A DNA stretch of 64,000 bases from a virus (taxonomy: Duplodnaviria > Caudoviricetes), in IMG/VR virus record IMGVR_UViG_3300028833_000058. The stretch is one strand, 5' to 3'. This document shows positions 1 through 64,000 of the stretch, one piece after another. The notes below the pieces were generated by a model. That model made no database searches and was not told where the DNA came from. It worked only from the letters and a program-made list of their open reading frames with translations. Positions within the stretch are counted from its first letter, which is position 1. Each line of letters opens with the position of its first letter. The position numbers and the translations under genes were made by a program.

Positions 1-113
1 ATTGCAGATTCTATGACAGATGCAGATGGTACTCCAATTCCAATGGCAACAATAGAAGACTTATATAACTATTATGTTTCTAGATAATTAGTGTAACTGA
101 AAGGAATATTGTC

Positions 114-389
114 ATGAATGAAATCGATTTTTTAAGACTAGGTGAACGAGCTGAAAAGCAAGAGTTGTTTTTGAAAAAGTTAAAGAAAGCTTCTCCTAAC
201 ATAAAAGAAGATGTATGTACAATTTTTGAAAACAAATTGGCAACATTGGCGTATAATTTTAGATTACTTTGCGAAAAAGGTTATTACAAGAAATATTGTC
301 AAGAAGACTACATAGATTATCTTGAGAAAGAAATTTTATGTAGAATATTACTTGGAGAAAGTGTTATAGACAACGAGGGAATTTTATAA
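114..389 (+). CDS. hypothetical protein
   Basis: ORF with AAAGGA RBS; stop overlaps the next start. Confidence 0.6.
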   Translation: MNEIDFLRLGERAEKQELFLKKLKKASPNIKEDVCTIFENKLATLAYNFRLLCEKGYYKKYCQEDYIDYLEKEILCRILLGESVIDNEGIL

Positions 390-1072
390 TGAAAAAGATT
401 ATTGCTTTAACTGGTCAAGCTGGTTCTGGTAAAGATACTCTTGCTAAAATAATTATGGAACATGCACCTTTAACAGGACACGAATCTGATTGTTGGGTTA
501 AAATGTCTTTTGCTTCTCATTTAAAAGATGTCGTATCTCTGTTGTTTAACATGGATAGGGATATGTTAGAGGGTGTTACTGTAGAAGATAGAGCGAAAAG
601 AGAACAACCAGATGAATTTTGGTCAAAGAAAATGGGAAAACCGTTTACTCCTCGTTACGCTTTACAATTTGTTGGAACAGATTTATTACGAAATCAATTA
701 CACAAAAATATCTGGGTTGATTGTTTAGAGAGAAAAATTGATGAATGTGATAAGAATATAATTATAACGGATGTCAGGTTTAAAAATGAAATATCAATGC
801 TCAGAGACAAAGGAGCAATGTTTGTCCGTATGGAATTTGAAAAAAAGCCGTACTACTGGGATATAATTTATAAAACTAATACTTTTCAACAATTGACTTC
901 AGAAGAGCAAAGAAGACTTGATGAAATCTATAAGAATGTACACCCGTCTGAAAGGGATTGGATAGCTGTTGATAACCCACAGTATAGGTTTATTCACAGG
1001 GAAACAGTTGATTTGTTAAAAGAAGATGTGTTAGCAAGTGAATTTTGGAAAGATTTTATAATCGGAGATTGA
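389..1072 (+). CDS. deoxynucleoside monophosphate kinase (T4 gp1-like)
   Basis: P-loop GQAGSGKDT, SFAxxLKD, PRxALQxxGTD, ITDVRFxNE, HxSE motifs. Confidence 0.9.
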   Translation: MKKIIALTGQAGSGKDTLAKIIMEHAPLTGHESDCWVKMSFASHLKDVVSLLFNMDRDMLEGVTVEDRAKREQPDEFWSKKMGKPFTPRYALQFVGTDLLRNQLHKNIWVDCLERKIDECDKNIIITDVRFKNEISMLRDKGAMFVRMEFEKKPYYWDIIYKTNTFQQLTSEEQRRLDEIYKNVHPSERDWIAVDNPQYRFIHRETVDLLKEDVLASEFWKDFIIGD

Positions 1073-1073
1073 T

Positions 1074-1943
1074 ATGTTACAATATTTAGATTTATTAAGA
1101 GACATTATGGAAAATGGAAATGACCGTATGGATAGAACTGGTGTAGGTACTCGTTCTGTCTTTGGTCGTCAAATTAGATTTAAAATGGAAGATGGTTTTC
1201 CTGCTGTTACCACTAAAAAACTTGCATGGAAAGCTTGTTGTAGTGAATTGTTGTGGTTTCTTGAAGGTTCTACAAATATTCGTAGATTGGCTGAAATCAA
1301 AAATGATAATAAACCATATGAACAATTAACTGAAAAAGAAAGATTTACAATATGGAATGCTAATTATGAATGTCAAGGTAAAGCATTAGGATATACAGAT
1401 GGTGAACTTGGACCTGTGTATGGAAGTCAATGGAGAAATTTTAATGGTGAGGGAGTAGACCAAGTACAACAACTGATTAATAAAATTAAAACAAATCCAG
1501 TAGATAGACGTTTGATTGTATCAGCTTGGAATCCTGCTTCGTTAGAAATGATGAGTTTACCACCTTGTCACATGATGTATCAATTTTATGTAGATGGCGA
1601 TAGATTAAGTTTAATGTGGTATCAGCGTAGTGTAGATACTGCAACAGGATTGCCGTTTAATATTGCTTCTTATGGATTACTTCTACACATTGTTGCTAAA
1701 ATGACTAATAAAATTCCATATGAGTTGATAGGTACTTTAGGAGATACACATATCTACAAGAATCATTTTGAAGGTGTGGAAGAACAAATCACAAGAAGTC
1801 CATACAAGTTACCAACACTTGAACTTCCAAATATAGATTGGAGTGGTTCAATTGACGATGTTTTACAACAAGTAAAGACAAGTGACTTCAAGCTAGTTGA
1901 CTATTTTTGCTATGATGCGATAAAATACGATATGGCTGTTTAG
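1074..1943 (+). CDS. thyA: thymidylate synthase
   Basis: DRTGVGT, ELLWFLEG, LGPVYGSQWR, LPPCH, QRSVD, GLPFN, GDTHIY. Confidence 0.97.
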   Translation: MLQYLDLLRDIMENGNDRMDRTGVGTRSVFGRQIRFKMEDGFPAVTTKKLAWKACCSELLWFLEGSTNIRRLAEIKNDNKPYEQLTEKERFTIWNANYECQGKALGYTDGELGPVYGSQWRNFNGEGVDQVQQLINKIKTNPVDRRLIVSAWNPASLEMMSLPPCHMMYQFYVDGDRLSLMWYQRSVDTATGLPFNIASYGLLLHIVAKMTNKIPYELIGTLGDTHIYKNHFEGVEEQITRSPYKLPTLELPNIDWSGSIDDVLQQVKTSDFKLVDYFCYDAIKYDMAV

Positions 1944-1952
1944 GAGTGGATT

Positions 1953-2201
1953 ATGGCTGACTTTGTTGATGTTAGATTAGAGAATGACGAACAATGGGAA
2001 CCAATTTTAAAAGACACAGAGTTTTATGAAGATTGTGTAAAAGACTTTTGTAAGAATCATCCAGAGTATTACACAAAAGGGATTGAATTAGATGGTTATC
2101 GTGAATTGACAATAGAAGTTAAAAATAGTAATGAAAATATTAAAAAATATAATGTTCTAATTGATAAGTTCTATTCTTTTTGTATAAAAGAGGTAGAGTA
2201 A
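1953..2201 (+). CDS. hypothetical protein
   Basis: ORF with AGGAG RBS within operon. Confidence 0.6.
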   Translation: MADFVDVRLENDEQWEPILKDTEFYEDCVKDFCKNHPEYYTKGIELDGYRELTIEVKNSNENIKKYNVLIDKFYSFCIKEVE

Positions 2202-2228
2202 TAAGAACATAAAAGAAAGGGAAAGCAC

Positions 2229-2603
2229 ATGGAACAGAAAGAAAAAGTACCTATGTTGATAATAGGATACAATGAAGTTAAAGATTATCGTCAACTTAAA
2301 ATTGCGATATTGAAAAGTTTTAATTTAAATTTAGTAAGTAAGATTTATTTCTTAGATAAAAATAATTTTACACAACAAATTGAAGAGTTTTGTAAACAGT
2401 TTAAAATAGAATGTGAAAAACTTACACCTCTTCCTGCTAAAATTTCTAATGAGCAAACAGAGAAATTGTCATCTGTTAAATGTTTAGTTATAATTGATAA
2501 TGGTGAAGATAAAAGACTTAAAAAATACGAGACTTTTGTTAAAAGTTTATCAGTAGATGTAAACACGTGGAAGACAAAAGACGGAAATCTTTTGTTGAAA
2601 TAG
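2229..2603 (+). CDS. hypothetical protein
   Basis: ORF with RBS within operon. Confidence 0.6.
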   Translation: MEQKEKVPMLIIGYNEVKDYRQLKIAILKSFNLNLVSKIYFLDKNNFTQQIEEFCKQFKIECEKLTPLPAKISNEQTEKLSSVKCLVIIDNGEDKRLKKYETFVKSLSVDVNTWKTKDGNLLLK

Positions 2604-2615
2604 AAAGGTGTTGTT

Positions 2616-3236
2616 GTGAGAAACCATAAAGTATTTTTTACAAGTGATACCCATTTTAACCATAAGAATATTTTAACTTTGGGTAATGGAAGACCTTTTA
2701 AGACTATTGAAGAACATAATCAGACTTTGATAGACAATTGGAACAAGGTAGTTAAACCAGGTGACGTAGTATTTCATCTTGGTGATGTAGCTTTTACTTA
2801 TGACCCAAAAGAATTAGAAGCCATTTTTCATAAATTAAATGGATATAAACACATTATACAAGGTAATCATGATAGGATTAAAATTCTATCACACTCTTTG
2901 AATACTAATGCTATTCAATCTATCAAAACTTATAACGAATACAACTATGAAGCTGATGATGGTAAAGTCTATTCTTTTGTCATGATGCATTGGCCAATTC
3001 TAGAACCAAATCACATTTTTAGAAATAAGGATAGTGAGGATATTTCTGTAATAGGACTATATGGTCATGTTCACGATATAAATGATTATGAACCAATTTA
3101 TAAAAATTTAGGGTTTCCATGTGTACATGTTGGGGTAGATACTAGTTCAAAGATATTAGATACTAAACCATTCAGCCCGATTGATGCTGAAGATATAATT
3201 AAATATTGCAAATTAACATTTAAAACAAGGACTTAA
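2616..3236 (+). CDS. calcineurin-like metallophosphoesterase
   Basis: SDTH, HLGD, GNHD, HWP, GHVH motifs. Confidence 0.9.
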   Translation: MRNHKVFFTSDTHFNHKNILTLGNGRPFKTIEEHNQTLIDNWNKVVKPGDVVFHLGDVAFTYDPKELEAIFHKLNGYKHIIQGNHDRIKILSHSLNTNAIQSIKTYNEYNYEADDGKVYSFVMMHWPILEPNHIFRNKDSEDISVIGLYGHVHDINDYEPIYKNLGFPCVHVGVDTSSKILDTKPFSPIDAEDIIKYCKLTFKTRT

Positions 3237-3240
3237 TAAT

Positions 3241-3453
3241 ATGGCTAAACTTAAAATTATAAAGAATCCAGATGAAGCAATTTACAATCAAGTTACAGAA
3301 GATGTAAAGGCTTGTAATGGTCAATGTCCATGTTTTTATCCAATGGATAAAGATGATAAAGACTTTCGTTGCGTTTGTAAAAATTTTCGAGAACAACAAG
3401 AGCCTGGCCCATGTCATTGTGGGAGATATGTTAAGGTTTTAGTAGAGGATTAA
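3241..3453 (+). CDS. ferredoxin:thioredoxin reductase catalytic-subunit-like protein
   Basis: CPC...CxC...CHC cysteine pattern in 70 aa. Confidence 0.75.
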   Translation: MAKLKIIKNPDEAIYNQVTEDVKACNGQCPCFYPMDKDDKDFRCVCKNFREQQEPGPCHCGRYVKVLVED

Positions 3454-3565
3454 CCAATAGGGTTCTTCTCCTTTCGACCCTATTGTTTGAGGTGACTCTC
3501 TTGCCAAAAGAGAGTCATTTTTTAGTTCTAATAAAGGACATTTACTTTGTGAGAGATTTATTAGA

Positions 3566-4555
3566 ATGAAATATTGGTTTATGCTTTTCATTGCCTTTAG
3601 TATGGCGATTATATCATCTTTGTTGACAGCTTTTGGTATGTCTGACCTATTTTCTGGTGTTGGTAGCCTAATCTTAACCATGTTTATTGTAATTGACTTA
3701 GGACGATTTCTTCTATTCAATTTTTTAGTAGATGAATGGTATAACTTAAGAAAAGTTAAGTATTTTACTGTATTTATATTATGTTTATTGTTTATATACT
3801 CTGGAATCGGTATTTTCTCAAAAATGTCATCTTTGGTTTCAAACGAAGTACAAGAGGCCATGATAAATGTGTCTTCTATTAAGAAAGCAGCTCAGAACGC
3901 AGATATAAAACACACAAGGTCTGAAGATTTAGCTAAAATAGCTCAAGATGAATATAAAAACGCATTAAGTTGGAATGAAACAGATTATAAAAACTGTTTA
4001 AGAAGAGCAGGGTCAAATGCTCGTGCTGAAAACAATTGTAATAACACAAAAAGAAGACTTGATAAAAACGCTTTAACGGCCCTACAAACAGCATTAAAGG
4101 AAGCAGATGACAATTTATCAGGTATAGAAGAAATAACGCTTCAGGAGTCGAAAAATAAGTCACAAATCTCACATGTTTTGATGACGGTGTGTAAAATATC
4201 ACAACGAGAATGTAATAATTATGATGATTTACAATTAGCGTTATCCATCATCATCTTTTTGGTTATCATTGGAACAGATTATCTTCAAATAGCTATTGTT
4301 CTTGCTGTAAATACTCGTAAAAATAAGAATAAAAAAGTATCGAATCATGTTGAAAGAGTTGAAACTTCTTATGAATATGAACCAATAAATTATGAAACAA
4401 ACTTTCAACCAATGTCAGTTAGTTTTACACAACCTGTGATTTCAAATTTAGATAAAAAAGAAGAAAAAGTTGAAAATAAAAAAGTTGAAGAAAAAATTAA
4501 AACAGAGCCCGAAAAAATAAAATCAAAGTCTCATGGAAAATTTAGTTTTAGATAA
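3566..4555 (+). CDS. membrane protein with coiled-coil region
   Basis: Three N-terminal hydrophobic helices, a soluble helical region, one further TM helix. Confidence 0.7.
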   Translation: MKYWFMLFIAFSMAIISSLLTAFGMSDLFSGVGSLILTMFIVIDLGRFLLFNFLVDEWYNLRKVKYFTVFILCLLFIYSGIGIFSKMSSLVSNEVQEAMINVSSIKKAAQNADIKHTRSEDLAKIAQDEYKNALSWNETDYKNCLRRAGSNARAENNCNNTKRRLDKNALTALQTALKEADDNLSGIEEITLQESKNKSQISHVLMTVCKISQRECNNYDDLQLALSIIIFLVIIGTDYLQIAIVLAVNTRKNKNKKVSNHVERVETSYEYEPINYETNFQPMSVSFTQPVISNLDKKEEKVENKKVEEKIKTEPEKIKSKSHGKFSFR

Positions 4556-4695
4556 CAATGGGTTAATAATTTACCATTAAATAAGTATAAAAATTGTTTT
4601 TACTTTTCATTTTGGTTAAGCTAAAAACGTTTAAAGTAGGTTGTTCTAAAATACACGACCTCAAGATTTTTTATTATAAGAAAGGAAGGGAATCA

Positions 4696-5211
4696 ATGAA
4701 ATTTACAGTACCATTGAAAGAAACTTGGCTTGATTATCCGAGTCCAGATGGTATTGCTGTCATTGTGTATTTTTGTGGTTGTGAGCATCACTGTAAAGGG
4801 TGTCATAGTTCTTTACTTCAACAAGAGTATGAATACGCCGAGTCTAATGAAGAAATATTAGAAAAAATTAAAAAATACGCTTCTAAAGTCAACACTAACA
4901 AACTTGTTTTTCTTGGTGGTGACCCAATTTACGTAAAAAATATACCTTTGACAACTTTTCTTGTCAATAACTTATCCGATGAATTTGATATATGTGTTTT
5001 TACTGGATACGATATCGACTATGTAAAGAAAATTGGAATAGAAGGTGTTAGATATTGGAAATGTGGTAAATTTGACATCGATAAGTCAAGAGAATCTAAA
5101 AAGACAGATGAAGAATATGTTTTAGCATCTCCAAATCAGAATTTTTATGATGGTAATTATGAGCTAATCTCGATTAACGGAATATTAAAATTTAACAAGA
5201 AGGAAATTTAA
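4696..5211 (+). CDS. nrdG: anaerobic ribonucleotide reductase activating radical SAM enzyme
   Basis: CxxxCxxC (CEHHCKGC), LGGDP, adjacent to nrdD; start moved to ATG 4696 after GGAAGG. Confidence 0.9.
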   Translation: MKFTVPLKETWLDYPSPDGIAVIVYFCGCEHHCKGCHSSLLQQEYEYAESNEEILEKIKKYASKVNTNKLVFLGGDPIYVKNIPLTTFLVNNLSDEFDICVFTGYDIDYVKKIGIEGVRYWKCGKFDIDKSRESKKTDEEYVLASPNQNFYDGNYELISINGILKFNKKEI

Positions 5212-5213
5212 CC

Positions 5214-7388
5214 ATGTGTAATAAAAAACCAATTACTGTAAAATATCCTAACTTCAACCCAAATGAAGAGAATCCGTATCAAGAAGAAATGGATAAATTG
5301 TTAGACATTAGTTTGACTGAAGCTTCGACAACCAGAACTATTAAGAACATAACTGAATGTTTAACTAAGTCTTTGAAGTCTAAGTATGGGATTAAAGATA
5401 AGGAGCAGTTAAAAGAAGATGTAGATGAGATAAGTAAGATACATGGTATGTCTGCATCAAATTTTGACCCGTTATCTACAATATCAAAATTGACGTTTGG
5501 CGAAGATAAAAATGTTAACAACTATTCTGTTGACGATAACGCAAATAAAACTTCTGTTAACATGGAAGGTATATGTGGTGAAGCATTTTTACCATATAAA
5601 AAGGTAGCAGGTTATGACTATGAATACCAATCATTGAAAGAGTTATTTGGTAAGGACGAAGCTAAAAAGTGCTGTGCAAGTATGTATGATTTATCTTTAG
5701 CTTTGAACGATTCTACTAAAATTACAATTCCTTATTGTTATTGTATTGACGCTTCTAAATTAGTTATTGAAGGAAGAAACTTTGGTCAAGTTCATTCTTC
5801 ACCAGCACATAGAGTTAATACGTATATCAGTATTCTATGTGATACAATACGTGAAATTAGTTTTAATATTGCAGGTGCCGTTGCTATTGGTTCATTCTTT
5901 TTGGATATTGCTCACTTAGCTATTTACAAAGAGCGTATTACTTTAGATGATTTGAGAACAGACAAAAAAACTCGTAAGTATATTGGTAACTGCTTACAAC
6001 AATTTATTCACTCTGTAAACCATTATTCTAGAAATTCTGTTGAAAGTCCTTTTACAAACGTTTCTTGCTTTGATAGAGATAAACTCATCAATTTGATTAG
6101 TGATGAAAACTATGGGTGGTATTTCCCGAAAAAAGCAGCTGTAATAGAAGATAATGAATTGGAAAACAATAAAGAAGTCTTTAAAGAGTTTGTTTTAGAT
6201 TACATAGAAGAATTACAAGAAATTTACATTGATATTTTTGATGCTGGTGACCCATTAAGAAATGGTTTGCAGTTCCCATTCCCAGTTACAACTTGTAACT
6301 TATCTATTACAGTAGATGAGAATGGTGAAAGAAGATTAACGAATCCAGATGATAAACTTTATAACTACATCGTTGGTAAAGATATCTCTAAATACAACAT
6401 TTATTGTTCTGAGGGCACAAAGGTAGCTTCATGCTGTCGTTTATTATCTGATGCCGAAATGCTTGGATTAGGTGAAGGTGTTAACAGCTTTGGTGGTTCA
6501 CAAATTTCTTTAGGTTCACACCGTGTTGTTACGACAGATATGTTTAGAGCAGCATGCGAAGCCACTTCTTATGATGATTTTAAGAAGATTTTAACAGAAA
6601 GAGTTGAAGAATCTGCTAAAATTTTACAAGCACACCGTGTTTTAATTCATAAATTAGAAAAATGTGGTACTCAACCTTGGGTTTCTAATGGTTGGATTAA
6701 TATGTCCCACTTATTCTCAACATTCGGTTGCGTTGGATACGTTGAAGCTGATAAATTGTTAAAATATAAATTTAATCATAAAGATTTCGACTACATGAAA
6801 GACTTTTTGGTATATTTTAACAATGAATGTAAGAGAGTAGCTGAAAGTTATAAGATGATTTGGAACATTGAAGCTATTCCAGCTGAAGGTATGGCTCCAA
6901 AATTAGCAAAAGCAAATAAAATTATCTTTGGTGATGAAAACGGTTGTTATAACGGAACAGACTTTAAGATGCCAGATATTCTTGCTAACCAATGGTGTTC
7001 TTTGTGGGAAGACCATACTATTTACGAAAAGATGAAGAGAGATGGTCAAATTCAAAGATTGATGACTGGTGGTAGTATTGTTCACATTAACATTGACAGT
7101 AAAATTACTCGTTCACAGGCTAAAAAGTTAATTGAAGATTCAGTTAAATTTGGTATGGCCCATTTCGCTTTGAACGCTTGCTATATTGAATGTCAAGATT
7201 GTGGTCATGTTGTTAAAGGTTATCTTGATGAATGTCCAAATTGTCATTCTACTCATTTAAACCACTATAGCCGTGTTATTGGATATTTTAGTAGAGTTGA
7301 AAGTTGGGGTAAGGTACGTAGAGAAAAAGACTTCCCGAATCGTAAATTCCTTAATCCAAATGACATTAAACGTGAACTTGGCGACTAA
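5214..7388 (+). CDS. nrdD: class III anaerobic ribonucleoside-triphosphate reductase
   Basis: SCCRL finger loop, IPAEG, C-terminal CxxC...CxxC zinc site, RVIGYF glycyl-radical motif. Confidence 0.93.
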   Translation: MCNKKPITVKYPNFNPNEENPYQEEMDKLLDISLTEASTTRTIKNITECLTKSLKSKYGIKDKEQLKEDVDEISKIHGMSASNFDPLSTISKLTFGEDKNVNNYSVDDNANKTSVNMEGICGEAFLPYKKVAGYDYEYQSLKELFGKDEAKKCCASMYDLSLALNDSTKITIPYCYCIDASKLVIEGRNFGQVHSSPAHRVNTYISILCDTIREISFNIAGAVAIGSFFLDIAHLAIYKERITLDDLRTDKKTRKYIGNCLQQFIHSVNHYSRNSVESPFTNVSCFDRDKLINLISDENYGWYFPKKAAVIEDNELENNKEVFKEFVLDYIEELQEIYIDIFDAGDPLRNGLQFPFPVTTCNLSITVDENGERRLTNPDDKLYNYIVGKDISKYNIYCSEGTKVASCCRLLSDAEMLGLGEGVNSFGGSQISLGSHRVVTTDMFRAACEATSYDDFKKILTERVEESAKILQAHRVLIHKLEKCGTQPWVSNGWINMSHLFSTFGCVGYVEADKLLKYKFNHKDFDYMKDFLVYFNNECKRVAESYKMIWNIEAIPAEGMAPKLAKANKIIFGDENGCYNGTDFKMPDILANQWCSLWEDHTIYEKMKRDGQIQRLMTGGSIVHINIDSKITRSQAKKLIEDSVKFGMAHFALNACYIECQDCGHVVKGYLDECPNCHSTHLNHYSRVIGYFSRVESWGKVRREKDFPNRKFLNPNDIKRELGD

Positions 7389-7399
7389 AGGATTTAATA

Positions 7400-7732
7400 A
7401 TGACAAACGAAGAGTTGAAATATCTTATTAGCGAACTTGTTGGAGATGAAGAAGAGTTAAATCAAATCATTATCCTCGAAGGGGATGAGTTCGCTGATGG
7501 AGCAATTGGTTTATCTGAAGACAATCGTGTTGCACATGAATCTATAGATAGCGTTGAAGTAAACAAAGACGCTATTGTTACGATTAGAAAAGTTTACTAT
7601 CCTACTGAAAAAGAAGTAGAAGAAGACGGTGCTGCTGTGAAAAAGCTTGTAAATGAGACTTTTTATAAAGTTTCATTCATGAACGGTGAAGCTATAAACT
7701 TAACTAAAGCAGAAAAGAATAAACTTAATTAA
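7400..7732 (+). CDS. hypothetical protein
   Basis: ORF with AAGGA RBS after nrdD. Confidence 0.6.
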   Translation: MTNEELKYLISELVGDEEELNQIIILEGDEFADGAIGLSEDNRVAHESIDSVEVNKDAIVTIRKVYYPTEKEVEEDGAAVKKLVNETFYKVSFMNGEAINLTKAEKNKLN

Positions 7733-7747
7733 GTTTATTGACATTAT

Positions 7748-7786
7748 GAAAAAAGAAGGTCAATTTTACAACTGGCCTTCTTTTTC
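7748..7786. terminator. bidirectional intrinsic terminator
   Basis: AAAAAAGAAGGTCA...TGGCCTTCTTTTT between convergent genes. Confidence 0.8.
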
Positions 7787-7787
7787 T

Positions 7788-8669
7788 TTATAACACGATA
7801 TTCAAACTTTCTTTTATGTCTTTTTCTTCTTGTTCTTTCGTCAAATATTGGTATATTAACTCATTTGAACAACTGTTTTCAAGAATTTCCATTTTCTTTT
7901 TAATCAAATAAAAGTCACCTGCACACAAATGTTGTAACTTATTTAATTGTTCTTCTGTTAAACTAAATTCATCTCCAAAATATTCTTTTATACCAGCATT
8001 AACATTTTCTGGCTTCATGTAGTCGAATTTAATCTTAAAGATAAATCTACGCATAGATGCCTTGTCTATTCTTTCTTTTAAATTAGTTGTCATAATCAAT
8101 GGATATTCAAAATCTTCCATTTGTGTTAACAATTCGTTTACTTGTGACACCTCAAACTCACGTTGAGAATATGTTCTGTCATATAAAAATGTATCAGATT
8201 CGTCTAAAAGTAATATAGCTTTCTTTTTCGTTGCTTCTTGAAATGCATCTCTGACGTTTTGTTCAGTTTGACCAACCCATTTGTCAATTAAATCAGATGC
8301 CCTTTTCTTTATTATCGGCATGCCAAGTTGTTGTGCGATATATCTACCTAAGTAGCTTTTACCACTTCCACTTTCACCATATAACAAGATGGCATATTTC
8401 TTTATTGGAGAACGTACCAATTTTTCTACAAACTCTTGTATATCTTCATTGGCATTTACCATATCAAAATTGTATTTTACATCTGTCGGTGGTGTTAGTT
8501 TTTCTTCTTCCTCTTCGTTCTGTATTTTCTCTGGTCTACCATCTCCACCACGCATTTGTTTTTCTAATAACCTTTTAAGGTCTGGTGGCAGAAAATCAGA
8601 GACTTGTGGGTCTATGAACACTTGTGTGAACATAGGTATAGTAGGCTTATTTTCTGGGTTTTCGTTCAT
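7788..8669 (-). CDS. AAA+ ATPase
   Basis: Walker A GESGSGKS, Walker B LLLDE, TTN sensor, MRRF arginine finger. Confidence 0.9.
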   Translation of the reverse strand: MNENPENKPTIPMFTQVFIDPQVSDFLPPDLKRLLEKQMRGGDGRPEKIQNEEEEEKLTPPTDVKYNFDMVNANEDIQEFVEKLVRSPIKKYAILLYGESGSGKSYLGRYIAQQLGMPIIKKRASDLIDKWVGQTEQNVRDAFQEATKKKAILLLDESDTFLYDRTYSQREFEVSQVNELLTQMEDFEYPLIMTTNLKERIDKASMRRFIFKIKFDYMKPENVNAGIKEYFGDEFSLTEEQLNKLQHLCAGDFYLIKKKMEILENSCSNELIYQYLTKEQEEKDIKESLNIVL

Positions 8670-8960
8670 TTAAGCATTTTCCTTGTCACTAATGTTATAA
8701 CTTATTGAATATTCATTTGTTATTGTACATTTTGTGAAGTCATAAATAAAATTTGTGATATCAGCATTTGTTAAATCGTCTCGTAAAGGAAGATATATCT
8801 TTTCGTCATGCATGTCTACCATTTCTATAACGACTTTTTGTTTTGGTTTTCCTTCATTTGAAACTATTGGCACGTTAATTATACTTAACTCTTTTACCGT
8901 ATTAATTTTTTTTGGTTCAAAATACAAATTATCTTGATAATCTGGTGTATTGTCTCCCAT
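8670..8960 (-). CDS. hypothetical protein
   Basis: ORF with GGGAG RBS, abuts AAA gene. Confidence 0.6.
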   Translation of the reverse strand: MGDNTPDYQDNLYFEPKKINTVKELSIINVPIVSNEGKPKQKVVIEMVDMHDEKIYLPLRDDLTNADITNFIYDFTKCTITNEYSISYNISDKENA

Positions 8961-9056
8961 TTGTATCTCCCTTTATGCGTATTTAACTAATTTTTAGAAC
9001 TAATGACATCTTATAGAATACGAAGATTATTGTAAAGTTAATAATTAATTTATGAA

Positions 9057-9093
9057 TAAAAAAAGCACCCATTCATAATCAATGAGTGCTTTT
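9057..9093 (-). terminator. intrinsic terminator after hsp20
   Basis: AAAAGCAC...GTGCTTTT hairpin with U-tract. Confidence 0.7.
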
Positions 9094-9111
9094 CTCCTCC
9101 TTCTCTATTGA

Positions 9112-9594
9112 CTAATCAGAGATTTTATAAGAAACATGTTCATCTTTAGTCTCTGGTTCTTCTATCTTACACTCTATCTGTAGTAATCCGTTTGTAAGTT
9201 TTACAGATTCTACACTTGTGTGTTTTGGTAATTTCATTGACCATTGGAAAGATTTTGTTGTTATACCTTTATATAGGTAATGCAACTCTGCTTCGTTACC
9301 TTTTGATATATCTTCAACGTATAGAGTGTTATTTTTTGTGTATACGTCTAAATTTTCTTTACAGTATCCAGCTAAAGCTAATTCGATAACAAATTGGTTA
9401 CGATTATACCCATCAGTACTATCACAACCTTCTTCTTCTGGTTTATAATAAATGTTATATTTTGGGAAATTATCTTGACGATTTATCAAACTAAGTGGAA
9501 GTTCGTTTGAAAAGAATTCATCTACAAAAGATGATAAAGGTGAATTAAAAATACGATTCAAATTGCTGTTAACCAGCGATAATTGCTTATTCAT
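9112..9594 (-). CDS. small heat shock protein (Hsp20/IbpA-like)
   Basis: FPKYNI, IELALAGY, YLYKGI, LxNGLL alpha-crystallin motifs. Confidence 0.9.
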   Translation of the reverse strand: MNKQLSLVNSNLNRIFNSPLSSFVDEFFSNELPLSLINRQDNFPKYNIYYKPEEEGCDSTDGYNRNQFVIELALAGYCKENLDVYTKNNTLYVEDISKGNEAELHYLYKGITTKSFQWSMKLPKHTSVESVKLTNGLLQIECKIEEPETKDEHVSYKISD

Positions 9595-9600
9595 TTTAAA

Positions 9601-9623
9601 ATCTCCTAATATTTAAGCAAGAT
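9601..9623 (-). promoter_or_regulatory. ROSE-like RNA thermometer hairpin sequestering the hsp20 Shine-Dalgarno
   Basis: Minus strand AUCUU-G-CU-UAAAUAUU-AG-GAGAU: UUGCU motif paired to AGGAGA with a bulged G. Confidence 0.65.
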
Positions 9624-9742
9624 TAAAGTTATACTAATACATAGAGCTTAAAATTTTAACCCGATAAGGCATTAAACATAAGTTCTATACAATATATAAG
9701 AACTAAGTTGTTAAAAATCAAGAGTAAGAAAAGAAATAAATT

Positions 9743-10243
9743 ATGAAGACAAGAATAACCCAAAGAAAACCAGGAATGTCTAAGATAGCTTTTAAAAAGA
9801 TACTCAAAAGAAATTTTAATCCCGCTAAACAGACATTAGTACCTGTTGGTAAATATAATATCAAAATTGGAAAAAGTGTAAGTGAAGAAAAGTGGATACA
9901 GAAACTTGAGATGATATTTAACACTAAGATTATACGTGAACAACTTATTTATGGCCCAATTGTAACAGGAAACAAACGTCAAATTTATGTTGTTGATGGA
10001 TATATACCTGATAAAAGAATCTGTTTTGAGTTCAATGGCGATTATTACCATGGGAATCCTAAAATTTATGACCAAAGGGCCTATTGTAAACAATTGAAAT
10101 GTACATATGGTGAATTGTATCAAAAGACTTATCTTAGATACAATTGGCTTTTGCAGCATAATTACACCGTGTTTTATGTGTGGGAAGCTGACTATAAAAA
10201 AGGTGCTGTTGGAAAATTTTATAAGGCAGGAGAACCGTTATGA
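9743..10243 (+). CDS. Vsr/DUF559-like PD-(D/E)XK endonuclease
   Basis: VDGY...FEFNGDYYHG...VWE pattern. Confidence 0.7.
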   Translation: MKTRITQRKPGMSKIAFKKILKRNFNPAKQTLVPVGKYNIKIGKSVSEEKWIQKLEMIFNTKIIREQLIYGPIVTGNKRQIYVVDGYIPDKRICFEFNGDYYHGNPKIYDQRAYCKQLKCTYGELYQKTYLRYNWLLQHNYTVFYVWEADYKKGAVGKFYKAGEPL

Positions 10244-10584
10244 GAATTGATGATATATTAGATGAAACAATTGAACTCATCATTGCTAACATGAATGGTG
10301 GTAACTTTAAAGACATCGGTGCGTTAAGAAAGTCTGAATACCAACATTCTAAGGGTGAGGATGATGCTTTTTTACGTAGTGATATGTATAAAGGGTGTAT
10401 GTGGGAAAAGACAAAAAATGTTAAAAAGGCTTATGCCAAACGAAAGAATAAAACTGCTAAGAATAATGAATCTGTTAAGAGAGCTAGTGAAAAACGTGCA
10501 GAGTGGTATAAAGACCCTAAAAATAGAGCTAAGTTCAAAAAGAAGATTAAACAGCGTGATAAAAACAAACGTGAATCTAACTAA
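10240..10584 (+). CDS. hypothetical basic protein
   Basis: ATGA-coupled ORF, Lys/Arg-rich. Confidence 0.6.
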   Translation: MRIDDILDETIELIIANMNGGNFKDIGALRKSEYQHSKGEDDAFLRSDMYKGCMWEKTKNVKKAYAKRKNKTAKNNESVKRASEKRAEWYKDPKNRAKFKKKIKQRDKNKRESN

Positions 10585-10971
10585 CTATTCTTTATAATCT
10601 TTTCCATACATTAGTACTTTTGTAGGTGAGAACTTTTCGGCTACGTTCATAAGTGTCCAACGATAGAAGGTTGGATACTCTTTTTCTATCTTGTGTAATT
10701 CTTCTTTATGGTTTTCCATAAACGTTTTTGCTTCACGTTGTGTCCTAAAACAAAGACCAGAATAGAGCTGTTTCTTACTTTGTATGTACGAAGCATCGTT
10801 TTTTCTTGATATACCTGTATCAAAAGGTTTCCATTTGTAACTTCCATGTTTTAAGTACACTGATTTTGTACTTAAATCTAAATCAACAAATGCTTCTCTT
10901 GGAGCCACGTTTCTCTTATATCTTGTTTCGTTGTTACCTGCTGTTGAAAGTTTTATTTTTATCTGTTTCAT
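10585..10971 (-). CDS. hypothetical protein
   Basis: 128-aa ORF downstream of a promoter-like motif near 11050. Confidence 0.6.
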   Translation of the reverse strand: MKQIKIKLSTAGNNETRYKRNVAPREAFVDLDLSTKSVYLKHGSYKWKPFDTGISRKNDASYIQSKKQLYSGLCFRTQREAKTFMENHKEELHKIEKEYPTFYRWTLMNVAEKFSPTKVLMYGKDYKE

Positions 10972-11062
10972 AAAATATAATAACCCTAATCAATCGTTGA
11001 AACTCTCCTTTCGATTTCATAGAGTTATTATATGCGACTCGGACGAATCTGTAAAGTCAATT

Positions 11063-11698
11063 TTAAGATTGTTTGCAAGTAATTGTGAACTTATCCCCAA
11101 GATTTATTACAATTTCTGTATCCGATAAAGATTTGATACTAGGTTTTAATTCACTGTTGACGATTTCTTGTTTAATAATGTTACCTTCTAGCAATGCTTT
11201 TAGATTGTCTCTTGAAATATCCCAAACCCATGTATCAGATTTAATACCATATACAATTTTATCTGTTAAAGCATCTTTACGATATTTTATCACAATGTGA
11301 GGTGGTATTACATCGTTTCCGTCCATTGCTTTAGCAAAGGTAATTTCATTTGAAAGGTCTTTGTGTACAACCCAATCTAATTTAGTTTTATCCAAAAATT
11401 TGTTTAAATCAGATGATACCTCAGCACATAACTGGTCACATTCTAGCTTTAAATTTATATATTTAGCTATTGCATAAGGATTGTCCATGACTTCTTTGAA
11501 TTGTGGTAATACTTGCATGTCATGTTTTTCACACAACTTTTCTACAATCTCTGGTTCAATGTAATCAAAGGTTCTATATTCTTTTCCTCCTGATACCTCT
11601 TTTAAAGCTTCCTTTACTTCGTCTATATCTTTTTTAAGTTCAGCATCAATCGCTTTCTCCAATTCAATTTGTGTTTCTGCACTCAATTCTTCTCTCAT
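11063..11698 (-). CDS. hypothetical protein
   Basis: 211-aa ORF with GGGAG RBS. Confidence 0.7.
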   Translation of the reverse strand: MREELSAETQIELEKAIDAELKKDIDEVKEALKEVSGGKEYRTFDYIEPEIVEKLCEKHDMQVLPQFKEVMDNPYAIAKYINLKLECDQLCAEVSSDLNKFLDKTKLDWVVHKDLSNEITFAKAMDGNDVIPPHIVIKYRKDALTDKIVYGIKSDTWVWDISRDNLKALLEGNIIKQEIVNSELKPSIKSLSDTEIVINLGDKFTITCKQS

Positions 11699-11896
11699 TA
11701 TTTTTCTCCCTTGTAAAATTGATAGTTGTAATTATGTTATCACCTTTCCCTAGAATTGGCACTAATGAAGTTATTTGTTCGTTGTCTACAGTCTCATCAA
11801 AAGAAATTGTAGATAACTTTTCATCACCTTCAGAAATGTTTAATATCCATTTACCTTTTACCTTACAAAAATCGAAATTTACCATATGTGCTCCTT

Positions 11897-12904
11897 TCAA
11901 ATCTCATTGGTATCGACTATTAAATTTGGGTTAAATTGTCTTTCATTAAACGGTTCGTTGTACTTAAAATAACCGCATGGATTTGTTATATATCTAATAT
12001 CTCTCTTTCCAAAAGTAAAGTCATTCCTACTATGTACATGCCCAGATGTAACAAGTTTAACATTTGGTAATTGTTCATCTACCCATTCCTCAAGGTCAGA
12101 TACAAAACTTGCGTTCATCAGCTTCTTTTTATATTTTTCAGATACACATTGTGGAGATAAACAGTGATGTGTCATGAGTATAATGTTAGCGTTCGGATTT
12201 ATAGTTATTATCTCATCGTGGCATCTCTTCACTTCTCTTTTAGCCTTTCTATGTAACTTCAAATAGTATCTAGGTGATAAAGGTTTTCTTTTAGATTCAT
12301 TACCCCATTGAAAATCATTTAATCTACTAATGGCTTCTGCCATAGTTTCTTCTCGTATTGTTTTCTTCGTTAATTTTGTAATAGGAGTATATTTACTCGG
12401 AAGTCCATATACAGAATACCATAAATCCCATGCTTTAAGTATATCGTTAAGTTCATCTAACGTTAAGTCACAATAGGTGTAATCGGTATAAAAAGTACTA
12501 CCGATTATAGCAGTATTTTCGTCAATCCACATCCAATCGTTTTCAAGATAATTCCAGAGTAAGTGAGTTTTTGGAAACTTTTCTTTTAGTTCTTGCTTCA
12601 ATTCTGAAAGTATTGGTTTACTTCCATCATCGTTTTCGAAATATTGTAAATGATTTCCGTCTATGAATATTACTTTTTGATTAGGAAAGAAGCTTTCGAA
12701 GAACTCTTTGTGGTCATCGATTCCAGCAGCAATGTCACCAGCTATCAATGTAATATCAACTGGTTCTTGGAAATCTTTACCAAAGTTTTTCCATAAGTCA
12801 GAAGTTTTATAAGTACCATCCCAATCTGGTCCGTTTATTCCTTTTGTATAATGTAAATCACTAATTAGACGTAATTTAGTCATTGACTTTTTCCTCATTG
12901 TCAA
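11897..12904 (-). CDS. metallophosphoesterase (probable RNA end-healing phosphatase)
   Basis: SDLH, AGDI, GNH, THH, SGHVH; coupled to RNA ligase; true start may be the MTKLRL Met. Confidence 0.85.
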   Translation of the reverse strand: MTMRKKSMTKLRLISDLHYTKGINGPDWDGTYKTSDLWKNFGKDFQEPVDITLIAGDIAAGIDDHKEFFESFFPNQKVIFIDGNHLQYFENDDGSKPILSELKQELKEKFPKTHLLWNYLENDWMWIDENTAIIGSTFYTDYTYCDLTLDELNDILKAWDLWYSVYGLPSKYTPITKLTKKTIREETMAEAISRLNDFQWGNESKRKPLSPRYYLKLHRKAKREVKRCHDEIITINPNANIILMTHHCLSPQCVSEKYKKKLMNASFVSDLEEWVDEQLPNVKLVTSGHVHSRNDFTFGKRDIRYITNPCGYFKYNEPFNERQFNPNLIVDTNEI

Positions 12905-14120
12905 TGATGTTTAACATATTTTTATATTTAACATTATCTAAATATCTATCGTAATTAGGAGTTTCTTTAATACCTTCGAAGACAGCAAAATATGTCAAAG
13001 GATAATTTTCTTTAACCCAATTAGCGAAGACTTGTTTAGCTAATTTTTCTGAACCTTGTTCTGTTAAAATCTCTTTATATTTATCTTCTCCAATCTTACC
13101 ATATTTCATTAATATATTTTTATAGGTGATTAGAGTTTTTTGTATTTTCTCAATTTTTTCGTTTAATTCTGGAAAAACTTGTAAGGCATCGTCAATAGTT
13201 CCGTTACGTATACCATCTAAAATTTTCTCATCTGTGGTTTCAAGCATATTGCGATAACCTTTTAGTCTGATATAATCTTCACACTTAATTTTTACACGAT
13301 TAAAGTTATCATCGACAATGACTACACCTTCATCTTTATCACCTTTATAAGTATTGCACAATTTTATCACATCATCTAAAGTATGTATATCAAAATACTT
13401 AACTGTATTAAATTTTTTAATCCCTGGTATTATTGCTTTAGCTATGTTAAGTGGATACTCATTGTAACTGTAAATGTTTCTACAACCTAAATAAATCAAA
13501 TCTGTTTTTGGATTATCTACTAATATACGTATCTTAGGTGAAATCAACTCAAACATATAAGTATAGTCTGGAGCAAATTCACTTAATGACACTTTGTTTT
13601 TAGATAAGCAATAGTTTATTAAATCTTGAATGGTATTACAATCGTTCGTTTCTTTTTCTTTGTATTTAGACGGAAGTTGAGATATAAGTTTATAGCTTAA
13701 ATTTGTTTCCCAACCGTTATTCGTAATCCAATGCCAATCGTCATTGTAATAGAATAACTTTATTAGTATTCCATCTACTTTTTGTTCAACTAAAGCTGAA
13801 TTCCAATCGATTTCTGGACAGAAGTCTTGACCTTGATTACCAAACTTTGTAAAAGGTGCTACTACCATACACGGATTCTTTGGGTCTTTTAAGGAAACGA
13901 CACAACCTCTGCATAATCTTACGTAAGGGTCGTTGAAATCACTGAATATACCGCTGTAAGAAAACATGTATAATTCTGGATATCTTAGTGTACCATCTTC
14001 ATTTTTCCATGGACATTGTTTTATTGTAATGAATCTTGGTTCAGCTTCTAAAAACTCTTTCCAATTTTCATTTTCTTTTATCAGTATCAAAAGTGGTCCA
14101 TACAAAGGCATATAACTCAT
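12876..14120 (-). CDS. RNA ligase (T4 Rnl1-like)
   Basis: CRG, PFTKF, motif I EQKVDG, FELISP, EGVV, VKIK. Confidence 0.9.
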   Translation of the reverse strand: MSYMPLYGPLLILIKENENWKEFLEAEPRFITIKQCPWKNEDGTLRYPELYMFSYSGIFSDFNDPYVRLCRGCVVSLKDPKNPCMVVAPFTKFGNQGQDFCPEIDWNSALVEQKVDGILIKLFYYNDDWHWITNNGWETNLSYKLISQLPSKYKEKETNDCNTIQDLINYCLSKNKVSLSEFAPDYTYMFELISPKIRILVDNPKTDLIYLGCRNIYSYNEYPLNIAKAIIPGIKKFNTVKYFDIHTLDDVIKLCNTYKGDKDEGVVIVDDNFNRVKIKCEDYIRLKGYRNMLETTDEKILDGIRNGTIDDALQVFPELNEKIEKIQKTLITYKNILMKYGKIGEDKYKEILTEQGSEKLAKQVFANWVKENYPLTYFAVFEGIKETPNYDRYLDNVKYKNMLNIIDNEEKVND

Positions 14121-14626
14121 TTAATTTCTCCAAAATCTTTATGTGAAACAATCATGTCTTCAAATTCAAGTAACTTTGTCTCTTTTATTCTGCTATACAT
14201 GTTCTTTATGACATCTTCTGGGACAAATCTACCACCATTTTCTCCACGTTTAATGTTGTTTCTTAAACAATCTTCCAAAAGCATATCGGAGAAATCTACA
14301 ATAGTAAAGTTAATTGTTGGGTTTATACCATTCATAATTCTATATTCTTTTAGAATTGATTTTCTGGATATAAAAGTAGCATCAATTACAGTTATCTTAT
14401 TGTTTTCTAATGATTTTTTCAATCTTTCGTGAACTATCTTCCATATTTTACATTCGAAAGTATTTCCCCACTCTTCTTTCTTTGACTTAAATTCATCCCT
14501 TATGTCATCTGGACAAATTACACACGTGTTAGAATCAGAAAAATGTTTAGCCACAAATGTACTTTTACCACAACCAGGTATTCCATGTGTTAAAACTAAA
14601 TGTCTTTTTTCATCATTAAATGTCAT
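14117..14626 (-). CDS. polynucleotide kinase (AAA_33 P-loop kinase)
   Basis: GIPGCGKST, CPDDIR, IDAT, RxVPEDVI. Confidence 0.88.
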   Translation of the reverse strand: MTFNDEKRHLVLTHGIPGCGKSTFVAKHFSDSNTCVICPDDIRDEFKSKKEEWGNTFECKIWKIVHERLKKSLENNKITVIDATFISRKSILKEYRIMNGINPTINFTIVDFSDMLLEDCLRNNIKRGENGGRFVPEDVIKNMYSRIKETKLLEFEDMIVSHKDFGEIK

Positions 14627-15311
14627 TGTCTTTTCTATATATTAAAAACTCTATTGGATACTTACGTAAGAGTTCTTTGTTGTAATCCACATCTTTCTTT
14701 TTAGAATGTTCCCAATGAGAAACTAAGTTCTTTAATCTTTTATAAGTTATATGTTTCATTAAATATGGGTCTAAATTGTTTTCTGGACTGTTTATAAAAT
14801 CGATTATCTTTTGCTTCCACAACTCGAACTTTGGTTGAGTAGATGTTTTGACAGTCATTATATACCAATCATGATTAGTATAATCTGTTATCTGTTTGAG
14901 TTCTTCTGCCGTTCGTATTTTATTTAACCTTTCTATCTTTTCTTTTCGCCAAAGTAGTATCTTTTTATTAAACTTCTTTAAGATACTCGGTTCTTTGTTA
15001 CCATCTATGACTTCAGAAATAACTCTGTTCAAGAGTAACTTCTTTTTGTTTGGCTTATTCCCACTGGTATAAAACAAATCATGATTTCCGTCATAATAAG
15101 TAAACTGATGACGTATATAGTTTATTTTTTCTTTTGTGTCCATTTCAGCTGATTTATCGTTTAAAATGTCGTATATACTACGTTTGCCAATTTTAGTTAC
15201 CTTCTTTTTGGCCATAATCTTTCTATATGTTATGTTACGTATACTACTCATTTTATACCAATCAGAGAAATTCGTCTTGTCTACCTTCCATGGCTCTATT
15301 CCAATTTTCAA
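14616..15311 (-). CDS. hypothetical protein
   Basis: Long ORF in operon; start uncertain. Confidence 0.6.
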   Translation of the reverse strand: MKIGIEPWKVDKTNFSDWYKMSSIRNITYRKIMAKKKVTKIGKRSIYDILNDKSAEMDTKEKINYIRHQFTYYDGNHDLFYTSGNKPNKKKLLLNRVISEVIDGNKEPSILKKFNKKILLWRKEKIERLNKIRTAEELKQITDYTNHDWYIMTVKTSTQPKFELWKQKIIDFINSPENNLDPYLMKHITYKRLKNLVSHWEHSKKKDVDYNKELLRKYPIEFLIYRKDNDI

Positions 15312-15534
15312 TACTTCTTTTTATACTTACACCTAAATACTCATACTTATCTGAACCATGACATTTTGGGTTAGGACATTGTGCATAATACAACCCCTCT
15401 ACCTCAACTACTTTTGGGTATACTATCTGTTTAGATTTCTTTTTACAATGCTTGCAAGGAGCAGCACCTCTTTCGTCATACTCAATTAAACTTACATTCC
15501 TTTTCAAAGTTCTTTCATTACCTCTTTTGAACAT
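15262..15534 (-). CDS. zinc-ribbon protein
   Basis: PCxxC...CxxxxC, ending WN. Confidence 0.55.
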   Translation of the reverse strand: MFKRGNERTLKRNVSLIEYDERGAAPCKHCKKKSKQIVYPKVVEVEGLYYAQCPNPKCHGSDKYEYLGVSIKRSIENWNRAMEGRQDEFL

Positions 15535-15548
15535 GTAAATTCCTTTCT

Positions 15549-15872
15549 TTATAATTTGTTTTCTAATAACAACATGAATAAGACCATTTTGTTATATTTT
15601 AAAGTCATAATCTGTGTTTTAGTCTTTTTAGATACAATGTATATTGTGCCATCCTCTTCTAAAACAACATTAGTAGTTCCGTTTATAGATTTGAAGACAA
15701 AATCTTTTTCTGTAGACTTAATACTTTTATAACCAAGACCCTTTGCACATTTTACAACATCATCCCAATTTCTAACTATCTCTTTGTCTACTCCACAGGT
15801 AGTTATTCTAGGGACTTCAAACCATTGTTCTTCAATGGCAGTCGGTTTTAACAAAATGTCATATTTACTCAT
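15549..15872 (-). CDS. hypothetical protein
   Basis: Coupled ORF. Confidence 0.6.
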   Translation of the reverse strand: MSKYDILLKPTAIEEQWFEVPRITTCGVDKEIVRNWDDVVKCAKGLGYKSIKSTEKDFVFKSINGTTNVVLEEDGTIYIVSKKTKTQIMTLKYNKMVLFMLLLENKL

Positions 15873-16242
15873 ATTTCATTCCACTTTCAAGTATCATTGG
15901 TGCTTCGCTGTCTTCAAAAATCACTTGTAATATAGCTTGACGTATCATTCCGCAATCTTTCAAAACTCTATTCCACCAATTAACAATTTCATCTTGATTT
16001 TCTTTTCCAAAATCACGTAAATCACCAAATATTACCACAGTGTAAGCTGACATAGCATCTGGATTCGGATTTCTTATGATTCTGTAATCCAAACTACCTT
16101 CAGAACCTAATGGCATATTACAATCACCTTCGTCTTCTTCGTCCCAAAGTTTTTTAACGAAGATTTTTTTAAAATTCGGTTGCTCCATGAATGGAAAACA
16201 ATCGACTCTGATTGTTCCAGCAACGTGTGTCCATGTACTCAT
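15865..16242 (-). CDS. hypothetical phage protein
   Basis: Coupled ORF with WTHVAG, PxGSEG, GDLRD. Confidence 0.65.
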   Translation of the reverse strand: MSTWTHVAGTIRVDCFPFMEQPNFKKIFVKKLWDEEDEGDCNMPLGSEGSLDYRIIRNPNPDAMSAYTVVIFGDLRDFGKENQDEIVNWWNRVLKDCGMIRQAILQVIFEDSEAPMILESGMKYE

Positions 16243-16244
16243 AT

Positions 16245-16553
16245 TTATCCTTTCAAAAGTTTCTCTAACTCTTTAGCATAACTTTTTATTAAATTCAAGT
16301 CTCTTTCTGTCTGAATTGCTTTTGCTAATGATAAAAGTTTCTTATCTTTTTCTCTCTTTTTCATTAGATTCTTGACATTTTCAAGACGTTTTTTATGAAT
16401 TTTTTGCGCATCAACTTTTTTATCATTAAAAATAGAAAAGGTGTTAGCTTCTTTGTCCATATTGTGAATCAAATTGTTTTCATTACCTTCGAATCCAATA
16501 ATAAACTCATATTGGTCTGAAGTTAACAATGTGTCGTTTACTAGCACTAACAT
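16245..16553 (-). CDS. hypothetical protein
   Basis: ORF with AAGGAG RBS. Confidence 0.6.
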   Translation of the reverse strand: MLVLVNDTLLTSDQYEFIIGFEGNENNLIHNMDKEANTFSIFNDKKVDAQKIHKKRLENVKNLMKKREKDKKLLSLAKAIQTERDLNLIKSYAKELEKLLKG

Positions 16554-16562
16554 TTTATCTCC

Positions 16563-17723
16563 TTATTGAATTCTGTTTACTTTGTAAAAACTTCCTTGTC
16601 TGCTAAATGTCTTAATACTTTTAGCACCAATATAACTGCCACAACTACGTAAAGCACCTTTAATGTTGTTGATAGTATCTAAAATTGGGCCTGTGTACGG
16701 AACAAGTTTACTTTCTACCCCTTCTGATGTACCAGTTGTTGTTTTCTTACCATAATTTTCACATTGAGCTCGGAAAGAACTCATGCCGTAATAGTTTTTA
16801 AATTTTTTCATTTCGTATACTGGTTCTGTTTCAAGGATGTCACATACATCGTAATCATTATCAATGGGATTTAGATTTTCATCATTTTTATTACAAGTTA
16901 TGACTTCTACTTCATTGGTTTTATATACTTTTTTAATTACTTCACCAGCTGCTTCGTCACAACCAGCAAACATTGAACCAGACATACAAATATCTGCTCC
17001 TGCTACAAACGCTTTGCATAAGTCACCAGGCATTGTAAATCCACCGTCAGCAATAATCAAACCACCAACTTGATGAGCAGCATTGGCACATTCAATAACA
17101 GCAGACAATTGAGGACGACCACAACCAGTAGTATGACGTGTACGACAAACACCAGATGGTCCAATTCCAACTTTTACAATGTTTGCTCCAGCTTTAATCA
17201 ATTCTTGTGTTCTATCACCAGTACATACGTTACCAACTGCTATAATTCTATCTGGAAATTCTAAACGAACAAATTTAACAAGTTCTTCTACATCTGGAAT
17301 ATAAGCATTAGGTACATCAATTAAAATAGACCACATATGATTCTTACAATCTCTTAACTTTTGAATTTCTTCTGCTTGATTGCGTAAACCGATTGTAATG
17401 AAAAATGTAACTCCTTCCCAACCGTTATTTTTAAAATAGTTGTTAATTTCTTCCGCCGTATAAAACTTATGAATACAAGCTATCATGTGATGTAAACGTA
17501 ACTGAGTAGCTATTTCAAAAGTTCCTGTTTGTGTCATGTTAGCGTTCATGACAGGGCAACATTTGAATTCACGGATATATCCCATACCTAAATCTGGTTC
17601 AAGCTGCTTAAAATGTCTTTCTACCTCTACTTCCCCTCTGTGGTTTATAGTTGTTGTTTGTGGTACGATTAAAACATCACTATAATCAAGTTGTGTATCA
17701 TTTAAAATATGCATATCTCTCAT
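16563..17723 (-). CDS. guaC: GMP reductase
   Basis: LDYSDVLIVP, ANM, KVGIGPSGVCRTR, PQLSAVIECANAAH, IIADGG, YYGMSS, SEG; no CBS domains. Confidence 0.9.
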   Translation of the reverse strand: MRDMHILNDTQLDYSDVLIVPQTTTINHRGEVEVERHFKQLEPDLGMGYIREFKCCPVMNANMTQTGTFEIATQLRLHHMIACIHKFYTAEEINNYFKNNGWEGVTFFITIGLRNQAEEIQKLRDCKNHMWSILIDVPNAYIPDVEELVKFVRLEFPDRIIAVGNVCTGDRTQELIKAGANIVKVGIGPSGVCRTRHTTGCGRPQLSAVIECANAAHQVGGLIIADGGFTMPGDLCKAFVAGADICMSGSMFAGCDEAAGEVIKKVYKTNEVEVITCNKNDENLNPIDNDYDVCDILETEPVYEMKKFKNYYGMSSFRAQCENYGKKTTTGTSEGVESKLVPYTGPILDTINNIKGALRSCGSYIGAKSIKTFSRQGSFYKVNRIQ

Positions 17724-17920
17724 CCCTTAAAATAGTTTCAACTTTGTCTTTGAGTAAAATGTCTTTAGAATAAGCTCTTTTGTTAATAGCAATTAACATA
17801 CGTAACATTCTTCTCACCCTTTGTTTATCCCATGTGTTAGGATATATTTCTATCAAATCGTTTATAAGTTGATAGAAATAAGAATAATATAGATGGTCTA
17901 AATATTTATTTTTTAGCCAC

Positions 17921-18283
17921 TTAAACATTCATCTTCTCTCTATGTTCATCAATCATTTTACAAACTTTTTCTAACTTCATAAGATATTTTTCGTCCAAAT
18001 CTATCTGGCCATTGTTATACATCTCTAAATCTTTCTTCCACGTATCAATCATACCGTCATCAATGAGGTCAATTAACTCAATCATATTCTTTTGTATTTC
18101 TTCTGACCCATTGAAAAGATAAAAGTGACAATGATTTAGAGCGGCAACCCACTTGGCATCACAATATGACCAATCTTTTTCTAAAGCTAAACCAAAAAAG
18201 TTAAGAAAGTGTCTAAACCACTTACCTAATTTAGACCAATCGTAGTTGTAATTGTATTCCTCGTTAAAATTATCGTGTTTCAT
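17921..18283 (-). CDS. hypothetical protein
   Basis: ORF with AGGAG RBS. Confidence 0.6.
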   Translation of the reverse strand: MKHDNFNEEYNYNYDWSKLGKWFRHFLNFFGLALEKDWSYCDAKWVAALNHCHFYLFNGSEEIQKNMIELIDLIDDGMIDTWKKDLEMYNNGQIDLDEKYLMKLEKVCKMIDEHREKMNV

Positions 18284-18534
18284 TTATTAACTCCTTTTGT
18301 TTTAGAATAATCCTTTGCTTACGATAATCATCACGTACTTTTTCTAAAACTTTTTTCTTTTCCTCATTGTCTTGATTATAAAAATCATTCAACTGTTGAG
18401 CTTCATGCTCATCTTCGATATATTGTTGTATCTTCAAGTGATTTATCATAGTTACTCCTGAATGAAACGTGACTGATTAAACTGAAATAAATATACATTT
18501 CAGTTACAGATAAGTAAAGACAATTTTTAGTTAT

Positions 18535-18785
18535 TTACCAGAAATAATATTTGTTTAAAGTTTCTAAATCTTCTTTTGTAACTTTGTAATTGGAATCATT
18601 ACAAATCACAGCGTCTACACCACAATATGGACATACAGCCGTTTTTCTTTTGTCTGTCCATTCTTTAACATTTTCTGGTGGGAAAGTACGTTTACAGTAA
18701 AAACAACCACACAAGTCAGTTTTTTCTATCTTTTCTTTATTGTAGATAGCACATTTGTGTAATTTTACTACTCTTTTTGATTCAT
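18535..18785 (-). pseudogene. frameshifted CGCFYC...CPxCG zinc-finger protein gene
   Basis: ATG AAT CAA AAA GAG TAG, then the -1 frame reads RVVKLHKCAIYNKKKIEKTDLCGCFYC...TAVCPYCGVDAVI to a stop; not in the ORF track. Confidence 0.65.
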
Positions 18786-19105
18786 GGTAGTTTTTTTTGT
18801 TTTATTAAAGAAAAAGTTGGTCTTTTTAACCCAGGCAGGAGAAGAACCAACAGAAACTCCATAGAAGGTAACATTAACCTAGTTACCACGGTTTATCATT
18901 CCAGGGCTCTTTCTTGCAGAGCAGCAGATAGTTTCTTTTATGTTCTAGAACTAACAAATACAGTTACACAACGTCTAACTAACGGATGGGTTGTGATAAA
19001 TAGTTATCCCATCAACTATTGGAACTAACAATGAATAAAAAATGATAATTAAGAGATTTTTTATTCGTCTTGTATATTACACAATAATTTTAAAAAGTAA
19101 AGACA

Positions 19106-19300
19106 TTATTTCTTTTTCTTTTTATTATCCACAACAACAGGAACTTCTTTCTTAGGTTCTCTGACGTTGCACTTTGGGGCCTTACCAACATCTTCTGATA
19201 AGTTCTTGATGATAGGACTTAATTTGAGATGTTTAGCCCATTTCTTTTTGAACATCATCTCTTCGAATGATTTCTTCTTCTGTTCAATGTCCATTAACAA
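19106..19300 (-). CDS. hypothetical basic protein
   Basis: TTG start after GAAGGAG. Confidence 0.5.
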   Translation of the reverse strand: MLMDIEQKKKSFEEMMFKKKWAKHLKLSPIIKNLSEDVGKAPKCNVREPKKEVPVVVDNKKKKK

Positions 19301-19415
19301 TCTCCTTCTTTGTTGTTATAAGTGTATATAATAGAACAATAAAAAGTTGGACATTTGTAAAGTTTTTGTAGAATTTTATAAAAAAAAGCGTGTCCATAAG
19401 AACACGCTCTATTGT

Positions 19416-19949
19416 TTATCTGGTAATCTGATAGAAGTAATACCTCTTATTTCCGATTCTAACAATTCTAATCATCATAAACGGAAATTCACCTAAACCA
19501 AATAAAGCTTCATATCTTTTGTACTTTGGTTTAGTAAGAGTAAGACCTAAATCTTCTTTTACGTCATTTTCAACTTCTTGAAGTAAATATTCGCATACTT
19601 CATTTGAGCAAAATTCAACATCTTTTTTACAACACAACGGTTGTTCGTGTACCATACCTCTTTCTAAATAATCTTTAAAGTATTCTTTAACGTCAGTTTT
19701 CAATTCTTCATATTCTAAAGCTTGATTTTGATAAGTAATATGTCTTCCTTTATCATCAAAAATGCCATAAGCTCTAATATTGAATAAAGAATCTGTTAAA
19801 CTTTCATCATCTTGTTTCAACATAGACAAGTAATGTTTAACAATCTCAAAACATTTATCAGCAAAATCACGTTTACAATCATTAGTGATATCATCAATAG
19901 AGTTATCACCGAGTTCACGAAAATTGTGGACAGTTTCTTTTTTTAACAT
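19416..19949 (-). CDS. hypothetical protein
   Basis: 177-aa ORF with AAGGA RBS and downstream terminator at 19381-19410. Confidence 0.7.
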   Translation of the reverse strand: MLKKETVHNFRELGDNSIDDITNDCKRDFADKCFEIVKHYLSMLKQDDESLTDSLFNIRAYGIFDDKGRHITYQNQALEYEELKTDVKEYFKDYLERGMVHEQPLCCKKDVEFCSNEVCEYLLQEVENDVKEDLGLTLTKPKYKRYEALFGLGEFPFMMIRIVRIGNKRYYFYQITR

Positions 19950-20103
19950 ATCTTTTTCCTTTATGGTTAATGGGTTCAGAATGGTTACTGAACATGTCTT
20001 TTACAATTCATCTAACAAGTTAGATGACAGAAATAAATTTACATCTATTTCTGTCATATTATAGAACTTATTTTATTTTATCCACAAAGAAAATTTATTA
20101 GTT

Positions 20104-20775
20104 TTAAAATTTCATCTTTCGACCTTTTTTCCAGCCTTGAGCTACAAATTGGTCTAAAAATTCTTTTTTTATACTTTTATTTTGTTTTAATTCGTCATTG
20201 TATACCCAACAATGACCATAGTTTGAATTTAAATTCCCTTTTTGACGAATTGAATTTTTTATAGCTATTTTCTTCTTTGTTTCTTCTGTTAAATGTTTTC
20301 CTTTCATTGGGTTTTCATGTGTTCTATAGTATTCTTTAAGTCCGTTTGATATTCTTTCTATGTATTCGGAATATTCTTTTTGTGTCATTGATGTCCAAAA
20401 TTTCTTATTTCCAATGATACATGGGTGATTTTTTCCATATTCAATCCAGTTGTTTTTCGCTTTTATAGATTGGATTTCATGATTGTTACAACAATAATCC
20501 CATCCACCTTCTCCACCAACTTTTATGTTATATGTATCAACTCTTTTTATAAATTCTTCATCGACAAGTTCTTTTTCTTTTTGATTCATTTCTTCTTCAC
20601 TCTTACATTCAAATAAAATTTCTTTTTTAAAATTGTTTAATCCATACTTTTTGAATGCTTCAAAAAGTATTTTTCCAGAACCCATGTATTCATCATTTAT
20701 CTTATCAGTTTTATGTTTTCCAATGTAAATTTTATTGTTTAAAACGTTTGTTATTTTATATATTAAAAAGTACAT
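20104..20775 (-). CDS. GIY-YIG homing endonuclease with NUMOD3 (SegB-like)
   Basis: IYKITN...KIYIGKH, YMGSG, YNIKVGG, NPMKGKHLTEETKKKI; start at ATG 20775 after AAGGAG; follows the tRNA array. Confidence 0.9.
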   Translation of the reverse strand: MYFLIYKITNVLNNKIYIGKHKTDKINDEYMGSGKILFEAFKKYGLNNFKKEILFECKSEEEMNQKEKELVDEEFIKRVDTYNIKVGGEGGWDYCCNNHEIQSIKAKNNWIEYGKNHPCIIGNKKFWTSMTQKEYSEYIERISNGLKEYYRTHENPMKGKHLTEETKKKIAIKNSIRQKGNLNSNYGHCWVYNDELKQNKSIKKEFLDQFVAQGWKKGRKMKF

Positions 20776-20823
20776 AACTGTCTCCTTATGTACTAGAACT
20801 TTTTTGTACACAAATTTTTGAAA

Positions 20824-20898
20824 TGGCACAGGATGGTTAGAATCGAACTACCATCTTTCGGGTTGGAGCCGAATATTTTACCATTAAACTAATCCTGC
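20824..20898 (-). tRNA. tRNA-Trp(CCA)
   Basis: TTCGG-CT CCA AC-CCGAA; CCA end. Confidence 0.85.
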
Positions 20899-20903
20899 AT
20901 CAA

Positions 20904-20981
20904 TGGGGTGGTCGGTGAGGATTTGAACCCACATTCACTAGAACCACAATCTAGGGCTTTAACCAATTAAGCTACGACCAC
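20904..20981 (-). tRNA. tRNA-His(GTG)
   Basis: CTAGA-TT GTG GT-TCTAG; C73, CCA end. Confidence 0.9.
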
Positions 20982-21026
20982 AAGAATATACCACATTACT
21001 GATATATGCTTCTAGTCGCAAAAAAA

Positions 21027-21100
21027 TGGCAGAGGTTGACTGACTCGAACAATCATCTTTGGTTTTGGAGACCAGTGTTCTACCTTTGAACTAAACCTCC
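21027..21100 (-). tRNA. tRNA-Trp(CCA)
   Basis: TGGT-CT CCA AA-ACCA; CCA end. Confidence 0.9.
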
Positions 21101-21102
21101 GT

Positions 21103-21177
21103 TGGAGCGACTCATGAGAATTGAACTCATATCTCTAGTTTGGAAGACTAGCATAATAGCCATTATACGAGAATCGC
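21103..21177 (-). tRNA. tRNA-Gly(TCC)
   Basis: CTAGT-CT TCC AA-ACTAG; U73, CCA end. Confidence 0.92.
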
Positions 21178-21179
21178 AT

Positions 21180-21253
21180 TGGAGAACCGCACAGGAGTCT
21201 AACCTGCCTAATTCGGGTTGCAGCCGAACACATAAACGCTCTGTCAACGGTCC
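21180..21253 (-). tRNA. tRNA-Cys(GCA)
   Basis: TTCGG-CT GCA AC-CCGAA; U73, CCA end. Confidence 0.85.
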
Positions 21254-21255
21254 AT

Positions 21256-21333
21256 TGGTGGCAATAACTTGAATCGAACAAGTAACTTCATCCTTATGAG
21301 AGATGCGTTCTAACCAAATTGAACTATATTGCC
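21256..21333 (-). tRNA. tRNA-Met(CAT), probably elongator
   Basis: CATCT-CT CAT AA-GGATG; paired G1-C72. Confidence 0.85.
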
Positions 21334-21336
21334 ATT

Positions 21337-21412
21337 TGGTGAAGATGGTGAGAATCGAACTCACACTCCCCTGATTAAAAGTCAGGTGCTTTACCGATTA
21401 AGCTACATCTTC
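21337..21412 (-). tRNA. tRNA-Lys(TTT)
   Basis: CCTGA-CT TTT AA-TCAGG; CCA end. Confidence 0.93.
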
Positions 21413-21414
21413 AA

Positions 21415-21490
21415 TGGTGGATACCCCAAGAATCGAACTCGGTCCTTCTGTTCTTCAGACAGACGTACGCACCAGCTATACCAGATATCC
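21415..21490 (-). tRNA. tRNA-Phe(GAA)
   Basis: TCTGT-CT GAA GA-ACAGA; CCA end. Confidence 0.9.
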
Positions 21491-21492
21491 AT

Positions 21493-21571
21493 TGGTGGAG
21501 AATGTGAGTTTTGAACTCACCTGAATTTCTCGGTGCAAACGAGATGACCACCCCAAGCAGTCCCATTCCCC
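21493..21571 (-). tRNA. tRNA-Ala(TGC)
   Basis: TCTCG-TT TGC AC-CGAGA; G3:U70; CCA end. Confidence 0.9.
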
Positions 21572-21594
21572 ACGAAATTTATAATATATACCTA

Positions 21595-21637
21595 AAAATA
21601 AGAAAAACCCCCGAAACTTTTTATTTTTTCGGAGGTT
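21595..21637 (-). terminator. attenuator terminator in front of tRNA array A
   Basis: AACCTCCGAAA-loop-TTTCGGGGGTT followed by TTTCTTATTTT. Confidence 0.85.
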
Positions 21638-21676
21638 GTACAATTTTTTACTTAGAGCCAAGAAATAAAGTTTTAG

Positions 21677-21754
21677 TTAATAGTCGACACCTCCGTCAGT
21701 TTTACCTGCGAATCCAAACATGTGCCAACATTTCTTAACTAATCTATTCATCAT
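21677..21754 (-). CDS. leader (attenuator) peptide A, MMNRLVKKCWHMFGFAGKTDGGVDY
   Basis: AGGAG RBS; 25 codons; KKCWHMFGFAGK matches the downstream tRNA set; CGGAGGT at 21695-21689 complementary to the terminator 5' arm. Confidence 0.85.
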   Translation of the reverse strand: MMNRLVKKCWHMFGFAGKTDGGVDY

Positions 21755-21787
21755 ATTAAATAGAACTCCTTTTTCTTTACTTCTTCT

Positions 21788-21816
21788 CTTATATCAAACT
21801 TTTTTCATAAAGTCAA
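21788..21816 (-). promoter_or_regulatory. sigma70-type promoter of leader A and tRNA array A
   Basis: TTGACT-17 bp-TATAAG with extended TG. Confidence 0.75.
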
Positions 21817-21836
21817 GTATTTTTTTTTAAGATTTT

Positions 21837-21964
21837 TGTCAAAGAGAATTTTTCAAACAGATTTTTGCAGCAGGACTTGAACCTGCATAGCTTTTCAGCT
21901 GTTGTTTTTTGAGAACAATGTGTATACCATTTCACGATGCAACTGTTTGACCGCTTCTTTGACA
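21837..21964 (-). ncRNA. Y-RNA-like RNA carrying a tRNA-Leu(CAA)-like body
   Basis: GTCAAAG/CTTTGAC stem, AG-C-GGT bulged-C helix, then D arm, TTGTT-CT CAA AA-AACAA, long variable arm, GCAGG-TTCAAGT-CCTGC. Confidence 0.8.
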
Positions 21965-22067
21965 TAATAACTAAATGAAAAACTTTACGTATTTTTCTTG
22001 AGTACTTCTCAACAACGGTTAGTCAACATTGGAGAGGGGGTATGAAGCCCTAGAAGTAATTAGTTTG

Positions 22068-22188
22068 TGGTAAAGAGTATAAATAGAACAGGTTTATTGC
22101 AGTAGGACTTGAACCTACAATCCTTTGATTAAAAATCAAATGTTTTATCCACTTAAACGATGCAACTGTTCCAACCGCTTCTTTACCA
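22068..22188 (-). ncRNA. Y-RNA-like RNA carrying a tRNA-Lys(TTT)-like body
   Basis: GGTAAAG/CTTTACC stem, same AAGCGGT helix, D arm, TTTGA-TT TTT AA-TCAAA, GTAGG-TTCAAGT-CCTAC. Confidence 0.8.
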
Positions 22189-22199
22189 AAATTTATGCT

Positions 22200-22273
22200 C
22201 GAAGAGAATATTTAGAAATTGTGTATTTAGTCAACAACCCTTAGACGATGTAACAATTTCAACCGCTTCTTCG
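22200..22273 (-). ncRNA. short Y-RNA-like RNA
   Basis: CGAAG-AAGCGGT-GAAATTG...CAATTTC-ATTCT-CTTCG; shares TRCATCG with the other copies. Confidence 0.7.
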
Positions 22274-22282
22274 CTCTAATAA

Positions 22283-22597
22283 TTATTCACACAAATCAGA
22301 GTTTGTACATGAGTTGTATGGCTTACGACTATATGAAACTTCTTCATAAGTTTTTGGCTCATAAACTGTAGTATAAGTAACATCTTTGTAAATTACTTCT
22401 ACTGGTTTAGAAATAGTGTAACTTGTTGAACAAGTGTTACATTCATTGTTGTAAGAACGATATGTGTTGTAAGAAGGTTTAGTGTAGTTTACAACAGGTT
22501 TTTGTTCTTCAACTTTTGGAGTAACAATTACTTCTTCTGTTTCAGCACAAGTACAAGCACTTAATAAAATAGAGCATAACATTAAAACTTTTTTCAT
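22283..22597 (-). CDS. putative lipoprotein
   Basis: Signal peptide MKKVLMLCSILLSAC with lipobox; Tyr/Thr/Cys-rich. Confidence 0.7.
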   Translation of the reverse strand: MKKVLMLCSILLSACTCAETEEVIVTPKVEEQKPVVNYTKPSYNTYRSYNNECNTCSTSYTISKPVEVIYKDVTYTTVYEPKTYEEVSYSRKPYNSCTNSDLCE

Positions 22598-22629
22598 GTC
22601 AATTACCTTTCGAACGTTGTTGATAAGTT

Positions 22630-22721
22630 AGTGAGGATTAGAGTATCATAAAGATTTGTTATTTCTAAAGCAGATTACATGTCTGGACTCGATGTAAATC
22701 TTTAACCGCTTAATCCTCACT
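22630..22721 (-). ncRNA. Y-RNA-like RNA directly after the Ro60 stop codon
   Basis: AGTGAGGATT-AAGCGGT-AAAGATTT...AAATCTTT-ATACTCT-AATCCTCACT. Confidence 0.75.
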
Positions 22722-22724
22722 TTC

Positions 22725-24353
22725 TTAGTCATTTACCGATGTCTTTATTTTAATAGAACTCTTCTTTTCTACTTTTTCATCTGTAATATTATCCATTCTA
22801 TCCCAAATGTCAATTAAAGTTTTAGCATAAATGGATTCTTTACCAGTCCAACCAGTTAGAATACTTGTTCTGTATTCATTTTCTGGCATTACATTGTTGT
22901 CATAGCCAGCTGTTTGAATAGAAAAGATATTAACTTTTGCATTAACCTTTCTTCTATATTCTTGAACAAGCTTTAAGACATCAATGAATTTTGAATTGTT
23001 GTATAAATAATCACGATAATGATGTTCATTTAATCCATACAATCCACCATGACCAGCTTGCATATCAGAGTAGATGAAAATGTTATCGTAATGTATCTTT
23101 TTCTTTATAGCTTCGTCAAAGAATAACCATATACCATTTTCAGTACTAGCACCGATGTTGTGTGAATGTCTACATTGAATTCTATCTAATTGAGACAGTA
23201 CACCATCTCTTTTGTTGACTGATTCGATTTCTAACCTATCTCCAAAGATTCCAACATACCCTTCATCAGAATTAATAGCTGTCATAACTGAAGATAAGTT
23301 ATCAATTTCAGCAACTTTAGTAGAACCATATTCAGTAGTTAATGCACCCCATGCTGAACCAGAGTTATCCGACAAGCAGATGGTCTTACCCTTTAACTTA
23401 GGGAAATTGTCCATTGCTCTATCTATACATCTGTTCAAGCTTTCTACAATAGCAGATTCACCCTTAACACGTGGATTAGAAGTTTGAATAGCCTTTAATG
23501 CAGACCAATATCTAAATGGAAATTGCTTACCCTTTTCGACACCGTTTTCAAGCATTTCAAGAACTTGCTTTCTGACATCTTCATCTTCAATCTCAGTAAA
23601 AATACCACGTAAGTTTCTTAAAAGAGCCATATGTGGGACATAAGTTGCTTGTAAAATTTCTGTCCAAGTTTTACCAGCACTTCTTAACTTTTCCCAAGTA
23701 GATTCTTCTTCTGTAACTTCAATAGTACCAGACTTCATAAGTTCATCAATGTCTTCAGAGTGAGCATGACAAATACGAACTAAGTCGATGATTTTAGCAC
23801 TTGTCTTGTACTTAGCCAATTGATATTTTTTAGTTACAGATAATTTGTTAGCCCATGCTCTTTTTAAGATAGATGGTAATTTACTTTTGGAGCCATTGAA
23901 GAACATCCACAATTCGAACTGATTCCAAATGTCAGTAGGAATGTTGATAACTTCTTCAATGCAACTACGCATGAACACCTTGTTTTCTTCATTAAAAGCT
24001 TTTCTACCATCATACATTACAGCTCTAACCATAATCAAAGCTGGGTTTAAACGCATATTGTATTCATATCTTAACTTTTTAGCAAGATTTAATACACCTT
24101 CGAAATCATAAGCTAAAGCATTGTCACAAGCTTCAACAAAAGTTGCTGTTGTACCAGATAACTCTTTGTTGTTAGCACCATCGTTTTTGTAATATGACTT
24201 TTCACCAAAAATAGATGACGCAGCAACCATTTCTAGCTCTAGCAATGGGTTAGTTTTATAGGAAATACCATTCATGAAGTTTACAACTTGCTCATCTTTG
24301 TGCTTGTTGTAATCTGCTTCAGATTTCTTTGCATAACCTGAGAATTTAGACAT
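22725..24353 (-). CDS. TROVE-domain RNA-binding protein (Ro60/Rsr homolog)
   Basis: SIFGExSYY, YQLAKY, TWExLRS, MALLRNLR, QFPFRY, vWA MIDAS DNSGS, YSDMQ. Confidence 0.93.
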   Translation of the reverse strand: MSKFSGYAKKSEADYNKHKDEQVVNFMNGISYKTNPLLELEMVAASSIFGEKSYYKNDGANNKELSGTTATFVEACDNALAYDFEGVLNLAKKLRYEYNMRLNPALIMVRAVMYDGRKAFNEENKVFMRSCIEEVINIPTDIWNQFELWMFFNGSKSKLPSILKRAWANKLSVTKKYQLAKYKTSAKIIDLVRICHAHSEDIDELMKSGTIEVTEEESTWEKLRSAGKTWTEILQATYVPHMALLRNLRGIFTEIEDEDVRKQVLEMLENGVEKGKQFPFRYWSALKAIQTSNPRVKGESAIVESLNRCIDRAMDNFPKLKGKTICLSDNSGSAWGALTTEYGSTKVAEIDNLSSVMTAINSDEGYVGIFGDRLEIESVNKRDGVLSQLDRIQCRHSHNIGASTENGIWLFFDEAIKKKIHYDNIFIYSDMQAGHGGLYGLNEHHYRDYLYNNSKFIDVLKLVQEYRRKVNAKVNIFSIQTAGYDNNVMPENEYRTSILTGWTGKESIYAKTLIDIWDRMDNITDEKVEKKSSIKIKTSVND

Positions 24354-24448
24354 TTTAGTTCCTTCCTTTCTTTCTCGATTTGTTGTGATTATATTTTCAA
24401 TTTTTGTTAAAGTAAAGTCAATTGTTGTAATTTATACACTTTAGCTGA

Positions 24449-24634
24449 TTAGTTAAGCACTAACTTGTTGAATTTAATGTTTAAATAATCAGCTATAGCT
24501 TTTTTCCAATTGAACTTCTTTACTTTCTTTTTCTTATTCGGCACTACTTTATGTTGAAATAGTGCATTGTGGTAAAGATTGAATAACAAACATCTCTCTT
24601 CACCTGTTTTAGTTCGTTTTGTTTTCTTTTTCAT
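24449..24634 (-). CDS. small basic protein, possibly ArfA-like
   Basis: GGAG RBS; LF-x-H-KV-x-x-KK pattern recalls ribosome-rescue factor ArfA. Confidence 0.35.
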   Translation of the reverse strand: MKKKTKRTKTGEERCLLFNLYHNALFQHKVVPNKKKKVKKFNWKKAIADYLNIKFNKLVLN

Positions 24635-24826
24635 TTTATTTCTCCAAATTATTTTTAATATATTTTTTAAAATACTGACGAACTTTTTTATTGTAATCTT
24701 TAATCATAGCTTGAACAGCATTTTTGTCTCCACTACGTTTATAATCACTTTTATATTCTTCGTCAGGTTTTACATTTATGTTTTTATATCCTTTCATTTT
24801 ATTTCTCCGATAAAAAAGGGAGATTG

Positions 24827-25210
24827 TTATCTCCCGTTGTTTTTGTTACACGCTACGAAACTGCTGTACATTTCCTTGTTAATATTTATGTCCATAGTTT
24901 CAGCTCGTTCCCTCGCTTTTCTTTCATAATATTCAAATCTATCTTTTGTTAATGGATAAAAATACAAGGCTCTCGATTCCATTATTACTAACTTCTTCAA
25001 TTCCTTCTCTGATTTTTCAGCATATTCTTTACATAACATTCTAAAAAGACCGTCTTCTGTTTCTTCATCTTTTATAACGTGTCCATAATGTTTAGATAAC
25101 TTATAAGCTTGTAAATCAATGTTAGCTTGTGTTTCTATCGCTCTTTGTATGTCACCAGACAATTTGCTAAAATTAGACCCCTTTTCATCAGAAAAATGTC
25201 TATAGTCCAT
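24827..25210 (-). CDS. hypothetical protein
   Basis: ORF with upstream AGTTCTA motif. Confidence 0.6.
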   Translation of the reverse strand: MDYRHFSDEKGSNFSKLSGDIQRAIETQANIDLQAYKLSKHYGHVIKDEETEDGLFRMLCKEYAEKSEKELKKLVIMESRALYFYPLTKDRFEYYERKARERAETMDININKEMYSSFVACNKNNGR

Positions 25211-25414
25211 TGTAATAATTCCCTATATATATGTGAAGTGTAATGTATAGAACTAAAAAATCGTTTGTCCATTTTAGAATAATGACCTAGGAAATTCTAA
25301 AACTCTATGTTAATTCATACGACAGGTTTTAACATTACTAAGATGTCATGGAACTACTGGGACAATTGTACAAAAAAGTGTTTGACATTTTGTCCAATCT
25401 AGTGTATAAACTTT

Positions 25415-25723
25415 ATGTGTCAAACAACTGAACTGGACAAAGCAATGGATGTTTTACTTCGTATACTCATAATCTTTATGTTGTTATATATGGTCTATAT
25501 AACCATATCATCTATTTGGGAAGCTGGTGGTCGTACCATACTCGGAAGTATAATGTTTGTGGCCATGATGTGGGCCTTTTGTGCACTTTTAAATACAACT
25601 ATCGTACAAGCTCTTATAGCTTGTTGTTTTCTAGTTGTAATTGTCATGTTGGTACTTCAAGCTATAGCTTGTTTTCTTTCATCAATGATTAGTTATATCA
25701 ATAAGTTATTTAATCATGAATGA
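25415..25723 (+). CDS. small membrane protein
   Basis: Three hydrophobic helices; TTGACA...TATAAA promoter immediately upstream, so possibly leaderless. Confidence 0.6.
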   Translation: MCQTTELDKAMDVLLRILIIFMLLYMVYITISSIWEAGGRTILGSIMFVAMMWAFCALLNTTIVQALIACCFLVVIVMLVLQAIACFLSSMISYINKLFNHE

Positions 25724-26084
25724 AAGAATCAATAAAATCTTCTAAACTAATTTTTTCACCAGTCTCTTTGTTTGTTGCAATCTGTTTGTCAAGACGTATC
25801 ACAAACGAATCGTTAGAAAGAACATATGCACTAAGTTGTCTAAATCCTCTATCTTTAAAGAATTGTAAGATATCTAAGTAGATTTTTGTGTCTTTTGATG
25901 GTTTAATTTTGTCCATATCGACTTTACCATTTCTCCAATCGTTATACATATATTTCGGTAACCATCCAACATATTTTATGCACCGTGTACAACGAATCCC
26001 AAATATTTCAGGATGCGTCTTAGAAATAATATGTTCAAAGTGCGTAGACCCACATATAGGACATATGAATTTATCATTCTTCAT
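25710..26084 (-). CDS. zinc-ribbon protein
   Basis: CPICG...CTRC; start after GAGGA (the track extension overlaps tRNA-Gln). Confidence 0.6.
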   Translation of the reverse strand: MKNDKFICPICGSTHFEHIISKTHPEIFGIRCTRCIKYVGWLPKYMYNDWRNGKVDMDKIKPSKDTKIYLDILQFFKDRGFRQLSAYVLSNDSFVIRLDKQIATNKETGEKISLEDFIDSFIHD

Positions 26085-26105
26085 GAAACTTCCTCTCAGA
26101 TTTAG

Positions 26106-26179
26106 TGGTTTCGGGGGGTCGATTCGGACGACCATTAACGCAGTCAAAGTGCGCTATCCTACCATTAGACGACCCCGAA
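26106..26179 (-). tRNA. tRNA-Gln(TTG)
   Basis: GCGCA-CT TTG AC-TGCGT; CCA end. Confidence 0.88.
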
Positions 26180-26185
26180 ATAAGA

Positions 26186-26314
26186 CGATTGGAGGAGGAG
26201 TCGAACCTCACACAATTAAGAATTACCGTTCTTAAAATTTTCCTCTACTTCCCGTCTTCTTAATCAAACTTTCTTTCGGTAAAAATACTTATTTGACATA
26301 GTAGAGCTCCAACC
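26186..26314 (-). ncRNA. tRNA-like ncRNA with acceptor stem and T arm, copy 1
   Basis: GGTTGGAG/CTCCAATC stem, GAGG-TTCGACT-CCTC. Confidence 0.6.
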
Positions 26315-26349
26315 ATAAAAAAACAATAACTTTTTAATTGAATAGTTCA

Positions 26350-26643
26350 TCACTACCTTGTTCAGTTTGTGGTCTGGAACATATCTTCATCTTCAACATT
26401 ACTTGGCTAGATGGAATCCACTTGTTCTCTACACATTTATTACGAAAGTGCCAGAATCGAACTGGGAACTAAGATTACAACACCCATAGAAGTTATCTCA
26501 GTTTCTATCTATGCTCAATAGGGTCCAACACTATCTCACCTTCATAAATTTAGCTCGGTATTGTCATCAGCATTATCTGTTAAGATTTCACTGAATTCGG
26601 ATTCATTCAAATATACATTTCTGTATAAGTGTTCAGTTTTACC
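26350..26643 (-). mobile_element. group I intron following a tRNA-Gln(TTG) 5' half
   Basis: P AATTCAGTGAAA (26597-26586), Q AATACCGAGC, R GTGTAGAGAAC, S AAGATATGTTCC; boundaries approximate. Confidence 0.7.
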
Positions 26644-26678
26644 CAAAATCTCATGTCCTACCATTAGACGACCCCGAA
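26644..26678 (-). pseudogene. tRNA-Gln(TTG) 5' half; no matching 3' exon found
   Basis: TTCGGGGTCGTCTAATGGTAGGACATGAGATTTTG. Confidence 0.6.
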
Positions 26679-26685
26679 ATAATCA

Positions 26686-26822
26686 CGGTTGGAGGTGGAG
26701 TCGAACCACACACCACTAACATCTGCAGATATTAGAATTTCCCTCTACTTGCCGTTATCTTAATCAAACTTTCACTTCTGCAGAAGTACTCATTTGACAT
26801 ATGAAACATTAGAGCTCCAACC
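26686..26822 (-). ncRNA. tRNA-like ncRNA with acceptor stem and T arm, copy 2
   Basis: GGTTGGAG/CTCCAACC, GTGG-TTCGACT-CCAC (compensatory change versus copy 1). Confidence 0.6.
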
Positions 26823-26967
26823 ATAAAAAACAATAACTTTTTGATTGAATAGTTCATCACTACCAAACCTAAACGGAGAAGTTATTGCAGAAACTCCCTA
26901 AACGTAGGATAGGATTGATAACATTACTAAGATGCCATAGCAATAGTCCTATCACTTCAAACTAAAA

Positions 26968-27060
26968 TGGCACCCCGTAAACTGATTCGAACAGCATTCC
27001 CGTACTAATTGACTGGAGCTATAGACATTCAACTAGCGGTCACCATGACTACAACGAGGT
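26968..27060 (-). ncRNA. aberrant tRNA-like RNA
   Basis: ACCTCGT/ACGGGGT-G-CCA, CTG-TTCGAAT-CAG, no canonical anticodon loop. Confidence 0.5.
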
Positions 27061-27069
27061 ATTAAATGT

Positions 27070-27188
27070 TCTTCTTGACAAGGCTTGAACTTGTACCTAA
27101 ACCTTAGAGGGAATTGTGCTACCGCCGTTAGGGTTTAGTAAAAAGAGCTATAGTATTTACTAAATCTATCCGTTTACACTACAAGAAG
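27070..27188 (-). ncRNA. aberrant tRNA-like RNA with a large D-loop insertion
   Basis: CTTCTTG/CAAGAAG, ACAAG-TTCAAGC-CTTGT, TTTAGTAAA/TTTACTAAA hairpin in the D loop. Confidence 0.5.
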
Positions 27189-27474
27189 ATAATACTATAA
27201 ATTATTAATAAACCAATTGTGAATGTTCTGCCAAAATCCAGACTTTATAGATATCAATGTACCATATATTGCTATCAACGAAACAATTATTGAAAGTATA
27301 GATTCTACAATTTCTAATTTTTCTTTCATTTAACATATTCTCCAATTTTGTATCTTTCTAGGCTACTACTGCGCAACCCTACGACTGCTGCACCATCGTT
27401 TTACGTTCTTCGTTTACTCAGCTTGTATCGTCAATGAAAGTTCCTGAGCTGACGTTTTCCAACCTATTACAACT

Positions 27475-27554
27475 TGGCGGGGCCACATGATTTTCACACG
27501 TTATCTTGGACCTACATCCTAAGCAATCTGTTCTAGAACCAGATTTAACGCCCC
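27475..27554 (-). ncRNA. aberrant tRNA-like RNA
   Basis: GGGGC/GCCCC-G-CCA with three internal hairpins and non-canonical loops. Confidence 0.45.
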
Positions 27555-27782
27555 ATAAAAAAATCGGCAATCGGTTTTTACCCTTTATCCACTCGCTGTT
27601 CGAACTCTTTAGCGTTGGAGGGTCAGGTTACTGTTTTCTACAGCACATAGTTATTTAGGCAATTACCTCTAAATACTAACAACACGCCATCAACCTGTCT
27701 GATTATATAAGCATCAATTTAATACTTATCCGATGTACATTCATATTAAATTGTACTAGTCTATATAATCACGAATTAGAAT

Positions 27783-27868
27783 TGGTGCAAGGTGATAGAG
27801 TCGCACTACCCGAGTCCGAAGACAAGTGATTTACAGTCACTCCCGCTACTCCTACGGTATAACCTTGC
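27783..27868 (-). tRNA. tRNA-Tyr(GTA)
   Basis: AGTGA-CT GTA AA-TCACT; long variable arm; CCA end. Confidence 0.88.
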
Positions 27869-28025
27869 ATAAAAGTAATCCGATAATATCTAAATCTACA
27901 CTTACTTGGTACTAGCATGTAAAACATACTGTCCAAAGCCCCCACTTTCAATTTCTAAAGAAATAGCCGCTCGGATTAACACGGTGGGATGGATTCTACG
28001 AAAAAAGTACGTAAAATCAATGGTT

Positions 28026-28099
28026 TGGTCGAGAACGTCCGATTCGAACGGCAATCCCTCGCCCCAAACGAGGAGTGTTACCCTTACACCACGTTCTCG
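28026..28099 (-). tRNA. tRNA-Pro(TGG)
   Basis: CCTCG-TT TGG GG-CGAGG; C1-G72, CCA end. Confidence 0.85.
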
Positions 28100-28109
28100 A
28101 TGAATAAAA

Positions 28110-28186
28110 TGGTGGAACAGGAGTGACTTGAACACCCAACCTATCCGTTATGAGCGGAGAGCTCTGACCAATTGAGCTACTGTTCC
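28110..28186 (-). tRNA. tRNA(CAT), probably Ile2 (lysidine)
   Basis: TCCG-CT CAT AA-CGGA; overall resemblance to bacterial tRNA-Ile2; identity inferred. Confidence 0.8.
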
Positions 28187-28187
28187 A

Positions 28188-28706
28188 TTAAGCTTTTTTA
28201 TAAGATTTATTCTTCAATATAAAGATTATTCTGCTATGTGCAACACCAAATTTTCTAGCTAATCCACGAGTTCCGAATTCTTTATGTTTTGGAATATAAT
28301 GTTCTCTTATCCATTTAGCTTGTTCATTTGTAAGTTTTGCACCATGGTTATCTTCACCACCATGATATGTTATTAAATTATGCTTTACTGCGTGAATAGT
28401 ATTTTCTTGATTAGTACACCACTCTAAGTTATCCCAACGATTGTTTAATTTGTTTCCATCAATGTGATTTACTTGTGGTTTGTTTTCTGGATTTGGTACA
28501 AAAGCTTCAGCAACCAACCTGTGAATTTTTACACATTTACATCCACCTTTTCTACCATTTGGATATAAAGCGTATACATAATAGCCTGTCTTTCCAATTT
28601 GTTGCTTTACGTTTTTGTTAGACCTACCCTTTAGATTGCCTAGATTACTTATAAAATAACCTTGTATATCAATTTCTTTCCAAATTTCTTCTTCGATGTT
28701 TTCCAT
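28188..28706 (-). CDS. HNH homing endonuclease (NUMOD4-HNH)
   Basis: EIWKEI...YFISNLG, IHRLVAEAF, VNHIDGNKLNN...NLEW. Confidence 0.92.
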   Translation of the reverse strand: MENIEEEIWKEIDIQGYFISNLGNLKGRSNKNVKQQIGKTGYYVYALYPNGRKGGCKCVKIHRLVAEAFVPNPENKPQVNHIDGNKLNNRWDNLEWCTNQENTIHAVKHNLITYHGGEDNHGAKLTNEQAKWIREHYIPKHKEFGTRGLARKFGVAHSRIIFILKNKSYKKA

Positions 28707-28794
28707 TTACAAATTCCTATATTGTTATGACTAATTTATAGAACTATATAAATGGTGCCTATTTTTCATCGAACACAAAATTTTTATAAAAATT

Positions 28795-28866
28795 TGATTC
28801 CAACGAGATTCGAACTCGTATTACCACCGTGAAAGGGTGATGACCTAACCGTTAGTCGATGGAATC
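28795..28866 (-). tRNA. tRNA-Glu(TTC)
   Basis: TCACC-CT TTC AC-GGTGG; CCA not encoded. Confidence 0.88.
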
Positions 28867-28945
28867 ATAATAATCAACGCTTTTTGATTGCATGGTAAAA
28901 ACCACCAAACCTTATTATGGAGAAGCATTGATGAAACTCCTTGAT

Positions 28946-29022
28946 TGGCGGGAGTGACCAGTCTTGAACTGGCGACCTCCACAGTGACAGTGTGGCGTTC
29001 TGACCAACTGAACTACACCCCC
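28946..29022 (-). tRNA. tRNA-Asp(GTC)
   Basis: CCACA-CT GTC AC-TGTGG; G73, CCA end. Confidence 0.93.
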
Positions 29023-29024
29023 AT

Positions 29025-29112
29025 TGGTGGATTTGATGAGACTTGAACTCATATGGTCACAATGACCGAGGGATTTTAAGTCCCTTGCGTATACCAGTTT
29101 CGCCACAAATCC
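29025..29112 (-). tRNA. tRNA-Leu(TAA)
   Basis: AGGGA-CT TAA AA-TCCCT; long variable arm. Confidence 0.93.
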
Positions 29113-29116
29113 AAAT

Positions 29117-29191
29117 TGGCTGGGATGGAGAATTTCGAAATCTCGACCTACGGTTTAACAGACCGCCGCTCTGCCTCTGAGCTACACCCCA
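29117..29191 (-). tRNA. tRNA-Asn(GTT)
   Basis: GCGGT-CT GTT AA-ACCGT. Confidence 0.92.
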
Positions 29192-29197
29192 ATATAA

Positions 29198-29272
29198 TGG
29201 TGCCACATGAGAATTTTGCAATCCCGACCTACCGCTTACAAGGCGGTTGCTCTACTTCTGAGCTAATGTGGC
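29198..29272 (-). tRNA. tRNA-Thr(TGT)
   Basis: ACCGC-CT TGT AA-GCGGT. Confidence 0.9.
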
Positions 29273-29276
29273 ATTT

Positions 29277-29410
29277 TGGCGGGAGTGACTATATCTGTGT
29301 CATTATAAAGTCATTTAATTAACATTTTGTATCACTGAGTGTCCTACACTTTTATATATCTAGAATCAGATAGGCAAAACTCTAACTACTTTGTATTTAA
29401 CAGAACTCCC
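29277..29410 (-). ncRNA. 134-nt RNA with a tRNA-Asp-like acceptor stem and CCA but a non-tRNA interior
   Basis: GGGAGT...ACTCCC-G-CCA; 3' end matches tRNA-Asp (GTCACTCCCGCCA). Confidence 0.45.
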
Positions 29411-29417
29411 ATAATAA

Positions 29418-29494
29418 TGGCAGACCGTACAGGACTCAAACCTGTGACACCAAGCTTAGAAGGCTTGTGCTCTATTCTACTGAGCTAACGGTCT
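29418..29494 (-). tRNA. tRNA-Arg(TCT)
   Basis: CAAGC-CT TCT AA-GCTTG. Confidence 0.92.
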
Positions 29495-29820
29495 ATAAGA
29501 GTTATATAGGATAGGTAAACCAACGTATTTACCTCTTGCGTTATGGAGCAATGATTTGTTCCAATGTAATCTGGGCTCATCTATTCTTACGAGATAGACC
29601 ATCCTATATGTTCTATGGTTTGGGATGTGGAAGCGAATCCATCTTCCTTTTTGTACCCTAGGCCTGACCGATATACACTTTACAATGTATAACATCCCAA
29701 GACTTGTAGTTTTCATAACGGTCCATTTAGAGATTCTACTGAGCACTGTCCGTTATGGGAATCTGCTTTGTTAAGGAGCTCTAAATCTCTTAACCGCAGT
29801 TACTACAACCCTCTCAGCAG

Positions 29821-30225
29821 CTAATCTTTAATCTTCACGAGTTCATAAACATTAATTGGATATTTCCTTTGTTCACAATTTGCAATTTTATAAACTCTAT
29901 GTTTATCTATACCCAAAATATATTTTACGATTCTACCGATATCTTTACCAGCTTCAGCTTCTGGGTTATCAATTTTTCTTTTTACATGGTACTGATACAC
30001 ATAATCTAATGGTGTATAAGACCAATCTCTAAATTTACCTCCAACAATATCAGAAGTGGTAAATTGCTTTTTATAAGCCAAAGCTCCTTGAATCATACCA
30101 TTTATAAAAGTTGTCAATTCAGCTTGTTGCATGTAAGATAGTGATTCAAAAGCACTGGACTTTTGTATGTTAGAATTGATAATCATAGCTCTTTTCCTTT
30201 CATGTATGATTATAATGTTAAACAA
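29821..30225 (-). CDS. hypothetical protein inserted in the tRNA array
   Basis: ORF; probable start at MIINSN after GAAAGGA. Confidence 0.65.
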   Translation of the reverse strand: MFNIIIIHERKRAMIINSNIQKSSAFESLSYMQQAELTTFINGMIQGALAYKKQFTTSDIVGGKFRDWSYTPLDYVYQYHVKRKIDNPEAEAGKDIGRIVKYILGIDKHRVYKIANCEQRKYPINVYELVKIKD

Positions 30226-30280
30226 GTTTATTAAATGAGAAACAAGTTATTTAACGACCCCTGTTTCGGTTTAAGTCGAT

Positions 30281-30373
30281 TGGCGGAGAGAGTAGGATTC
30301 GAACCCACGGTGGTATATTTCACCCACGGCTGATTTCAAGTCAGCTGCAATAGACCAACTCTGCCATCTCTCC
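30281..30373 (-). tRNA. tRNA-Ser(TGA)
   Basis: GCTGA-CT TGA AA-TCAGC; long variable arm; G73. Confidence 0.93.
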
Positions 30374-30381
30374 ATGATATT

Positions 30382-30462
30382 TACAGATGGAGAGATTTGA
30401 ACTCTCACGCATTTCTGCACTGGTTCCTAAGACCAGAGTGTCTACCGTTCCACCACATCTGT
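30382..30462 (-). tRNA. tRNA-Leu(TAG)
   Basis: CTGGT-CT TAG GA-ACCAG; CCA not encoded. Confidence 0.9.
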
Positions 30463-30469
30463 ATAAATT

Positions 30470-30546
30470 TGGTACAGCTGGATAGACTCGGACTATCGAC
30501 CCCTGCCTTATCAGAGCAGTGCTCTAACCAACTGAGCTACAGCTGT
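30470..30546 (-). tRNA. tRNA-Ile(GAT)
   Basis: CTGCT-CT GAT AA-GGCAG. Confidence 0.92.
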
Positions 30547-30551
30547 ACAAA

Positions 30552-30628
30552 TGGTAGAGGTGAAGAGATTTGAACTCCTGACCCTCTCGGTGTAAACGAG
30601 ACGCTCTAACCAGCTGAGCTACACCTCT
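30552..30628 (-). tRNA. tRNA-Val(TAC)
   Basis: TCTCG-TT TAC AC-CGAGA. Confidence 0.93.
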
Positions 30629-30664
30629 ACAAAAAGTATTTCCTATTCACAATGTCATTATAAC

Positions 30665-30700
30665 TAAAATAAAAACTCGTCTTTTTATCTTTGACGAGTT
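30665..30700 (-). terminator. attenuator terminator in front of tRNA array B
   Basis: AACTCGTC-loop-GACGAGTT followed by TTTATTTT. Confidence 0.85.
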
Positions 30701-30750
30701 CCTATTTCTTTTAACTTTTTAAATGTTTTGATTAAGCAATAGCAAACTCG

Positions 30751-30813
30751 TCAGCCTTGTTCTCTAGGTTGATTATATAAATCTGAGTATGTTACTATCG
30801 TTTTAATCATCAT
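30751..30813 (-). CDS. leader (attenuator) peptide B, MMIKTIVTYSDLYNQPREQG
   Basis: GAGG RBS; 20 codons; TIVTYSDLYNQPREQ matches the downstream tRNA set; TGACGAGTT (30753-30745) over the stop codon complements the terminator 5' arm. Confidence 0.85.
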   Translation of the reverse strand: MMIKTIVTYSDLYNQPREQG

Positions 30814-30842
30814 ATTAATTAGAACCTCTTCATTGAAATTTT

Positions 30843-31127
30843 TTATATTGTACAGAATTTTTTCTTATTTGTAAAGTCTTTTTTTTCAATTTTCTTTACT
30901 TTTTTGTTAATATAGTTGATAACATCTTGAACTGTAATGAATTTTTTTGATACCTTGTCTGGTATTTCAATATCAAATTCACACTCTAAAGCCATTATAA
31001 TTTCGATTATATCCAAACTATCGGCTCCGAAATCGTCAACCAAGCTTTTAGATTTCTTGATTGCGGATTCTTTTATGTCCAAGTGTTCAGAAATGATACC
31101 TATTACTAATTTTTCAACACTCTTCAT
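30843..31127 (-). CDS. acpP: acyl carrier protein
   Basis: DDFGADSLDIIEIIMALECEFDIEIPD phosphopantetheine motif. Confidence 0.9.
   Translation of the reverse strand: MKSVEKLVIGIISEHLDIKESAIKKSKSLVDDFGADSLDIIEIIMALECEFDIEIPDKVSKKFITVQDVINYINKKVKKIEKKDFTNKKKFCTI
30847..30875 (-). promoter_or_regulatory. sigma70-type promoter of leader B and tRNA array B
   Basis: TTTACA-17 bp-TACAAT inside the ACP gene 3' end. Confidence 0.7.
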
Positions 31128-31613
31128 TCTCTCACCTTGTGAAAATTACCGATTCTTTAAGCACGTTGGGTATGCCGTCTGAATAACTGACTACTCCTTA
31201 CGTTATCATTCTCAGTTGTACGATAACAGCCCAATAGTCATATAGTTGACGTTTTGCACATAGTGGCATCTCGGTATTCCATTTGTCTTTACAGACATTC
31301 GTATATAAATTCGGCTGAAGGACTCCTGACTACCTCCAAGCAGTATATTAAGCGCATTATTCAGTCACATCCACATAAGTTAGCTACTCTTATGCTTTTA
31401 GGATGAGGAGATTGATTACTCCTAAACGGATACAGATATCAGCATTTCAACCTACGATTTGTCCGTTTCTTACGTCACTAAAGGTTGGCCAACCCTTGCT
31501 ATTTCAACCTTATGCTTCTTAATACCTGGCAACTATATAGTAAACTTTTCAGTATTATTATATATCTCTTTATTAGCCATCAACTAATTATTTAGAGAAA
31601 GCCAAATTTATAT

Positions 31614-31691
31614 TGGTTGCAGGGAATGGATTCGAACCACTGACCTCTAGGTTATGAGCCTAGCAAGCTGACCTGACTGCTCTACCCTGCT
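31614..31691 (-). tRNA. initiator tRNA-fMet(CAT)
   Basis: A1xA72 mismatch, A11:U24, CTAGG-CT CAT AA-CCTAG. Confidence 0.88.
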
Positions 31692-31990
31692 ATAAAACAA
31701 ACTTATGGGTTATTGATGTTCTATATTTGAACTATAAATAGGTGATAAAGCTATTTATTTAGGCACCTCCCCTAAAATTTTCAATATAATTGGCAGAGCG
31801 TTTAATGCGTTTTCAGGAGTTCTGCCAACAAATTTATATGTCATTTCTTTTAGGTCTACACCATTTTACCCCCTAGGCTGCTTAAGACGAATGACAAGAC
31901 TAGCAGTGTTATATCTATCCGTTTTAACAAAATAAGAATTTGGTGCCCTCTAGATATAACAGTATAGTTTGGGCGGACTATGGTTCTAAT

Positions 31991-32065
31991 TGGAGCAGAT
32001 AATGAGAATTGAACTCATATCTAAACCTTGGCAAGGTCTCATACTAACCATTGTACTATATCTGC
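31991..32065 (-). tRNA. tRNA-Gly(GCC)
   Basis: AGACC-TT GCC AA-GGTTT; U73. Confidence 0.9.
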
Positions 32066-32069
32066 GTTA

Positions 32070-32162
32070 TGGCGGATACTAAAGGATTCGAACCTTTGCG
32101 AGATGTTACCACCCCCTAACGGTTTAGCAAACCGTCCTCTTCACCAGCTTGAGTAAGTATCC
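32070..32162 (-). tRNA. tRNA-Ser(GCT)
   Basis: ACGGT-TT GCT AA-ACCGT; long variable arm. Confidence 0.92.
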
Positions 32163-32170
32163 ATAAAATG

Positions 32171-32245
32171 TTCCACCGTCAAGACTTGCACTTGAACTTG
32201 TAATCCCCCGATGGATTACTATGCTACTGTTACATCACTGGTGAA
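32171..32245 (-). ncRNA. aberrant tRNA-like RNA with enlarged anticodon arm
   Basis: TTCACC/GGTGGA, D arm, GTAATCC-ATCGGG-GGATTAC, TCAAG-TGCAAGT-CTTGA. Confidence 0.5.
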
Positions 32246-32279
32246 ACGAAAAGGAGGAAATAAACCTCCTCCAAAAAGA

Positions 32280-32594
32280 TTATTTTTTCTTCTTTTTAAT
32301 TTTCTCTTCTTTCTTCTTGAACTTAGAAGCAACCCAATTGAAGAAGCAAACGATGACGTTCCAAATCATCTTCAATGTAGAAGTAACTAAATCAATAAGA
32401 AAAGACTTAATAATTCCATAAAGACCAACTACAATAGCTTTAATCCAAGCCCAAAGAGCTTTCAAAAAACTTACAACTGGTTCTTTAATCAGATGCCAAG
32501 AAGTTGAGAATAAATCTCTAACTGCTTTCCATCCAGCAGTAGAAAAAGCTTTAACACCTTTCCACCATTCTTTTAAGATTTCTTTAAAAGTCAT
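32280..32594 (-). CDS. amphipathic Trp-periodic protein
   Basis: Roughly 11-residue aromatic periodicity; GAGGA RBS. Confidence 0.65.
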   Translation of the reverse strand: MTFKEILKEWWKGVKAFSTAGWKAVRDLFSTSWHLIKEPVVSFLKALWAWIKAIVVGLYGIIKSFLIDLVTSTLKMIWNVIVCFFNWVASKFKKKEEKIKKKKK

Positions 32595-32991
32595 ATTTTT
32601 CCTCTTATTAAAAAGAATTAAAATAACGATTGATTACTACCCTATCTGTCGTGAACGCCTTTGGCAAGGTTAGGTCAACAAAGTCTTTCGGTTATCACAG
32701 CTTACCTAAGAAAATTCCTATTAGCCTTTTGGGTGGTTGCCACTATCATCTGTGTCTTAGATTTATGTAATCAATCTTTCTGCACGACCAGAACTTGTAT
32801 ACTCCCATCTATAAGCGTTGGTACCTTACTTATAGCGCAGGTGGTCAATTCCACAAACTGAGAAGTTTGCTGTATTTGGAAATCCAAACCTTAAGCATCT
32901 GGAGTCTATTTAGTGTATCATTTCCTATTTACAATTTTATTATAACATATACTTTATAGAACATCTTTTTATTTGAGTAAAGACAAAAAAT

Positions 32992-33528
32992 TTAAATTTT
33001 TTCAAGAATCGTTGGCTTACAAGTCATAATGTCATCAAAATATATTAACGACAACACATCTTTTCTTCCTTGTCTTGTATATTTGTGATATAGAGCTTCT
33101 TTCGGGTTTATTACTACTTTATCATCACATATTTTTTCACATAGTTCAACTAATTCTTTTCTATTAACTACGTAAAATTTATTTTCTTTTCTATTGTGGA
33201 AAACTATGTAGTCTGCTTTTCCATATAACCAGCCTTTATCGCCATGAACATTGTTAAATTCTATCCATATATAGTCAGAATTAAAGTGTGAATCCATACG
33301 ACTACGTTTTTTACTGGCTTTTACATCTACTGCTACTTCTTTGTGTAACACTGGATGGTAAATAACAAAATCTATATGTTGATATTGTTCCTCTGTTGTT
33401 GCTGGTCTATATTTACGGTTATTTTCTTTTAACCAATCCTCAAATAAATCTTCTGTCTTTTTACCGACAAAAGCTGATTCTCCAAATTCATCCTTCTTGT
33501 TCACATACATTAATTTTCTGCTTGGCAA
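32992..33528 (-). CDS. PD-(D/E)XK nuclease-fold protein
   Basis: HIDF...VDVKA, WIE, GWLYGKADY. Confidence 0.7.
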   Translation of the reverse strand: MPSRKLMYVNKKDEFGESAFVGKKTEDLFEDWLKENNRKYRPATTEEQYQHIDFVIYHPVLHKEVAVDVKASKKRSRMDSHFNSDYIWIEFNNVHGDKGWLYGKADYIVFHNRKENKFYVVNRKELVELCEKICDDKVVINPKEALYHKYTRQGRKDVLSLIYFDDIMTCKPTILEKI

Positions 33529-34049
33529 TGAACTTCTAATATCTGTGGATAGTAATTAAATATCATAACAATTCGATAACGTAGACCATACGAAATGACT
33601 TTACATTCTGTTTGACCAGTCGGTACGCCCGCAGCGATTCCATCTGGGAAGAAGATTTGACCATGATGAAAGATATTCCAAGCATTGTTAAACCAAGTGT
33701 TTTTGATTCTAAAGTATAAAGCGTTATCTGAGCTACACTCTTTAGTTGGACATCCTTTAGCACTCCATAAGCCATCTTCAAGTTCAACAGAATCAGATAA
33801 ATAAATTGTTTCTTCTTTTTTAGTGATTAAGTAATACCCAAGGTCAAAAACAAATCCTAAAGTTTCTATTGTTATAAACAATGCTACAAAACTTGATAAC
33901 ACGAAAATTATGGCTCTTTTTAATATAAAATCACCGTATTTATCATGTGTATAACGATTCCAAGCGTTTTTGTATTTAGCTAAAGCAGGTTTAACGTATA
34001 TCCATATTTTCTTCGTTATATCTCTAATCATTTTCTTCCTCTTTAACAT
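33510..34049 (-). CDS. membrane-anchored hypothetical protein
   Basis: One TM helix followed by a Cys-containing soluble domain. Confidence 0.6.
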   Translation of the reverse strand: MLKRKKMIRDITKKIWIYVKPALAKYKNAWNRYTHDKYGDFILKRAIIFVLSSFVALFITIETLGFVFDLGYYLITKKEETIYLSDSVELEDGLWSAKGCPTKECSSDNALYFRIKNTWFNNAWNIFHHGQIFFPDGIAAGVPTGQTECKVISYGLRYRIVMIFNYYPQILEVHCQAEN

Positions 34050-34500
34050 CTTTATGAATTTTTCTCACAATACAAAAGACCATAGGGATTAATATTAGCA
34101 TAAGAGTACCAAACACAACTGATTCGTTCCAGATATCACAAAAAATGGTGACTAGACCATGTATTATTATAGCTATCATGACGAGTACTGCTATTAAAAT
34201 CGCTGTAAGCATCGATTCATACATAAAGTCCATGAGTTCTGAAAAAATTCTATTGAGCAAAGTACTTACTTTATTCTTCATCTTTTGGCTCCCCACTTTC
34301 TGGCTGCTGTATTTCTTCTAAATCACAATAAGCGTCTTTATATTCTTCAAACATGTCATCTAATGGTTTTTTCATTAAATCATATGTGTCTAAGGTGATA
34401 CATTGTTCTGAGAGTAACATTTTAAAGTAAGCACATAAATCAGAGTATCTATTTCTTACTCTGTCATAGTGTATATCATCTGGAAACTGTATTCTTGGCA

Positions 34501-36657
34501 TCACGCTATCTCCCCACATACGTCTTCTGTTGTTATTATAAAGTCTAAGATAAAATCTTTCGCTTGTGTATCATATTTTATCCATAAGTGCGGTTTTTTG
34601 TCATTAGCGTATAACATAGTATCCACTAACTTTGGTCTTAAATGAGCTTTGATGAAACCAGGAAGACCACGAGCACCCCTAATTGGGTCATATTGGTCTA
34701 CACAAAATTTGTGAATTTCTTCATCACTCATTTGAATACCTATCTTATCTTTATAACATTCACTAAGGTTGGTTATCTCTCTTCTAACAATTTTTTCGAT
34801 GGTATCCATACCTAAACGTTTAAAATGAAAGATATTCTCACGACCATTAAATCTATTGAGTAATTCAGACCTATAAGTGTTTGTTAATTCTTCATTAGCT
34901 CTTTCTTTAGCTTCTTCGTCTGTCAATGACATATCAAGGTAATACTTTTGACCAATGTTTGAAGTCATTATAATAATCGACTCCGAAAAGTCAACAGTAC
35001 GACCAATGTTATCTGTCAATCTACCATCAGAAAGTATCTGCAAGAATATATTGAACACATCTGGGTGTGCTTTTTCAATTTCATCAAACAGGTAGATACC
35101 AACTGGATTTTTACGTACTGTGTTAGTTAAAATACCACCACACTCGAATCCCTCATAGCCTGGAGGAGCACCAATTAGTTTAGCTACAGCATGTTTCTCC
35201 ATATATTCTGACATATCAAAACGAATAAGTGTTCTTTCATCACCGAATAAATATTTTGCAAGAGATTTTGACATCTGTGTTTTACCACAACCACTTGGGC
35301 CAAGAAATAGAAAACTTGCTGCTGGACCAGAATCTCTCATTGTATCAATTTTAGCAACTTTAATGGCATCTGCTACTTTTTGAACAATATCATCTTGACC
35401 GTAAATATCTTGTAAGAGGTCATCTTTAAGACTTATAATTGTTTCAATCTCATTTTCATTTAACTTCAAAGCAGATATACCAGAAATCTTACTAAACGAC
35501 TCTATAAGTGAATCTTTATCTAAAGCTAAATTACTGTTAATTCCGTTTACAAGAATCTTATATTGTTTTTTGTTTTCCTCTAATTGAGTATTAATTGCTT
35601 TAATCTGTTGTTTCAACCCTGCTACTTCTTTGGAATCGAAACCAGCTTTTGCAAGAGCTTTAAAGTTAGCAATCTCTCTCGGTGTTATTCCTTCACCTTC
35701 TGTTTCTGCTTTTTCTTTGGCTTTTTCTAATTCAGATGTATATTGAAGACGTAGAATTTCAGCTTCAGTTTGTTGTTTAGCTAATTTTTGAATTTGTATC
35801 TTTGTATCCATCCAATCTGCAAAGCTGTCATTATAAACTTTCTGTAATTCAGCTTTTTTATTTTCATCATTACATTCTGCTATCTCATCTCTTAGTTTCT
35901 TTAGCAGAGGATGCTCTTTGTTAGCAGATTGTTTATAACTTGATAACGCTCTATCTAATAAAGAGATTGTACGAGCAGGTTGTGTAGCTCCTAAGCCAAA
36001 ATCTTCACGATATTTTGTAGTTAAATAGACAGCTTCTTTTATAGCTTCATCGGTAATCTTGATACCATGATAATCCACTAATTCTTTACTTGCTTCTTTA
36101 ACAACTTCTTCTAACTTTTGACCAGATAATTCTTTTACATCATATAAGGTATAAAAATCATGAATCCTGTTGTTTGCACTATATATGTTATTTAAGTGGT
36201 CGTCATTCACTTCCATGATAACTTGAAACAAATTAGATTTATCAGCATTGTTTAAAGTATTAACAAAGTGCATATTACCAGAGTTCTTCGCACCTTCTAA
36301 GAAGTTATAAGCGTCAAGAATAACTAACACAGCGTTTGGTGTTTTTTCAAGGTTTTTTATGACTTGTTGAAAATCTTTGTTAATTTCTTGACTATCACCA
36401 CTTGCAAACAAGTTATCCACATCCAGCACAAAAAATTGCTTGGAAAGAATATCAAAAGAGGTGTCTTCATTTTCTTTAGATTGTTGTAGACCAACGATTA
36501 AAGAAGTTACTCCAACACCTCTTGGTCCCGTGATTAGTAAAGAGTTGTTATTTTTTCTACATAAAATAGAAGAAATACGTTTTAAATCTAATTCCCTGTT
36601 TACAAGTTTGAAATTAGGGAACGACTTTAAAAATTCTTGACTTGAGATAATTTTCAT
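34501..36657 (-). CDS. ClpB/ClpA-family AAA+ chaperone lacking the N-terminal domain
   Basis: Degenerate NBD1 (GPRGVGVT), coiled coil, NBD2 GPSGCGKT, RFDMSEYMEKHAVAKLIGAPPGY, FDEIEKAHP, GAR. Confidence 0.9.
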   Translation of the reverse strand: MKIISSQEFLKSFPNFKLVNRELDLKRISSILCRKNNNSLLITGPRGVGVTSLIVGLQQSKENEDTSFDILSKQFFVLDVDNLFASGDSQEINKDFQQVIKNLEKTPNAVLVILDAYNFLEGAKNSGNMHFVNTLNNADKSNLFQVIMEVNDDHLNNIYSANNRIHDFYTLYDVKELSGQKLEEVVKEASKELVDYHGIKITDEAIKEAVYLTTKYREDFGLGATQPARTISLLDRALSSYKQSANKEHPLLKKLRDEIAECNDENKKAELQKVYNDSFADWMDTKIQIQKLAKQQTEAEILRLQYTSELEKAKEKAETEGEGITPREIANFKALAKAGFDSKEVAGLKQQIKAINTQLEENKKQYKILVNGINSNLALDKDSLIESFSKISGISALKLNENEIETIISLKDDLLQDIYGQDDIVQKVADAIKVAKIDTMRDSGPAASFLFLGPSGCGKTQMSKSLAKYLFGDERTLIRFDMSEYMEKHAVAKLIGAPPGYEGFECGGILTNTVRKNPVGIYLFDEIEKAHPDVFNIFLQILSDGRLTDNIGRTVDFSESIIIMTSNIGQKYYLDMSLTDEEAKERANEELTNTYRSELLNRFNGRENIFHFKRLGMDTIEKIVRREITNLSECYKDKIGIQMSDEEIHKFCVDQYDPIRGARGLPGFIKAHLRPKLVDTMLYANDKKPHLWIKYDTQAKDFILDFIITTEDVCGEIA

Positions 36658-36889
36658 TGATTCTAATTCTTCCTCATTTTTATTGTTATAAACTCTTTGG
36701 ATAAATCAGCTAATTCTTTGTCGCTTGCTTTACTGAGAATTCTATCTCCTTTTACAAGTTTAGCACCAAAATATGTATAAAAGTTTTCTTCAAACTGTTT
36801 TACATTTTGTTCAGTTTTACGTTTACCTTTTATCTCTAAATATTTCAGCAGAGTCGATTCGCTGTAAAAAATAACTTTCTTATCCATTA

Positions 36890-38515
36890 CTATATACCTT
36901 TAAAAATAGATTTAGAATCTCCTTTTACTGTCTTTTTAGTATCCTTTTTCTTACTACCAGTTTCAGCTGCCACAGCAACAAATTCTGCTGTATCTTCTTG
37001 AACACATTTAGCTTCTTCTTCAAGTTTTTGAAGGTTCTCACGCATCGTAGTTATTGCTTCACGAGTAATTTCTGTTGCTTGACGTTGTGTATCACCAAAA
37101 TCCATAAGGTCTTGTAATGTTTTTTCTAACTCAATGTTCACATCATCACGACCAGTAGCAATCCTAATACTTTCTTTCTTGGCAACGTCATTTGTGACAT
37201 TAGCCATTTGGGTCAATGTATCAGAAGCCATAACTTGTGATTCGTTAATTGCAGCTGAATTTACAGCTGTTAAAACAACAGACAATTGTGAAGCAACAGA
37301 AGCAATACCACGAGAGTGCATTGTCGCAGCAGAAGAAGCTTGATTCTTTGTAGCAGCTTGCATGTTACGTAATTTAATTTCTTCCATTGACAATTCACCG
37401 TAAGTTTGCATTGTATCAACGTTAGCGGTAGAAACAGTATCAATGTATTCATCTAAATCACGTTTCTCTTTATCTAACTTCATCTTTTCAATTTGGTTGT
37501 CTGGTTCTGGTTTATTTAACAATTCTTCACGCTTCTTGTTGTTTGTTTCTTCTGCTTGTTTAGTAGCATCATTTAGTATAGCGTAAATTTGTTGCATGTT
37601 TCCATTGTTATCAGTTAACCCTTCAATTTGTTCACTCATTGAATCTAAGTGTTTACGGATTTCACCAAATCTTTCTTTACCAGAGTTGATAAACTGAAGA
37701 GCAGATTGAACTAATCCAGCTTGACGTTCAATGTGTTGTTCCGAATTAAGGTCAAGTAACTCTTTAAGTTTTTGAGCTTCAAATGAATAACCTTCACCAG
37801 TTGAAATGTTCGACAATTTTTGACGAACTTTATCAATTTCTGGAAGTATCCTTTGAACTTCTTTGTTTAATTGTTCAAGTGTTTCTTCATTCATTTTGAT
37901 TTTAGCTTTTGATTCTGGTTTAATATTACCTAATCCAAAAAACGACCTGTCTTCCATGAGCATAAGATTTTGCTTTTTTAAGGTATCAATCTCATGTGTA
38001 GCAACATCTAGGTCATGTTGTAAAGACAACAACTGTTCTTGTAAGTCACGTCTATTAGCTTTATCTTCTTGAATTTTAGCTAACACAGAACGAGTTTCAC
38101 CATTTTTACGCAATGTATATAAAGCGTCCGTGATATCTGTCAAAGGTTTAATTTTTTCGATAAAGTCATTAAGGTCATTATTAAAATCACCGTATACCTT
38201 TTGTAATTCTGAAAAAGTACCTGTATCAGTCATTTCAATACGTTGTTTCGACATTGTTTCAGAAATAGACTGCAGATATTCTTTGAATTGTTCAAACTCT
38301 TTAATATGAGTACGGTCTTGTTCTTTATTGTTTGTGAATTCTAACGTTTTGCTAACTTGTTTTACCTTGTCTTCAAGTTCTAAATCTGGATTCATGACAA
38401 TAGAGTAGAAAGTGTTTTCTTCAATCTCAGACTTTTCTTCCTCTCTGTTTTGTCTACGATAACGAACTCTAACTTCTTCTTTTTCAGCTAATTTTTGTTT
38501 TATTGCTTCACTCAT
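36890..38515 (-). CDS. long coiled-coil protein
   Basis: 541-aa heptad-rich ORF upstream of the Clp ATPase. Confidence 0.7.
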   Translation of the reverse strand: MSEAIKQKLAEKEEVRVRYRRQNREEEKSEIEENTFYSIVMNPDLELEDKVKQVSKTLEFTNNKEQDRTHIKEFEQFKEYLQSISETMSKQRIEMTDTGTFSELQKVYGDFNNDLNDFIEKIKPLTDITDALYTLRKNGETRSVLAKIQEDKANRRDLQEQLLSLQHDLDVATHEIDTLKKQNLMLMEDRSFFGLGNIKPESKAKIKMNEETLEQLNKEVQRILPEIDKVRQKLSNISTGEGYSFEAQKLKELLDLNSEQHIERQAGLVQSALQFINSGKERFGEIRKHLDSMSEQIEGLTDNNGNMQQIYAILNDATKQAEETNNKKREELLNKPEPDNQIEKMKLDKEKRDLDEYIDTVSTANVDTMQTYGELSMEEIKLRNMQAATKNQASSAATMHSRGIASVASQLSVVLTAVNSAAINESQVMASDTLTQMANVTNDVAKKESIRIATGRDDVNIELEKTLQDLMDFGDTQRQATEITREAITTMRENLQKLEEEAKCVQEDTAEFVAVAAETGSKKKDTKKTVKGDSKSIFKGI

Positions 38516-38532
38516 TTACATGGTCTCCTTTC

Positions 38533-38991
38533 TTAATACCATAAGTTGTTAACATTGTTACAAAACCATTTGTTAAAATTTTTTATACACTTGTTATACG
38601 CAATGCAATTGATTTGCCCATCGTCTAACGTTTTTTTGTACTCTTTTATCTCACTGTCATCTAAGTATATATGTGAATTTGGAAAATTATATTCACATTC
38701 ACAATATTTGACAATAGATTGTAATTGAGTTATACGATTAACGAGTTCTTTTTCCCAAGAAGACATACATCTATAGTGTTCTGGGTATCCATTGACTTTC
38801 TTTCTAAATTTCTTCAGTCTTGGTAAAAGCCATTTATAAAAAGTGATATCTATGTTCCAGATTTCTCTATCGTCAAAACCATATAATTTTCTTTGTAAAA
38901 ACCATTTTGTATTATACTTAATAGTTTCTACAGGATTAACTGCGATAGTGTACCAGATATCTGAAACTTTATCTAAAAGTTTGTTTATCAT
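38533..38991 (-). CDS. hypothetical phage protein
   Basis: GFDDREIWN..., coupled ORF. Confidence 0.65.
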   Translation of the reverse strand: MINKLLDKVSDIWYTIAVNPVETIKYNTKWFLQRKLYGFDDREIWNIDITFYKWLLPRLKKFRKKVNGYPEHYRCMSSWEKELVNRITQLQSIVKYCECEYNFPNSHIYLDDSEIKEYKKTLDDGQINCIAYNKCIKNFNKWFCNNVNNLWY

Positions 38992-38997
38992 TATCGT

Positions 38998-40263
38998 TTA
39001 ATTCTTTCTGTTTAATGTTTCATAAGGTGTAATTACAGTTAAAGAATATTTATCTTCAGCTATATCTGGAATGTACTGTTGCGCAAAATCAAACAAATCT
39101 TGCTTTGTTATACTCTTTAACATTTCTTTGATTTCATCATATCGTTTAATCTTTATACCAAATAAACCACAAGTACCGTTCATACACGCTAGGCTTGAAC
39201 AGGAATCATAACCTAAAGATAAACTATACATTATAGCGTTCTTAGCTTTTTCTAATTCAGCGTCTGTAATGTTTGTTTTTACAGAGGTTAAAACTTGTTT
39301 AGATAATTCTACAGCTTTATCTATATTTTTTTCATCAAGAGAAGCATGAACTCCAAAGTATCCTGTGTTCTCTAATAGTTCAGCAACTAATCCAACCTGA
39401 TATGCTAATCCATGTTTTTCACGAATTTCTTGGAATAATCTACAAGACATACCACCGTCAATAACATTCTGTAATGTAGCGTAAATCAATTTTTCTTTTT
39501 CTGTTGCATGTAAATCTAATCCTTTTGCAGCGAGTATGAATTGTGATTGGTTGAAAATGTCTTGAACTCTCGATTCTTTTGGTGTGAATTCATTGATAAA
39601 CTTTTCATTGTTATTACCTAATCTAAATCCAGATTTAAATTGACTTTTAATGTAGTCTACAAATTCGTTATGGTCAATACTACCACAAGCTGATATAACA
39701 ATGTTGTTTGCTGTATACCATTTGTTAAAATAGTTAACTAAATTTTCACGTGTAAACTCTGTAATATTTTTTCTTGTACCGAGAATACTACGTCCAAGTG
39801 GATATCCATGATAAGCGTTTTTCGTAAAGTAGTCAAACATTTCACTCATGGCATCGTTTTCGTGCATAGCTATCTCTTGCATAATCACATTACGTTCTCT
39901 TTCAATTTCTTCTTTTGGAAATATGGAGTTTTGGATTATATCAGCAAGAAAATCTACACCAAACTTCCAATATTCTGGTATTAGACTTGTGTGTATAACC
40001 GTTGTATCAATAGAGGTATAAGCGTTGCATTGACCACCTAATTTCTCAATAGAATCAGACAATTGTAAAGCGGTTTTTGTTTCTGTTCCTTTGAAGAGCA
40101 TGTGCTCTAAAAAGTGGCTTAATCCGTTTTCTTCATCAGATTCATTCTTCAAACCTGTTTTGACATACGCAGCAATGAATACACTATTAAAATCTGCCGT
40201 TTGGGTTACTACTTTAAGCCCATCGTCAAGCACTGTTATTTTTACATTATCATTTTTCATCAT
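38998..40263 (-). CDS. M16 family zinc metallopeptidase
   Basis: GLSHFLEHMLFKGT (HXXEH), NAYTS, RLFQEIREKHGLAY. Confidence 0.93.
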   Translation of the reverse strand: MMKNDNVKITVLDDGLKVVTQTADFNSVFIAAYVKTGLKNESDEENGLSHFLEHMLFKGTETKTALQLSDSIEKLGGQCNAYTSIDTTVIHTSLIPEYWKFGVDFLADIIQNSIFPKEEIERERNVIMQEIAMHENDAMSEMFDYFTKNAYHGYPLGRSILGTRKNITEFTRENLVNYFNKWYTANNIVISACGSIDHNEFVDYIKSQFKSGFRLGNNNEKFINEFTPKESRVQDIFNQSQFILAAKGLDLHATEKEKLIYATLQNVIDGGMSCRLFQEIREKHGLAYQVGLVAELLENTGYFGVHASLDEKNIDKAVELSKQVLTSVKTNITDAELEKAKNAIMYSLSLGYDSCSSLACMNGTCGLFGIKIKRYDEIKEMLKSITKQDLFDFAQQYIPDIAEDKYSLTVITPYETLNRKN

Positions 40264-40318
40264 AAATACCTTTCCTTATTGCTAAATCAATTTATACCAG
40301 ATAATTTTATAAGTAAAG

Positions 40319-40681
40319 TCAATTATTGGACATTTTTTCAAAAAATGATTTGAAATTAGTTGTTTTATCTAAACACTCGTTTACCATATCAGACAATCCA
40401 GCTTTTTCTATTTCTTTCATGGCCATAGGATTACCAGAATTTAATATTGTGTATATAACTATGTTACGATGTTTCAATTCTTTTAAAACATCAATGGAAG
40501 TCGAATCATGAAGATTGAAGTCTGTGATAAATAACTCACTGTCTTTAAAAACAGCTATGTCATCAAGTAGGTCTTCAATGTTTGAGTATACATTTACATC
40601 AAACCCAAACTTTTTTCCAACTAACTTGATAACGTTACTTACACATTCTTCATCTTCAAGAACGATTACTCTTTTGTTCAT
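40319..40681 (-). CDS. stand-alone response-regulator receiver domain
   Basis: VIVLEDE, LFITD, SG, LDK. Confidence 0.75.
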   Translation of the reverse strand: MNKRVIVLEDEECVSNVIKLVGKKFGFDVNVYSNIEDLLDDIAVFKDSELFITDFNLHDSTSIDVLKELKHRNIVIYTILNSGNPMAMKEIEKAGLSDMVNECLDKTTNFKSFFEKMSNN

Positions 40682-40866
40682 CTTTCACCTTCTTCTGCTC
40701 TTTGACACATGGTAAAAACACAATTGTATTTCTTTCTTCAAGATATATAACGTTTGGTAATTCTAATCTCGAATCTTTACATACAGTAACTAAACTATCT
40801 TCTGGAAATTGTTCTAAAAATTCAATCAATCTCCCTAATCTCATGATATTCGCCATTTGATTTCTC

Positions 40867-41328
40867 CTAAATAGTATTCATTATCTTTAATGTTCCATAT
40901 GTTAACTCGAAATTTATCAATTTGTCAATATCACATGCGATTAAGTAATATTGGGCCCCAAATGGATTTGAAGCATCTAATGTTATTAATTCGAATTTGA
41001 TTTTGTGTAAATTTAATTGATTTTCTTTGTCATAATCTTCTATCGTTTTTCTTAGAAGTTGAAACACTTGAGCCTTTTCACCACGGTATCGACTATATTC
41101 ATCAATTTTTATGACACGCTTTACTAACATGTTTTTATAGGTGTTTATTAGATTTTGGAAATAAGCTCTTTTTCTTGGGTCACATCTCTTGTGATAAATA
41201 AACATCTTACCATATTCTTTTATGGTACACGAAGAAAAGTTTTGTTTACCAAGTTCTTTTTCTTTGGCCGTCATTACATCTTCTAGAAAACGATTTAACC
41301 AATATCTATTTTTTATTTCGAAATCCAT
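40867..41328 (-). CDS. hypothetical protein
   Basis: 153-aa coupled ORF. Confidence 0.6.
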   Translation of the reverse strand: MDFEIKNRYWLNRFLEDVMTAKEKELGKQNFSSCTIKEYGKMFIYHKRCDPRKRAYFQNLINTYKNMLVKRVIKIDEYSRYRGEKAQVFQLLRKTIEDYDKENQLNLHKIKFELITLDASNPFGAQYYLIACDIDKLINFELTYGTLKIMNTI

Positions 41329-41659
41329 CTGTGTAATCTTTCAATGATATAATTAAAGACGATTAACCCTACAAATGCGATATATAAGATTTCTGGGTGT
41401 TCGTCAAGATAAGCTGAGTAATGTTGCTCACTGTATTCCAAAAGATACATTGCACAGATTATACCTGCGACTATTTGTAATTTACTCTTTTCTTCTTTTT
41501 TTGGCTTTGTATTACTAGCAGCGACATCTACTGTTTCGATATTGTCATCACTGTTTGGATACCTTAAATACATGACTATACTCCTTTGTTTACTTTGTAT
41601 TCTTATAGTAGCACAATCTAACAGAAAAGTAAAGTCAAATTTTACAATTAATTTGTTGC

Positions 41660-42382
41660 TTACTCTTTGATTTTTTTGTTAATTTTAGTTACCCAACCTT
41701 TGTTCAGCTCAATTACATTTACGAATGGTAAGTTCTTTTCGGCTATCTTAAAAGCAGCAACAGAATGGGTAGCTACAATGATTTGTAATCTATCCCCCCA
41801 AGTTTTAGCAAATTCACAAAACCAGTCAAATAAACCAAACTGCATATTAATAGCCATCGAATTCTCTGGTTCATCTGCAGTGATTAAAAGTGTTTTAACA
41901 TCTATATCTTTATCATAGCTGTTTTTTAACTTTTCTAACTCTTCCTTTGTAAATTTACAATTGTTTTGTACATATTCTATAAAACCTTCGTGATAAGACC
42001 TCCTACCTTCACCACGACTCTGAAAATTAGACATTAGTCTAGTGATAAAATCAGCTTGAGTGTTATAGTTGAAATCTGTAACTTCTTTTAACTCTTGCGG
42101 TTTATAATTTATGTATTTACAAACACTACCTATTACATCTACATTGTAAAAATATTTAATACTCATTTGAATATTTTTTATGTTATCTAATTCTTGTTTT
42201 TCTGACCAAAGATTATTTGTATATCCAACGTAACGCTGGATAGCTTCTAGAATCGATGTTTTTCCACTTGTATTGGCACCAAGAATTAAATTAAGACCTG
42301 GTTTAAAGTCCATGTGTCTAATATCACAATTTCTAAATCTTGATTCTGGTTTGAGTCTTTTGATGTCAATATGTTCAATCAA
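41660..42382 (-). CDS. ABC-type (AAA_21-like) ATPase
   Basis: GANTSGKT, SRGEG signature, ADEPE, ATHS. Confidence 0.85.
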   Translation of the reverse strand: MIEHIDIKRLKPESRFRNCDIRHMDFKPGLNLILGANTSGKTSILEAIQRYVGYTNNLWSEKQELDNIKNIQMSIKYFYNVDVIGSVCKYINYKPQELKEVTDFNYNTQADFITRLMSNFQSRGEGRRSYHEGFIEYVQNNCKFTKEELEKLKNSYDKDIDVKTLLITADEPENSMAINMQFGLFDWFCEFAKTWGDRLQIIVATHSVAAFKIAEKNLPFVNVIELNKGWVTKINKKIKE

Positions 42383-43627
42383 TTTCGTCTTCCTTTACTA
42401 CTAATCCTTCAAACTTCCAAAATTCACGCATGTCTTTGCCGATTAAACATTTTATAGCAAACTTAGGAAAATGGCACCAAGTGTTATCATCAAGCATTAT
42501 GGCTATGTCATTTTCATCGCTTCTCTTTCTGGCAAAAACTTTTGATGATTCACACCAACCGATTATTTTACTTTTAATAAACTCCTTGTTTTCATACATG
42601 TCATAAAAATTAATACAAAATTCACTGTTCCAATTTTCGAACAGGAATCGATTACTCGGAAGTTTAGGTATAGATTTATTTTTTAACTTTTCTTCATTGT
42701 AGTCATAATTAGCAGATTCAAATTCACAAAGTAAACTATCTCCTTGTAATTCTATTGGTCTTGCAAATATTCTGTTACCTGCATCCTCATCACAAGTAGA
42801 CATGTCGATAGAAACTGTCTTTATTTTGTTTAAAATATCATCCATGTTATTCACCATGTAAATCTAATTGGTCACCTATTTCGTGTAATCTTCTTCCCAT
42901 TTCAATAGCAACTTGCAATACAAAGTCAATTGGTTTATTCTTTAACACTTCTCTTTGTTCGTCCTCAGTCAAATCACTAAAACAAACAGCATCATAAGAT
43001 TCACCACGTTTTATTCTAAAATAAACACCATCAAGATTTCTATTTTTCATTTTTACTCCCTAAAGCAGTTATTAAATCACTGTATCTTGAGTTGAAATAT
43101 TGAAGTTCATAGAAATTTTCGATATTATTTAATCTATCCATGATTTCTTCTTTCGCAAACTTCTTGTTTATATACGCATAATCTGTGGAACCATGAGAAA
43201 GCCTTATACAAGTGTAATCTACATCGTTAACTTTTCTCATAGTGTCTTTATATTCAATGTTTAAAAAATCAGAATCACCACTTGTTATGAGAGTATATTG
43301 ATAAAGTCCATAACAACTCGAAATGTCTTCACCAAGTTCTAATTCGTCTCCATCGTCAAGATGAATTACAACCCAAAGCCTTCCTTCTTTATCTTGATAT
43401 AGACCCTTGTTTTTGGATTTCTTCATTGAATATACCTTTTCTGTTTTTTAGCCACAATGACTTATGTGTAACTTTTGCAAATCTTGGGTTGTCCAGAGCT
43501 TGTCTTATGTAATCTTTTGAAAGAATATAAGTTTTTCCGTATTCATCTTTACATTTTAGATGTTTCTTTTCTCCAACCAAGGTCAACCCAAGTTGCTTAA
43601 GTATTTTATGACCAGACGGTTTCATAA

Positions 43628-44152
43628 CTAATTCTTTCCGTTATTATGCCTATTGTCATATTTCATTTTAAGTTTTCTCAACTCTGGAACAGAATAGATA
43701 TACCAGCATACCCATCCATATGACTTATTCATTCTTGTAGCTATCTCAGTTAAAGATAATTTTTCTTTTAATAGCTTTTTGTACTCTTTGGCCATCTTTG
43801 GTGAGTTGTTTTTTACTCGAGTATAGCCGTTCAGTTTCTTAACTTTAGATATGGTCCCCATAGATGCTCCTGTCTGTTTTCTTATCTCATCGTATGTTTT
43901 ACCATTCTTTAACAATTTTACTATAGCATCACGTTGCTGTATTTTTAATATTTTAGGTTCAACCCACTTGTCTACTAAATCTCGTTTGGTTTCTCTAATT
44001 ACGGAATATCTTCCATCTTGATATACTCCATGCACATCACCGTTTTCAACAGCTACTGAATATCTCGATAATAAAAGACCTTTTTTAACATTGAACAAAT
44101 AAGCTTTCTTACCATCTCTTGTTCTATAAAATTTTCCAATTTCGAGTTTCAT
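43628..44152 (-). CDS. protein with C-terminal helix-turn-helix motifs
   Basis: KTYDEIRKQTGASMGTISKV and LSLTEIATRMNKSYGWV. Confidence 0.65.
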   Translation of the reverse strand: MKLEIGKFYRTRDGKKAYLFNVKKGLLLSRYSVAVENGDVHGVYQDGRYSVIRETKRDLVDKWVEPKILKIQQRDAIVKLLKNGKTYDEIRKQTGASMGTISKVKKLNGYTRVKNNSPKMAKEYKKLLKEKLSLTEIATRMNKSYGWVCWYIYSVPELRKLKMKYDNRHNNGKN

Positions 44153-44205
44153 ATTATTATGTCTCCTTAATAAAAAAATTCACAGTTCCCTCTCTATAAC
44201 TGTGA

Positions 44206-44234
44206 ATTATAACATATAAAAATTTAAAAGTAAA
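44206..44234 (-). promoter_or_regulatory. strong sigma70-type promoter (representative of a repeated class)
   Basis: TTTACT-17 bp-TATAAT with extended TG. Confidence 0.75.
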
Positions 44235-47035
44235 GTTAAATTTATAAAATTAACTTCCAGTCCATATTAAAACGTGTTTTTTAGGGTCAAACATTTTTTT
44301 AATATGAATTAGATTGAATATGTCATACTCATATAACCAAGCAGTAGATACACACCACTTACTTTCAGAATCATTAACGAAATCCAAAGAAGACAATTGG
44401 GTTCTTGCCGCTTGTTCTAATCTTTCTAACTGTGGTTTAAGTGGATATCCAAATTCATCTTTTGGGTTATCGGAATCTTTCTGAAGTAATTGAGTATAAA
44501 ATCTTTTAACTCTTTGTATATAAAACTCTATCAACCCATCTAAAATTTCTGGTTTAGCTACCATGAGCTCTGTATCTTCATTGTAATATTTTTGAATGGA
44601 TTTATCTTTAAATAACTTCTTTAGATATTTTCTCACTTCAAAATCACTGTCTCTATAATAAATAGATTCTGCTACTTGAATGACTTCTTCTCCACCTATC
44701 GCTTTTAATACATCTCTGTAATATGGTGGACATACTACTCCATCTTTGTCATAATCCCATTCTTCTGGGTCTCCTTCTACTATGTCCCATAATTCTTTAG
44801 TCGTTAATTTTTTTATTTTAGCAAGTTTTCTTCTATTGACTACAAAAAGATAATTTCTATAACTCATATTCTTCGTCCATTCTATAAAGTTGATTTTTTA
44901 ACACTCTTGTTTTATCGTCAAAATACTCATAGTTGATAGGAGCATCTATGAAATCTTCATCTACAAATTCTCTACCTAAAATCTCTTCAGCACAATGACG
45001 ACATAATACATGTGTCGGACTAACATAATCATTACGTGTGATTTCGTTCCAAATTTTACTTTTAACCATGAAATAATCTAATGGATGTTTGAATACATCT
45101 TTACCACAAAGGTTACAATGTAAAGACCAACGATTCTTTTTCCATAATTCTCGCATATCAACCATCAAAGACTCCTTTCTTAATTTTTAATATGTTACGA
45201 TAAAATAGTTGTTTCTGTATGAGGTGTTTCATCCTGTATACATTCACTCCAGCAATCTTTTTCTTTCCAACCACGACTCTTTATTTCTTTTTCAGCTTTC
45301 TTTTTTAATTCTTCCATTGTTTTTGCAGATAATGTTATGAAATCTTCATAATCTCCGCTGTAATGTATCTTATATATCAAGTTGTCTCTCATTTTTTCTT
45401 CTCCGAAATATATCCATTTTGTTGACATTCGACATCTTCTAGTTCTTTACGGTCATTTAAAAGTTTAAATAATAATTTAGAAGAATCATGTAATCTTGTT
45501 TGTATTTTTTGTACATCGTCCACAGTTTGTTGTAATCGTTCATTCCAACTTTCTATGAATGAGCATAAATTTTTTATCGCATAATCAATAGCTTTATGTT
45601 TATCTGTGAAAGTAGTATTCTCGTATAACAAACGACCTGTGTAATCTGTATTCGGCCACATTGGGTCATCTGTATACGTTTCAATTAAACCATCAGAATT
45701 TGACCAAATATAAATTTTTTGCATACCAGTGATATCTTCGTTACAATCAACGATAGATTGCATTGTACCATTTTTAATGAGTTTTTCACATTCGTTGTAT
45801 ATTCGAGTAAGTTCTTCATAGCCCCTGACATCACCAGTTATCTTGAATGTAAATTTATTTATTTTTATAATGTCATGTATGTAAGCAGAACCAATACAAA
45901 CATTATCATCAATTTCTTGTATAATGTAATTTGTTTTCAAAAGATTTTTTAATTTTCTCGCTTGCATGAATCCCCCTTAAACTTTCTTAAAATAACTTTT
46001 CTTACACGTCTATCGAAAAACAATGGTATGACAGTAAACCCTTCTATGAATCCAATCCAAAAATCTTTGTCACAAATTGTTTCTTTAATTTCTTTCCACA
46101 TCATTGAACTCCTTTGAATTTACAGCTTCAACCCATGTGTCATATGCACCAATAAGTTTTCTATTTCTTAAGAAATCAGCTTCTTCTTTTGCATTATGTC
46201 TAAAAGTAGACATTCCACCTGTATTACCTAAAACATTTACTGTATAAGGTGATATAAAAGTTATTGTACAAATTACAGTTTCACCTGTCAAATCTTCGTA
46301 TATGTCACCGACTCTAATCATTTCACTTCTCTGTCTTTCTCTAAATCTGGAAAATCTTTTAACAAACATCCAGATTCATCTCTGTTACATAACATTTCAG
46401 CATATATACCTTCTAAAGTATTTTCACCTACATGACCTATTTTAACATTATTCTTTTCAGCCCAGTTTATAAACCAATTAGAGGCATCTATGTAACCTTT
46501 TAAATATCCAGCAACAACTCTTGGTTCGTCTTCATGTCTACATGTAAAACATTGACACCCTTTTTTAATCATGATTCTTATCCTTTTCATAAATATAGTG
46601 ATAACCTAGCCACCAAATTGGTAAAGCCCAAGACAATATAGAAATGATTAAAGAAGTTGATAACAGACCAACTATATCAACATCTTCGTTATTTTTTCCA
46701 TTGACTAATGTGTTATTCAAACCTACACAACACATTAAAAAAGCAACACCCATTCCTATAAAGTATATTAGCTCTGCCATAGTCATTAATGTTACTCCAA
46801 CGCTTTGTCTATATCGTTTAAAAGTTTCTTTCTTTGGTTATAAGATTTTTCATCATATCTGTAATCGTCCATTTCTAACCAAACGCTTTGTCTAGCTTGT
46901 CTTAATAATTCTCTTAGCTTAATATTATAATCCATAAGATTTGTTAAATAACTAATTGTTGCAGTTGTACCATTATAAAGTTGTACAACTTTTTCTTCGT
47001 TTACTTTTACAGGTATAGTTACAATTTGACGTTCT

Positions 47036-47407
47036 TTACTCATGTTTAACACCTTCGTGAATATTACCAACTACTCTAACATTTCTTCTAATGAGTTTTT
47101 CTTGGTCATATTTATACATTCTGACTAAGAATCTAGCAGACTTTTTGTCAAAGAAAACAACACCTTGGTCACTCTTTGTGTTATCATCTTCCAATATGTC
47201 ACCTTCGTATATTGGTTTTTTGTTTTTATCTCTCAATCCAGTAGGCATTTCAAGTTCATAGTTAGAAGTATCTTTGTAAAGTTTATACATCATACCATAT
47301 GGATTTTCTTCTGTTCCTTTGTTCAAAACAGCTTGCATGTAGTATGTATGGTCGATGTATTTATGTTCACTTATACTCCAAAAACGAGGTAAACTTCTAT
47401 TTGTCAT
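47036..47407 (-). CDS. YopX-family protein
   Basis: TGLRDKNKKPIYEGDIL...VVGNIHE. Confidence 0.85.
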   Translation of the reverse strand: MTNRSLPRFWSISEHKYIDHTYYMQAVLNKGTEENPYGMMYKLYKDTSNYELEMPTGLRDKNKKPIYEGDILEDDNTKSDQGVVFFDKKSARFLVRMYKYDQEKLIRRNVRVVGNIHEGVKHE

Positions 47408-47624
47408 CTTTTACTATCTCCCATTCGTTGTTGTTTAAGATTTCATCGAAAGTCAACATAGTATCATCTTCATCCCAAAATGGTTTGTTGTGACCGTCAA
47501 TGAACTCTAAGTCAGTTTCCCAATGTTCGACTTCGTGTTTTCTTTTGTTATATCTATAAGTTTCAATCCCATCTGTAAATTTTTCACCCTTACGGATTTG
47601 CGGTAAAATTTCTTCAAATTTCAT
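47397..47624 (-). CDS. DUF2829/Tad2-like protein
   Basis: MKFEEIL..IRKGEK...EILNNNEWEIV. Confidence 0.5.
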   Translation of the reverse strand: MKFEEILPQIRKGEKFTDGIETYRYNKRKHEVEHWETDLEFIDGHNKPFWDEDDTMLTFDEILNNNEWEIVKDDK

Positions 47625-48574
47625 TTTGTCTCTCCATAAGCATTTTCATGTTCCATCTGTTATGCGATTGTAAATCAGTTTCACACATTTTAACCATTTG
47701 TTCATTTGGATTCTCACCTTTAACTGGATTCTTACCACAATGAGAAACAAATTCGTCTTTTAAAACTTCTTTTATGTCAACTTTATCTGGATATATTTCG
47801 GTTGTATCAGCATCTAATTCATGTCTAACAAACGATACAGCACGTTGTATCCCTGTTAATTCCGATACATCTATTACGTTCTTATAATAAACTGTATTAT
47901 TTCTTGCGACTAAAATACTTGTGTTCATGCCATCTGTCTTGGTGTAAATTTGTACTATCATTTGTTTATGGCTCCCAAATAATTCGTTCATACATGCAGT
48001 TTCCATGTCATCTTTCATATTTAGCACACTCCTATTGTATTCGGATAAAATCTTGCACCAGCTTTGACGATTAAATCTTCATCAAATCGTTGGTCTTCAC
48101 CTTTACAAGCACCAATATAGTATTTTTCTTCATTGGTCATTGTATCTCTTATTTTTATAATACCAATACACTTTAAATCACCATTATCAGCGTAGTTATA
48201 CACAGTGATTGGATACCACCAAGAATCCACTATTACCATATTTGTATCTTCTACTTTTCGCATTTTACACCTTTTTCTTCTTTGATAACTCTTACTAATG
48301 TCTTAGCTAATTTCTTGTACATTGGTCTACCTAAGTCTTGTTCAACCTCAAGTCTACAAGTTGAAAAATTATTAAATAGCCACAAATAAAAAACAGAAGC
48401 TAATTTATCACCTTCAAAGAATTCATTGGCATAATATTCAATTCTTTTTGGCTCAAACTGACCTTCTGTCATTTTGTCATAGTCAAGTACATACTTCATT
48501 CTTACCCCAAACAATGTTACAAATACTGTTATAAAGCAATATTATGAAAAAGTAAAGTTAATTTTATAATTCAA

Positions 48575-49045
48575 TTAATGGTTCATAATTCCATCTTCGT
48601 AAAGTTTTTTAACTTCTTCAAGTCTTTTCAATTGTGATTCAGATAACTCCATGTTGAAAGTTAATCCTAATCTATTTAATTCTGATTCCAACTCTTTTAG
48701 ACATTTTTGGCCAAACCATGGAAGACGCATAAACTTTACTGGTGAATAACGAACAATATCCCCTAGTAACACATTTTCGGTTCCAAATTTCTTTTTAAGA
48801 CAATTAAAACATCTAACACTCAAATTAATTCTGTCTATGACACGTTCATAATATATTTCACGGTCAGCTAATTCCCATCTGTCGCTACTTAAATCATCAC
48901 CTGGAACATTTGTGTGACAACCGTTTGGATAATCGTCATTGACAATTTCAAAATGGCCTTCATATAGCCTAAAATTTTCACCTGGTACACCACGAGTTAT
49001 CATATACCCTTTTCTCATCCATTCTAATGCTTGCTCAAAATACAT
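48575..49045 (-). CDS. DUF2829/Tad2-like domain fused to an RNA polymerase alpha-CTD-like domain
   Basis: MYFEQALEWMRKG...DLSSDRWEL followed by IDRINLSVRCFNCLKK...FGQKCLKELESELNRLGLTFNM. Confidence 0.7.
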   Translation of the reverse strand: MYFEQALEWMRKGYMITRGVPGENFRLYEGHFEIVNDDYPNGCHTNVPGDDLSSDRWELADREIYYERVIDRINLSVRCFNCLKKKFGTENVLLGDIVRYSPVKFMRLPWFGQKCLKELESELNRLGLTFNMELSESQLKRLEEVKKLYEDGIMNH

Positions 49046-50861
49046 TTCAATTTATCTCCATTAAGAATTTAAGACTCTTTTAATTAGTTCATCTTAGCTT
49101 TTAACTGTGTTAGGATTGTGGCCTGTTTGTTCAACTCCTCAATATTTTGAAGTTTTTGCTCTATAAAAGCTCTATGTTCGTCAAGGTTATACATATCTTC
49201 TTCTATAACATTTTTCAACGTTTCAACCGCAATCTTCAATTGTTTTTCCAAGCGTTCTATCTTTTCTAAAGCCTGTATCAGCATATCTGTTCTACCGCTT
49301 GGTTCATCGTTACATTTATTAAATTCGTGTTGCGACTTGATTTCACAAGAGTTTAAGGCTCTCTTGATTAGTTCATCTTCTTTATTAATTGACATTTAAC
49401 AACTCCTTTCTTTTAGATAATAACTCTAAAATTTTTTCTTTAAATTCTTTTATTGTTTCACACCTACCAAACGAACCTTTACCAAATATTCTCATTATGC
49501 TCCAATGATAAGAATTACTGTCACAATATACATTTATCCACACGTGTTCCGTGATAAACCAATTAGCTTCAGTCCTATGACCATTCGTAAAGTGTTGGTC
49601 TGGATTCAAATTATGAATAAAATCACAAATCTCTTTTGTCTTTTTTCTGTATCTAAAAGGAATATATTTAGGATTGTAGCTCATTTAATAACTCCTGTAA
49701 GACTTAAAATCATTAAGTCAAAAAGTATCATCTCAAACACTCCACTATATAGATAATTTAAAAGTGTCCCCCAGTTTAAACTTTCTGCTTTTCCTGTCAG
49801 AAGTTTCCAACATAAGTAAAAAATTAAACAAGCGTTAATTATCATCTGTCTGCTCCTTATAACATTCGTTTGGAATTTCTTTATATTCTATACAATGGCA
49901 TCTTCTTATTGGCATCATAGTTTTTGTTGCTGCATTATAATACATCATTAAGAGGTGACAACTACTTTTTATACATACAGATTCTGTAGGTTTACTACAA
50001 TCCTTACAACCACAAAGCAATAGACACAATATAAGGATGTATTTACTCATCTGTCTGCTCCTTATTGAATAATTTTGGGAAAAGTCTTTTTGTTTGTTGT
50101 TCAATTACCTGAAGCCCTTTTTCTTTTACTTCATCAAATAGTTTCTTTTGTTCAGGGGTAAATTTGCCAACAAGATTTCTGTATGTACAATCATCTTCAT
50201 CATCATAGCCACCTATGTACCAATTCTGTTGTTCAATTTTCAACAATCTATGGTATGGACAATCACAATCTTCTTTATATTCTTCCCAACATTCATAATT
50301 ACCACCGCCCATTCTGGTGTAGATTATGAAATCATATTCTTCATAAGGACAATCTTCTGCTTTTAGAAAAACATCTCTAAATCTTGGGATTTCTTCATCA
50401 ATTCTAAACCCAAGAATACAGCTTAAAATTAAAGCTAAACTTCCGTTCATTCCATTTATCATATTATACAAGCTCATCTGTCTGCTCCTTTTCATAAAAT
50501 AAAACTGTGCTTTCCTTGTGTGGCGTGTTATCTTCAATAACTTGTCCGTTTTTATAAATAGCACATCTTCTTGGACAGAGGTGGTTTTCTCCGTATATCT
50601 CACAATCTCTGTCTATACTGTTCCAATAAATACAATGAGTCCTGCAAGTTATTCTCTCTTTAGTCATAAATATCCCTTTCGGCATTTGTTACCCAGTTGT
50701 CATAAGACGTTTTTGCCCGCTGTTCAAACGGTTTTAATCTCGTTATTTCATCTTTTAAATCATCTTGTTTTCTTATCTCTCGTCTTAAATCTTCTTTCAA
50801 GCGTTCGATTTCTCTATCCCGTTCATAAAGAGTATATATAAGAACGTCTTTGTCCATGTAA

Positions 50862-51083
50862 TCATACGCACTCATCTTCCACTACCTCCCAGTCTTCCGC
50901 AAACAATTCATTGTGTGTAATAGTATAATAGTATATACACCCTCTCCCATCTCTCCGACAAATTGCTTTATATTTTTCACCAAACCCATTACAGTATTCT
51001 GTTATGAATAAAGGAAAAACAGTCGTTGATGACTTAACCTTTTTACCCTCTCTCATAGCCTGTAAAGCCTGTTCAAATCTCAT
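50862..51083 (-). CDS. DUF2829/Tad2-like protein
   Basis: MRFEQALQAMREGKKV...ELFAEDWEVV; start after GGAG. Confidence 0.65.
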   Translation of the reverse strand: MRFEQALQAMREGKKVKSSTTVFPLFITEYCNGFGEKYKAICRRDGRGCIYYYTITHNELFAEDWEVVEDECV

Positions 51084-53696
51084 CTTTCTCTCCATTGTTG
51101 TAGTACAAAAATCAATAAAAATTCTATTACCCACTCAAGCATGAAAGCACCGAAAGCATAATTCCAGTCTGCAATAAAACCTTTATATCCAAACATCTGA
51201 CAATATGCCTGTATTAACATCAATATAAGTGCTATCATCTTAACAAAGCTCCTCAATCTCTTCTTTATTCAATCTACGACAATTCGGATAACTGTCATAA
51301 TTATTAACGAAATACATTTGGGCTCCTAAAATACCCTTTTCTATGTGGTGTAATTTACCGTATATTTTTTGTTTTTCTTCCCAAAAGCAACAAATCTTAC
51401 CTATGTCTTGGTCTGTTATCTCATAAACTGGTCGTGTGATTTCTGTTTTATCGTGCCAGTTTATTTTTAGAAAATTAGCTATATAACAATCTGCTGATGT
51501 TCTTCCTCCTTTTGTTTTATACCACAATTTAATATCAGAATCACAGATACCTCTTTTTATTGAGTACACCTCATCAGGCAATATATCCCACAAATCTTGC
51601 ATATCATATTCATTTTCTCTATCGAATACACGTTGTGTCATTGTTTATTCTCCTCAAACCCAATAAATTTAAACTCTTTAATCGGTAGTTTTTGTATAAA
51701 TGAAGGGTGATAATCTACCAAAGAACCACCTTTTTTTAATTTCTTTTTGAGCAATCTCATACTCCACACTTTTTTTCTCTTTGAATTGCCATAGTTATCA
51801 AAGAAGTGGCAGAATAAAACCTTACCAATAATCTTTTCTATCTTTACATACCAAAAATCCATTACTCTTCTCCTAATGTTTCATCAATAACTTCTATTCT
51901 AGAATACGGACACAAACAAAAATCTGTTCCTCTTTCTTTTAATTCTTGGTTTAATCTATTCAAGAGATTATCTGCACACCAAGTCCCCTCATTAAAATGA
52001 TAGTCAATCTGTTCTTTATCCCAATGCTGTGGCACATCTACTTCTAAATAAAGAGCTGCTTTTATCTTAACTGGTTTTGTTATCATTACACAACCGTCTT
52101 TATGAAATTCTCCTACTTGACTATGACAATAAAAACAACGGTCTGGTTCTCCAGCAGGTCTTATTCCATAATCATCTGGCTGGACAATAGGATTTTGTCC
52201 GTCTTTCATTTTATAACTTTCTTTATCTTTTAATCTTAAAAAATCTACCATTCCAAATCTCATTTGTTTTCTCCTAATACCTGATTAATTTCTTTGTCTA
52301 ATCTTGTGTTATTCTTCAAATGGTCTATACTCCCTTTGTAATGCTTTCTCAAATATTCAATTTCATCTCTGCACTCTTTCAGAAGTTTTTTGAGATTGGT
52401 GTTTTCTTCTTCTAAGAATGCAACATAATCTCCTTGATTAAACCATTCCTCAAAACTAGGTACTTCGGCAAGGACTTTGACACAATCGTATCCATTTTCA
52501 TCACAATATTGTTTTCCGTTTGCTTCAAACTTCCAATAAGGAATTATTGCTTCAAATGTTCTAAATGTTGCCTCAAATGGTTCGCTATCATAGAATGTGA
52601 TATAGTATTTTTTACCATTTATAAGTTCGCCTTTTATCCATTTCTCGGTTAAGTTAGTCATCTTTTAACTCCTCTATGAATTTCTCTTTTTCATGAAAAG
52701 CACTTATCAACCAAAGTATTGATAATCCCAAACCTATCCCGAAAAATAACCAATCTTTTCCTATGTTATCTAACGCAAGGTTAAAACAAAAACCTGATAA
52801 AAAAGCATAATATATCATTTTCCACCTACCTTTCTTAAAGTAATTTAATTTTATCTACGTTTGTTAAAATATACATTTCTATAAACCATTCTATTTTCTT
52901 CTGACATGTTTACTTTATCAAAGACTTTCTCTAGCTCTTGTTCAGTTAGTTTAATAACTTGTTTAGTGATTTCAATAGGTCTATCAGGATGTAAAGCACA
53001 CTCTTTAAGTGTTTCTATTAGACATTTATCTCGTTCAGCTTTAACCAATTCAAACATAAAACTATTGTTCTTAGAAACTCCTGTTGTCCATTCATGTTTT
53101 AATTTTCTTGGTTCTTGAGATTCAAAATTTACAATTTCTATTTCTAAATTCTCATCATGATTAAAATTTTCACTCATTATCCAAACTCCTCATTATCTCT
53201 AACATATTTTCAAAAGGCACATTCATTTCTATTAGTGTAGGGTACTTATCTACATCATTGTAATCACAGAATATAGCGTTACATTTTTTATAGAAGGTCA
53301 AAGGTATATCTTCGTGAGCTAAAAATTCATCATACTTGAATGTAAAGTAATACCATTCGTGTCCTTCACTCATGATATCCACTTGTTGTTTAGTAGGTGT
53401 AATCAAAACCCAACCGTATTTAAAAGCTTCTTTAACTAATTCTTCCCAAGTCATCAGTATAACTCCTTTAATCTTTTCGCAAATTCCTTTAGTGTTTTTG
53501 GTTTATGACAACATTCTTTTGGAGAATAAACTGTTATATGACCTGAACCCTTTGGAGTTTTTATATTTTCGTATTTTATATTTCTTTCGTGATGCAATAA
53601 ACACCCAATTGCACCACCATCAGCAGGACATCCGTAACAATTTTTGACTTTTCTCACCATTGACTCTTATCCTTAAACGTTATTTCAATCCTTTTG

Positions 53697-54425
53697 TTAT
53701 AATGCAAAAAATTCCCACTTCTTCTTTTTACAATGCTCTAATGCACTATTGTGTAAATTGCAAGAAGAACAATCGTTACATGGTTTTTTATCAACACAAC
53801 CTGGAGATTGACAATATGAACAGTATTTTAATATTTTATGCTCATGCAAATACCATAAAATATATTTCTTTTCAACCCACTCAAATGGTAAAAATAAATT
53901 AGCATTAGCGTTACTCATTGAGTTTATAGTTTCAAAAAGATTATTAAATTTATCCATAAAGTGCCATATATCATCGTTTTTTATATATCCAAACGAGATT
54001 AAACGGTTATCACTTCTAATGAAATTGGCCATCGCACTTAAAAACACTTGTGGTTGAGCAATACCTCCTTTGTTACAATAATCATCATAATCACCATCTT
54101 CTTTAATTTCAAATGTAATGTGATTGACTAATATTTTTTGTTTTTTGAATATCTTAAGTAACCGTTTTTGAGCAATTGTATCAACAGGATAACTTCCAAA
54201 TCGGTCATAGTTTACAGAAACAAGATTAATAGTTTTATGGAACTTTTCCCATAAATATAACACTAAAGCGGTAGAATCACATCCACCACTCCATAAAACA
54301 AAGATGTCTGAAATGTTTTCTGGTGTTTTTGTATAATTACCACACATATCATTTACCCAATTGAAAAATTCTGAGCCAACTATGTCTTCTTGTTTGTTCA
54401 TATTCAAATCCTTTTTATTCATCAA
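53697..54425 (-). CDS. QueC-like PP-loop ATPase
   Basis: LWSGGCDST, PFEWVEK, C-terminal C...C..CxxCxxC zinc site. Confidence 0.75.
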   Translation of the reverse strand: MMNKKDLNMNKQEDIVGSEFFNWVNDMCGNYTKTPENISDIFVLWSGGCDSTALVLYLWEKFHKTINLVSVNYDRFGSYPVDTIAQKRLLKIFKKQKILVNHITFEIKEDGDYDDYCNKGGIAQPQVFLSAMANFIRSDNRLISFGYIKNDDIWHFMDKFNNLFETINSMSNANANLFLPFEWVEKKYILWYLHEHKILKYCSYCQSPGCVDKKPCNDCSSCNLHNSALEHCKKKKWEFFAL

Positions 54426-57400
54426 TATATCTTAAACGGTTATAATCAATCCATTTACCGTTTTCTTAGTTATGTATTTGGTTAATTGTGGTCTACAGTT
54501 CATTTAAATTACTCCGTTGTTATTTCAATAGATAATCCTTTATACCATCCTTGTGCAAAATCATGTATCCTAATAACTTTTACGTCACATCTTAGATTTT
54601 TCAAAGAACAAAAAGTGTTTATTTTATCAACTGTACTATTGTTTTCTTTTAATATTTTTTCGTCATCAGTATCAACGCTATATCTATTATCCAACTCACA
54701 ATAGTAATGGTTGTTATTTTCCCTTTCTATATAACAATGATAAAGAATATCAGCTTTATTATCATCACAAAATTGAATCAAACCAGATTCGATAACCCAT
54801 TCTGGAACAGTTGGTTTTTGATGTTTTAAACAAAATATATCACAATTCATTGGTTGAACAGAAACCAACTCGTTTGCAACTAACTCTGGATAAATTTTTC
54901 TCATGATTTCTTCAGTTTTCATTACTCATCCTCAAACTTCTTTTTAACTCAAAACACATTTATCATCTCAATAGCCAATCATCAGGCTCAAGTTCAATTT
55001 CTTCATCTTCTGTTTCAAATAAGTCCGTTTCAAATAAGTCATCTATGGTAGTTTTACTATGTCCGAGATATTTAAATGTTCCATTTATAAATGGAAGTTC
55101 ATCAAAAAAATTACGTTCTAATGATTCTTCCAATACTTCGTACGCTGGATATTTAACATCTTCCCCAAAAGGCATAGCGTTTGACGATGTTTTTTTCAAA
55201 ATTCTAAATTTTAAACCATTATTAAAAGCCCAAATATCTCCGACTTCTGGTGTAAATTGACTCATCACTTATTCTCCCTATATAAAATTTCTGCAAAGCG
55301 TTTACCATTCTTGAAGAAAAACCTAATGCCATATAAAGTCTTATCATTTTCTTGCTTAGGCAAACCTTCAACAATCTTGCTTTTTAAACTTGGGTGAGCC
55401 AATTTGTATTCAGCCCACTTAGCTTGCTCTTGCAAGGTTTCATAGTCCATCATTGTCCATTCTCCGTCTTGAATAAATCATTGCTTTCCGTTTCGTTTTT
55501 TCCGATATATGTTAAAAACTCAAAATCTTTTAAAGGAATATGTCTTAATCGTAAATAAAATGGATTTTTGCTCCAGTCCTCTGCTATACAATCGGCATGG
55601 CTATTTTCATTATTAAAATCCCAGACTTTAGTTACTAATATTTTTTCACCATATCCATCTTTATATACATCTCCAACTTCTGGTGTAGCTTTACTCATAG
55701 TTTTTCTCCTTTAAATAAGTTAAGGGTTTCCGTCAATGTTACAACCATCTTCATCATACCATTCTTCCCAATCTTCTGTTTCTTCGTTATACTCTTCACA
55801 ACCAAAAACATTCCACTCTACTCTTTCATCTAACAAATCGGATTGTGCCAAAGCGTCAATGAGAATCCTTGCATGTGCTAAATCAGAAACTCTGTGGTAT
55901 TCTGTTTCTCCGTTTCTAATGTGATATATTCTCAATTTACTCATTTTCCACCTACTCTAATACTAACATCACTTGTCAATATTTTTTATCAACAAGGTCT
56001 TTGAATTGTCATTAACATTCAAAGAATTTATAAATAGTACTTGTTTATACTTTGAGGCAGAAAGCCATTTATCATTATATTTAAAATAGCAAGCTCCTAC
56101 AATAAACTTATATTCAGTTTTATACATTTCTGCATCTTTAGGACAGGCGTTGTATTCTAATACCCAAGGCAAAGCAAGTAACGATAGAATAAAACATGTG
56201 AATGTAAATAATTTAAGAAAATCTCTCATTGTTTATCTCCTTTAACTTGAATTAAACTCTTTGTCCAATCATCAGCAGGAGCGATGTCAAAAGCCTTATC
56301 TATACAATAATAGACAACGTTATCACAATCTGATAACCATTGTAAAAGTGATTTACTTTTTACAGGTTTTTTATTATACCACCACCATTCGCCGTCTTTA
56401 TCCATAGCAACCCAGCCCTTTTTCATAAATGGTATAATATCTTGTATGTTAATCATTCTTCACCCTCAAATTTAATTTCTAGTTCGCCATAGTCTTTTAT
56501 GATTTTTCTTTTTAGATACCCAAAGTCATAATATTTAACATAAAAGCCATCTGTACAAAGATACGGAAAATCTACATCATGCATATAATTTTTTATGCAT
56601 AGAGTATATTGTTCAAGACCATTTTCGTTTCTTTCAATAGTAAATTCTTTTTCTTCTACATAACATTTGCTACCATATAAACGAACTTCAACCGCATTAA
56701 ATTTATGTTCACCTCTTTTAAGTGTTTTAACGTAATCTTTAACCTTCATCACTCATTCTCCGTTTCAAATAGTTGCTCTATGTTTATTTTAGAGTTGCCA
56801 ATTAGTTTACCACTTCTTGTAAGATACGAGTTAAACACTGGAAGTATACTATAAACACCATTAGGTTCTTTAATTAGACAATTAGATACATTTTCGTTAG
56901 TTTCTATAACTCTACAAAGTCCTAAACTTTTTGTTGAGAAAACATCTCCGACTTGTGGCAACACATCTTTACTCATTTTCTACCCTTTCTTTTGTAACAT
57001 TTTACCGTATGTCTTAAATAAGTTTTTTAGATAATCCCAAATATCATCAAATCCCTCATATTCTAGATAATCTCCTGTACAGCCACTTTCCGAAAAAACA
57101 TAAGCATCTGATGAAGTTATCGTATCTAAAACTGCGTCAGCTTCATAACCTGCCTTTTCAAATCTATTATATATACTGTCATAAAACTCTCTTTGAGCTT
57201 CTGCGGCTTGTTTTAACAATACATTGGCTCTTAAATAAAGTTTCTCTTCTTTTTTTGTTAATCCAAATTTAACCATCTTTAAACCTCTCTGAATCAAATC
57301 TGTCTTTACCTAATTTTTTTGCACGTTCTATTTGTCTTTCGTATTTTTTATATTCTTCAAATGCTCTGAGGTACTTTGCTTGTGCAACCTTAAGTTCTTC

Positions 57401-58922
57401 TGCGCATCTTTCTACATAGGTTTTTTGATTTTTTAGACAATTCTCGTGCCATTCTATGCTCATACTACTCATGGCTTTTTCTCCACTTCTAATTGGCTTT
57501 TTTTAGTAGATGTTTGTTTGATTTCATTCTCTAACTTACGCAACTCGTCAACAGTCTTAGTACTTACAGGATTACCGCAAATATGAGTGAATCTTCCTTT
57601 ATCATCTACCAAGAGTTCGTTACCATTTATTACACATTTACAATTATCACAATATAACGCTTTACTTGGTGCATTAACTGGACAACATTCAAATTCAAAC
57701 TTAATAGTCATTGTTTAACCCTTTTTAGTAAATATTTGTTTAATTTCATCTGCTACTTTCTGGACAGCGATTTCTTGTTTTCTTTCAACATATGTATCGT
57801 ATCTGATGAATACACTACGTAAATCTTCAGGGTAATAATGACCAACGAAACCATTATCAAACGTTATTTCATATCGTGATTTTGACTTAATTTCTGTAAC
57901 AGTTCCAACCCATTGTGACACATGATGAACCAATTTGTCACCTAACTTGATTTTGCTGTTTATCAAGTAATGTTTATTATACATCTTCATACTCCTTGCT
58001 TATCGCAATACGGCTTGAGAATCTCCCATACTTTCTTTAAATCTTCATCAGAAACATCATCAAAATTCAACTTTTGACAAATCTTATGTGGTACAATTTG
58101 TCTAAAATTTGAAAGTCTTGCTTTGGCGTTGTGTTCTGCCACTTCTTCTGGAGTTTTACAATATTCCAAATAATAATGATAAAGCAGTCCACCACCTCTT
58201 TCTACCATATTGGATTTATTGAAGATTATGTTCATTGGTTCACCTTTACGAGTTACTTGAACCGTAAATGTACTTTTACTTTCTTTGATAAATCTACAGG
58301 GTAATAAAAGACCATTTAACATATTACCTCTATGACCAACGAATAAATTTTTCTTTTTCCAAATAGGTGTTGGTTCTTCTACCATTATTACGTCTTTCAT
58401 GTTATATCTGTATGTAATTTTTTCATCTGGATTTGTAGTCCATTTATAAGACACAATAACTGTATCGTTATTTTCGATACCTTCAAACTCTATATTTGGA
58501 GCCCATCTACGATATGTATCATTGACTAAAAAGTCGTATTTTTGACCAATTTTCAAATCCTTAATTTCCATTTCAAGTCCTTTCAGTTAGATAACTCTTT
58601 TGTTGACTTATTTGACCTTATCATTACAGTCCCATCTTCACCTTGTATCCTATGGTCATAATCAACATCATCAACGAATTCCATTTCACAAAACATTGTC
58701 GGTACAGCGTTAATTTCATATACAGAACCGTTACTTTGATATACACCTTGCTTATGGTTATAAGGTGGCTTTTTGTCATGATACCAAACATCAACGAATA
58801 ACGAATCTTTAGCTTGTGTCAAATCGTTATCACAAGTAGCTTCAGTTATATCAGATAGCTTAAGTACCTCAAGTATGAAATGGTTATCGTCTATTGACCT
58901 ATAAAAACCTTTTTTCTTTATT

Positions 58923-59594
58923 TCACTTAACTTCATTTCTACGCTCCAATTTTTTACGTGTTTCTTTTAATTCTATGTCCAAATCAGTCAACATTTTGGA
59001 AAATATCTTATACCAATAGTATCTTTTATCTGACTTTTTACGTTCTTTAAGTTGTTTTAAAGCACTAACTAAATCTTCCTTCTCGCCAATATATTTTATA
59101 GCAAAATCTAAATCATTGTCTGGAACAACTTCTGCTAAATTTTTAATGTTAGCAAGTATGTCAGCTACTTTTAAGCATTTTGCATCATAGGGTGCTTGCA
59201 AAATTTTTTCAAGATACTTTTGTTTTCTAAACTTTCTGTTTCCGTCTTTTGGTGTAAGTTCGTCTGTCACCCAATAAACTAAATCACATACACTCTTTCC
59301 AGAAAGCTTTTGTATCTGCTCATACGTAGTGTTTGTGTCTTCTACTGTGTCATGTAACAAAGCAGCAGAAATTAGTACTGAATAATCCAAAGGGTCAAAT
59401 GCAAACAAAGGAATATCGTCACAAGACTTCATATAATCATTAATTATTTTAGATACTAATTTCGGATGTTCTATATAAGGCTCATTAGTATATTTTCTCG
59501 TTTGATTTTTATGAGCTAGAGAAGCAAACGTAAGTGCACCCTCTATCATTGTATCTGCTAACCAATCTTTACATTCATTGCTCATATTTTCCAC
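58923..59594 (-). CDS. HD-domain protein, RelA/SpoT hydrolase (small alarmone hydrolase/Mesh1)-like
   Basis: AHxNQxRKYxxEPYIEHP, AALLHDTVEDT, KVADxxxN. Confidence 0.85.
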   Translation of the reverse strand: MENMSNECKDWLADTMIEGALTFASLAHKNQTRKYTNEPYIEHPKLVSKIINDYMKSCDDIPLFAFDPLDYSVLISAALLHDTVEDTNTTYEQIQKLSGKSVCDLVYWVTDELTPKDGNRKFRKQKYLEKILQAPYDAKCLKVADILANIKNLAEVVPDNDLDFAIKYIGEKEDLVSALKQLKERKKSDKRYYWYKIFSKMLTDLDIELKETRKKLERRNEVK

Positions 59595-60454
59595 CTTCAG
59601 CTATAAAGTCAGCGTAACTTTCAATAAATTTCTTATACTGTCGTAAAGACTTTGCACCTTTTATAACCTTTACAACTTCTCTGTCATCAGAAAAATCAAT
59701 GTCCTTTATCTTACAATTTCTGTCAAAGAATCTACCTACTTTAGAGTTATTGAACAAAGGTACAATGTCTTTAGCTGTTAAATTTAAAAAATCTCTTGCA
59801 CAACATGTACTAGAAATTAGATTGTAAGCATCTATAAATTTCTTATAGGCCCTAACGTCACAGTATACACCCTGCTTTGTTAACTTAAAATGTTCCATTG
59901 TTTCACGTATTCCATGTTCGAAATAGTATTCAGCTACTTCATTGCGCTTTATTGTACAACTGTTAAAGTTTAAAATAGACTCATTTAATCGTATGTTATT
60001 AATTTTCATGGTAATCTCCATTTGTATTTACAATTATGAACAGGCACCAGTTTCCTTATATAAATGAGCTCTTATTAAAGTAAAACCAGCGATGTCTCTA
60101 CAATCTTCTTCAGATTTACCTTGACAAGAAAAAGTATGAGGTACACCTTCGTGCTTTACCATAACACTAAACTCGTATTCACCAGTATCTTTATTGAAAA
60201 TTACTTTATTTGCAAGTAATTTTTCATTCTGTATCTTTCTTTTAGCCATTTTCTTTTCAAATGCAAGATTATTTTCTTCAACCGCTCTTTGAAACTCCAA
60301 GGCATCTTGTGCCTTTTCTTCTCTGTATTCCTTATACTCATTTATAAGACTTTTAATCAACTTAAACATTTTAACTCTCCTTTCGATGATTTATGCTTCA
60401 TTGTAACATTAAAACCAAGAAAAGTAAAGTCAAATTTTACAATTAATTTGTATA

Positions 60455-60487
60455 TAAAAAAAAGACACATCTAAGAATGTGTCTTTC
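60455..60487 (-). terminator. intrinsic terminator
   Basis: AAAGACACAT/ATGTGTCTTT hairpin plus U-tract. Confidence 0.75.
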
Positions 60488-60516
60488 AAATTTGTTATAA
60501 TTAACTCGATTAAGGT

Positions 60517-60978
60517 TTATTTCCAGAATCCAAACAATCTACCAAAAAATGATGTCTTCTTATCAATATACCGTTTCGCATTTGATACAGCTTCATTGAG
60601 TTTTTTGTATTCTTCTGTCATTTTAGAATAAATTTGCTTAGCCTGTCTCATGTCTTCATTGACCAAACCCATTTTACCTGAAGCAGCTTTCAATGAAGCA
60701 ATCATCTGCTTTTTGTTGTTATCTCTGTCTCTAAGATTTTCGTTATTTTTATAAGCTTTCTCTGTTTCATTGACTATTGCTATTGCTTCTTTTATGTTTT
60801 TAAGGGCACTCTCACATTTAGCATCAAATGCACTAAGTTGAGCCTTTAACCCGTCTGACTTAATGTTAGCAACTGATGATATAATATCGTTGAAAGAAGC
60901 TTCTTCTAACGATTGTTTGTCTTCATTTAAAGTTGATTCGTCAATCAATTTTAAAACTTCATTTTGTAAATTTGCCAT
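60517..60978 (-). CDS. coiled-coil hypothetical protein, possible virion internal protein
   Basis: N-terminal LIDESTLNE motif; AGTTCTA upstream. Confidence 0.6.
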   Translation of the reverse strand: MANLQNEVLKLIDESTLNEDKQSLEEASFNDIISSVANIKSDGLKAQLSAFDAKCESALKNIKEAIAIVNETEKAYKNNENLRDRDNNKKQMIASLKAASGKMGLVNEDMRQAKQIYSKMTEEYKKLNEAVSNAKRYIDKKTSFFGRLFGFWK

Positions 60979-61048
60979 TTGTATATATACCTTTAATTAT
61001 AATTAGAAACGTTTCTACTTATATAGAACTGTTTTGATTAGTTAATCT

Positions 61049-62941
61049 TTACGATTCACCAACTACTTTTTCTTTTTTACCATTAACTATGTTAGCAATT
61101 TCTTTTGCAGCAAGTTCAAATCCTTCTTTCATTGACTTGTCATCAAATCCGTCCCAACCATAATAAGGTTCACTGATAGAAAATGCTCCGTATTCACCAT
61201 CATCAGCTTCACATTTTCCATTTAGTACTCTCCATAGATACAACCAGTCTTCATTATCATATCCACGAGTATCATCATCCTCGTAATCATCATACCAATT
61301 TAACCACCATTGGTCAGCCATCGGTGGAATCTCTAAAGGTTTTTTATTTGGTAACTCCTTTTTCTTCATTTCTTTGTCATAGCTTGGTACATCTTCGTAT
61401 ATACCAGTTTCTATCATGAAGAGTATTTTAAACAAATCATCCTTAGATACAGAAAATTCAGCTGAATATCCATCTGGTTCTTCGTATATTTCACGACCAG
61501 TTATAGGTATTTCTTCTTCTAAATCTTTCAAAACATCATCGTGTGCTTCTTGTTCTGTACCATATCTCTTACAATCGTGTAAAAAGGATAAAAGACCAAT
61601 ACCATCATAAAAATCATTTTGTACTATATTAACAATTTCTTCTGGAACATTATTTTCATTTTTATCGTCATATTGGCCTGTATAAATAGCTACTATTCTA
61701 TCCCAATTATATTTATCCTTAATGCCATATTTTTCAGCAACTTCATTCCAATCTGATTCACAACCGTTCCAATTGTTTATGTCATCTTCGTAATAATAAT
61801 CCCAATCCGTACTGAAAGTTAAAATCTCACACATTGTCTTATTACTGATACATTCTCTTGCTCCGTTGTTGTAAATCTCCTTACCAAGCTCATCTATATC
61901 CATTATACCAATCACTTTATCATCTTCAATCTTCAGTTTGTCTGGATTTACATAGTGATAATAAAGTATTTCTTTTTCAAGGAGTTGTGGGTTTTGTAAA
62001 CAATTGTTAAATTTTTGTTTTACGTTTTCAAATCTATCAACTAAATTGTTGTATTTAGTTATACTTCTTATTTCTTCATCAAGTTCCTTGTCAATCGGAT
62101 ATTTTTTAAACTTGTATTCATATAAAAATTTAGCGACATCTGGACAGTCATCTGTGAATTTGTCCATATCAATTCTATTGTCACGTTCATCCATAAATTG
62201 TCTTGATTCAAAATGAAATTGATACAAACTTCCGTCTTCTTTGTTCAAAAGAATGTAATACTCACCACCGTAATCGTTTAAGTAACTGTTATAATAAGTA
62301 CCACCACTTGAAGTAGTACACCAGTTTGTGTATTCACCAAACGGTTTAGATGACTCAAAAGTTGTTGGAATACCAATTACCCATTTGTCGTCTTCATAAA
62401 TCTTTTCTAATCCTTTTGGTTCACATTCTTTGAATACATTGTATCTCTCAAATGCCTTTTCATCAGTAGGAACACCTTTTTCTTTATGTTGTTGTATAGC
62501 TGTGTATAGCTCTGGTATACTATTGAAGTCGTCTAAAGGTTTACCGATTTGATTTTTTAAAACATCATATTGCTTTAACAAACTTGGAAGTTTCTCAGCA
62601 TCTTCCCAAGGCGTAGATGGTAACAATTCTGGTTTCTCAATTGGTTGATTTGTTTTAGGGTTTATACCATTGTTTTTAGCCATAAACTCCTTATAATCAG
62701 CCATTCTTTCAGCATTTTTGAAATTGTTGTAAAACAGCCTGATAATCCATTTACCATATTTACCTAATTGGTCACCACCTTTATAAGTTGGGTCCAATGC
62801 TATCAGCTCTTTTACCTTTTCTTCTGGCATCTTCGGAAACTGTTTAGCAACCTCATGTATACCTTCAGCAAAGTAATGGTATTCTTTTTTAAAGAGGTTA
62901 GATTCACATAAAATATTGTTAACTAAATTCTTAAATTTCAT
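61049..62941 (-). CDS. large hypothetical phage protein, possible virion internal protein
   Basis: 630 aa; DPT...GKYGKW and TNWCT...YQFHFE motifs; N-terminus MKFKNLVNNILCE. Confidence 0.7.
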   Translation of the reverse strand: MKFKNLVNNILCESNLFKKEYHYFAEGIHEVAKQFPKMPEEKVKELIALDPTYKGGDQLGKYGKWIIRLFYNNFKNAERMADYKEFMAKNNGINPKTNQPIEKPELLPSTPWEDAEKLPSLLKQYDVLKNQIGKPLDDFNSIPELYTAIQQHKEKGVPTDEKAFERYNVFKECEPKGLEKIYEDDKWVIGIPTTFESSKPFGEYTNWCTTSSGGTYYNSYLNDYGGEYYILLNKEDGSLYQFHFESRQFMDERDNRIDMDKFTDDCPDVAKFLYEYKFKKYPIDKELDEEIRSITKYNNLVDRFENVKQKFNNCLQNPQLLEKEILYYHYVNPDKLKIEDDKVIGIMDIDELGKEIYNNGARECISNKTMCEILTFSTDWDYYYEDDINNWNGCESDWNEVAEKYGIKDKYNWDRIVAIYTGQYDDKNENNVPEEIVNIVQNDFYDGIGLLSFLHDCKRYGTEQEAHDDVLKDLEEEIPITGREIYEEPDGYSAEFSVSKDDLFKILFMIETGIYEDVPSYDKEMKKKELPNKKPLEIPPMADQWWLNWYDDYEDDDTRGYDNEDWLYLWRVLNGKCEADDGEYGAFSISEPYYGWDGFDDKSMKEGFELAAKEIANIVNGKKEKVVGES

Positions 62942-63046
62942 ATTATGATTTCACTATTCAATGTCTTTACAATCAAAAAACGTTTATAGTGTATAGAACT
63001 ATTTTAGTTAACATGTCCTTAGCCAAAGTGTTCTGTTAGGTGTAAT

Positions 63047-63793
63047 TTATCTAACAACTTTTTTATTTAAATTTTTTGTCTTTTCTAATTCATTGGTAGC
63101 GTTGTTGTAGATTTCATCAGGGTTTACACCTTCTATATCTTTTCTATTCGCATAATATATTTTTGACGTGTTATAATCTTTCACTAAAGCGGTTTCTTGC
63201 TTGAATTCTTTACAAACCTCAGTGGCAAACAACAATAAAAATTCAGATGACATTCCAGAAAATTCAAGAGTAATAGAAGATTCGTCAAATATCTCCCCAT
63301 TCTCACCCTGGTATCTACCTTTAAAACCATGACCAAACGTATAACCACCTAAATATTCTTTGTCTCCATATTCGGTGTTCCATTTTTTATATATGTTGGC
63401 TAACTTTTTGTTTTTCATTAAATTGTTTATTGTGGTGTAATATATTGACTTTAATTTTTTAACTAACCAATTCTTATCGTTCAAAACAGAATTAACATTA
63501 GTTGAGAACACAATCATACCACCAGCGTAATCATTTAGACCCCATTGAAATTCAGAATCTTGTACACCTTCAACCAAAAAGAATTCACATTTTTTACCAT
63601 GCTCAAACGCATTACGATTGAGTACAATGTCATGTATCTCGTAACCTTTTGTCAAATAACTACCAGATGGTTCTATGTCACCATTTCTTGAAAAATGCTC
63701 AACTATACCTAATTTGTAATCACTAGATTCTTCAATTAGTTTTAACGTAGTATAATTAAATAAAGTATCTTTGACAATATCTCTAAATTTCAT
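63047..63793 (-). CDS. hypothetical phage protein
   Basis: 248 aa; N-terminus MKFRDIVK...LIEES; AGTTCTA upstream. Confidence 0.7.
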   Translation of the reverse strand: MKFRDIVKDTLFNYTTLKLIEESSDYKLGIVEHFSRNGDIEPSGSYLTKGYEIHDIVLNRNAFEHGKKCEFFLVEGVQDSEFQWGLNDYAGGMIVFSTNVNSVLNDKNWLVKKLKSIYYTTINNLMKNKKLANIYKKWNTEYGDKEYLGGYTFGHGFKGRYQGENGEIFDESSITLEFSGMSSEFLLLFATEVCKEFKQETALVKDYNTSKIYYANRKDIEGVNPDEIYNNATNELEKTKNLNKKVVR

Positions 63794-64000
63794 ATCAAAA
63801 TCCTTTCTTTATATCTATGTGAATATTATACACCATATTTTCTTGAAAGTCAAGTGAAAATCATTTATTCTTTAGAACTTAAATAAATTTCTTGTTTATA
63901 GTGTCTATGGTTTTTCATATATTCTCTCTGTTTTTCTTTGGTATAATATTTCATTGAACCACCTCTTTCTTGTCTGCATTGTAAATTTCTATCGTGCTTA

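Follow-up and report, generated by a model that had tools for sequence, protein, structure and literature searches.

The attenuators of the trp and his operons, trpL and hisL, sense a single amino acid, and their RNA segments can pair as a conserved 1:2 hairpin, a 2:3 antiterminator or a 3:4 terminator. The leaders of ilvGMEDA (Ile/Leu/Val) and thr (Thr/Ile) sense two or three amino acids by means of codon runs and control biosynthetic enzymes. Most classical attenuators use such runs of regulatory codons, and in classical attenuators the terminator wins at equilibrium. The pheST attenuator, with its pheM leader, is a case in which leader-peptide attenuation acts on a component of the translation apparatus. 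Its target is a synthetase rather than tRNA genes, its leader relies on Phe codons only, and it does not occur on a phage. In T-box riboswitches, too, the charging state of tRNA decides between an antiterminator and a terminator, but these elements bind uncharged tRNA directly through conserved motifs, without translation, and are known to control synthetase and amino-acid genes with one specificity per element. We know of essentially no description of how phage tRNA genes are regulated. Why phages carry these genes is itself debated, the proposals being codon compensation and escape from tRNA-targeting defences (PMC10264068).

Here we analyse a 64,000-nucleotide stretch of phage DNA (the window) that carries two cassettes, A and B, each with a short leader ORF and an intrinsic terminator ahead of a tRNA array. 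Cassette A resembles the ilvGMEDA and thr leaders in that it combines an apparently translated short leader and several sensor amino acids with an intrinsic terminator and an antiterminator that overlaps it and would depend on the position of the ribosome, and it does so without sequence homology to them. Unlike these leaders, it appears to control tRNA genes and samples eight amino acids with few codons each; cassette B samples twelve to fourteen. The RNA segments of the window can be assigned to those of trpL and hisL as a 1:2-like hairpin, a 2:3 antiterminator and a 3:4 terminator. As in the case of pheST, the proposed target belongs to the translation apparatus. From the sequence comparisons and folding models described below, we consider it likely that cassette A is a ribosome-mediated (leader-peptide) transcription attenuator in the style of trp and ilv that provides feedback on tRNA supply.

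Source of the DNA and genome context

The window has a G+C content of 31% and is part of a large uncultured rumen phage. It codes for an anaerobic ribonucleotide reductase, a ClpB-like ATPase, a Ro60/TROVE protein, an acyl carrier protein and homing endonucleases. Public reads of sheep and cattle gut runs contain the stretch. When compared with the DNA of cultured phages, the tRNA-Ala gene alone gave a match, to T5-like phages at ~82%. The TROVE protein is 48% identical to gp540 of Bacillus phage G, a match that points to no host. For host inference, the GMP-reductase-like protein was searched against bacterial genomes and no match was obtained. Likewise, a 630-aa protein of the window showed no match among cultured phages.

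Architecture of the two cassettes

The features of both cassettes are collected in Table 1. For cassette A, the initial annotation had listed a promoter-like site, a ribosome-binding site, a 25-codon ORF, a terminator and nine tRNA genes, and all of these were confirmed by the sequence itself, by ARAGORN and by Rfam. The promoter-like site was read directly. It is omitted by a consensus promoter scan because the scan needs T as the last base of the -10 element, where this site has G. At the same alignment position, the relatives carry TTTACA-17-TATATA. The gap between AGGAG and ATG in leader A is long (11 nt), and the relatives carry AAGG only. A 5′ signature consisting of GTTCTA, three bases and AATATGATGA is present in just two copies in the window, where 0.11 are expected, and is common to leader A, leader B and the leaders in L045, L046, L047 and L071. 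The GTTCTA motif is found at other intergenic places too. Between ORF A and the terminator lies a spacer of about 39-40 nt, and tRNA-Ala starts 23 nt past the terminator.

Table 1. Positions of the elements of cassettes A and B in the window and of leaders found ahead of other tRNA arrays
Feature	Position	Strand	Description
Cassette A promoter-like site	21816-21788	minus	-35 TTGACT 21816-21811, 17-nt spacer, -10 TATAAG 21793-21788
AGGAG and GTTCTA motif	21770-21761	minus	AGGAG at 21770-21766; motif 12 nt before double ATG
Leader ORF A	21754-21677	minus	25 codons and TAA
Putative sensor core, codons 7-18	21736-21701	minus	reads KKCWHMFGFAGK; K, C, W, H, M, F, G, A
Predicted leader-internal hairpin	21729-21683	minus	21729-21722 with 21690-21683; inner 21712-21706 with 21699-21692; MFE helices
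Putative antiterminator strand CGGAGGT	21695-21689	minus	within codons 20-22
Intrinsic terminator A	21637-21595	minus	11-bp stem 21637-21627 / 21616-21606, 10-nt A-rich loop, T-tract
Array A	21571-20824	minus	tRNA Ala(TGC), Phe(GAA), Lys(TTT), Met(CAT), Cys(GCA), Gly(TCC), Trp(CCA), His(GTG), Trp(CCA); ARAGORN, Rfam agrees
Cassette B	30875-30665	minus	paralogue of cassette A with the same 5′ signature
Cassette B promoter-like site	30875-30847	minus	TTTACA-17-TACAAT
Leader ORF B	30813-30751	minus	20 codons
Putative cassette B antiterminator	30753-30739	minus	15 bp, begins at ORF B stop codon; p < 0.001 against shuffles
Cassette B terminator	arms 30704-30693 / 30681-30670	minus	followed by T-tract
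tRNA genes behind leader B	30628-21862	minus	Val, Ile, Leu, Ser, Arg, Thr, Asn, Leu, Asp, Glu, Met, Pro, Tyr, Gln, then Lys- and Leu-like genes
Leader examples	L021:10276-10335, L021:14761-14850, L021:15897-16004		blind search
Leader examples	L032:1038-1139, L032:20372-20479, L044:12843-12920		blind search

Two tRNA genes behind leader B were recovered by other means than ARAGORN: tRNA-Thr (29272-29201), which is absent from the ARAGORN list, was found by Rfam, and tRNA-Tyr (about 27869-27783), missed by both programs, was identified by alignment and its cloverleaf fold. An Rfam scan of positions 19000-34000 with E values up to 0.01 gave no credible family except tRNA; T-box elements and known leaders were not detected in this region at that threshold. 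Three sub-threshold matches to unrelated families overlap tRNA genes.

The leader codons mirror the downstream tRNA array

Codons 7-18 of leader A form a stretch of 12 consecutive codons that specify exclusively the eight amino acids of array A and include all eight, as the initial annotation had pointed out. Its description of these codons as mostly exact anticodon matches also holds, with an exact Watson-Crick match to an array A anticodon for 8/12 core codons and wobble needed for the other four. For a 12-codon stretch that follows the amino-acid usage of the window, the probability of both staying within the set and covering it is 2.1e-8, which becomes 0.0027 after multiplication by the 128,000 codon starts in the window. 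In 5/6 phages, codon 14 (Gly) is a match to the Gly anticodon of the array. Each amino acid is represented in leader A by one to three codons, at most two of which are adjacent. Tandem regulatory runs, which most classical attenuators use, are thus missing. Taken together, the sensors of leader A and leader B leave out none of the 20 amino acids, a coverage that 30 random residues would reach with P 1.1e-4.

These numbers bear on the possibility that ORF A is a chance reading frame adjoining the ordinary terminator of an upstream unit. AT-rich phage DNA is rich in short ORFs, and the window holds 414 ATG-started ORFs of 15-40 codons, among which, however, the next longest in-set run has 5 codons. 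Such an origin is hardly credible given this gap and the low probability per stretch. It is further opposed by the retention of the cassette in seven sequences, the paralogue in the same genome and the permutation test on other leaders, all presented below.

Conservation of cassette A

Seven distinct versions of cassette A were compared: the window, three IMG/VR contigs and three further metagenome contigs. The conservation of the core is partly circular, because the pattern by which 3/7 A-type sequences were found demanded codons 8-16 as amino acids. The IMG/VR contigs were also first found with a core-demanding pattern. A search with the 5′ UTR motif alone recovered the same three, and one of them was also reached via the neighbouring TROVE gene.

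In the seven sequences, all variation in the core is synonymous and falls on four variable codons (AAG/AAA, CAC/CAT, GGA/GGC and GCA/GCC/GCT). Codons 6, 7, 17, 18, 21 and 22, which were not demanded by the pattern that yielded 3/7 sequences, are invariant. Amino acid changes are found at codons 3-5, 19, 20 and from codon 23 onward. Strain variants from three other rumen runs (identity of at least 85%) show one change in the ORF, the synonymous CAC to CAT at 21722, and five changes in the 40-nt spacer between leader and terminator. No frame loss was seen in close relatives that keep array A. The CGGAGGT element is invariant in 7/7 sequences; where the terminator arm reads CCTCTG it would pair through G-U, with the 3′ arm compensating. 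Within cassette A itself, there is hardly any co-variation of antiterminator and terminator, which is seen in cassette B and in other types of leader. The question of the initial annotation, whether related phages keep both the frame and the complementarity, can be answered positively for all seven distinct sequences.

Antiterminator, terminator and the position of the ribosome

The CGGAGGT element near the end of ORF A is complementary over 7 bp to ACCTCCG in the 5′ arm of the terminator. This pairing, already proposed in the initial annotation, has a duplex energy of -13.3 kcal/mol compared with -6.2 ± 1.7 for 1000 dinucleotide shuffles (p 0.001). For the fold of the whole leader A, a z-score of -4.4 was obtained. 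In full-length equilibrium folds with a masked ribosome, the terminator reached a probability of about 0.9 and won at every ribosome position, as is the case for classical attenuators. Since such folds cannot discriminate between ribosome positions, we folded transcripts cut before the terminator 3′ arm. In this thermodynamic model, the transcripts end just before the 3′ arm and 29 nt are masked for each codon placed in the A site.

In the masked folds, the antiterminator was predicted to form when the A site is at codon 16 or earlier and to be lost from codon 17 onward, for 7/7 sequences. This result agrees with the claim that stalling at a sensor codon exposes the antiterminator. The permissive zone holds at least one codon for each of the eight amino acids, the last being Ala at codon 16; codons 17-18 of leader A (Gly, Lys) fall inside the masked zone. 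The complementary claim, that a ribosome reaching the stop codon covers the antiterminator, is borne out in part. With the A site at codons 17-25, the 7-mer is fully masked, but right at the stop the cover becomes marginal. In L114, where the ORF is three codons longer, a ribosome at the stop would therefore leave the 7-mer unmasked. Of the two alternative structures that were expected from folding, the antiterminator appears in pre-terminator transcripts and the terminator always wins at full length. The attenuation model depends on kinetics, because at equilibrium the terminator outcompetes the much weaker 7-bp antiterminator. Leader-peptide attenuation would be less favoured in a host of the Firmicutes, where RNA polymerase can run ahead of the ribosome.

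When no ribosome is present, the internal hairpin of the window would tie up part of the antiterminator strand. For this state, termination is predicted in the window and read-through in most relatives. The hairpin, which corresponds to the conserved 1:2 hairpin of trpL and hisL, is predicted in the window only and is missing in the relatives. In some folds, the Shine-Dalgarno region pairs with the 5′ arm of the terminator over 4-6 bp, and this pairing is not relied upon here.

Contigs that span the leader and the terminator are present in RNA libraries of two studies, and both stop at 21549/21550 within tRNA-Ala, whereas DNA contigs continue. These ends could stem from precursors made by read-through, from DNA carried over into the libraries or from a break in the assembly at a conserved tRNA segment; the material consists of assembled contigs, in which 3′ ends and read-through ratios are not visible.

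Cassette B and the output of the leaders

Leader B holds 14/14 amino acids of its downstream tRNAs and carries the twelve amino acids outside the set of leader A. Considered alone, its enrichment for its own regulon is not significant (binomial P 0.12), because this regulon makes up 81% of the background amino-acid usage. What supports leader B is that it covers its regulon, that the 20 amino acids are divided between the two leaders, and the anatomy of the switch. Among the relatives, cassette B occurs with three different terminator stems, and the matching upstream copy at the end of the ORF changes along with the stem. Four relatives have a second promoter-like site downstream of the cassette B terminator, so that array B would not depend on the attenuator alone in these phages.

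This second site is one of the observations that would fit a leader whose translation is sensed with an output or logic unlike that of trp. Translation could affect the stability of the transcript or the processing of the precursor, act as a timer for the general loss of host translation, or provide a boost above basal promoters. The weakness of the 7-bp antiterminator of cassette A points in the same direction. Additionally, the recurring GTTCTA motif may be a phage promoter, and the mRNA would then be nearly leaderless. On the other hand, the interval between terminator and array contains no promoter-like site in 7/7 A-type sequences, and the alternative between antiterminator and terminator is significant, is located consistently at the ORF end and co-varies. 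We consider a different output or logic unlikely and prefer attenuation of the trp type.

Unrelated leaders in other phage lineages

A set of 44 contigs was fetched through the TROVE protein alone, without selection on the leader sequence; some of the lineages have differently ordered arrays. A blind search upstream of the arrays in these contigs revealed unrelated short ORFs and terminators ahead of different arrays (Table 1). The initial annotation had suggested that short ORFs upstream of phage tRNA arrays might follow the array content in their codons, and this was found. For nine leader/array pairs, the summed score of the own pairs was 29.2, compared with a mean of 6.8 after permutation, and 0/100,000 permutations reached the observed value. 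The own array was the best match for 7/9 leaders, and 65/66 array amino acids are present in the respective own leader. For the blind-search leaders, the antiterminator candidates are located between positions -24 and +4 relative to the stop codon (p values of 0.004-0.097). In L112, a contig related to the window, a third type of leader was observed in which 10/17 codons specify Ser, Pro, Tyr or Gln (P 8e-5), and this leader precedes exactly those four tRNAs. In the tRNA region of the T5-like L048, the same pipeline found no leader/terminator cassette.

The leaders of other lineages also help to judge whether ORF A might simply encode a functional micropeptide. The terminator would then be an ordinary one, the tRNAs would be expressed by leaky read-through or from other promoters, and the match between leader and array would have another cause. 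Purely synonymous change is what any translated and selected peptide would show, and the tail of leader A (Thr/Ser-x-Gly-Gly) is conserved too. However, a tblastn search with the leader A peptide gave no match in cultured phages. A micropeptide would also leave unexplained why the peptides of other lineages, which are unrelated in sequence, each reflect the content of their own array, why the 20 amino acids are split between two paralogous peptides and why a copy of the terminator 3′ arm is found at each ORF end. We therefore give a micropeptide function little credence as the explanation of cassette A, and we retain transcription attenuation as the preferred reading.

Discussion

The reading of cassette A as trp/his-type attenuation, put forward in the initial annotation, is supported by our data, as the sequence-level predictions that were tested held: the ORF and the antiterminator are conserved, the sensor codons lie at suitable positions, cassette B shows co-variation and comparable leaders occur in other lineages. 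The anatomy, the codon statistics, the conservation and the match of leader and array were observed directly in the sequences.

We infer from this arrangement that the leader is translated, that ribosomes stall on it and that read-through is regulated. In the proposed mechanism, transcription would begin at the promoter-like site and a ribosome would translate the 25-codon leader A. As long as charged Lys, Cys, Trp, His, Met, Phe, Gly and Ala tRNAs are plentiful, the ribosome would quickly pass codon 16 and cover CGGAGGT during synthesis of the terminator. The 11-bp hairpin would then form and transcription would stop before tRNA-Ala. Slow decoding of any sensor codon, in turn, would stall the ribosome within codons 7-16. 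The free CGGAGGT could then pair with the emerging 5′ arm of the terminator, leading to read-through into the nine tRNA genes. Because the product tRNA would relieve the stall, the circuit would regulate the supply of usable tRNA by negative feedback. The tRNAs of array A are probably made only during slow reading of the leader codons. Cassette B would apply the same control to the tRNAs of the other twelve amino acids.

The initial annotation knew of no described attenuator that senses many amino acids and controls tRNA genes. In agreement with this, no publication in which a leader peptide regulates tRNA genes was found in the full-text literature outside subscription journals and the older T5 literature. 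To our knowledge, cassette A would be the most multivalent attenuator so far. A leader that gates the matching tRNA genes would provide direct feedback on tRNA supply by decoding speed. If this is true, attenuation extends from amino-acid metabolism to the translation machinery itself. One prediction is that withholding any one of the eight tRNAs opens one terminator and not the other. In uncultured phages, the composition of a leader could predict the tRNAs of one transcription unit.

More tentatively, the two regulons can be considered together. With tRNAs for all 20 amino acids divided between them, it is possible that the leaders check the full capacity for decoding in an infected cell, sense the loss of host tRNAs, whether through anticodon-nuclease defences or through host shut-off by the phage, and resupply the affected set. 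The link between the cassettes and anticodon nucleases is speculation. If the two-regulon reading is true, the phage would possess a self-tuning system of counter-defence and translation supply, a design that recurs with unrelated leader sequences in several lineages of large phages.

tRNA complement and neighbouring genes

Two tRNA genes of the window were overlooked by ARAGORN. tRNA-Thr(TGT) was recovered with Rfam (55.9 bits), and tRNA-Tyr(GTA), which was missed by Rfam as well, folds into a clean cloverleaf in which the variable arm is long and the T-loop unusual. A comparable and likewise undetected Tyr gene is found in the related phage contig L112. Once both genes of the window are counted, all 20 amino acids have a phage tRNA.

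Two homing endonuclease genes, one of the GIY-YIG (SegE-like) and one of the HNH type, are inserted among the tRNA genes of the window, as is also known from the tRNA regions of T4 and T5. In L112, an HNH-like ORF separates the Tyr and Gln tRNA genes. The window also encodes a Ro60/TROVE-domain protein with 48% identity to gp540 of Bacillus phage G. Near this gene, a module of ~170 nt occurs in two copies; at its end it resembles the T-arm of a tRNA. This module may be a Y-RNA-like element.

Locations of the features discussed
Feature	Location	Strand
tRNA-Thr(TGT)	window 29201-29272	(-)
tRNA-Tyr(GTA)	window about 27783-27869	(-)
Tyr gene of L112	L112 about 3925-4011	
GIY-YIG endonuclease gene	window 20104-20829	(-)
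HNH-type endonuclease gene	window 28188-28706	(-)
Ro60/TROVE gene and nearby module copies	window 22725-24353, 26190-26870, 21862-22167	(-)
GTTCTA(T/A)	window 62999, 61029, 32962, 28744, 25253, 22089, 20799, 20067, 19337	(-)
CTTTAC-17-TATAAT	L113:10550-10600; L109:14590-14640; L114 about 11790-11850	
CTTTAC-17-TATAAT	L110 about 3650-3700	(-)
ACATTGT(A/G)AATAGGAAA	window 30630-30665; L113 about 10780-10810; L109:14640-14670; L112:3705-3735	
Terminator loops	window 21617-21626, 30682-30692	

Putative transcription signals around the leaders

The motif GTTCTA(T/A), often with an A immediately 5′ of it, recurs at intergenic sites of the window. The GIY-YIG endonuclease gene has one copy ahead of its Shine-Dalgarno site, and both proposed attenuator leaders, A and B, carry the motif 12 nt before the ATG. 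Possibly, GTTCTA(T/A) functions as a phage-specific promoter element; transcription from it would then yield nearly leaderless leader mRNAs. Four relatives have a promoter-like CTTTAC-17-TATAAT between the terminator of cassette B, the second leader unit, and its tRNA array. The ~55-nt segment bearing this site is missing from the window, and the terminator therefore abuts the array.

Immediately 5′ of the first tRNA, the B-type and C-type arrays of several phages share the conserved motif ACATTGT(A/G)AATAGGAAA, which may serve as a processing signal. Separately, RNA-library contigs from two studies both stop at window position 21549-21550, 22-23 nt inside tRNA-Ala, and have no loose ends there; DNA contigs run past this point. 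The RNA contigs may stop at this position because the RNA ends, because reverse transcription is blocked or because the assembly breaks.

Every leader terminator, in the window and in all relatives, has an unusually large, A-rich loop of 8-15 nt. Such loops would slow the closing of the hairpin, which may give the competing antiterminator a kinetic edge.

Follow-up and report, generated by a model that had tools for sequence, protein, structure and literature searches.

Candidate ribosome-mediated attenuators ahead of two phage tRNA arrays, each with leader codons matching its own array

Introduction

What large tRNA sets do for phages is debated, with codon compensation, replacement of degraded host tRNAs and escape from tRNA-cleaving defences as the alternatives. 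To our knowledge, the regulation of phage tRNA genes is largely unknown, and literature searches found neither published leader-peptide control of tRNA genes nor an account of how phage tRNA arrays are regulated. The question is raised by a 64,000-nt stretch from a large, uncultured phage of the Caudoviricetes (IMG/VR record IMGVR_UViG_3300028833_000058), called hereafter the window, in which two tRNA arrays, A and B, each lie behind a short open reading frame. A first-pass annotation had proposed that these ORFs, leaders A and B, are matched to their own arrays and form a two-channel sensor of decoding capacity. The proposal was followed up here by computational means throughout, namely sequence comparison, statistics and fold prediction.

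Results

Anatomy of the two modules

Leader A and the array behind it are composed of the following elements, in the direction of transcription.

21788..21816, minus strand: promoter-like site, by sequence reading (TTGACT, 17 nt, TATAAG)
21748..21770, minus strand: 5' signature (AGGAG, GTTCTA, then ATGATGA)
21677-21754, minus strand: leader A ORF, 25 codons, encoding MMNRLVKKCWHMFGFAGKTDGGVDY
21684..21695, minus strand: putative antiterminator 5' strand, CGGAGGU inside codons 20-22, predicted to pair with the terminator 5' arm ACCUCCG
21598..21637, minus strand: intrinsic terminator (11-pair stem, A-rich 10-nt loop, T tract)
20824..21571, minus strand: tRNA array A (Ala, Phe, Lys, Met, Cys, Gly(tcc), Trp, His, Trp)

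Leader B and its array are arranged in the same order.

30847..30875, minus strand: sigma-70-like promoter (TTTACA, 17 nt, TACAAT)
30807..30829, minus strand: 5' signature (Shine-Dalgarno-like AGAGG, GTTCTA, then ATGATGA)
30751-30813, minus strand: leader B ORF, 20 codons, encoding MMIKTIVTYSDLYNQPREQG
30734..30753, minus strand: putative antiterminator 5' strand, starting at the UGA stop codon, predicted to pair with the terminator 5' arm
30662..30704, minus strand: intrinsic terminator (stem of about 8-12 pairs, A-rich 11-nt loop, T tract)
30628 down to 26106, minus strand: tRNA array B (Val, Ile(gat), Leu(tag), Ser(tga), Arg(tct), Thr(tgt), Asn, Leu(taa), Asp, Glu, a 'cat' tRNA, Pro, Tyr(gta), Gln)

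Both modules contain a promoter-like site, a Shine-Dalgarno-like site (AGGAG in A, AGAGG in B, each 11 nt ahead of the ATG), a short ORF and a T-tract terminator, with the first tRNA 30–40 nt further on. The promoter-like site of leader B overlaps the 3' end of an acyl-carrier-protein-like gene; it has the joint best score of the region (10/12) and belongs to a class that is not enriched in the AT-rich DNA found here. That of leader A was missing from a simple promoter scan because its second hexamer ends in G, and relatives carry TTTACA, 17 nt, TATATA at the same position. Both terminators were also absent from a simple scan, because their loops, which at 10–11 nt are of unusual length, exceed its 8-nt limit. 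Terminator loops are long overall (10–15 nt) and A-rich.

Array B is not continuous: a 134-aa ORF, a gene for an HNH endonuclease and 1.9 kb of conserved non-coding DNA lie between its tRNA genes. Its Thr tRNA (29201-29272) was detected by Rfam only, the anticodon tgt being assigned by eye, and its divergent Tyr tRNA (27783-27868) was matched by ARAGORN only at lowered stringency, and shows 94.5% identity to a relative. Relatives carry Ile(tat) at the syntenic position of the 'cat' tRNA, which is therefore probably an AUA-reading Ile tRNA (Ile2). The motif AGTTCTATA also occurs inside the array (28737-28745). Since array B spans 4.5 kb and includes inserted genes as well as this motif, its distal tRNAs may be transcribed from additional promoters.

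Three further tRNA genes are located 5' of leader B.

32070-32162, minus strand: Ser(gct)
31991-32065, minus strand: Gly(gcc)
31614-31691, minus strand: Met(cat), initiator-like by its 1-72 mismatch

This group sits behind an ordinary gene-end terminator. The ORF ahead of it, which forms the 3' end of a 104-aa gene, shows no match to the three tRNAs (rank 15 of 19). The annotation that Ser(GCT), Gly(GCC) and fMet lie upstream of leader B and outside attenuation was borne out.

Leader codons match the downstream array better than expected by chance

All eight amino acids of array A are covered by leader A, and its codons 7-18 (KKCWHMFGFAGK) make an in-set run of 12 codons that contains exactly these eight. 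Leader B covers the 13 amino-acid types of array B (13/13), and no CTN codon is found in it for Leu(tag). As the first-pass annotation stated, the core sets of 8 (A) and 12 (B) amino acids do not overlap and their union is 20. Exceptions to the partition are the Met-Met starts of both leaders, the two off-set residues of leader B (Lys at codon 4 and Gly at codon 20) and B-type residues in the flanks of leader A (NRLV; T, D, V, D, Y).

The match is better than that of random short ORFs. With six-frame stop-free windows of the same length as a null, the in-set run of 12 in leader A has p = 2e-4 and the 13/13 coverage by leader B p = 9e-5. Under strict wobble rules, array A can read 54% of the codons in leader A and array B 33%; in leader B, array B can read 79% and array A 11%. 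A permutation test of leader codons against array anticodons was then performed on 19 leader/array pairs, picked by rule and left unfiltered, from this phage and its IMG/VR relatives. It gave z = 7.5, and none of 200,000 permutations scored as high. For nine of the ten leader families, comprising this and distant phages, the leader's own array ranked first; the leader peptides are unlike between families, each mirroring its downstream array.

In the distant relatives, the correspondence extends to synonymous codons. TTA accompanies Leu(taa), and CTN accompanies Leu(tag); for Arg, AGA is found together with Arg(tct), and CGC together with Arg(acg). Ser(cga), Ser(tga) and Ser(gct) are matched by TCG, TCA and AGC, respectively, and Gln(ctg) by CAG. 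Because codon choice is resolved at the level of isoacceptors, it points to leaders that sample tRNA species rather than amino acids.

A predicted terminator/antiterminator switch depends on ribosome position

The leaders were folded with a co-transcriptional model, in which the transcript is considered before the terminator 3' arm exists and the footprint of the ribosome is assumed to reach from -15 to +12 nt relative to the A-site codon. The antiterminator was predicted to form with the ribosome at codons 6-16 (A) or 1-17 (B), and to be lost when the ribosome is further downstream. Cognate codons are concentrated in this predicted sensing window: over the 10 families they make up 173 of 222 codons inside it versus 26 of 69 outside (p = 1e-9). 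Equilibrium folding was uninformative as a test of the switch, full-length leaders invariably adopting the terminator; since the terminator always wins at equilibrium, the switch model rests on kinetics and on the assumed footprint.

Covariation among relatives is seen for both alternative helices. For leader B, 91% of cells of the antiterminator remain paired in eight relatives, with three compensatory pairs, versus 30–52% in slid controls, and 92% of cells of the terminator remain paired among relatives, with four compensatory pairs (controls slid by 1–3 columns gave 23–52% across the two B-type helices). Pairing of the stop-codon region is also specific, at -254 kcal/mol with its own terminator arm versus -144 +/- 13 with those of others.

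In leader A, the antiterminator strand has an alternative partner at codons 9-11 (21722-21729), with which it is predicted to form a 1:2 hairpin that narrows the predicted sensing window in the window phage only. The same hairpin folds as free RNA in relative G002, where the antiterminator is still predicted with the ribosome at codons 1-16. Conservation of this hairpin was considered and dropped, as G001 and G003 are without that fold.

Inspection of leader A in four relatives revealed that 4 of the 12 core codon columns are variable, every change being synonymous, and that 6 of the 10 flank columns are variable, every one altering the amino acid. The core shows a purifying pattern, consistent with translation of the ORF.

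In sum, each module carries a translatable ORF with a ribosome-binding site, codons that match the cargo, a terminator and an antiterminator predicted to depend on ribosome position. The cargo of known attenuators, genes for biosynthesis or aminoacyl-tRNA synthetases, is not found downstream; its place is taken by tRNA arrays, and the modules are therefore assigned to no named leader family.

Leader codons tend to follow changes in the arrays of relatives

The first-pass annotation had asked whether gain, loss or movement of a tRNA is matched by a change in leader codons. In four relatives it largely is. G002 has lost the Val, Ile(gat), Leu(tag), Arg and Leu(taa) tRNAs, and its leader is without any Val, Arg or CTN codon; a single TTA is present but falls outside the sensing window predicted for it, and ATT is retained. 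In G003, from which Val, Ile(gat) and Leu(tag) have been lost, the leader is without ATT/ATC, and has Val and CTN codons only outside the window of sensing. Array B of G001 and G004 starts with an AGY-reading Ser tRNA, and an AGY codon is present within the sensing window of their leader B. An AGY codon is also present in the leader of L218, the array of which is incompletely seen.

For the seven B-type leaders, cells within the sensing window were counted for presence of the tRNA and of its codon. With the tRNA present, 47 cells had the codon and 19 had not, and with the tRNA absent, one had the codon and seven had not (p = 0.002), the absent-tRNA cells being contributed by two phages only. 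Over whole ORFs, this fine-scale covariation was not significant (p = 0.076); whole-ORF presence/absence Fisher tests are weak because the flanks dilute the signal. The correspondence is imperfect: Arg or Val tRNAs are without a leader codon in several relatives, and Leu(tag) is unsampled throughout this family. For Gly, anticodon and codon seemed to covary, the window combining tcc with GGA and G001 combining gcc with GGC, but this was rejected since G003 has GGC together with tcc.

A near-identity search of deposited phages gave matches limited to homing-endonuclease and single-tRNA sequences, and no close cultured relative. Pattern matches in L001, L002 and most of 119 metagenome stretches had no tRNA context and were discarded as chance.

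Similarity between the two leaders

Both leaders were annotated as sharing their 5' start. Both of the 23-mers quoted there were found, and they agree at 20 of 23 positions; both leaders begin with Met-Met. A 19-nt pattern, GTTCTANTTAATATGATGA, searched with at most two mismatches, was found at these two sites only, with 0.02 expected. Similarity between A and B is high from promoter to start (z = 7.1) and from antiterminator to terminator (z = 4.2), and undetectable in the ORF bodies (z = -0.2). An origin of both leaders by duplication of one attenuator, as annotated, is plausible for the regulatory scaffold, the parts of which are alike. The ORF bodies are unlike, and the likeness of the scaffold may also have arisen by convergence on shared functional motifs.

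The annotation had also taken GTTCTA for a recurring putative phage promoter motif. Enrichment was seen for the exact 9-mer AGTTCTATA only, which has five copies on the coding strand versus about 0.9 from a base-composition estimate. The hexamer GTTCTA itself showed no enrichment in the window, nor did AGTTCTATA when one mismatch was allowed. That AGTTCTA(TA) recurs 5' of genes is the one observation behind the idea of a possible leaderless transcript.

Discussion

The anatomy, the codon/anticodon match, the alternative helices with their covariation and the purifying pattern of the core lead us to regard modules A and B as, very probably, ribosome-mediated (leader-peptide) transcription attenuators that control tRNA genes. 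The proposal of two leaders matched to their own arrays as a two-channel decoding sensor is supported by codon match, fold window, covariation and relatives alike.

The direction of regulation, as we infer it, would be as follows. Transcription would start at the promoter some 35–60 nt upstream, and the short ORF would be translated as RNA polymerase proceeds. Were the sampled codons decoded fast, the ribosome would reach the end of the ORF and cover the antiterminator strand, which in A overlaps the final codons and in B starts at the stop codon; the terminator hairpin would then form, leaving the tRNA array off. Were any sampled codon slow, its charged tRNA being scarce, the ribosome would stall upstream, the antiterminator would pair with the terminator 5' arm, and the polymerase would read through into the array. 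The outcome would be a negative feedback on tRNA supply, with two channels that jointly sample all 20 amino acids. Untranslated, leader B would be 'on' by default; for leader A of this phage, an extra upstream hairpin is predicted to make 'off' the default state.

The signal, also inferred, could be a loss of host tRNAs, brought about by defence nucleases or by shut-off of the host, or else codon demand from the phage itself. A more elaborate reading is possible, and we advance it tentatively: each module would be an isoacceptor-resolved sensor of decoding failure that turns on its matching half of a complete tRNA set, the likely trigger being host tRNA loss by anticodon nucleases or shut-off, and there would be two promoter inputs. 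An early sigma-70-type transcript would carry the Shine-Dalgarno sequence, and a late, leaderless or nearly leaderless one would start from AGTTCTA by the ATG-ATG. If both inputs were real, the rules of attenuation would shift in the course of infection.

Could the arrays be expressed without such control? The terminators might be the ordinary ends of upstream units, with the arrays on their own downstream promoters and the short ORFs non-regulatory. Five relatives (G001, G002, G003, L152 and L218) do have a TTTACA-17-TATAtt site between the leader B terminator and the first tRNA, and in these leader B directly follows the upstream gene with no sigma-70-like site ahead; in the window, AT-rich -10-like hexamers lie past both terminators. 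Own promoters, however, leave unexplained why the codons match the specific array, why the matched codons fall within a window defined by structure, why the antiterminator is conserved with compensatory changes and why variation in the leader A core is synonymous only. We regard this explanation as very unlikely. A downstream promoter is moreover compatible with attenuated read-through, as both can coexist, and the site in the five relatives could be a bypass of attenuation. Still more improbable, to the point of being nearly negligible, is that the short ORFs are functional micropeptides or match by chance in AT-rich DNA. Short ORFs are common (179 of at least 20 aa in 13 kb) and whole-ORF presence/absence tests are weak, but chance is rejected by the permutation and six-frame nulls, the peptides mirror the downstream arrays although wholly different between families, and the flanks of leader A vary freely.

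Another explanation accepts the attenuators as real and has them report amino-acid starvation via uncharged tRNA, the link to tRNA genes being a by-product. As known from trp and his attenuation, low tRNA and low charging both slow decoding and are therefore indistinguishable to the mechanism, and the broad amino-acid sampling by the leaders would suit such a role. Such a circuit would, however, be futile, since extra tRNA gives no relief of an amino-acid shortage. Synonymous choice also tracks the isoacceptors of the leader's own array (Leu TTA/CTN, Arg AGA/CGC, Ser TCN/AGY), and AGY is found in the leader B sensing window of both relatives whose array B opens with an AGY-reading Ser tRNA. 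We consider starvation sensing very improbable, and control of tRNA supply by the arrays' own attenuators to be the better account.

Multivalent attenuators are known in enterobacteria from ilvGMEDA (Ile/Leu/Val) and thr (Thr/Ile), besides trpL, hisL, leuL and pheL, and the his attenuator responds to how much tRNA-His is present and how it is modified (hisR and hisT mutants). They resemble the phage modules in having a short translated leader with regulatory codons, a terminator competing with an antiterminator, an outcome decided by ribosome position and more than one amino acid sampled. They regulate biosynthetic enzymes, whereas the phage modules would regulate tRNAs. Their leaders contain runs of one to three amino acids, in contrast to 8 and 12 in the phage leaders, mostly with one or two codons each, and only in the phage-encoded modules do synonymous codons follow array isoacceptors. 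The pheST attenuator of E. coli (pheM leader), which controls phenylalanyl-tRNA synthetase, comes closer in that a leader peptide governs a translation-supply gene instead of a biosynthetic operon; unlike the phage tRNA-array modules, it is a host system with one amino acid and a protein gene. The T-box of Firmicutes binds uncharged tRNA directly, via a specifier codon and the T-box sequence, and similarly senses a specific tRNA state through a terminator/antiterminator switch ahead of translation-supply genes. It does so without translation, whereas the phage leaders would use an ORF read by the ribosome. An Rfam search of 19000-34000 gave no T-box or other cis-regulatory leader at gathering score, and the weak matches (E <= 1) lay outside the leaders, none being a T-box.

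In the literature (for example PMC12409363), phage tRNAs are reported to be able to rescue infection after host tRNA cleavage. Arrays that compensate for host tRNA loss carry the same cargo as this phage, a large and near-complete tRNA set; here, in addition, a candidate sensor is built into the array. Such an array-matched attenuator would make phage tRNA supply self-adjusting and would extend leader-peptide attenuation from metabolism to the decoding machinery. The leaders of related phages would be a ready variant set of natural sensors for the availability of individual tRNAs, and the leader/array codon match would be a simple annotation rule for regulated tRNA arrays.

As to the surroundings, genes neighbouring the arrays encode an RNA ligase, a phosphoesterase and a Ro60/TROVE protein with tRNA-like RNAs, which would fit an island devoted to 'keep translation running'.

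Leader ORFs and tRNA arrays

The phage-like window has a G+C content of 32%. ARAGORN and Rfam identify 27 genes of tRNA or tRNA-like type from 20.8 to 32.2 kb; the window further encodes an anaerobic ribonucleotide reductase, an RNA ligase, homing endonucleases and a TROVE/Ro60-like protein. Leader and array features are all on the minus strand, and the two leader ORFs are as follows.

21677-21754, minus strand: leader A ORF, encoding MMNRLVKKCWHMFGFAGKTDGGVDY
30751-30813, minus strand: leader B ORF, encoding MMIKTIVTYSDLYNQPREQG

Ahead of each ORF lie a promoter-like site and then a Shine-Dalgarno-like site. A G+C-containing hairpin with a T tract lies about 40-45 nt past the ORF, and 30-40 nt beyond that begins the first tRNA of an uninterrupted array on the same strand. 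Array A contains Ala, Phe, Lys, Met, Cys, Gly, Trp, His and Trp tRNAs, and codons 7-18 of leader A specify exactly its eight amino acids. Array B contains Val, Ile, Leu (two), Ser, Arg, Thr, Asn, Asp, Glu, Pro, Tyr and Gln tRNAs, plus one with a 'cat' anticodon. The latter is probably an AUA-reading Ile tRNA, because relatives hold Ile(tat) at the same position; an ATA codon is present in leader B. The Thr tRNA was detected by Rfam alone. The Tyr tRNA is divergent and detected by ARAGORN only at lowered stringency. Its acceptor stem is perfect, its anticodon loop reads CUGUAAA and its CCA is encoded; it is 94.5% identical to a relative that otherwise barely aligns.

The first-pass annotation had proposed that the leader cores are disjoint and together make the 20 amino acids. 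This holds, with exceptions: the Met-Met starts of both leaders, Lys4 and Gly20 of leader B, and B-type residues flanking the leader A core. Leu(tag) of array B is without any CTN codon in leader B. The common 5' signature described there was also recovered, the 23-nt start regions of A and B agreeing at 20 positions and occurring nowhere else in the window, as was the position of the Ser(gct), Gly(gcc) and initiator-like Met tRNAs upstream of leader B, where they lie behind an ordinary gene-end terminator.

Against a null of all equal-length stop-free six-frame windows, the in-set run of 12 in leader A had p = 2e-4 and the full coverage by leader B p = 9e-5.

A predicted ribosome-controlled switch

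Equilibrium folding of the full-length leaders always gave the terminator, so that the decision to attenuate would have to be kinetic. Folding was therefore modelled on the transcript before the terminator 3' arm is made, the ribosome being represented by a block from -15 to +12 nt around the A-site codon. In this model, CGGAGGU of leader A (codons 20-22) pairs with the terminator-arm ACCUCCG only when the ribosome occupies codons 6-16. With the ribosome at codons 1-5, a hairpin that joins codons 9-11 to codons 22-24 is in competition, and from codon 17 on the antiterminator is covered. The upstream hairpin of leader A restricts the predicted sensing window (the codons at which a stalled ribosome would let the antiterminator form) in the window phage only; free RNA of the relative G002 also folds it, with the predicted window unaffected. 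The leader B antiterminator, which starts at the UGA stop codon, forms by default and with the ribosome at codons 1-17, and is gone from codon 18.

For both leaders, the predicted sensing windows and the array-matched codons coincide. In ten families taken together, cognate codons made up 173 of 222 within the sensing window, versus 26 of 69 outside (p = 1e-9). The stop-codon region of each leader has complementarity to its own terminator arm far above that to the arms of others. In an alignment of eight B-type leaders, terminator-arm columns were paired in 91% of cells with the upstream partner (3 compensatory pairs) and in 92% with the downstream partner (4 compensatory pairs), versus 23-52% for slid controls.

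The terminator loops (window 21617-21626 and 30682-30692, and aligned relatives) are long, at 8-15 nt, and an A-rich sequence (AAAAATAAAAA) is common to those of A- and B-types and of relatives. Such long A-rich loops are unusual for intrinsic terminators; they may slow hairpin closure or be a candidate binding site.

Leaders match their arrays in other phages

Candidate leaders were picked without regard to their codons in 44 IMG/VR loci, fetched with the TROVE gene between arrays as anchor: the rule required an intrinsic terminator no more than 450 nt ahead of a tRNA and took the longest ATG ORF that ends near this terminator. The leader-terminator-array design recurs in quite different phages with different arrays. 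At locus L037, MKTIFNISPSILRPSIRRS lies ahead of a Ser-Arg-Pro-Ile-Met-Leu array, a leader with EDDLLED ahead of a Glu-Asp-Met-Leu array, and the third array has a leader of 35 codons in which each of its 15 amino acids is represented. Additional leader families were found in L048, L032 and L060. Under strict wobble rules, the own array ranked first in nine of ten leader families, and none of 200,000 permutations reached the observed score; for 19 unfiltered non-redundant candidates, obvious non-leaders included, the codon match had z = 7.5. The proposed correspondence of leader codons to array anticodons is thus better than random. Synonymous codon choice also tracks the isoacceptors present in the own array: TTA, CTA, CTY and TTG alongside four Leu tRNAs in L048; AGA versus CGC; in L032, TCG, TCA and AGC; and CAG where the array has Gln(ctg).

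Evolution of the leaders in relatives

Among four A-type leaders, 4 of 12 codon columns in the core vary, synonymously every time, and 6 of 10 in the flanks, with an amino-acid change every time, a pattern that we read as evidence for constraint at the level of translation. The content of leader A and array A is constant among A-type relatives. In G003 the Ala tRNA has been relocated to the end of array A and leader A is unaltered, as expected.

Leader B varies among relatives. G002 has lost from array B its tRNAs for Val, Ile(gat), Leu(tag), Arg and Leu(taa), and has no others elsewhere on its 157-kb contig; its leader B lacks Val, Arg and CTN codons, and the sole TTA lies outside the sensing window. 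In G003, Val, Ile(gat) and Leu(tag) are gone from array B; ATA is the only Ile codon of its leader B, and the Val and CTN codons lie outside the sensing window. In G001 and G004, array B begins with an AGY-reading Ser tRNA (anticodon ACT) and the leader has AGC or AGT, whereas in the window phage and G003 this tRNA is outside array B and leader B has no AGY codon.

The suggestion that gain, loss or movement of a tRNA is matched by a leader codon change fits these cases and the counts within the structure-defined windows, where the codon was present in 47 cells and absent in 19 when the tRNA was present, and present in 1 and absent in 7 when it was absent (p = 0.002), the informative losses stemming from two phages only. 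Over whole ORFs the association was not significant (p = 0.076). The G002 leader B retains an ATT. Several relatives have an Arg or Val tRNA without the matching leader B codon. At fine scale the codon/tRNA match is real but loose.

Three relatives have a tRNA-Ser gene with anticodon ACT (L014:8810-8901, L015:15262-15353, L103:35-126), whose A34 is unusual in bacteria-type tRNAs except Arg(ACG); the window phage and G003 have a GCT counterpart.

A possible duplicated scaffold and promoter-like elements

One ancestral attenuator had been proposed to have duplicated. The A and B segments are much more alike than shuffled controls from promoter to start (z = 7.1), and likewise more alike from antiterminator to terminator (z = 4.2); the ORF bodies show no such likeness (z = -0.2). 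The pattern is consistent with a duplicated scaffold and a rewritten coding core, and common functional motifs could account for part of the signal.

GTTCTA had been named as a recurring motif. The hexamer is not enriched in the window, but the exact 9-mer AGTTCTATA has five copies on the coding strand, every one intergenic and ahead of genes, versus about 0.9 expected by our estimate from base composition. In all B-type relatives it lies 4-7 nt ahead of the leader B ATG, with no sigma-70-like site upstream of it, so that a putative second, nearly leaderless transcript is possible. Relatives have a TTTACA-17-TATAtt promoter-like site past the leader B terminator and none ahead of the leader; in the window phage a site of this kind lies ahead of leader B. 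The promoter seems to have switched sides of the attenuator. The sigma-70-like site past the terminator in these relatives is the chief reservation about strict control by attenuation.

Post-terminator TTTACA-17-TATAtt sites: L014:8550-8600; L015:12590-12640; L016 about 14310-14350 (reverse strand); L152; L218
GTTATAAT-N3-ATTGT(G/A)AATAGGAAA elements: window 30639-30664, recurring at 32923-32946 (both minus strand); L014, L015, L016, L152, L218
GTTCTTTGA(CA) motifs: L037:10398-10431, 14897-14924 and 16064-16092; homologues in L033, L038, L040, L053

The second of these, a conserved element of about 26 nt, stands immediately upstream of the first array B tRNA in all relatives, and may act as -10-type promoter, processing signal or protein-binding site. 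The third is conserved in a distant family after each attenuator terminator, immediately ahead of the first tRNA. It is similar to the window phage's GTTCTA motif, but is placed on the opposite side of the attenuator.

Relation to known systems

In its operation the design resembles the pheST leader and the multivalent leader-peptide attenuators found in enterobacterial amino-acid operons, and it shares its logic with T-box riboswitches. In contrast to the amino-acid operons and pheST, leaders A and B would regulate tRNAs. No Rfam leader family matches them, and a full-text literature search gave no account of such control over tRNA genes. On purely computational grounds, they would represent attenuation of a known type applied to tRNA genes.

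Neighbouring genes and RNAs

20104-20829, minus strand: GIY-YIG/SegE-like homing-endonuclease gene, after array A
21862-21944, minus strand: Leu(caa) tRNA-like element (ARAGORN)
22094-22167, minus strand: Lys(ttt) tRNA-like element (ARAGORN)
22725-24353, minus strand: TROVE/Ro60-like gene (Pfam TROVE, E = 3e-11)
26180-28025, minus strand: apparently non-coding, relatively G+C-rich 1.9-kb stretch, inside array B between Pro and Gln
28188-28706, minus strand: HNH/NUMOD4 homing-endonuclease gene, inside array B

In the two tRNA-like elements, which follow the TROVE/Ro60-like gene, the first acceptor pair is mismatched, CCA is lacking and the acceptor stems are nearly identical; a 32-nt motif is present in three copies (21929-21960, 22152-22183, 22240-22271). 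The elements look like Y-RNA-type Ro partners that have a tRNA-like domain, and not like decoding tRNAs; they gave no match to Y-RNA families.

The 1.9-kb stretch has no Rfam family at E <= 1. It contains a 500-bp direct repeat (26185-26273 and 26685-26773, 81%; 26318-26357 and 26825-26864, 98%), tRNA 3'-half-like pieces and a tRNA-like gene (27068-27189) whose anticodon loop carries a 45-nt insertion. Its segments 27471-27560 and 26962-27062 share 94-98% identity with relatives that are otherwise barely alignable.

An RNA ligase gene (PHROG 'RNA ligase and tail fiber attachment catalyst') adjoins a metallophosphoesterase gene (11897-14120, minus strand); likened to T4 Rnl1 with Pnkp, they are a possible tRNA-repair pair. 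The large subunit of the anaerobic ribonucleotide reductase (5214-7388, plus strand) suggests an anaerobic host. The HNH/NUMOD4 gene has short stretches of 77-89% DNA identity to endonuclease genes from phages of Bacillus, Staphylococcus and Enterococcus.

What the first reader, a model, noticed from the sequence alone, without database searches (positions are those of the whole stretch)
21837..22188. Y RNAs carrying complete tRNA-Lys(UUU) and tRNA-Leu(CAA) bodies: candidate anticodon-nuclease decoys
Seen: two of the Y-like RNAs contain D arm, anticodon arm with a 7-nt loop (TT-TTT-AA; CT-CAA-AA), variable region (long, Leu-type in the CAA copy) and T arm in normal tRNA order. The acceptor stem is cut to 5 bp (TTGCA/TGCAA) and continues into the Ro-binding stem, with no CCA end. 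As I recall, described YrlA RNAs are permuted mimics in which the Ro stem takes the place of the anticodon arm, so this is the opposite topology. Established: tRNA-Lys(UUU) is the target of PrrC and of PARIS AriB. Inference: non-chargeable anticodon baits that titrate defence nucleases or tether tRNA-binding enzymes to Ro60.
Basis: partly seen in the sequence, partly recalled or inferred. Interest (0 to 1): 0.82.

Follow-up and report, generated by a model that had tools for sequence, protein, structure and literature searches.

The report
Phage Y RNAs carrying whole tRNA bodies
Next to its Ro60 gene, a large tRNA-rich phage encodes four Ro60-partner (Y) RNAs, two of which hold a complete tRNA in normal order with lysine (UUU) and leucine (CAA) anticodon loops; I found no paper describing this form, and it suggests these RNAs display anticodon arms to tRNA-directed enzymes.

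Summary
On the minus strand, just downstream of a phage Ro60/TROVE gene (22725-24353), lie four RNAs with one shared stem "handle". Two of them (22068-22188 and 21837-21964) enclose full tRNA cloverleaves in normal order, with anticodon loops UUUUUAA (Lys UUU) and CUCAAAA (Leu CAA, long variable arm). Each has a 5-bp acceptor helix that runs through a 4-5-nt bulge into the handle, and neither has CCA.

They score as tRNA in Rfam (56 and 38 bits) but not as YrlA. In contrast, 22 of the window's 24 ordinary tRNAs have 7-bp acceptors and an encoded CCA.

The same handle occurs beside related Ro60 genes in about 40 phage contigs. There it carries:
- classical permuted YrlA mimics
- unpermuted tRNAs
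- bare anticodon stem-loops
- plain hairpins

The Lys-UUU anticodon arm recurs in at least 6 lineages.

The decoy function is untested. It is plausible, and Hughes et al. 2020 already suggested a competitive-inhibitor role for YrlA. Rival readings are a tether, a pro-tRNA and a cleavage sensor.

This is a new variant of a known kind. Earlier reports of this scan noted similar phage Ro60-like loci with tRNA-cargo RNAs on other DNA.

The parts
22725..24353 (-). Ro60 (TROVE) protein gene, 542 aa
   Evidence: Pfam TROVE PF05731, E 2.8e-11. Matches Thermus phage phiLo Ro60 structures 9KOP/9L5Y, E 3e-13. 48% identical to Bacillus phage G gp540. 44 relatives found in IMG/VR.
22630..22721 (-). Y RNA U0: handle plus hairpin cargo, no tRNA body
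   Evidence: Terminal stem GUGAGGAUUA/UAAUCCUCAC, AAGCGGUU motif, UUUACAUCG. Fold -23.0 kcal/mol, z -3.2.
22200..22273 (-). Y RNA U1: handle plus short cargo, no tRNA body
   Evidence: CGAAGA-AGCGGUU-GAAAUUG-UUACAUCG ... CAAUUUC-UAAAUAUUC-UCUUCG. Its own minimum-energy fold is not significant (z -0.36). It is assigned by the handle and by its orthologue at L001:5754-5829.
22068..22188 (-). Y RNA U2: handle plus unpermuted tRNA-Lys(UUU)-like body (22094-22167; anticodon arm 22124-22140; anticodon 22131-22133)
   Evidence: 72 of 74 nt identical to the L001 orthologue.
21837..21964 (-). Y RNA U3: handle plus unpermuted class-II tRNA-Leu(CAA)-like body (21862-21944; anticodon arm 21902-21918; anticodon 21909-21911)
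   Evidence: The orthologue at L001:5984-6110 has compensatory changes in the acceptor, variable-arm, T and handle stems. Its anticodon arm is identical except nt 34-35 (UGA instead of CAA).
21965..22067 (-). Spacer between U2 and U3 (about 100 nt). L001 has only 19 nt here. No assigned function.
   Evidence: The fold is not significant (z -0.5).
21337..21412 (-). Canonical phage tRNA-Lys(UUU), for comparison
   Evidence: Rfam tRNA 79.4 bits, 7-bp acceptor, encoded CCA.
11897..14626 (-). Context: RNA-repair cassette of metallophosphoesterase, Rnl1-like RNA ligase and polynucleotide-kinase-like P-loop kinase
   Evidence: Pfam Metallophos and AAA_33. PHROGs phrog_1649 E 1e-25, phrog_562 E 3e-35, phrog_505 E 8e-20.

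Best explanation
**What it is (about 0.85).** U2 and U3 are two of four tandem Y RNAs that partner the phage's Ro60.
- All four share a bipartite handle: terminal stem, then GAAGCGG in an internal loop, a second stem and GUUAC(A/U)UCG. On the 3' side the order is second stem, A(U/A)(U/A)CUC, terminal stem.
- This handle is a divergent form of the YrlA Ro60-binding module.
- In U2 and U3 the cargo is a whole tRNA in normal order. Its acceptor helix is fused to the handle, so it has no free ends and no CCA.
- They are therefore not ordinary decoding tRNAs.

**How it most likely works (inferred, about 0.4).**
- Ro60 holds the handle.
- The L-shaped cargo displays a genuine anticodon arm (Lys UUU, or Leu CAA) to proteins that recognise tRNA anticodon loops.
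- Most probably these are host anticodon nucleases of tRNA-targeting defence systems.
- For those nucleases the particle would act as a competitive bait, or as a sacrificial substrate that stays held together.

**Shown:** the anatomy, the conservation, the Ro60 neighbourhood and the modular cargo.
**Inferred:** Ro60 binding, expression as discrete RNAs, non-chargeability and the identity of the partner.
For: 1. Ro60 gene and four handle-bearing units on one strand.
2. The handle recurs beside Ro60 genes in about 40 IMG/VR contigs and in Bacillus phage G. I found 81 distinct units; their stems differ in sequence but always pair. In the sister contig L002 the same handle carries a permuted cargo that Rfam YrlA matches over its full length (38 bits, E 5e-5).
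3. The cloverleaf arms are supported by compensatory changes in 15 of 20 pairs across 7 units from 5 lineages.
4. The Lys-UUU anticodon arm (xUUGA-YUUUUAA-UCAAx) recurs in W, L001, L027, L031 and L028/L047, and in variant form in L029, while the D and T stems diverge.
5. In L028:5850 and L047:120 the cargo is only two anticodon stem-loops (Lys UUU plus UAA), with no tRNA body. So the anticodon arm itself is the conserved cargo.
6. Between W-U3 and its L001 orthologue the 17-nt anticodon arm differs only at anticodon nt 34-35 (CAA against UGA), on an otherwise conserved class-II body. This would cause mistranslation if the RNA were charged, because LeuRS and SerRS do not read the anticodon (established knowledge).
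7. There is no CCA and the acceptor is 5 bp, whereas 22 of 24 canonical tRNAs in the window have a 7-bp acceptor and CCA. Canonical tRNA-Lys(UUU) genes coexist with the Y-borne copy in W, L001, the L029 phage and the L028 phage.
8. The window encodes Rnl1-like ligase and Pnk-like kinase genes. In T4 this enzyme pair repairs PrrC-cut tRNA-Lys (PMC10264068).
9. A competitive-inhibitor role for a Y RNA tRNA-like domain has been proposed in print (PMC7790460).
Against: - There are no expression, end-mapping, Ro60-binding or nuclease data.
- The published Ro60 motif GNCGAAN0-1G is degenerate in the window's units (AAAGAAGCGG). CGAAG is present in only 20 of 75 family units.
- A stoichiometric decoy is a weak answer to a catalytic nuclease unless it binds tightly or is resealed.
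- Anticodons in the family are varied (UUU, UGA, CAA, UAA, UUA, GUA, GGU, GCU), so no single nuclease explains them.
- RNA-repair genes do not travel consistently with these RNAs. There are only weak ligase-like hits in G001 and G002, none in G004, and no RtcB in any of the three.
- One complete phage (G001) has no other tRNA-Lys(UUU), and L029's Lys unit has a perfect 7-bp acceptor. These leave room for processing into a working tRNA.
- The U2 cloverleaf is 6 kcal/mol above its minimum-energy fold.
Confidence: 0.4

Rival explanations
1. Tether or adaptor, the classical Y RNA model. The tRNA-shaped cargo recruits a tRNA-binding protein to Ro60, or brings Ro60 and an exoribonuclease such as PNPase to tRNA-handling complexes. 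Candidate partners are the phage Rnl1/Pnk repair enzymes, LysRS, an anticodon-loop modification enzyme, and the CCA-adding enzyme. In this reading the RNA does not inhibit a nuclease.
For: - Y RNAs tether Ro60 to PNPase in D. radiodurans (as described in PMC4201824).
- A phage Ro60-Yrl-PNPase complex has been reconstituted (PMC12135203).
- YrlA is modified by TruB and DusA (PMC4201824).
- The window carries Rnl1-like and Pnk-like genes.
- Four cargo types on one handle look like a set of adaptors.
Against: - No partner is identified.
- The repair genes do not consistently co-occur with anticodon-bearing Y RNAs.
- Bare anticodon stem-loops as cargo (L028, L047) narrow the candidates to readers of the anticodon arm.
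Confidence: 0.25
2. Pro-tRNAs. The handle is a paired leader and trailer, perhaps a Ro60-controlled storage form. RNase P, 3' trimming and CCA addition would release working tRNA-Lys and tRNA-Leu.
For: - M. smegmatis YrlA is cut by RNase P and receives CCA in vivo (PMC4201824).
- L029's Lys unit has a full 7-bp acceptor.
- The complete phage G001 has no other tRNA-Lys(UUU).
- Both window units have A at the discriminator position.
Against: - In the window the acceptor is 5 bp, with 1:72 mismatched and 2:71 a G-U wobble (U2) or a mismatch (U3).
- No CCA is encoded, although 22 of 24 canonical tRNAs encode it.
- A canonical tRNA-Lys(UUU) lies 700 nt away.
- The same handle carries hairpins, permuted mimics and bare anticodon loops, which cannot become tRNAs.
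- The anticodon switches between Leu and Ser on an unchanged body in orthologues.
Confidence: 0.12
3. Cleavage sensor. The displayed anticodon loop is cut when a host anticodon nuclease is switched on. The nick changes what Ro60 does, for example by opening its cavity or recruiting an exonuclease or ligase, and so couples tRNA attack to a phage response.
For: - Y RNAs are thought to gate Ro60. [quoted passage not shown]
- In Salmonella, tRNA halves are the signal for the rsr-yrlBA-rtcBA operon (PMC7790460).
- The closed handle would keep a nicked cargo together.
Against: Purely inferential. Nothing in the sequence distinguishes this reading from a bait.
Confidence: 0.1
4. Decaying tRNA gene copies that happen to sit inside repeated inverted repeats, with no function of their own.
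For: - Both score lower in Rfam tRNA than their canonical neighbours (56 and 38 bits against 79 bits for the canonical tRNA-Lys).
- Their stems are AU-rich.
Against: - 72 of 74 nt are identical between W and L001, although the two phages' canonical tRNA-Lys genes are unrelated in sequence.
- Compensatory changes occur in all stems.
- The architecture recurs in at least 4 places on the Ro60 tree.
Confidence: 0.03

Closest known systems
YrlA, the bacterial and phage Y RNA-like A (Rfam RF02553; Chen et al. 2014, PMC4201824; Wang et al. 2018, 10.1101/312249)
   Same: - Encoded beside Ro60 on the same strand, often in tandem with a second Y RNA.
- The 5' and 3' ends pair into a handle whose conserved 5'-strand motif contains (C)GAAG.
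- The second module is a tRNA mimic with canonical T-loop and D-loop nucleotides and no free CCA end.
- The same handle as in the window carries classical YrlA cargo in the sister contig L002 and in phage G.
   Different: - YrlA is circularly permuted (T arm, closed acceptor stem-loop, D arm). The handle takes the place of the anticodon stem and there is no anticodon loop.
- Here the order is D, anticodon arm, variable region, T. The handle extends the acceptor stem and a true 7-nt anticodon loop is displayed.
- The Rfam YrlA model finds nothing in the window region at E up to 10.
Deinococcus radiodurans Yrn1 (Chen et al. 2013 and 2014)
   Same: As modelled in PMC4201824, it has the opposite orientation to YrlA. 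A potential 'anticodon arm' with a 5-bp stem lies between D-like and T-like elements, so the Ro60-binding stem sits on the acceptor side. That is the same topology as here.
   Different: - Yrn1 has only a rudimentary mimic: a 6-nt loop, no full D arm, no variable arm, and no dihydrouridine detected.
- Its large loop binds PNPase.
- The window's units are complete cloverleaves that pass the Rfam tRNA threshold.
Thermus phage phiLo Ro60 with Yrl1 and Yrl2 (PMC12135203)
   Same: A phage Ro60 homologous to the window's protein (E 3e-13). Its Y-like RNAs are encoded next to the gene and have a stem-bulge-stem handle with a CGAA motif.
   Different: - The phiLo Yrls are described as simple stem-bulge-stem RNAs upstream of the gene.
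- No tRNA body or anticodon loop is reported.
- The proposed partner is host PNPase.
Phage tRNAs that counter tRNA-targeting defences (T5 tRNA-Lys against PARIS AriB, PMC12409363; phage tRNAs against retron and PrrC, PMC11555353; anticodon-loop variants, PMC10264068)
   Same: Phage-encoded tRNA-Lys(UUU)-type sequences, set in a large phage tRNA cluster, in a context where anticodon cleavage is the threat.
   Different: Those are chargeable, nuclease-resistant replacement tRNAs. The window's units have no free acceptor end or CCA, are fused to a Ro60 handle, and coexist with a canonical tRNA-Lys.

Membership tests
Ro60-associated Y RNA (functional class) | Encoded close to a Ro60/TROVE gene and on the same strand | tested here: met
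   U0-U3 lie 4 to 890 nt downstream of the TROVE gene on the minus strand. The same arrangement is seen in L001, L027, L029, L031 and L028.
Ro60-associated Y RNA (functional class) | The 5' and 3' ends pair into a stem whose bulge or internal loop carries the conserved Ro60-binding motif (GGUCCGA in animals; GNCGAAN0-1G or CGAA in bacteria and phages) | tested here: inconclusive
   The stem-internal loop-stem is present in all four units. The family consensus is YYGAAGCGG. CGAAG occurs in 20 of 75 units and the full GNCGAAN0-1G in 3 of 75. The window's units read AGAAGCGG or UUAAGCGG.
Ro60-associated Y RNA (functional class) | Physically bound by Ro60 | not testable with these tools
   Needs co-purification or a gel-shift assay with the phage Ro60.
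YrlA (Rfam RF02553) | Score at or above the family's gathering threshold (69 bits) | tested here: not met
   No YrlA match at E up to 10 in window 21500-22800. Permuted units in relatives reach only 28-38 bits.
YrlA (Rfam RF02553) | tRNA-like domain in permuted order (T arm, closed acceptor stem-loop, D arm) with the handle in place of the anticodon stem and no anticodon loop | tested here: not met
   The order here is D, anticodon arm, variable region, T. The handle continues the acceptor stem and a 7-nt anticodon loop is present.
YrlA (Rfam RF02553) | Conserved tRNA tertiary-interaction nucleotides (U8, A14, G18 G19, T-loop UUCRA, 15:48 pair) | tested here: met
   U8, A14, GG in the D loop, GGUUCAAGUCC T loop, and A15 with U48 can be read in both units.
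Canonical decoding tRNA (Rfam RF00005) | Covariance-model score above 29 bits, with a cloverleaf and a 7-nt anticodon loop | tested here: met
   56.4 bits for U2 and 37.8 bits for U3 (local, positions 3-68).
Canonical decoding tRNA (Rfam RF00005) | 7-bp acceptor stem with free ends and a 3' CCA, either encoded or added | tested here: not met
   The acceptor is 5 bp, and positions 1-2 pair into the handle helix. The 3' side continues UAAAC or AAAU and then enters a helix. No CCA is encoded, against 22 of 24 canonical tRNAs in the window. Whether processing and CCA addition occur cannot be tested here.
Canonical decoding tRNA (Rfam RF00005) | Aminoacylation and use in decoding | not testable with these tools
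   There is only an indirect argument against it. The orthologous class-II units carry CAA in W and UGA in L001 on a conserved body.
D. radiodurans Yrn1-type Y RNA | Handle on the acceptor side, with an anticodon-arm-like hairpin between D-like and T-like elements | tested here: met
   The topology matches the description in PMC4201824. No sequence homology to Yrn1 was tested.

The most novel reading that the evidence does not exclude
Large phages use Ro60 as a platform for a swappable library of anticodon-arm displays: whole tRNAs, bare anticodon stem-loops and permuted mimics on one handle. These would neutralise, or sense, host tRNA-cleaving immune nucleases. The Lys-UUU arm would be the commonest bait because tRNA-Lys(UUU) is the commonest target. 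This would give the long-unexplained tRNA-like domain of bacterial Y RNAs a concrete function in the tRNA-cleavage arms race.
Probability: 0.25. Interest if true: 0.85.

Novelty: new variant of a known kind. Interest (0 to 1): 0.62.

Why it matters
The function of the tRNA-like domain of bacterial and phage Y RNAs has been open since 2014. Described YrlA RNAs lack an anticodon loop, which gives few clues to a partner.

These phage RNAs keep the Ro60 handle but display intact anticodon arms, sometimes nothing but anticodon arms. The tRNA-Lys(UUU) arm is the recurrent cargo. That narrows the candidate partners to proteins that read anticodon loops: anticodon nucleases, repair ligases and kinases, loop-modifying enzymes and LysRS.

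The published 'competitive inhibitor' idea then becomes directly testable with short, defined RNAs.

There is also a practical annotation point. ARAGORN and the Rfam tRNA model call these units tRNA-Lys and tRNA-Leu genes. They may therefore inflate phage tRNA counts, and searches that discard hits overlapping annotated tRNAs, as Chen et al. 2014 did, would miss them.

Tried and rejected
1. DNA similarity of the locus to 50,697 deposited phage genomes gave no match. Relatives were reachable only through the Ro60 protein.
2. No whole genome is held for this window, so host tRNAs could not be compared with the cargo. MAG labels of related contigs are scattered (Helicobacteraceae, Synergistaceae, Eubacteriales and others) and give no host.
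3. The metagenome scan with the handle pattern returned 120 stretches. Most of those I sampled were chance matches in GC-rich coding DNA. It added no new lineage with unpermuted cargo.
4. I looked for RNA-repair genes travelling with anticodon-bearing Y RNAs in three near-complete relatives. There is no close homologue of the window's ligase, only weak phrog_562 hits (E about 5e-4) in two of them, and no RtcB. So the repair link is contextual for this window only.
5. A single consensus structure for the acceptor and second stem across lineages was not possible. The junction differs: a 4-5-nt bulge in W, L001 and L029-Thr, and continuous stacking in L027 and L031. RNAalifold therefore dropped those helices, and I verified pairing per sequence instead.
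6. I considered that all displayed loops have A or U at position 36 (the i6A or t6A classes, from my own knowledge), which would point to A37-modifying enzymes. The AT-rich composition could explain this, so I did not pursue it.
7. The careful Ro60 tree did not finish in the time allowed. Only the quick tree is reported.
Full report
**The setting.** The window is AT-rich phage DNA. It has 26 tRNA-type genes on the minus strand, homing endonucleases inside the tRNA arrays, an anaerobic ribonucleotide reductase, a thymidylate synthase and a ClpB-like ATPase.
- The 542-aa ORF at 22725-24353 (minus) is a Ro60 homologue. It matches Pfam TROVE (E 2.8e-11) and the solved Ro60 of Thermus phage phiLo (9KOP/9L5Y, E 3e-13). 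It is 48% identical to Bacillus phage G gp540.
- No deposited phage genome resembles the locus at the DNA level.
- No whole genome is held for the window.

**The observation.** Four units follow the Ro60 stop codon on the same strand:
- U0, 22630-22721
- U1, 22200-22273
- U2, 22068-22188
- U3, 21837-21964

All four share one frame. It runs: terminal stem, AAGCGGU in an internal loop, a second stem, then UU(A/G)CAUCG. On the 3' side it runs: second stem, AU(U/A)CUC, terminal stem. The motif AAGCGGTY occurs 6 times in the window against 0.99 expected, and four of the six are these units.

U2 and U3 contain what ARAGORN and the Rfam tRNA model call tRNA-Lys(UUU) (56.4 bits) and tRNA-Leu(CAA) (37.8 bits, local).

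- anticodon loops UUUUUAA and CUCAAAA
- a long variable arm in the CAA copy
- a 5-bp acceptor UUGCA/UGCAA
- no CCA
- continuation into a long stem

Folding results:
- The minimum-energy fold of U3 is exactly handle plus class-II cloverleaf (-35.0 kcal/mol, z -4.2).
- In U2 the handle, acceptor and T arm are in the minimum-energy fold, but the AU-rich D and anticodon arms are not. The cloverleaf lies 6 kcal/mol above it. I regard this as the one soft spot.

By contrast, 22 of the 24 remaining tRNAs in the window have a 7-bp acceptor and an encoded CCA. They include a canonical tRNA-Lys(UUU) 700 nt away (79.4 bits).

**A family, not a one-off.** The Ro60 protein retrieved 44 IMG/VR loci and 9 MAG contigs. 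A script that requires the 5' motif, both paired stems and the 3' motif found 81 distinct units, nearly all next to Ro60. The stems differ in sequence but always pair. The cargo inside the handle is modular:
- (a) Classical permuted YrlA (T arm, closed acceptor loop, D arm) in L002, L028, L032, L034, L043, L044 and phage G. Rfam YrlA recognises six units in L002, L028, L043 and phage G (the loci searched) below threshold, at 28-38 bits.
- (b) Unpermuted tRNA bodies:
  - W: Lys-UUU and Leu-CAA
  - L001: Lys-UUU and Ser-UGA
  - L027 group: Ser-GCU and Lys-UUU
  - L029: Lys-UUU, Thr-GGU and Tyr-GUA
  - L031: UUA and Lys-UUU
  - L028: Ser-UGA
  - L043: Ser-GCU (the Tyr-GUA unit, L029:5893-5998, is called by Rfam tRNA, not by ARAGORN)
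- (c) Bare anticodon stem-loops. L028:5850 and L047:120 carry a Lys-UUU arm plus a UAA arm and nothing else. L031:2055, L029:3830 and L027:5863 carry single arms.
- (d) Small hairpins.
- (e) A cargo of about 210 nt, upstream of Ro60, in another clade.

Further comparative results:
- An alignment of seven unpermuted units from five lineages gives D, anticodon and T stems and the terminal stem, with compensatory changes in 15 of 20 pairs.
- Hairpins with a 7-nt Y-U-NNN-R-N loop number 54 in the units against 15.9 +/- 3.9 in shuffles. This count includes the T loops.
- On a quick Ro60 tree, anticodon-bearing cargo sits in at least four places (W+L001; L027/L029/L031; L028; L043). These are interleaved with lineages that carry permuted YrlA (L002, phage G). 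Cargo is therefore exchanged on a conserved handle.

**What the comparisons say about constraint.**
- The W and L001 Lys units are 72/74 identical, although the two phages' canonical tRNA-Lys genes are unrelated in sequence.
[quoted passage not shown] L029 has a variant stem.
- The class-II units of W and L001 have compensatory changes in the acceptor, variable-arm, T and handle stems. Their D arms are identical. Their anticodon arms are identical except at anticodon positions 34 and 35 (CAA against UGA).
- LeuRS and SerRS do not read the anticodon (established knowledge). Such a switch on an unchanged body would therefore make a mis-sense tRNA if it were charged. This argues that these RNAs do not decode.
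- Canonical tRNA-Lys(UUU) genes coexist with the Y-borne copy in W, L001, the L029 phage and the L028 phage. The complete L027 phage has none.

**Comparison with what is known.**
- Chen et al. 2014 (PMC4201824) and Wang et al. 2018 (10.1101/312249) define YrlA as a circularly permuted mimic with a closed acceptor loop and no anticodon loop. In it the 5'/3' stem takes the anticodon-stem position.
- The handle is nevertheless homologous. The sister contig L002 has the same handle around cargo that the YrlA model matches end to end. Many relatives read (G)NCGAAGCGG, which overlaps the published GNCGAAN0-1G motif. The window's copies are degenerate, reading AGAAGCGG.
- The orientation is not wholly new. 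Chen et al. model D. radiodurans Yrn1 with a 5-bp 'anticodon arm' and a 6-nt loop in this orientation.
- In the papers I could search I found no description of complete, unpermuted tRNAs or of bare anticodon stem-loops on a Ro60 handle.
- Chen et al. removed candidates overlapping annotated tRNAs. That step would have hidden units like these.
- Earlier reports of this scan noted analogous phage Ro60-like loci with handle RNAs and tRNA-type cargo on other DNA. One note covers the four-unit array in this same window.

**Mechanism.**
- Shown: the anatomy, the conservation pattern, the Ro60 neighbourhood and the modular cargo.
- Inferred: Ro60 binds the handle and the cargo is displayed.

Because the anticodon arm is the most conserved cargo element, and is sometimes the only one, the partner should be a protein that reads anticodon loops. 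I favour host anticodon nucleases, with the RNA acting as bait or competitive inhibitor, at about 0.35-0.4. The reasons are:
- tRNA-Lys(UUU) is the classic target of PrrC and AriB (PMC10264068, PMC12409363).
- The window encodes Rnl1-like and Pnk-like genes. In T4 this enzyme pair repairs PrrC-cut tRNA-Lys (PMC10264068).
- Hughes et al. 2020 already suggested that the YrlA tRNA-like domain may competitively inhibit an anticodon nuclease (PMC7790460).

Against it:
- The displayed anticodons are varied.
- Repair genes do not consistently accompany these RNAs in relatives.
- A stoichiometric decoy is a weak answer to a catalytic enzyme.
- There are no experimental data.

The alternatives are a tether for tRNA-binding enzymes or PNPase (0.25), pro-tRNAs released by RNase P and CCA addition (0.12), a cleavage sensor (0.1), and decaying tRNA copies (0.03).

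**Verdict.**
The structure and the contrast with YrlA are right, the function is untested, and the decoy idea has a precedent in print.
- This is a new variant of a known kind (Ro60-Y RNA).
- It is of real interest to people working on Y RNAs and on tRNA-targeting phage defence, because it turns an open question into simple binding and cleavage experiments.

Noticed in passing
window 11897-14626 (-): Three adjacent genes form an RNA-repair cassette: a metallophosphoesterase (11897-12904), an Rnl1-like RNA ligase (12876-14120; phrog_562, E 3e-35; no Pfam hit) and a polynucleotide-kinase-like P-loop kinase (14117-14626). In T4 this enzyme set repairs PrrC-cut tRNA-Lys.
   Followed up: partly
window 22283-22597 (-): A 104-aa ORF with a lipoprotein-type signal (…LLSAC…) sits between Y RNAs U0 and U1. 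L001 has no such insert. No Pfam or PHROG match.
   Followed up: partly
L028:5850-5949 and L047:120-224: A Y RNA whose cargo is only two anticodon stem-loops (Lys UUU, loop CUUUUAA; and UAA, loop CUUAAAA), with no D or T arm. The second stem differs between the two contigs, with compensation.
   Followed up: partly
L014, L017, L019, L020, L023, L024, L026, L037, L038, about 400 nt upstream of Ro60 (e.g. L017:3530-3745): In another Ro60 clade the same handle encloses a conserved cargo of about 210 nt that is not tRNA-like. It is followed by one or two small hairpin-cargo Y RNAs. What the large cargo is remains unknown.
   Followed up: no
L028:1881-2524; L043:1658-2015: A ROOL RNA (Rfam, 284 bits) and a tmRNA (161 bits) lie within a few kb of the Ro60-Y RNA loci, among the tRNA genes of these phages.
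   Followed up: no
G001 (record of L027, 155.8 kb, rated complete): This phage has no canonical tRNA-Lys(UUU). The Y-embedded unit is its only UUU-anticodon tRNA-shaped gene. W, L001, the L029 phage and the L028 phage each also have a canonical one.
   Followed up: yes
L028:5974-6137 and L083:707-845: Classical permuted YrlA units whose 'V' hairpin before the T arm has a 7-nt anticodon-like loop, CUGUUAA.
   Followed up: no
window 28794-28867 and 30381-30463 (-): tRNA-Glu(UUC) and tRNA-Leu(UAG) are the only two canonical-looking tRNAs of the window without an encoded CCA.
   Followed up: no
window 21965-22067 and 22215-22240 (-): The motif GUUGACUAA occurs both in the cargo of U1 and in the roughly 100-nt spacer between U2 and U3 (L001 has only 19 nt there). 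In U1 it forms a promoter-like TTGACT-16-AATATT that faces U2.
   Followed up: no
window 20104-20829 and 28188-28706 (-): GIY-YIG (SegE-like) and HNH homing-endonuclease genes are inserted in the tRNA arrays that flank the Ro60 locus.
   Followed up: no

Follow-up and report, generated by a model that had tools for sequence, protein, structure and literature searches.

A promoter, a 20-codon open reading frame (ORF) and an intrinsic terminator were located, in this order, ahead of 14 tRNA genes for 12 amino acids in the window, the whole 64,000-nucleotide stretch of phage DNA that was analysed. This element, leader B, is likely a ribosome-mediated (leader-peptide) transcription attenuator gating the tRNA array (array B). 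At the sequence level, all requirements for a leader-peptide attenuator are present. The tRNA block is probably produced only under slow ribosomal decoding of the leader codons. The features had been named in a preliminary description, and reading the sequence directly confirmed them at their positions. Its attenuator interpretation is supported, as far as sequence can support it, by orthologous leaders, compensatory changes, a paralogous leader A and independent lineages. No published account of attenuator control of this kind over tRNA genes was found in the literature. The source of the window is an uncultured sheep-gut phage.

Promoter, leader ORF and terminator

Coordinates refer to the window and the features are on the minus strand. 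The proposed sigma-70-like promoter, TTTACA-17-TACAAT, was recovered at 30847-30875 with a score of 10 of 12. No other promoter-like site in the 13-kb scan (20000-33000) ranked above it, and it overlaps the 3′ end of an acyl-carrier-protein gene (31127-30843). The leader ORF MMIKTIVTYSDLYNQPREQG comprises 20 codons plus TGA at 30751-30813, as described before. A GAGG (30828-30825) overlapping a GTTCTAA motif (30825-30819) occupies 30819-30828. The GAGG had been called the ribosome-binding site. It is present, but the call is uncertain because it lies 11 nt from the leader ATG, whereas Shine-Dalgarno spacing in neighbouring genes is 5-7 nt. B leaders of three close relatives (G001-G003) carry no Shine-Dalgarno sequence. 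GTTCTAW stands 5-6 nt ahead of the ATG in 8/8 leaders of four genomes and is found at further intergenic positions as well, 25-35 nt upstream of genes. Either a Shine-Dalgarno with long spacing or a promoter element of the phage may be present at the GAGG/GTTCTAA site; in the second case, the leader mRNA would be all but leaderless.

The intrinsic terminator (30666-30708) has a folding energy of -17.2 kcal/mol on its own. It consists of a 5′ arm (30708-30693) with the G/C core AACTCGTC at 30700-30693, a loop (30692-30682) and a 3′ arm (GACGAGTT) with a T-run (30681-30666), in agreement with the hairpin and T-run first reported, here at 30700-30666. A conserved box, AGTTATAATGACATTGTGAATAGGAAA (30639-30665), separates the terminator from the first tRNA and precedes array B in 4/4 related genomes. 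An RNA-library contig (X3 record 15), identical to the window, spans 30443-30823 and bridges leader, terminator, tRNA-Val and tRNA-Ile. It fits read-through molecules, or DNA carry-over; assembled contigs give neither levels nor ends.

The tRNA array

The 14 tRNAs listed in the preliminary description were all retrieved, two of them with qualifiers. Proximal genes for Val(TAC), Ile(GAT), Leu(TAG) and Ser(TGA) were detected with ARAGORN and Rfam at 30281-30628. Arg(TCT), Thr(TGT), Asn(GTT), Leu(TAA), Asp(GTC) and Glu(TTC) follow at 28794-29494. Thr(TGT) (29201-29272) was missed by ARAGORN, reached 55.9 bits with Rfam and had its anticodon read directly. An HNH homing-endonuclease gene (28188-28706; PF13392, 5.7e-14) is inserted in the array, with a GTTCTAT motif (28744-28738) just 5′ of it. 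The distal genes (26106-28186) are a CAT tRNA (28110-28186), probably Ile2, Pro(TGG), Tyr(GTA) (27783-27868), which ARAGORN reported only after its threshold was lowered, and Gln(TTG) (26106-26179). About 1.6 kb of repeats and tRNA-like debris separates them. In the window they stand after the HNH gene, promoter-like sites and the GTTCTAT motif, and they may have their own promoters and be transcribed independently. The Rfam scan of the window returned no T-box and no family other than tRNA.

Codon content of the leaders

The 15-codon sensor run TIVTYSDLYNQPREQ (30757-30801) is composed solely of the 12 amino acids of the downstream tRNAs and includes all of them. The exact cover claimed for 15 codons is already reached within 13 consecutive codons. 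A 15-mer matching this set exactly has a probability of 5.5e-6 per position, and the run was the sole such 15-mer among about 128,000 six-frame positions of the 64-kb window. Under a liberal null, with tight cover of any array prefix at least 6 amino acids long, just two other window loci reached a set of at least 10 amino acids. By strict wobble rules, own-array tRNAs decode 15/19 codons after the first start codon, a count that already includes Thr(TGT). The ATA codon would be a further one, provided that the CAT tRNA is Ile2; CCT needs relaxed wobble.

The B set makes up 68% of the residues in the phage's proteins, and for this reason whole-ORF purity alone (15/19 where 0.54 is expected; P = 0.024) is only modestly significant. 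That figure leaves some room for chance, with an AT-rich spacer happening to hold a short ORF and a terminator-arm repeat. Chance is strongly disfavoured, to the point of retaining hardly any probability, by the exact-cover statistic, an antiterminator duplex better than 300/300 shuffles, a second leader covering the complementary set, covariation in three orthologues and repetition of the design in several independent lineages.

The second leader, the paralogous leader A (21595-21754), has an ORF, MMNRLVKKCWHMFGFAGKTDGGVDY, at 21754-21677, an antiterminator at 21696-21688 and a terminator at 21637-21595. It precedes array A (Ala, Phe, Lys, Met, Cys, Gly, Trp, His, Trp; 20824-21571). Leader A and array A each cover the remaining eight amino acids not in the B set. 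The run KKCWHMFGFAGK is the sole 12-mer equal to these eight (P = 2e-8). Four genomes share the 12-codon core of leader A unchanged, apart from synonymous differences, and the flanks are variable. Leader A shares its architecture with leader B, in agreement with the common logic first ascribed to them.

Leader B has one or two codons per amino acid and no tandem runs as in his/trp leaders; sensitivity to mild shortage is therefore expected to be low.

Predicted antiterminator and terminator pairing

Segment 1 (30785-30809) pairs with segment 2 in minimum-free-energy structures of the naked RNA. This predicted 1:2 hairpin would make segment 1 an anti-antiterminator. Segment 2, the antiterminator CTGACGAGTTTGCTATTG (30737-30754; 18 nt), begins one base ahead of the stop codon and has the terminator 5′ arm as its partner. 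The duplex comprises 15 bp at -17.2 kcal/mol, compared with a shuffle mean of -6.8, and 0/300 shuffles were as good. The 9-nt complement noted previously, TGACGAGTT, does lie over the stop codon, but the antiterminator extends further, covering 30754-30737 with its 15 bp. In folding with a ribosome mask 6 codons upstream of the stop, the antiterminator formed; with the mask at the stop, it was lost and the terminator formed. The predicted layout of segments 1-4 is of the four-segment trp type. At Glu (codon 18) and at the second Gln (codon 19), a stalled ribosome would sit too near the antiterminator to signal. An earlier caveat that the last codons might still mask the antiterminator had named Arg, Glu and Gln; it holds for these two codons only and not for Arg (codon 17).

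Conservation in related and distant phages

The window was compared with three related IMG/VR phages (G001, G002 and G003), in all of which the B leader is kept as an ORF of 17-22 codons. G001 has no Val, Arg or Leu tRNAs in its array, and its 13-codon run EITYSDSYNQPES equals exactly its 9-amino-acid array. G002 has no tRNA-Val and carries GAA instead of GTA at the aligned leader position. For Val, Arg and Leu in the four genomes, the residue was in the run in 7/8 cases with the tRNA and 0/4 without it (Fisher P = 0.010). Isoacceptors were matched in relatives as well, with ATA accompanying Ile(TAT) versus ATC/ATT with Ile(GAT), and TTA accompanying Leu(TAA) versus CTT/CTA with Leu(TAG). Across these genomes it is supported that the residue content of B leaders follows the tRNA content of their own arrays. 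The concordance is imperfect: tRNA-Arg in G003 and tRNA-Asp in G002 are present with the corresponding codon absent, and G001 uses ATT though its sole Ile tRNA is Ile(TAT).

Between the window and G001, three terminator and two antiterminator base pairs are changed on both sides. In G002 the terminator differs, and the antiterminator matches it. These compensatory changes tie the predicted antiterminator to the 5′ and 3′ arms of the terminator. Retention of the ORF as an ORF in four genomes, and a terminator straight after a protein gene region, would also suit a functional micropeptide or translation for another purpose, with the hairpin behind the acyl-carrier-protein gene being no more than a leaky terminator or an insulator. 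The B peptides diverge strongly among genomes yet keep to the amino-acid set of their own array, unrelated peptides of other lineages obey the same rule, and the antiterminator over the stop codon would be left unexplained, which makes a micropeptide very unlikely.

All 23 leaders compared, drawn from a dozen phage genomes and falling into ten leader families, have an antiterminator duplex that lies at the stop codon or near it. Decoding by the own array exceeded re-pairing in 20,000/20,000 permutations. In distant phages, codon matching to the arrays is repeated with unrelated leaders; in gp469 of the cultured Agrobacterium phage Atu_ph07, the run RAEAAMFWYPI equals its nine downstream tRNAs. 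The analysis establishes the sequence elements, the alternative pairings as predictions and the match between codons and tRNAs, as well as their conservation.

Proposed mechanism

Transcription would start at the promoter (30875-30847) or the GTTCTAA element, and a ribosome translating the 20-codon leader would follow close after the polymerase. We infer both this translation and its coupling to the polymerase; tight transcription-translation coupling is not universal. With prompt decoding of every sensor codon, the ribosome at the UGA would cover segment 2 (30754-30737), the terminator (30708-30666) would fold and transcription would stop before tRNA-Val. A stall at any of codons 5-17 (Thr, Ile, Val, Thr, Tyr, Ser, Asp, Leu, Tyr, Asn, Gln, Pro, Arg) would occupy segment 1 and leave segment 2 free to pair with the terminator 5′ arm, allowing read-through into the tRNA genes. 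Without translation, 1:2 and 3:4 would both fold, resulting in termination. The tRNA products would relieve the stall, and the circuit would therefore be a negative feedback loop on decoding capacity. We also infer in which direction and how strongly the switch responds, and what its physiological trigger is. Possible causes of scarcity are host tRNA degradation, anticodon nucleases or a host poor in tRNAs for AT-rich codons.

The switch could instead depend on translation but report general translation capacity or infection stage, not specific tRNA shortage, or act via Rho, RNA processing or transcript stability, the codon match merely tying the leader to the phage's own tRNAs. Such a general switch would be compatible with just one or two codons per amino acid, with the atypical, possibly leaderless, initiation signals and with a TTTACA-17-TAtAaA promoter between the B terminator and the array in G001-G003, which would circumvent the attenuator there. 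It is nevertheless unlikely. Exact cover of the array's amino-acid set is not required by a general sensor, the loss of Val, Arg and Leu from the leader alongside their tRNAs is unexplained by it, and an antiterminator at or near the stop in all 23 leaders, covarying with the terminator, is what hairpin competition predicts.

Comparison with known systems

As a candidate attenuator, leader B resembles enterobacterial multivalent attenuators, in which the ilvGMEDA leader contains Ile, Leu and Val codons and the thr leader Thr and Ile codons. Common to them are a short translated leader, codons for more than one amino acid, four segments and a competition between terminator and antiterminator set by ribosome position. 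In contrast to these regulators of biosynthetic enzymes, leader B would govern tRNA genes and sense twelve amino acids, most by a single codon and without tandem runs. It is also phage-encoded, and its product would act directly on the sensed step, decoding. With trpL and hisL it shares the 1:2, 2:3 and 3:4 pairings and termination with the ribosome at the stop; folding predicts for leader B the states of their super-attenuation without translation, too. trpL and hisL each sense a single amino acid by tandem regulatory codons, which leader B does not have, and respond to the level of charged tRNA, which depends on the supply of the amino acid. The pheM leader of Escherichia coli pheST is likewise a leader-peptide attenuator on the translation apparatus, responding to decoding by the cognate tRNA, but it is cellular and controls a synthetase through a single amino acid, whereas leader B would control tRNAs. 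T-box riboswitches of Firmicutes are also terminator/antiterminator switches responsive to tRNA status. In a T-box, a single uncharged tRNA is bound directly and translation is not required, whereas the model for leader B works through translation.

The leucine-rich attenuator peptide reported for the Staphylococcus aureus ilv-leu operon indicates that leader-peptide attenuation works in low-GC Gram-positive bacteria (PMC5794164). That leader, unlike leader B, controls an amino-acid biosynthesis operon and is rich in one amino acid (PMC5794164). Low-GC Gram-positive bacteria are a plausible host type for a Shine-Dalgarno-using phage of 31% GC.

Clustered phage tRNAs have been proposed to replace host tRNAs cleaved or depleted in infection (PMC10264068, PMC11555353, PMC11464382). 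A term search for attenuators, leaders and terminators gave no mention in PMC10264068 and PMC11025619. Compared with tRNA arrays described as an anti-defence counter-measure, the present array has a candidate attenuator in front. The phage would replenish its tRNA set when matching tRNAs are scarce, and the element, if an attenuator, would bring demand-driven control to phage tRNA arrays.

tRNA arrays of the window

The window had a GC content of about 31%. The tRNA genes, 27 to 28 by ARAGORN and Rfam, lay on the minus strand throughout and were accompanied by phage-type functions, namely an NrdD-like reductase, a Lon-like protease, an Rnl1-like RNA ligase, an acyl carrier protein (ACP) and a Ro60/TROVE protein. 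DNA near-identical to the window was present in sheep-gut metagenomes. Nothing close to the region was found among cultured phages, where megablast matches were restricted to HNH and tRNA fragments, and a search with the Lon-like protease gave no clear host.

Array B coded for tRNAs of 12 amino acids and array A (20824-21571) for those of the remaining eight. The tRNA list in the preliminary description held for array B, with qualifications for two genes. Thr(TGT) at 29201-29272 was recognised by Rfam (55.9 bits) and by eye but missed by ARAGORN, and Tyr(GTA) at 27783-27868 was called by ARAGORN only at a lowered threshold. The genes downstream of leader B, the short ORF preceding array B, were 14 tRNA genes and an inserted HNH endonuclease. 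The array was interrupted by the HNH gene and by tRNA-like debris of about 1.6 kb that contained promoter-like sites. The compact arrays of G001 and G003, two related IMG/VR phages, suggest that the distal tRNAs were once on the same transcript as leader B. The CAT tRNA at 28110-28186 is probably an Ile2 tRNA. It was considered as an orthologue of the Ile(TAT) tRNAs at the same position in relatives, but the sequences were not orthologous; the Ile2 reading therefore rests on its position, the two other CAT tRNAs and the ATA codon of the leader.

For array C (Ser-GCT, Gly-GCC, Met; 32162-31614), no leader was found. Its CAT tRNA at 31614-31691 (-) resembled an initiator in its A1-A72 mismatch and in an anticodon stem rich in G. 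Initiator, elongator Met and Ile2-type CAT tRNAs may thus all be present in this phage, spread over three arrays. Aberrant tRNA-shaped sequences occurred at 26200-27200 (-) and 29275-29410 (-). Split tRNA-like halves lay on direct repeats of about 480 bp in the aberrant stretch, one of them a second Gln-like 5' half, and a tRNA-like gene with a CTA anticodon at 27068-27189 carried a 45-nt insertion. The element GGGAGT...ACTCCCGCCA was present both in this stretch and at 4708-4845 of L001, the locus of G003, just upstream of the leader B found there.

Organisation of leader B

The leader B ORF at 30813-30751 read MMIKTIVTYSDLYNQPREQG and sat upstream of the tRNA genes, between a promoter at 30875-30847 and a terminator at 30708-30666. 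It was retained as an ORF in three relatives. The promoter TTTACA-17-TACAAT, already proposed in the preliminary description, ranked first among the promoter-like sites of 13 kb. The GAGG taken for a ribosome binding site was present but lay 11 nt from the ATG, where neighbouring genes had a spacing of 5-7 nt. A Shine-Dalgarno sequence was absent from the B leaders of all three relatives. A GTTCTAW motif was located 5-6 nt before the ATG in all eight leaders of the four genomes. Intergenic occurrences in the window (-) were at 30825, 21766, 28744, 25253, 20067, 19337, 32962, 61029 and 62999; for both leaders of the window the distance to the ATG was 5 nt, and at the other intergenic sites the motif stood 25-35 nt before ordinary genes. 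GTTCTAW may be a phage-specific promoter element, and if so the leader mRNAs would be nearly leaderless.

In G001-G003, the three related phages, a TTTACA-17-TAtAaA promoter followed the B terminator, and the same promoter type stood upstream of the leader in the window. The attenuator would therefore gate only part of array transcription in these relatives. A conserved box, AGTTATAA(T/A)GACATTGT(G/A)AATAGGAAA, was found just before array B in the four genomes (window 30639-30665 (-); L001 about 5075-5100), and a shorter form, ATTGTAAATAGGA, upstream of the array C region at about 32925-32945 (-).

The terminator consisted of the expected hairpin, formed by AACTCGTC and GACGAGTT and followed by a T-run (30700-30666). 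Its predicted energy was -17.2 kcal/mol, and TTTTTATTTT came after it, 37 nt before tRNA-Val. The complementary TGACGAGTT was indeed found across the leader B stop codon. The antiterminator proved longer than described earlier: CTGACGAGTTTGCTATTG at 30754-30737, extending from -1 to +16 relative to the stop, could form 15 base pairs with 30708-30693. This duplex had an energy of -17.2 kcal/mol; shuffled sequences averaged -6.8, and not one of the 300 shuffles equalled it.

In predicted folds of the naked RNA, codons 2-10 (30809-30785) paired with the antiterminator segment and the terminator folded too. This upstream hairpin was part of the minimum free energy structure in the window, and an analogous one was predicted in G003, G001 and G002. 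With a ribosome footprint masked at the stop codon, the terminator alone was predicted to fold; with it masked six codons upstream of the stop, the antiterminator replaced the terminator. On these predicted structures, the layout of leader B is the four-segment logic of the trp type. The concern that ribosomes stalled at the last codons would mask the antiterminator applied in part. If the footprint of a bacterial ribosome extends some 12 nt past the first A-site base, stalls at codons 5-17 would leave the antiterminator free, Glu (codon 18) would be borderline and the second Gln (codon 19) too close. On this assumption, the caveat is limited to two codons. The element is not a T-box riboswitch: when the entire window was scanned with Rfam at gathering thresholds, only tRNA matches were returned.

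Codon content of the leaders

As stated in the preliminary description, consecutive codons of leader B used only the 12 array B amino acids and covered all of them; the exact cover was unique in the window, and 13 codons sufficed. Over about 128,000 positions in six frames, no 15-mer other than the leader B core had exactly this 12-amino-acid set. Likewise, the core KKCWHMFGFAGK of leader A, the paralogous leader before array A, was the sole 12-mer with exactly the eight-amino-acid set. Analytic per-position probabilities were 5.5e-6 for leader B and 2e-8 for leader A. Under a liberal null, which accepted any array prefix of at least six amino acids with a tight cover, small sets matched often and sets of at least 10 amino acids matched at only two other loci. 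Purity of the whole ORF gave P = 0.024 for leader B, a weak result given that 68% of residues belong to the B set. The codon-match argument is carried by the cover statistic and the comparative data.

Covariation of leaders and arrays in close relatives

Both leaders were present in three IMG/VR contigs, G003 (locus L001), G001 (L117) and G002 (L118); the Ro60-like protein of G003 was 84% identical to that of the window. The 12-codon core of leader A was identical in all four genomes, with synonymous differences only (AAG/AAA, CAC/CAT, GGA/GGC, GCA/GCC), and its flanks varied at the protein level on both sides. In the leader A terminator, CCTCCG changed to CCTCTG with compensation in the 3' arm, and the antiterminator kept a G-U pair. 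Covariation of the Gly codon with the anticodon in leader A (GGA with TCC in the window, GGC with GCC in G003) was considered and dropped, as G002 has GGC with TCC.

Leader B was more variable than leader A and changed with its own array. The window run TIVTYSDLYNQPREQ covered 12 of 12 amino acids of its array, the G003 run IVTYSSLDNQPEN 11 of 12 (no Arg) and the G002 run IETYLNSYNQPRI 10 of 11 (no Asp). The G002 array was without tRNA-Val, and the GTA codon was GAA at the aligned position. The G001 run EITYSDSYNQPES held exactly the nine amino acids of its own array, which was without Val, Arg and Leu tRNAs. Searches with Rfam and blastn found no hidden tRNAs in the B arrays of the relatives. 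For Val, Arg and Leu across the four genomes, the residue was in the run in 7 of 8 cases when the tRNA was present and in 0 of 4 when it was absent (Fisher P = 0.010, only indicative because the genomes are related). In G001, both partners differed from those of the window in three terminator pairs and two antiterminator pairs, and G002 had a different terminator with a matching antiterminator. The putative regulatory codons of leader B thus correspond to the product that would be controlled, the tRNAs, both in codon-level decoding and in array tracking over the four genomes.

Leaders in distant lineages and in a cultured phage

Where the Ro60-like protein was only 25-55% identical, phages had unrelated leaders that followed the same codon rule. 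The leader ILPLISRPSIRRS preceded Ser-Arg-Pro-Ile-Met-Leu, and EDDLLED preceded Glu-Asp-Met-Leu. For a 35-codon leader before 16 tRNAs, the own array decoded 31 of the 35 codons and the other two arrays 2 and 4. Matches extended to isoacceptors: ATA with Ile(TAT) as opposed to ATC and ATT with Ile(GAT), TTA with Leu(TAA) as opposed to CTT and CTA with Leu(TAG), and AGT and AGC with Ser(GCT). All 23 leaders examined had a segment, at the stop codon or close to it, that forms a duplex with the 5' arm of the terminator. When leaders and arrays were re-paired, the observed decoding score was reached in none of 20,000 permutations. Convincing leaders were not seen in the Rsr-linked relatives L016, L027-L029, L031 and L033, and the design is therefore not universal.

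In distant freshwater relatives (L017, L021, L024 and L037, group 2), leaders began 6 nt after TATAAT, and a TTCTTTGA(C/A)AT motif followed each terminator. In the flanks of their Glu/Asp/Leu leader, decoding would fall mainly to the next array downstream (17 of 29 codons).

Searches of cultured phages by tblastn with a group-2 leader and by blastn with leader A gave no match. A 16-mer pattern scan of viral contigs returned 63 matches, of which the only one recognised lay in the L001 contig itself. In the cultured Agrobacterium phage Atu_ph07 (NC_042013.1, locus L120), gp469 at 339118-339246 (-), a 42-aa protein annotated as hypothetical, is a candidate leader. It contains the run RAEAAMFWYPI, whose nine amino acids are exactly those served by the nine tRNAs that follow its terminator (337737-338867), and it has a strong predicted antiterminator with an energy of -18.8 kcal/mol. 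A term search of the Atu_ph07 genome paper found no attenuator, leader or terminator. As far as sequence can tell, several lineages of phages share the design but have unrelated leaders, and one of these phages is a cultured jumbo phage.

Leader regions in RNA libraries

RNA data consisted of assembled contigs from two metatranscriptome runs, X3 and X4, of one sample; such contigs do not show levels or ends. One RNA-library contig spanned leader B, the terminator, tRNA-Val and tRNA-Ile, and another spanned leader A and its terminator, with DNA carry-over possible in both. The ACP gene stretch (30850-31283) was covered by no X3 or X4 contig and was spanned by one DNA contig, and RNA contigs stopped at 30823 and 30698. 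The cover gap and these stops were rejected as evidence of transcription start or termination, since contigs reveal neither of these and the two runs share one sample. Between tRNA-Met(CAT) and the ACP gene, about 470 nt of non-coding sequence at 31140-31610 (-) looked highly structured and had no Rfam match. It lay on the RNA-library contigs of greatest depth (records 16 and 24), but contig depth cannot rank expression.

Neighbouring genes and a possible tRNA-damage response

A metallophosphoesterase, an Rnl1-like RNA ligase (phrog_562) and a P-loop AAA_33 kinase adjoined at 11897-14626 (-). The three genes resemble a cassette for the repair of RNA or tRNA, and no attenuator was found upstream of the ligase cassette. 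The Ro60/TROVE-like protein (PF05731, phrog_850) was followed by repeated AAGAAGCGGT...GTTGCATCGT units at 21837-22260 (-) and 22725-24353 (-). ARAGORN called the unit cores tRNA-Lys(TTT) and tRNA-Leu(CAA), and Rfam matched them to the tRNA model only, which suggests Y-RNA-like RNAs with tRNA-like modules. A putative repair cassette and a Ro60-like protein next to tRNA-like RNAs would fit a lifestyle in which tRNA damage matters, as has been proposed for phage tRNAs in general (PMC10264068, PMC11555353, PMC11464382).

Leaders A and B may split the full 20-amino-acid tRNA set into two separately triggered circuits that act as a tRNA-damage alarm of the phage, a tentative reading with slightly less than an even chance. 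Cleavage or depletion of any host tRNA species, for example by anticodon nucleases or host tRNA decay in infection, would stall the leader ribosome, and the stalled ribosome would switch on the matching half of the phage tRNA set. Leader B would trigger resupply of the tRNAs of 12 amino acids and leader A of 8. The alarm would act alongside the kinase, ligase and phosphoesterase cassette and the Ro60-like protein with its tRNA-like Y RNAs.

Relation to known attenuators

Judged from its sequence elements, leader B probably works by classical leader-peptide attenuation, and it comes closest to the multivalent leaders of ilv and thr and to that of pheST. All members of the classical group regulate genes for amino-acid biosynthesis or aminoacylation enzymes, whereas leader B precedes tRNA genes. 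No published description of leader-peptide control of tRNA genes was found in the literature searched. The target of this textbook mechanism would be new, attenuation having been found described only for amino-acid and synthetase genes. With tRNA as the controlled product, attenuation would give a direct feedback loop on decoding, and leader B would be a natural multivalent sensor in which 12 codon families are read through one switch. The idea is directly testable, given the simple design and a candidate version in the cultured Atu_ph07, a phage of Agrobacterium tumefaciens C58. If true, phage tRNA genes would be a demand-driven system and not constitutive baggage, with consequences for a long-standing question, the reason that phages carry tRNAs, and for more recent ideas on bacterial defences that target tRNA.
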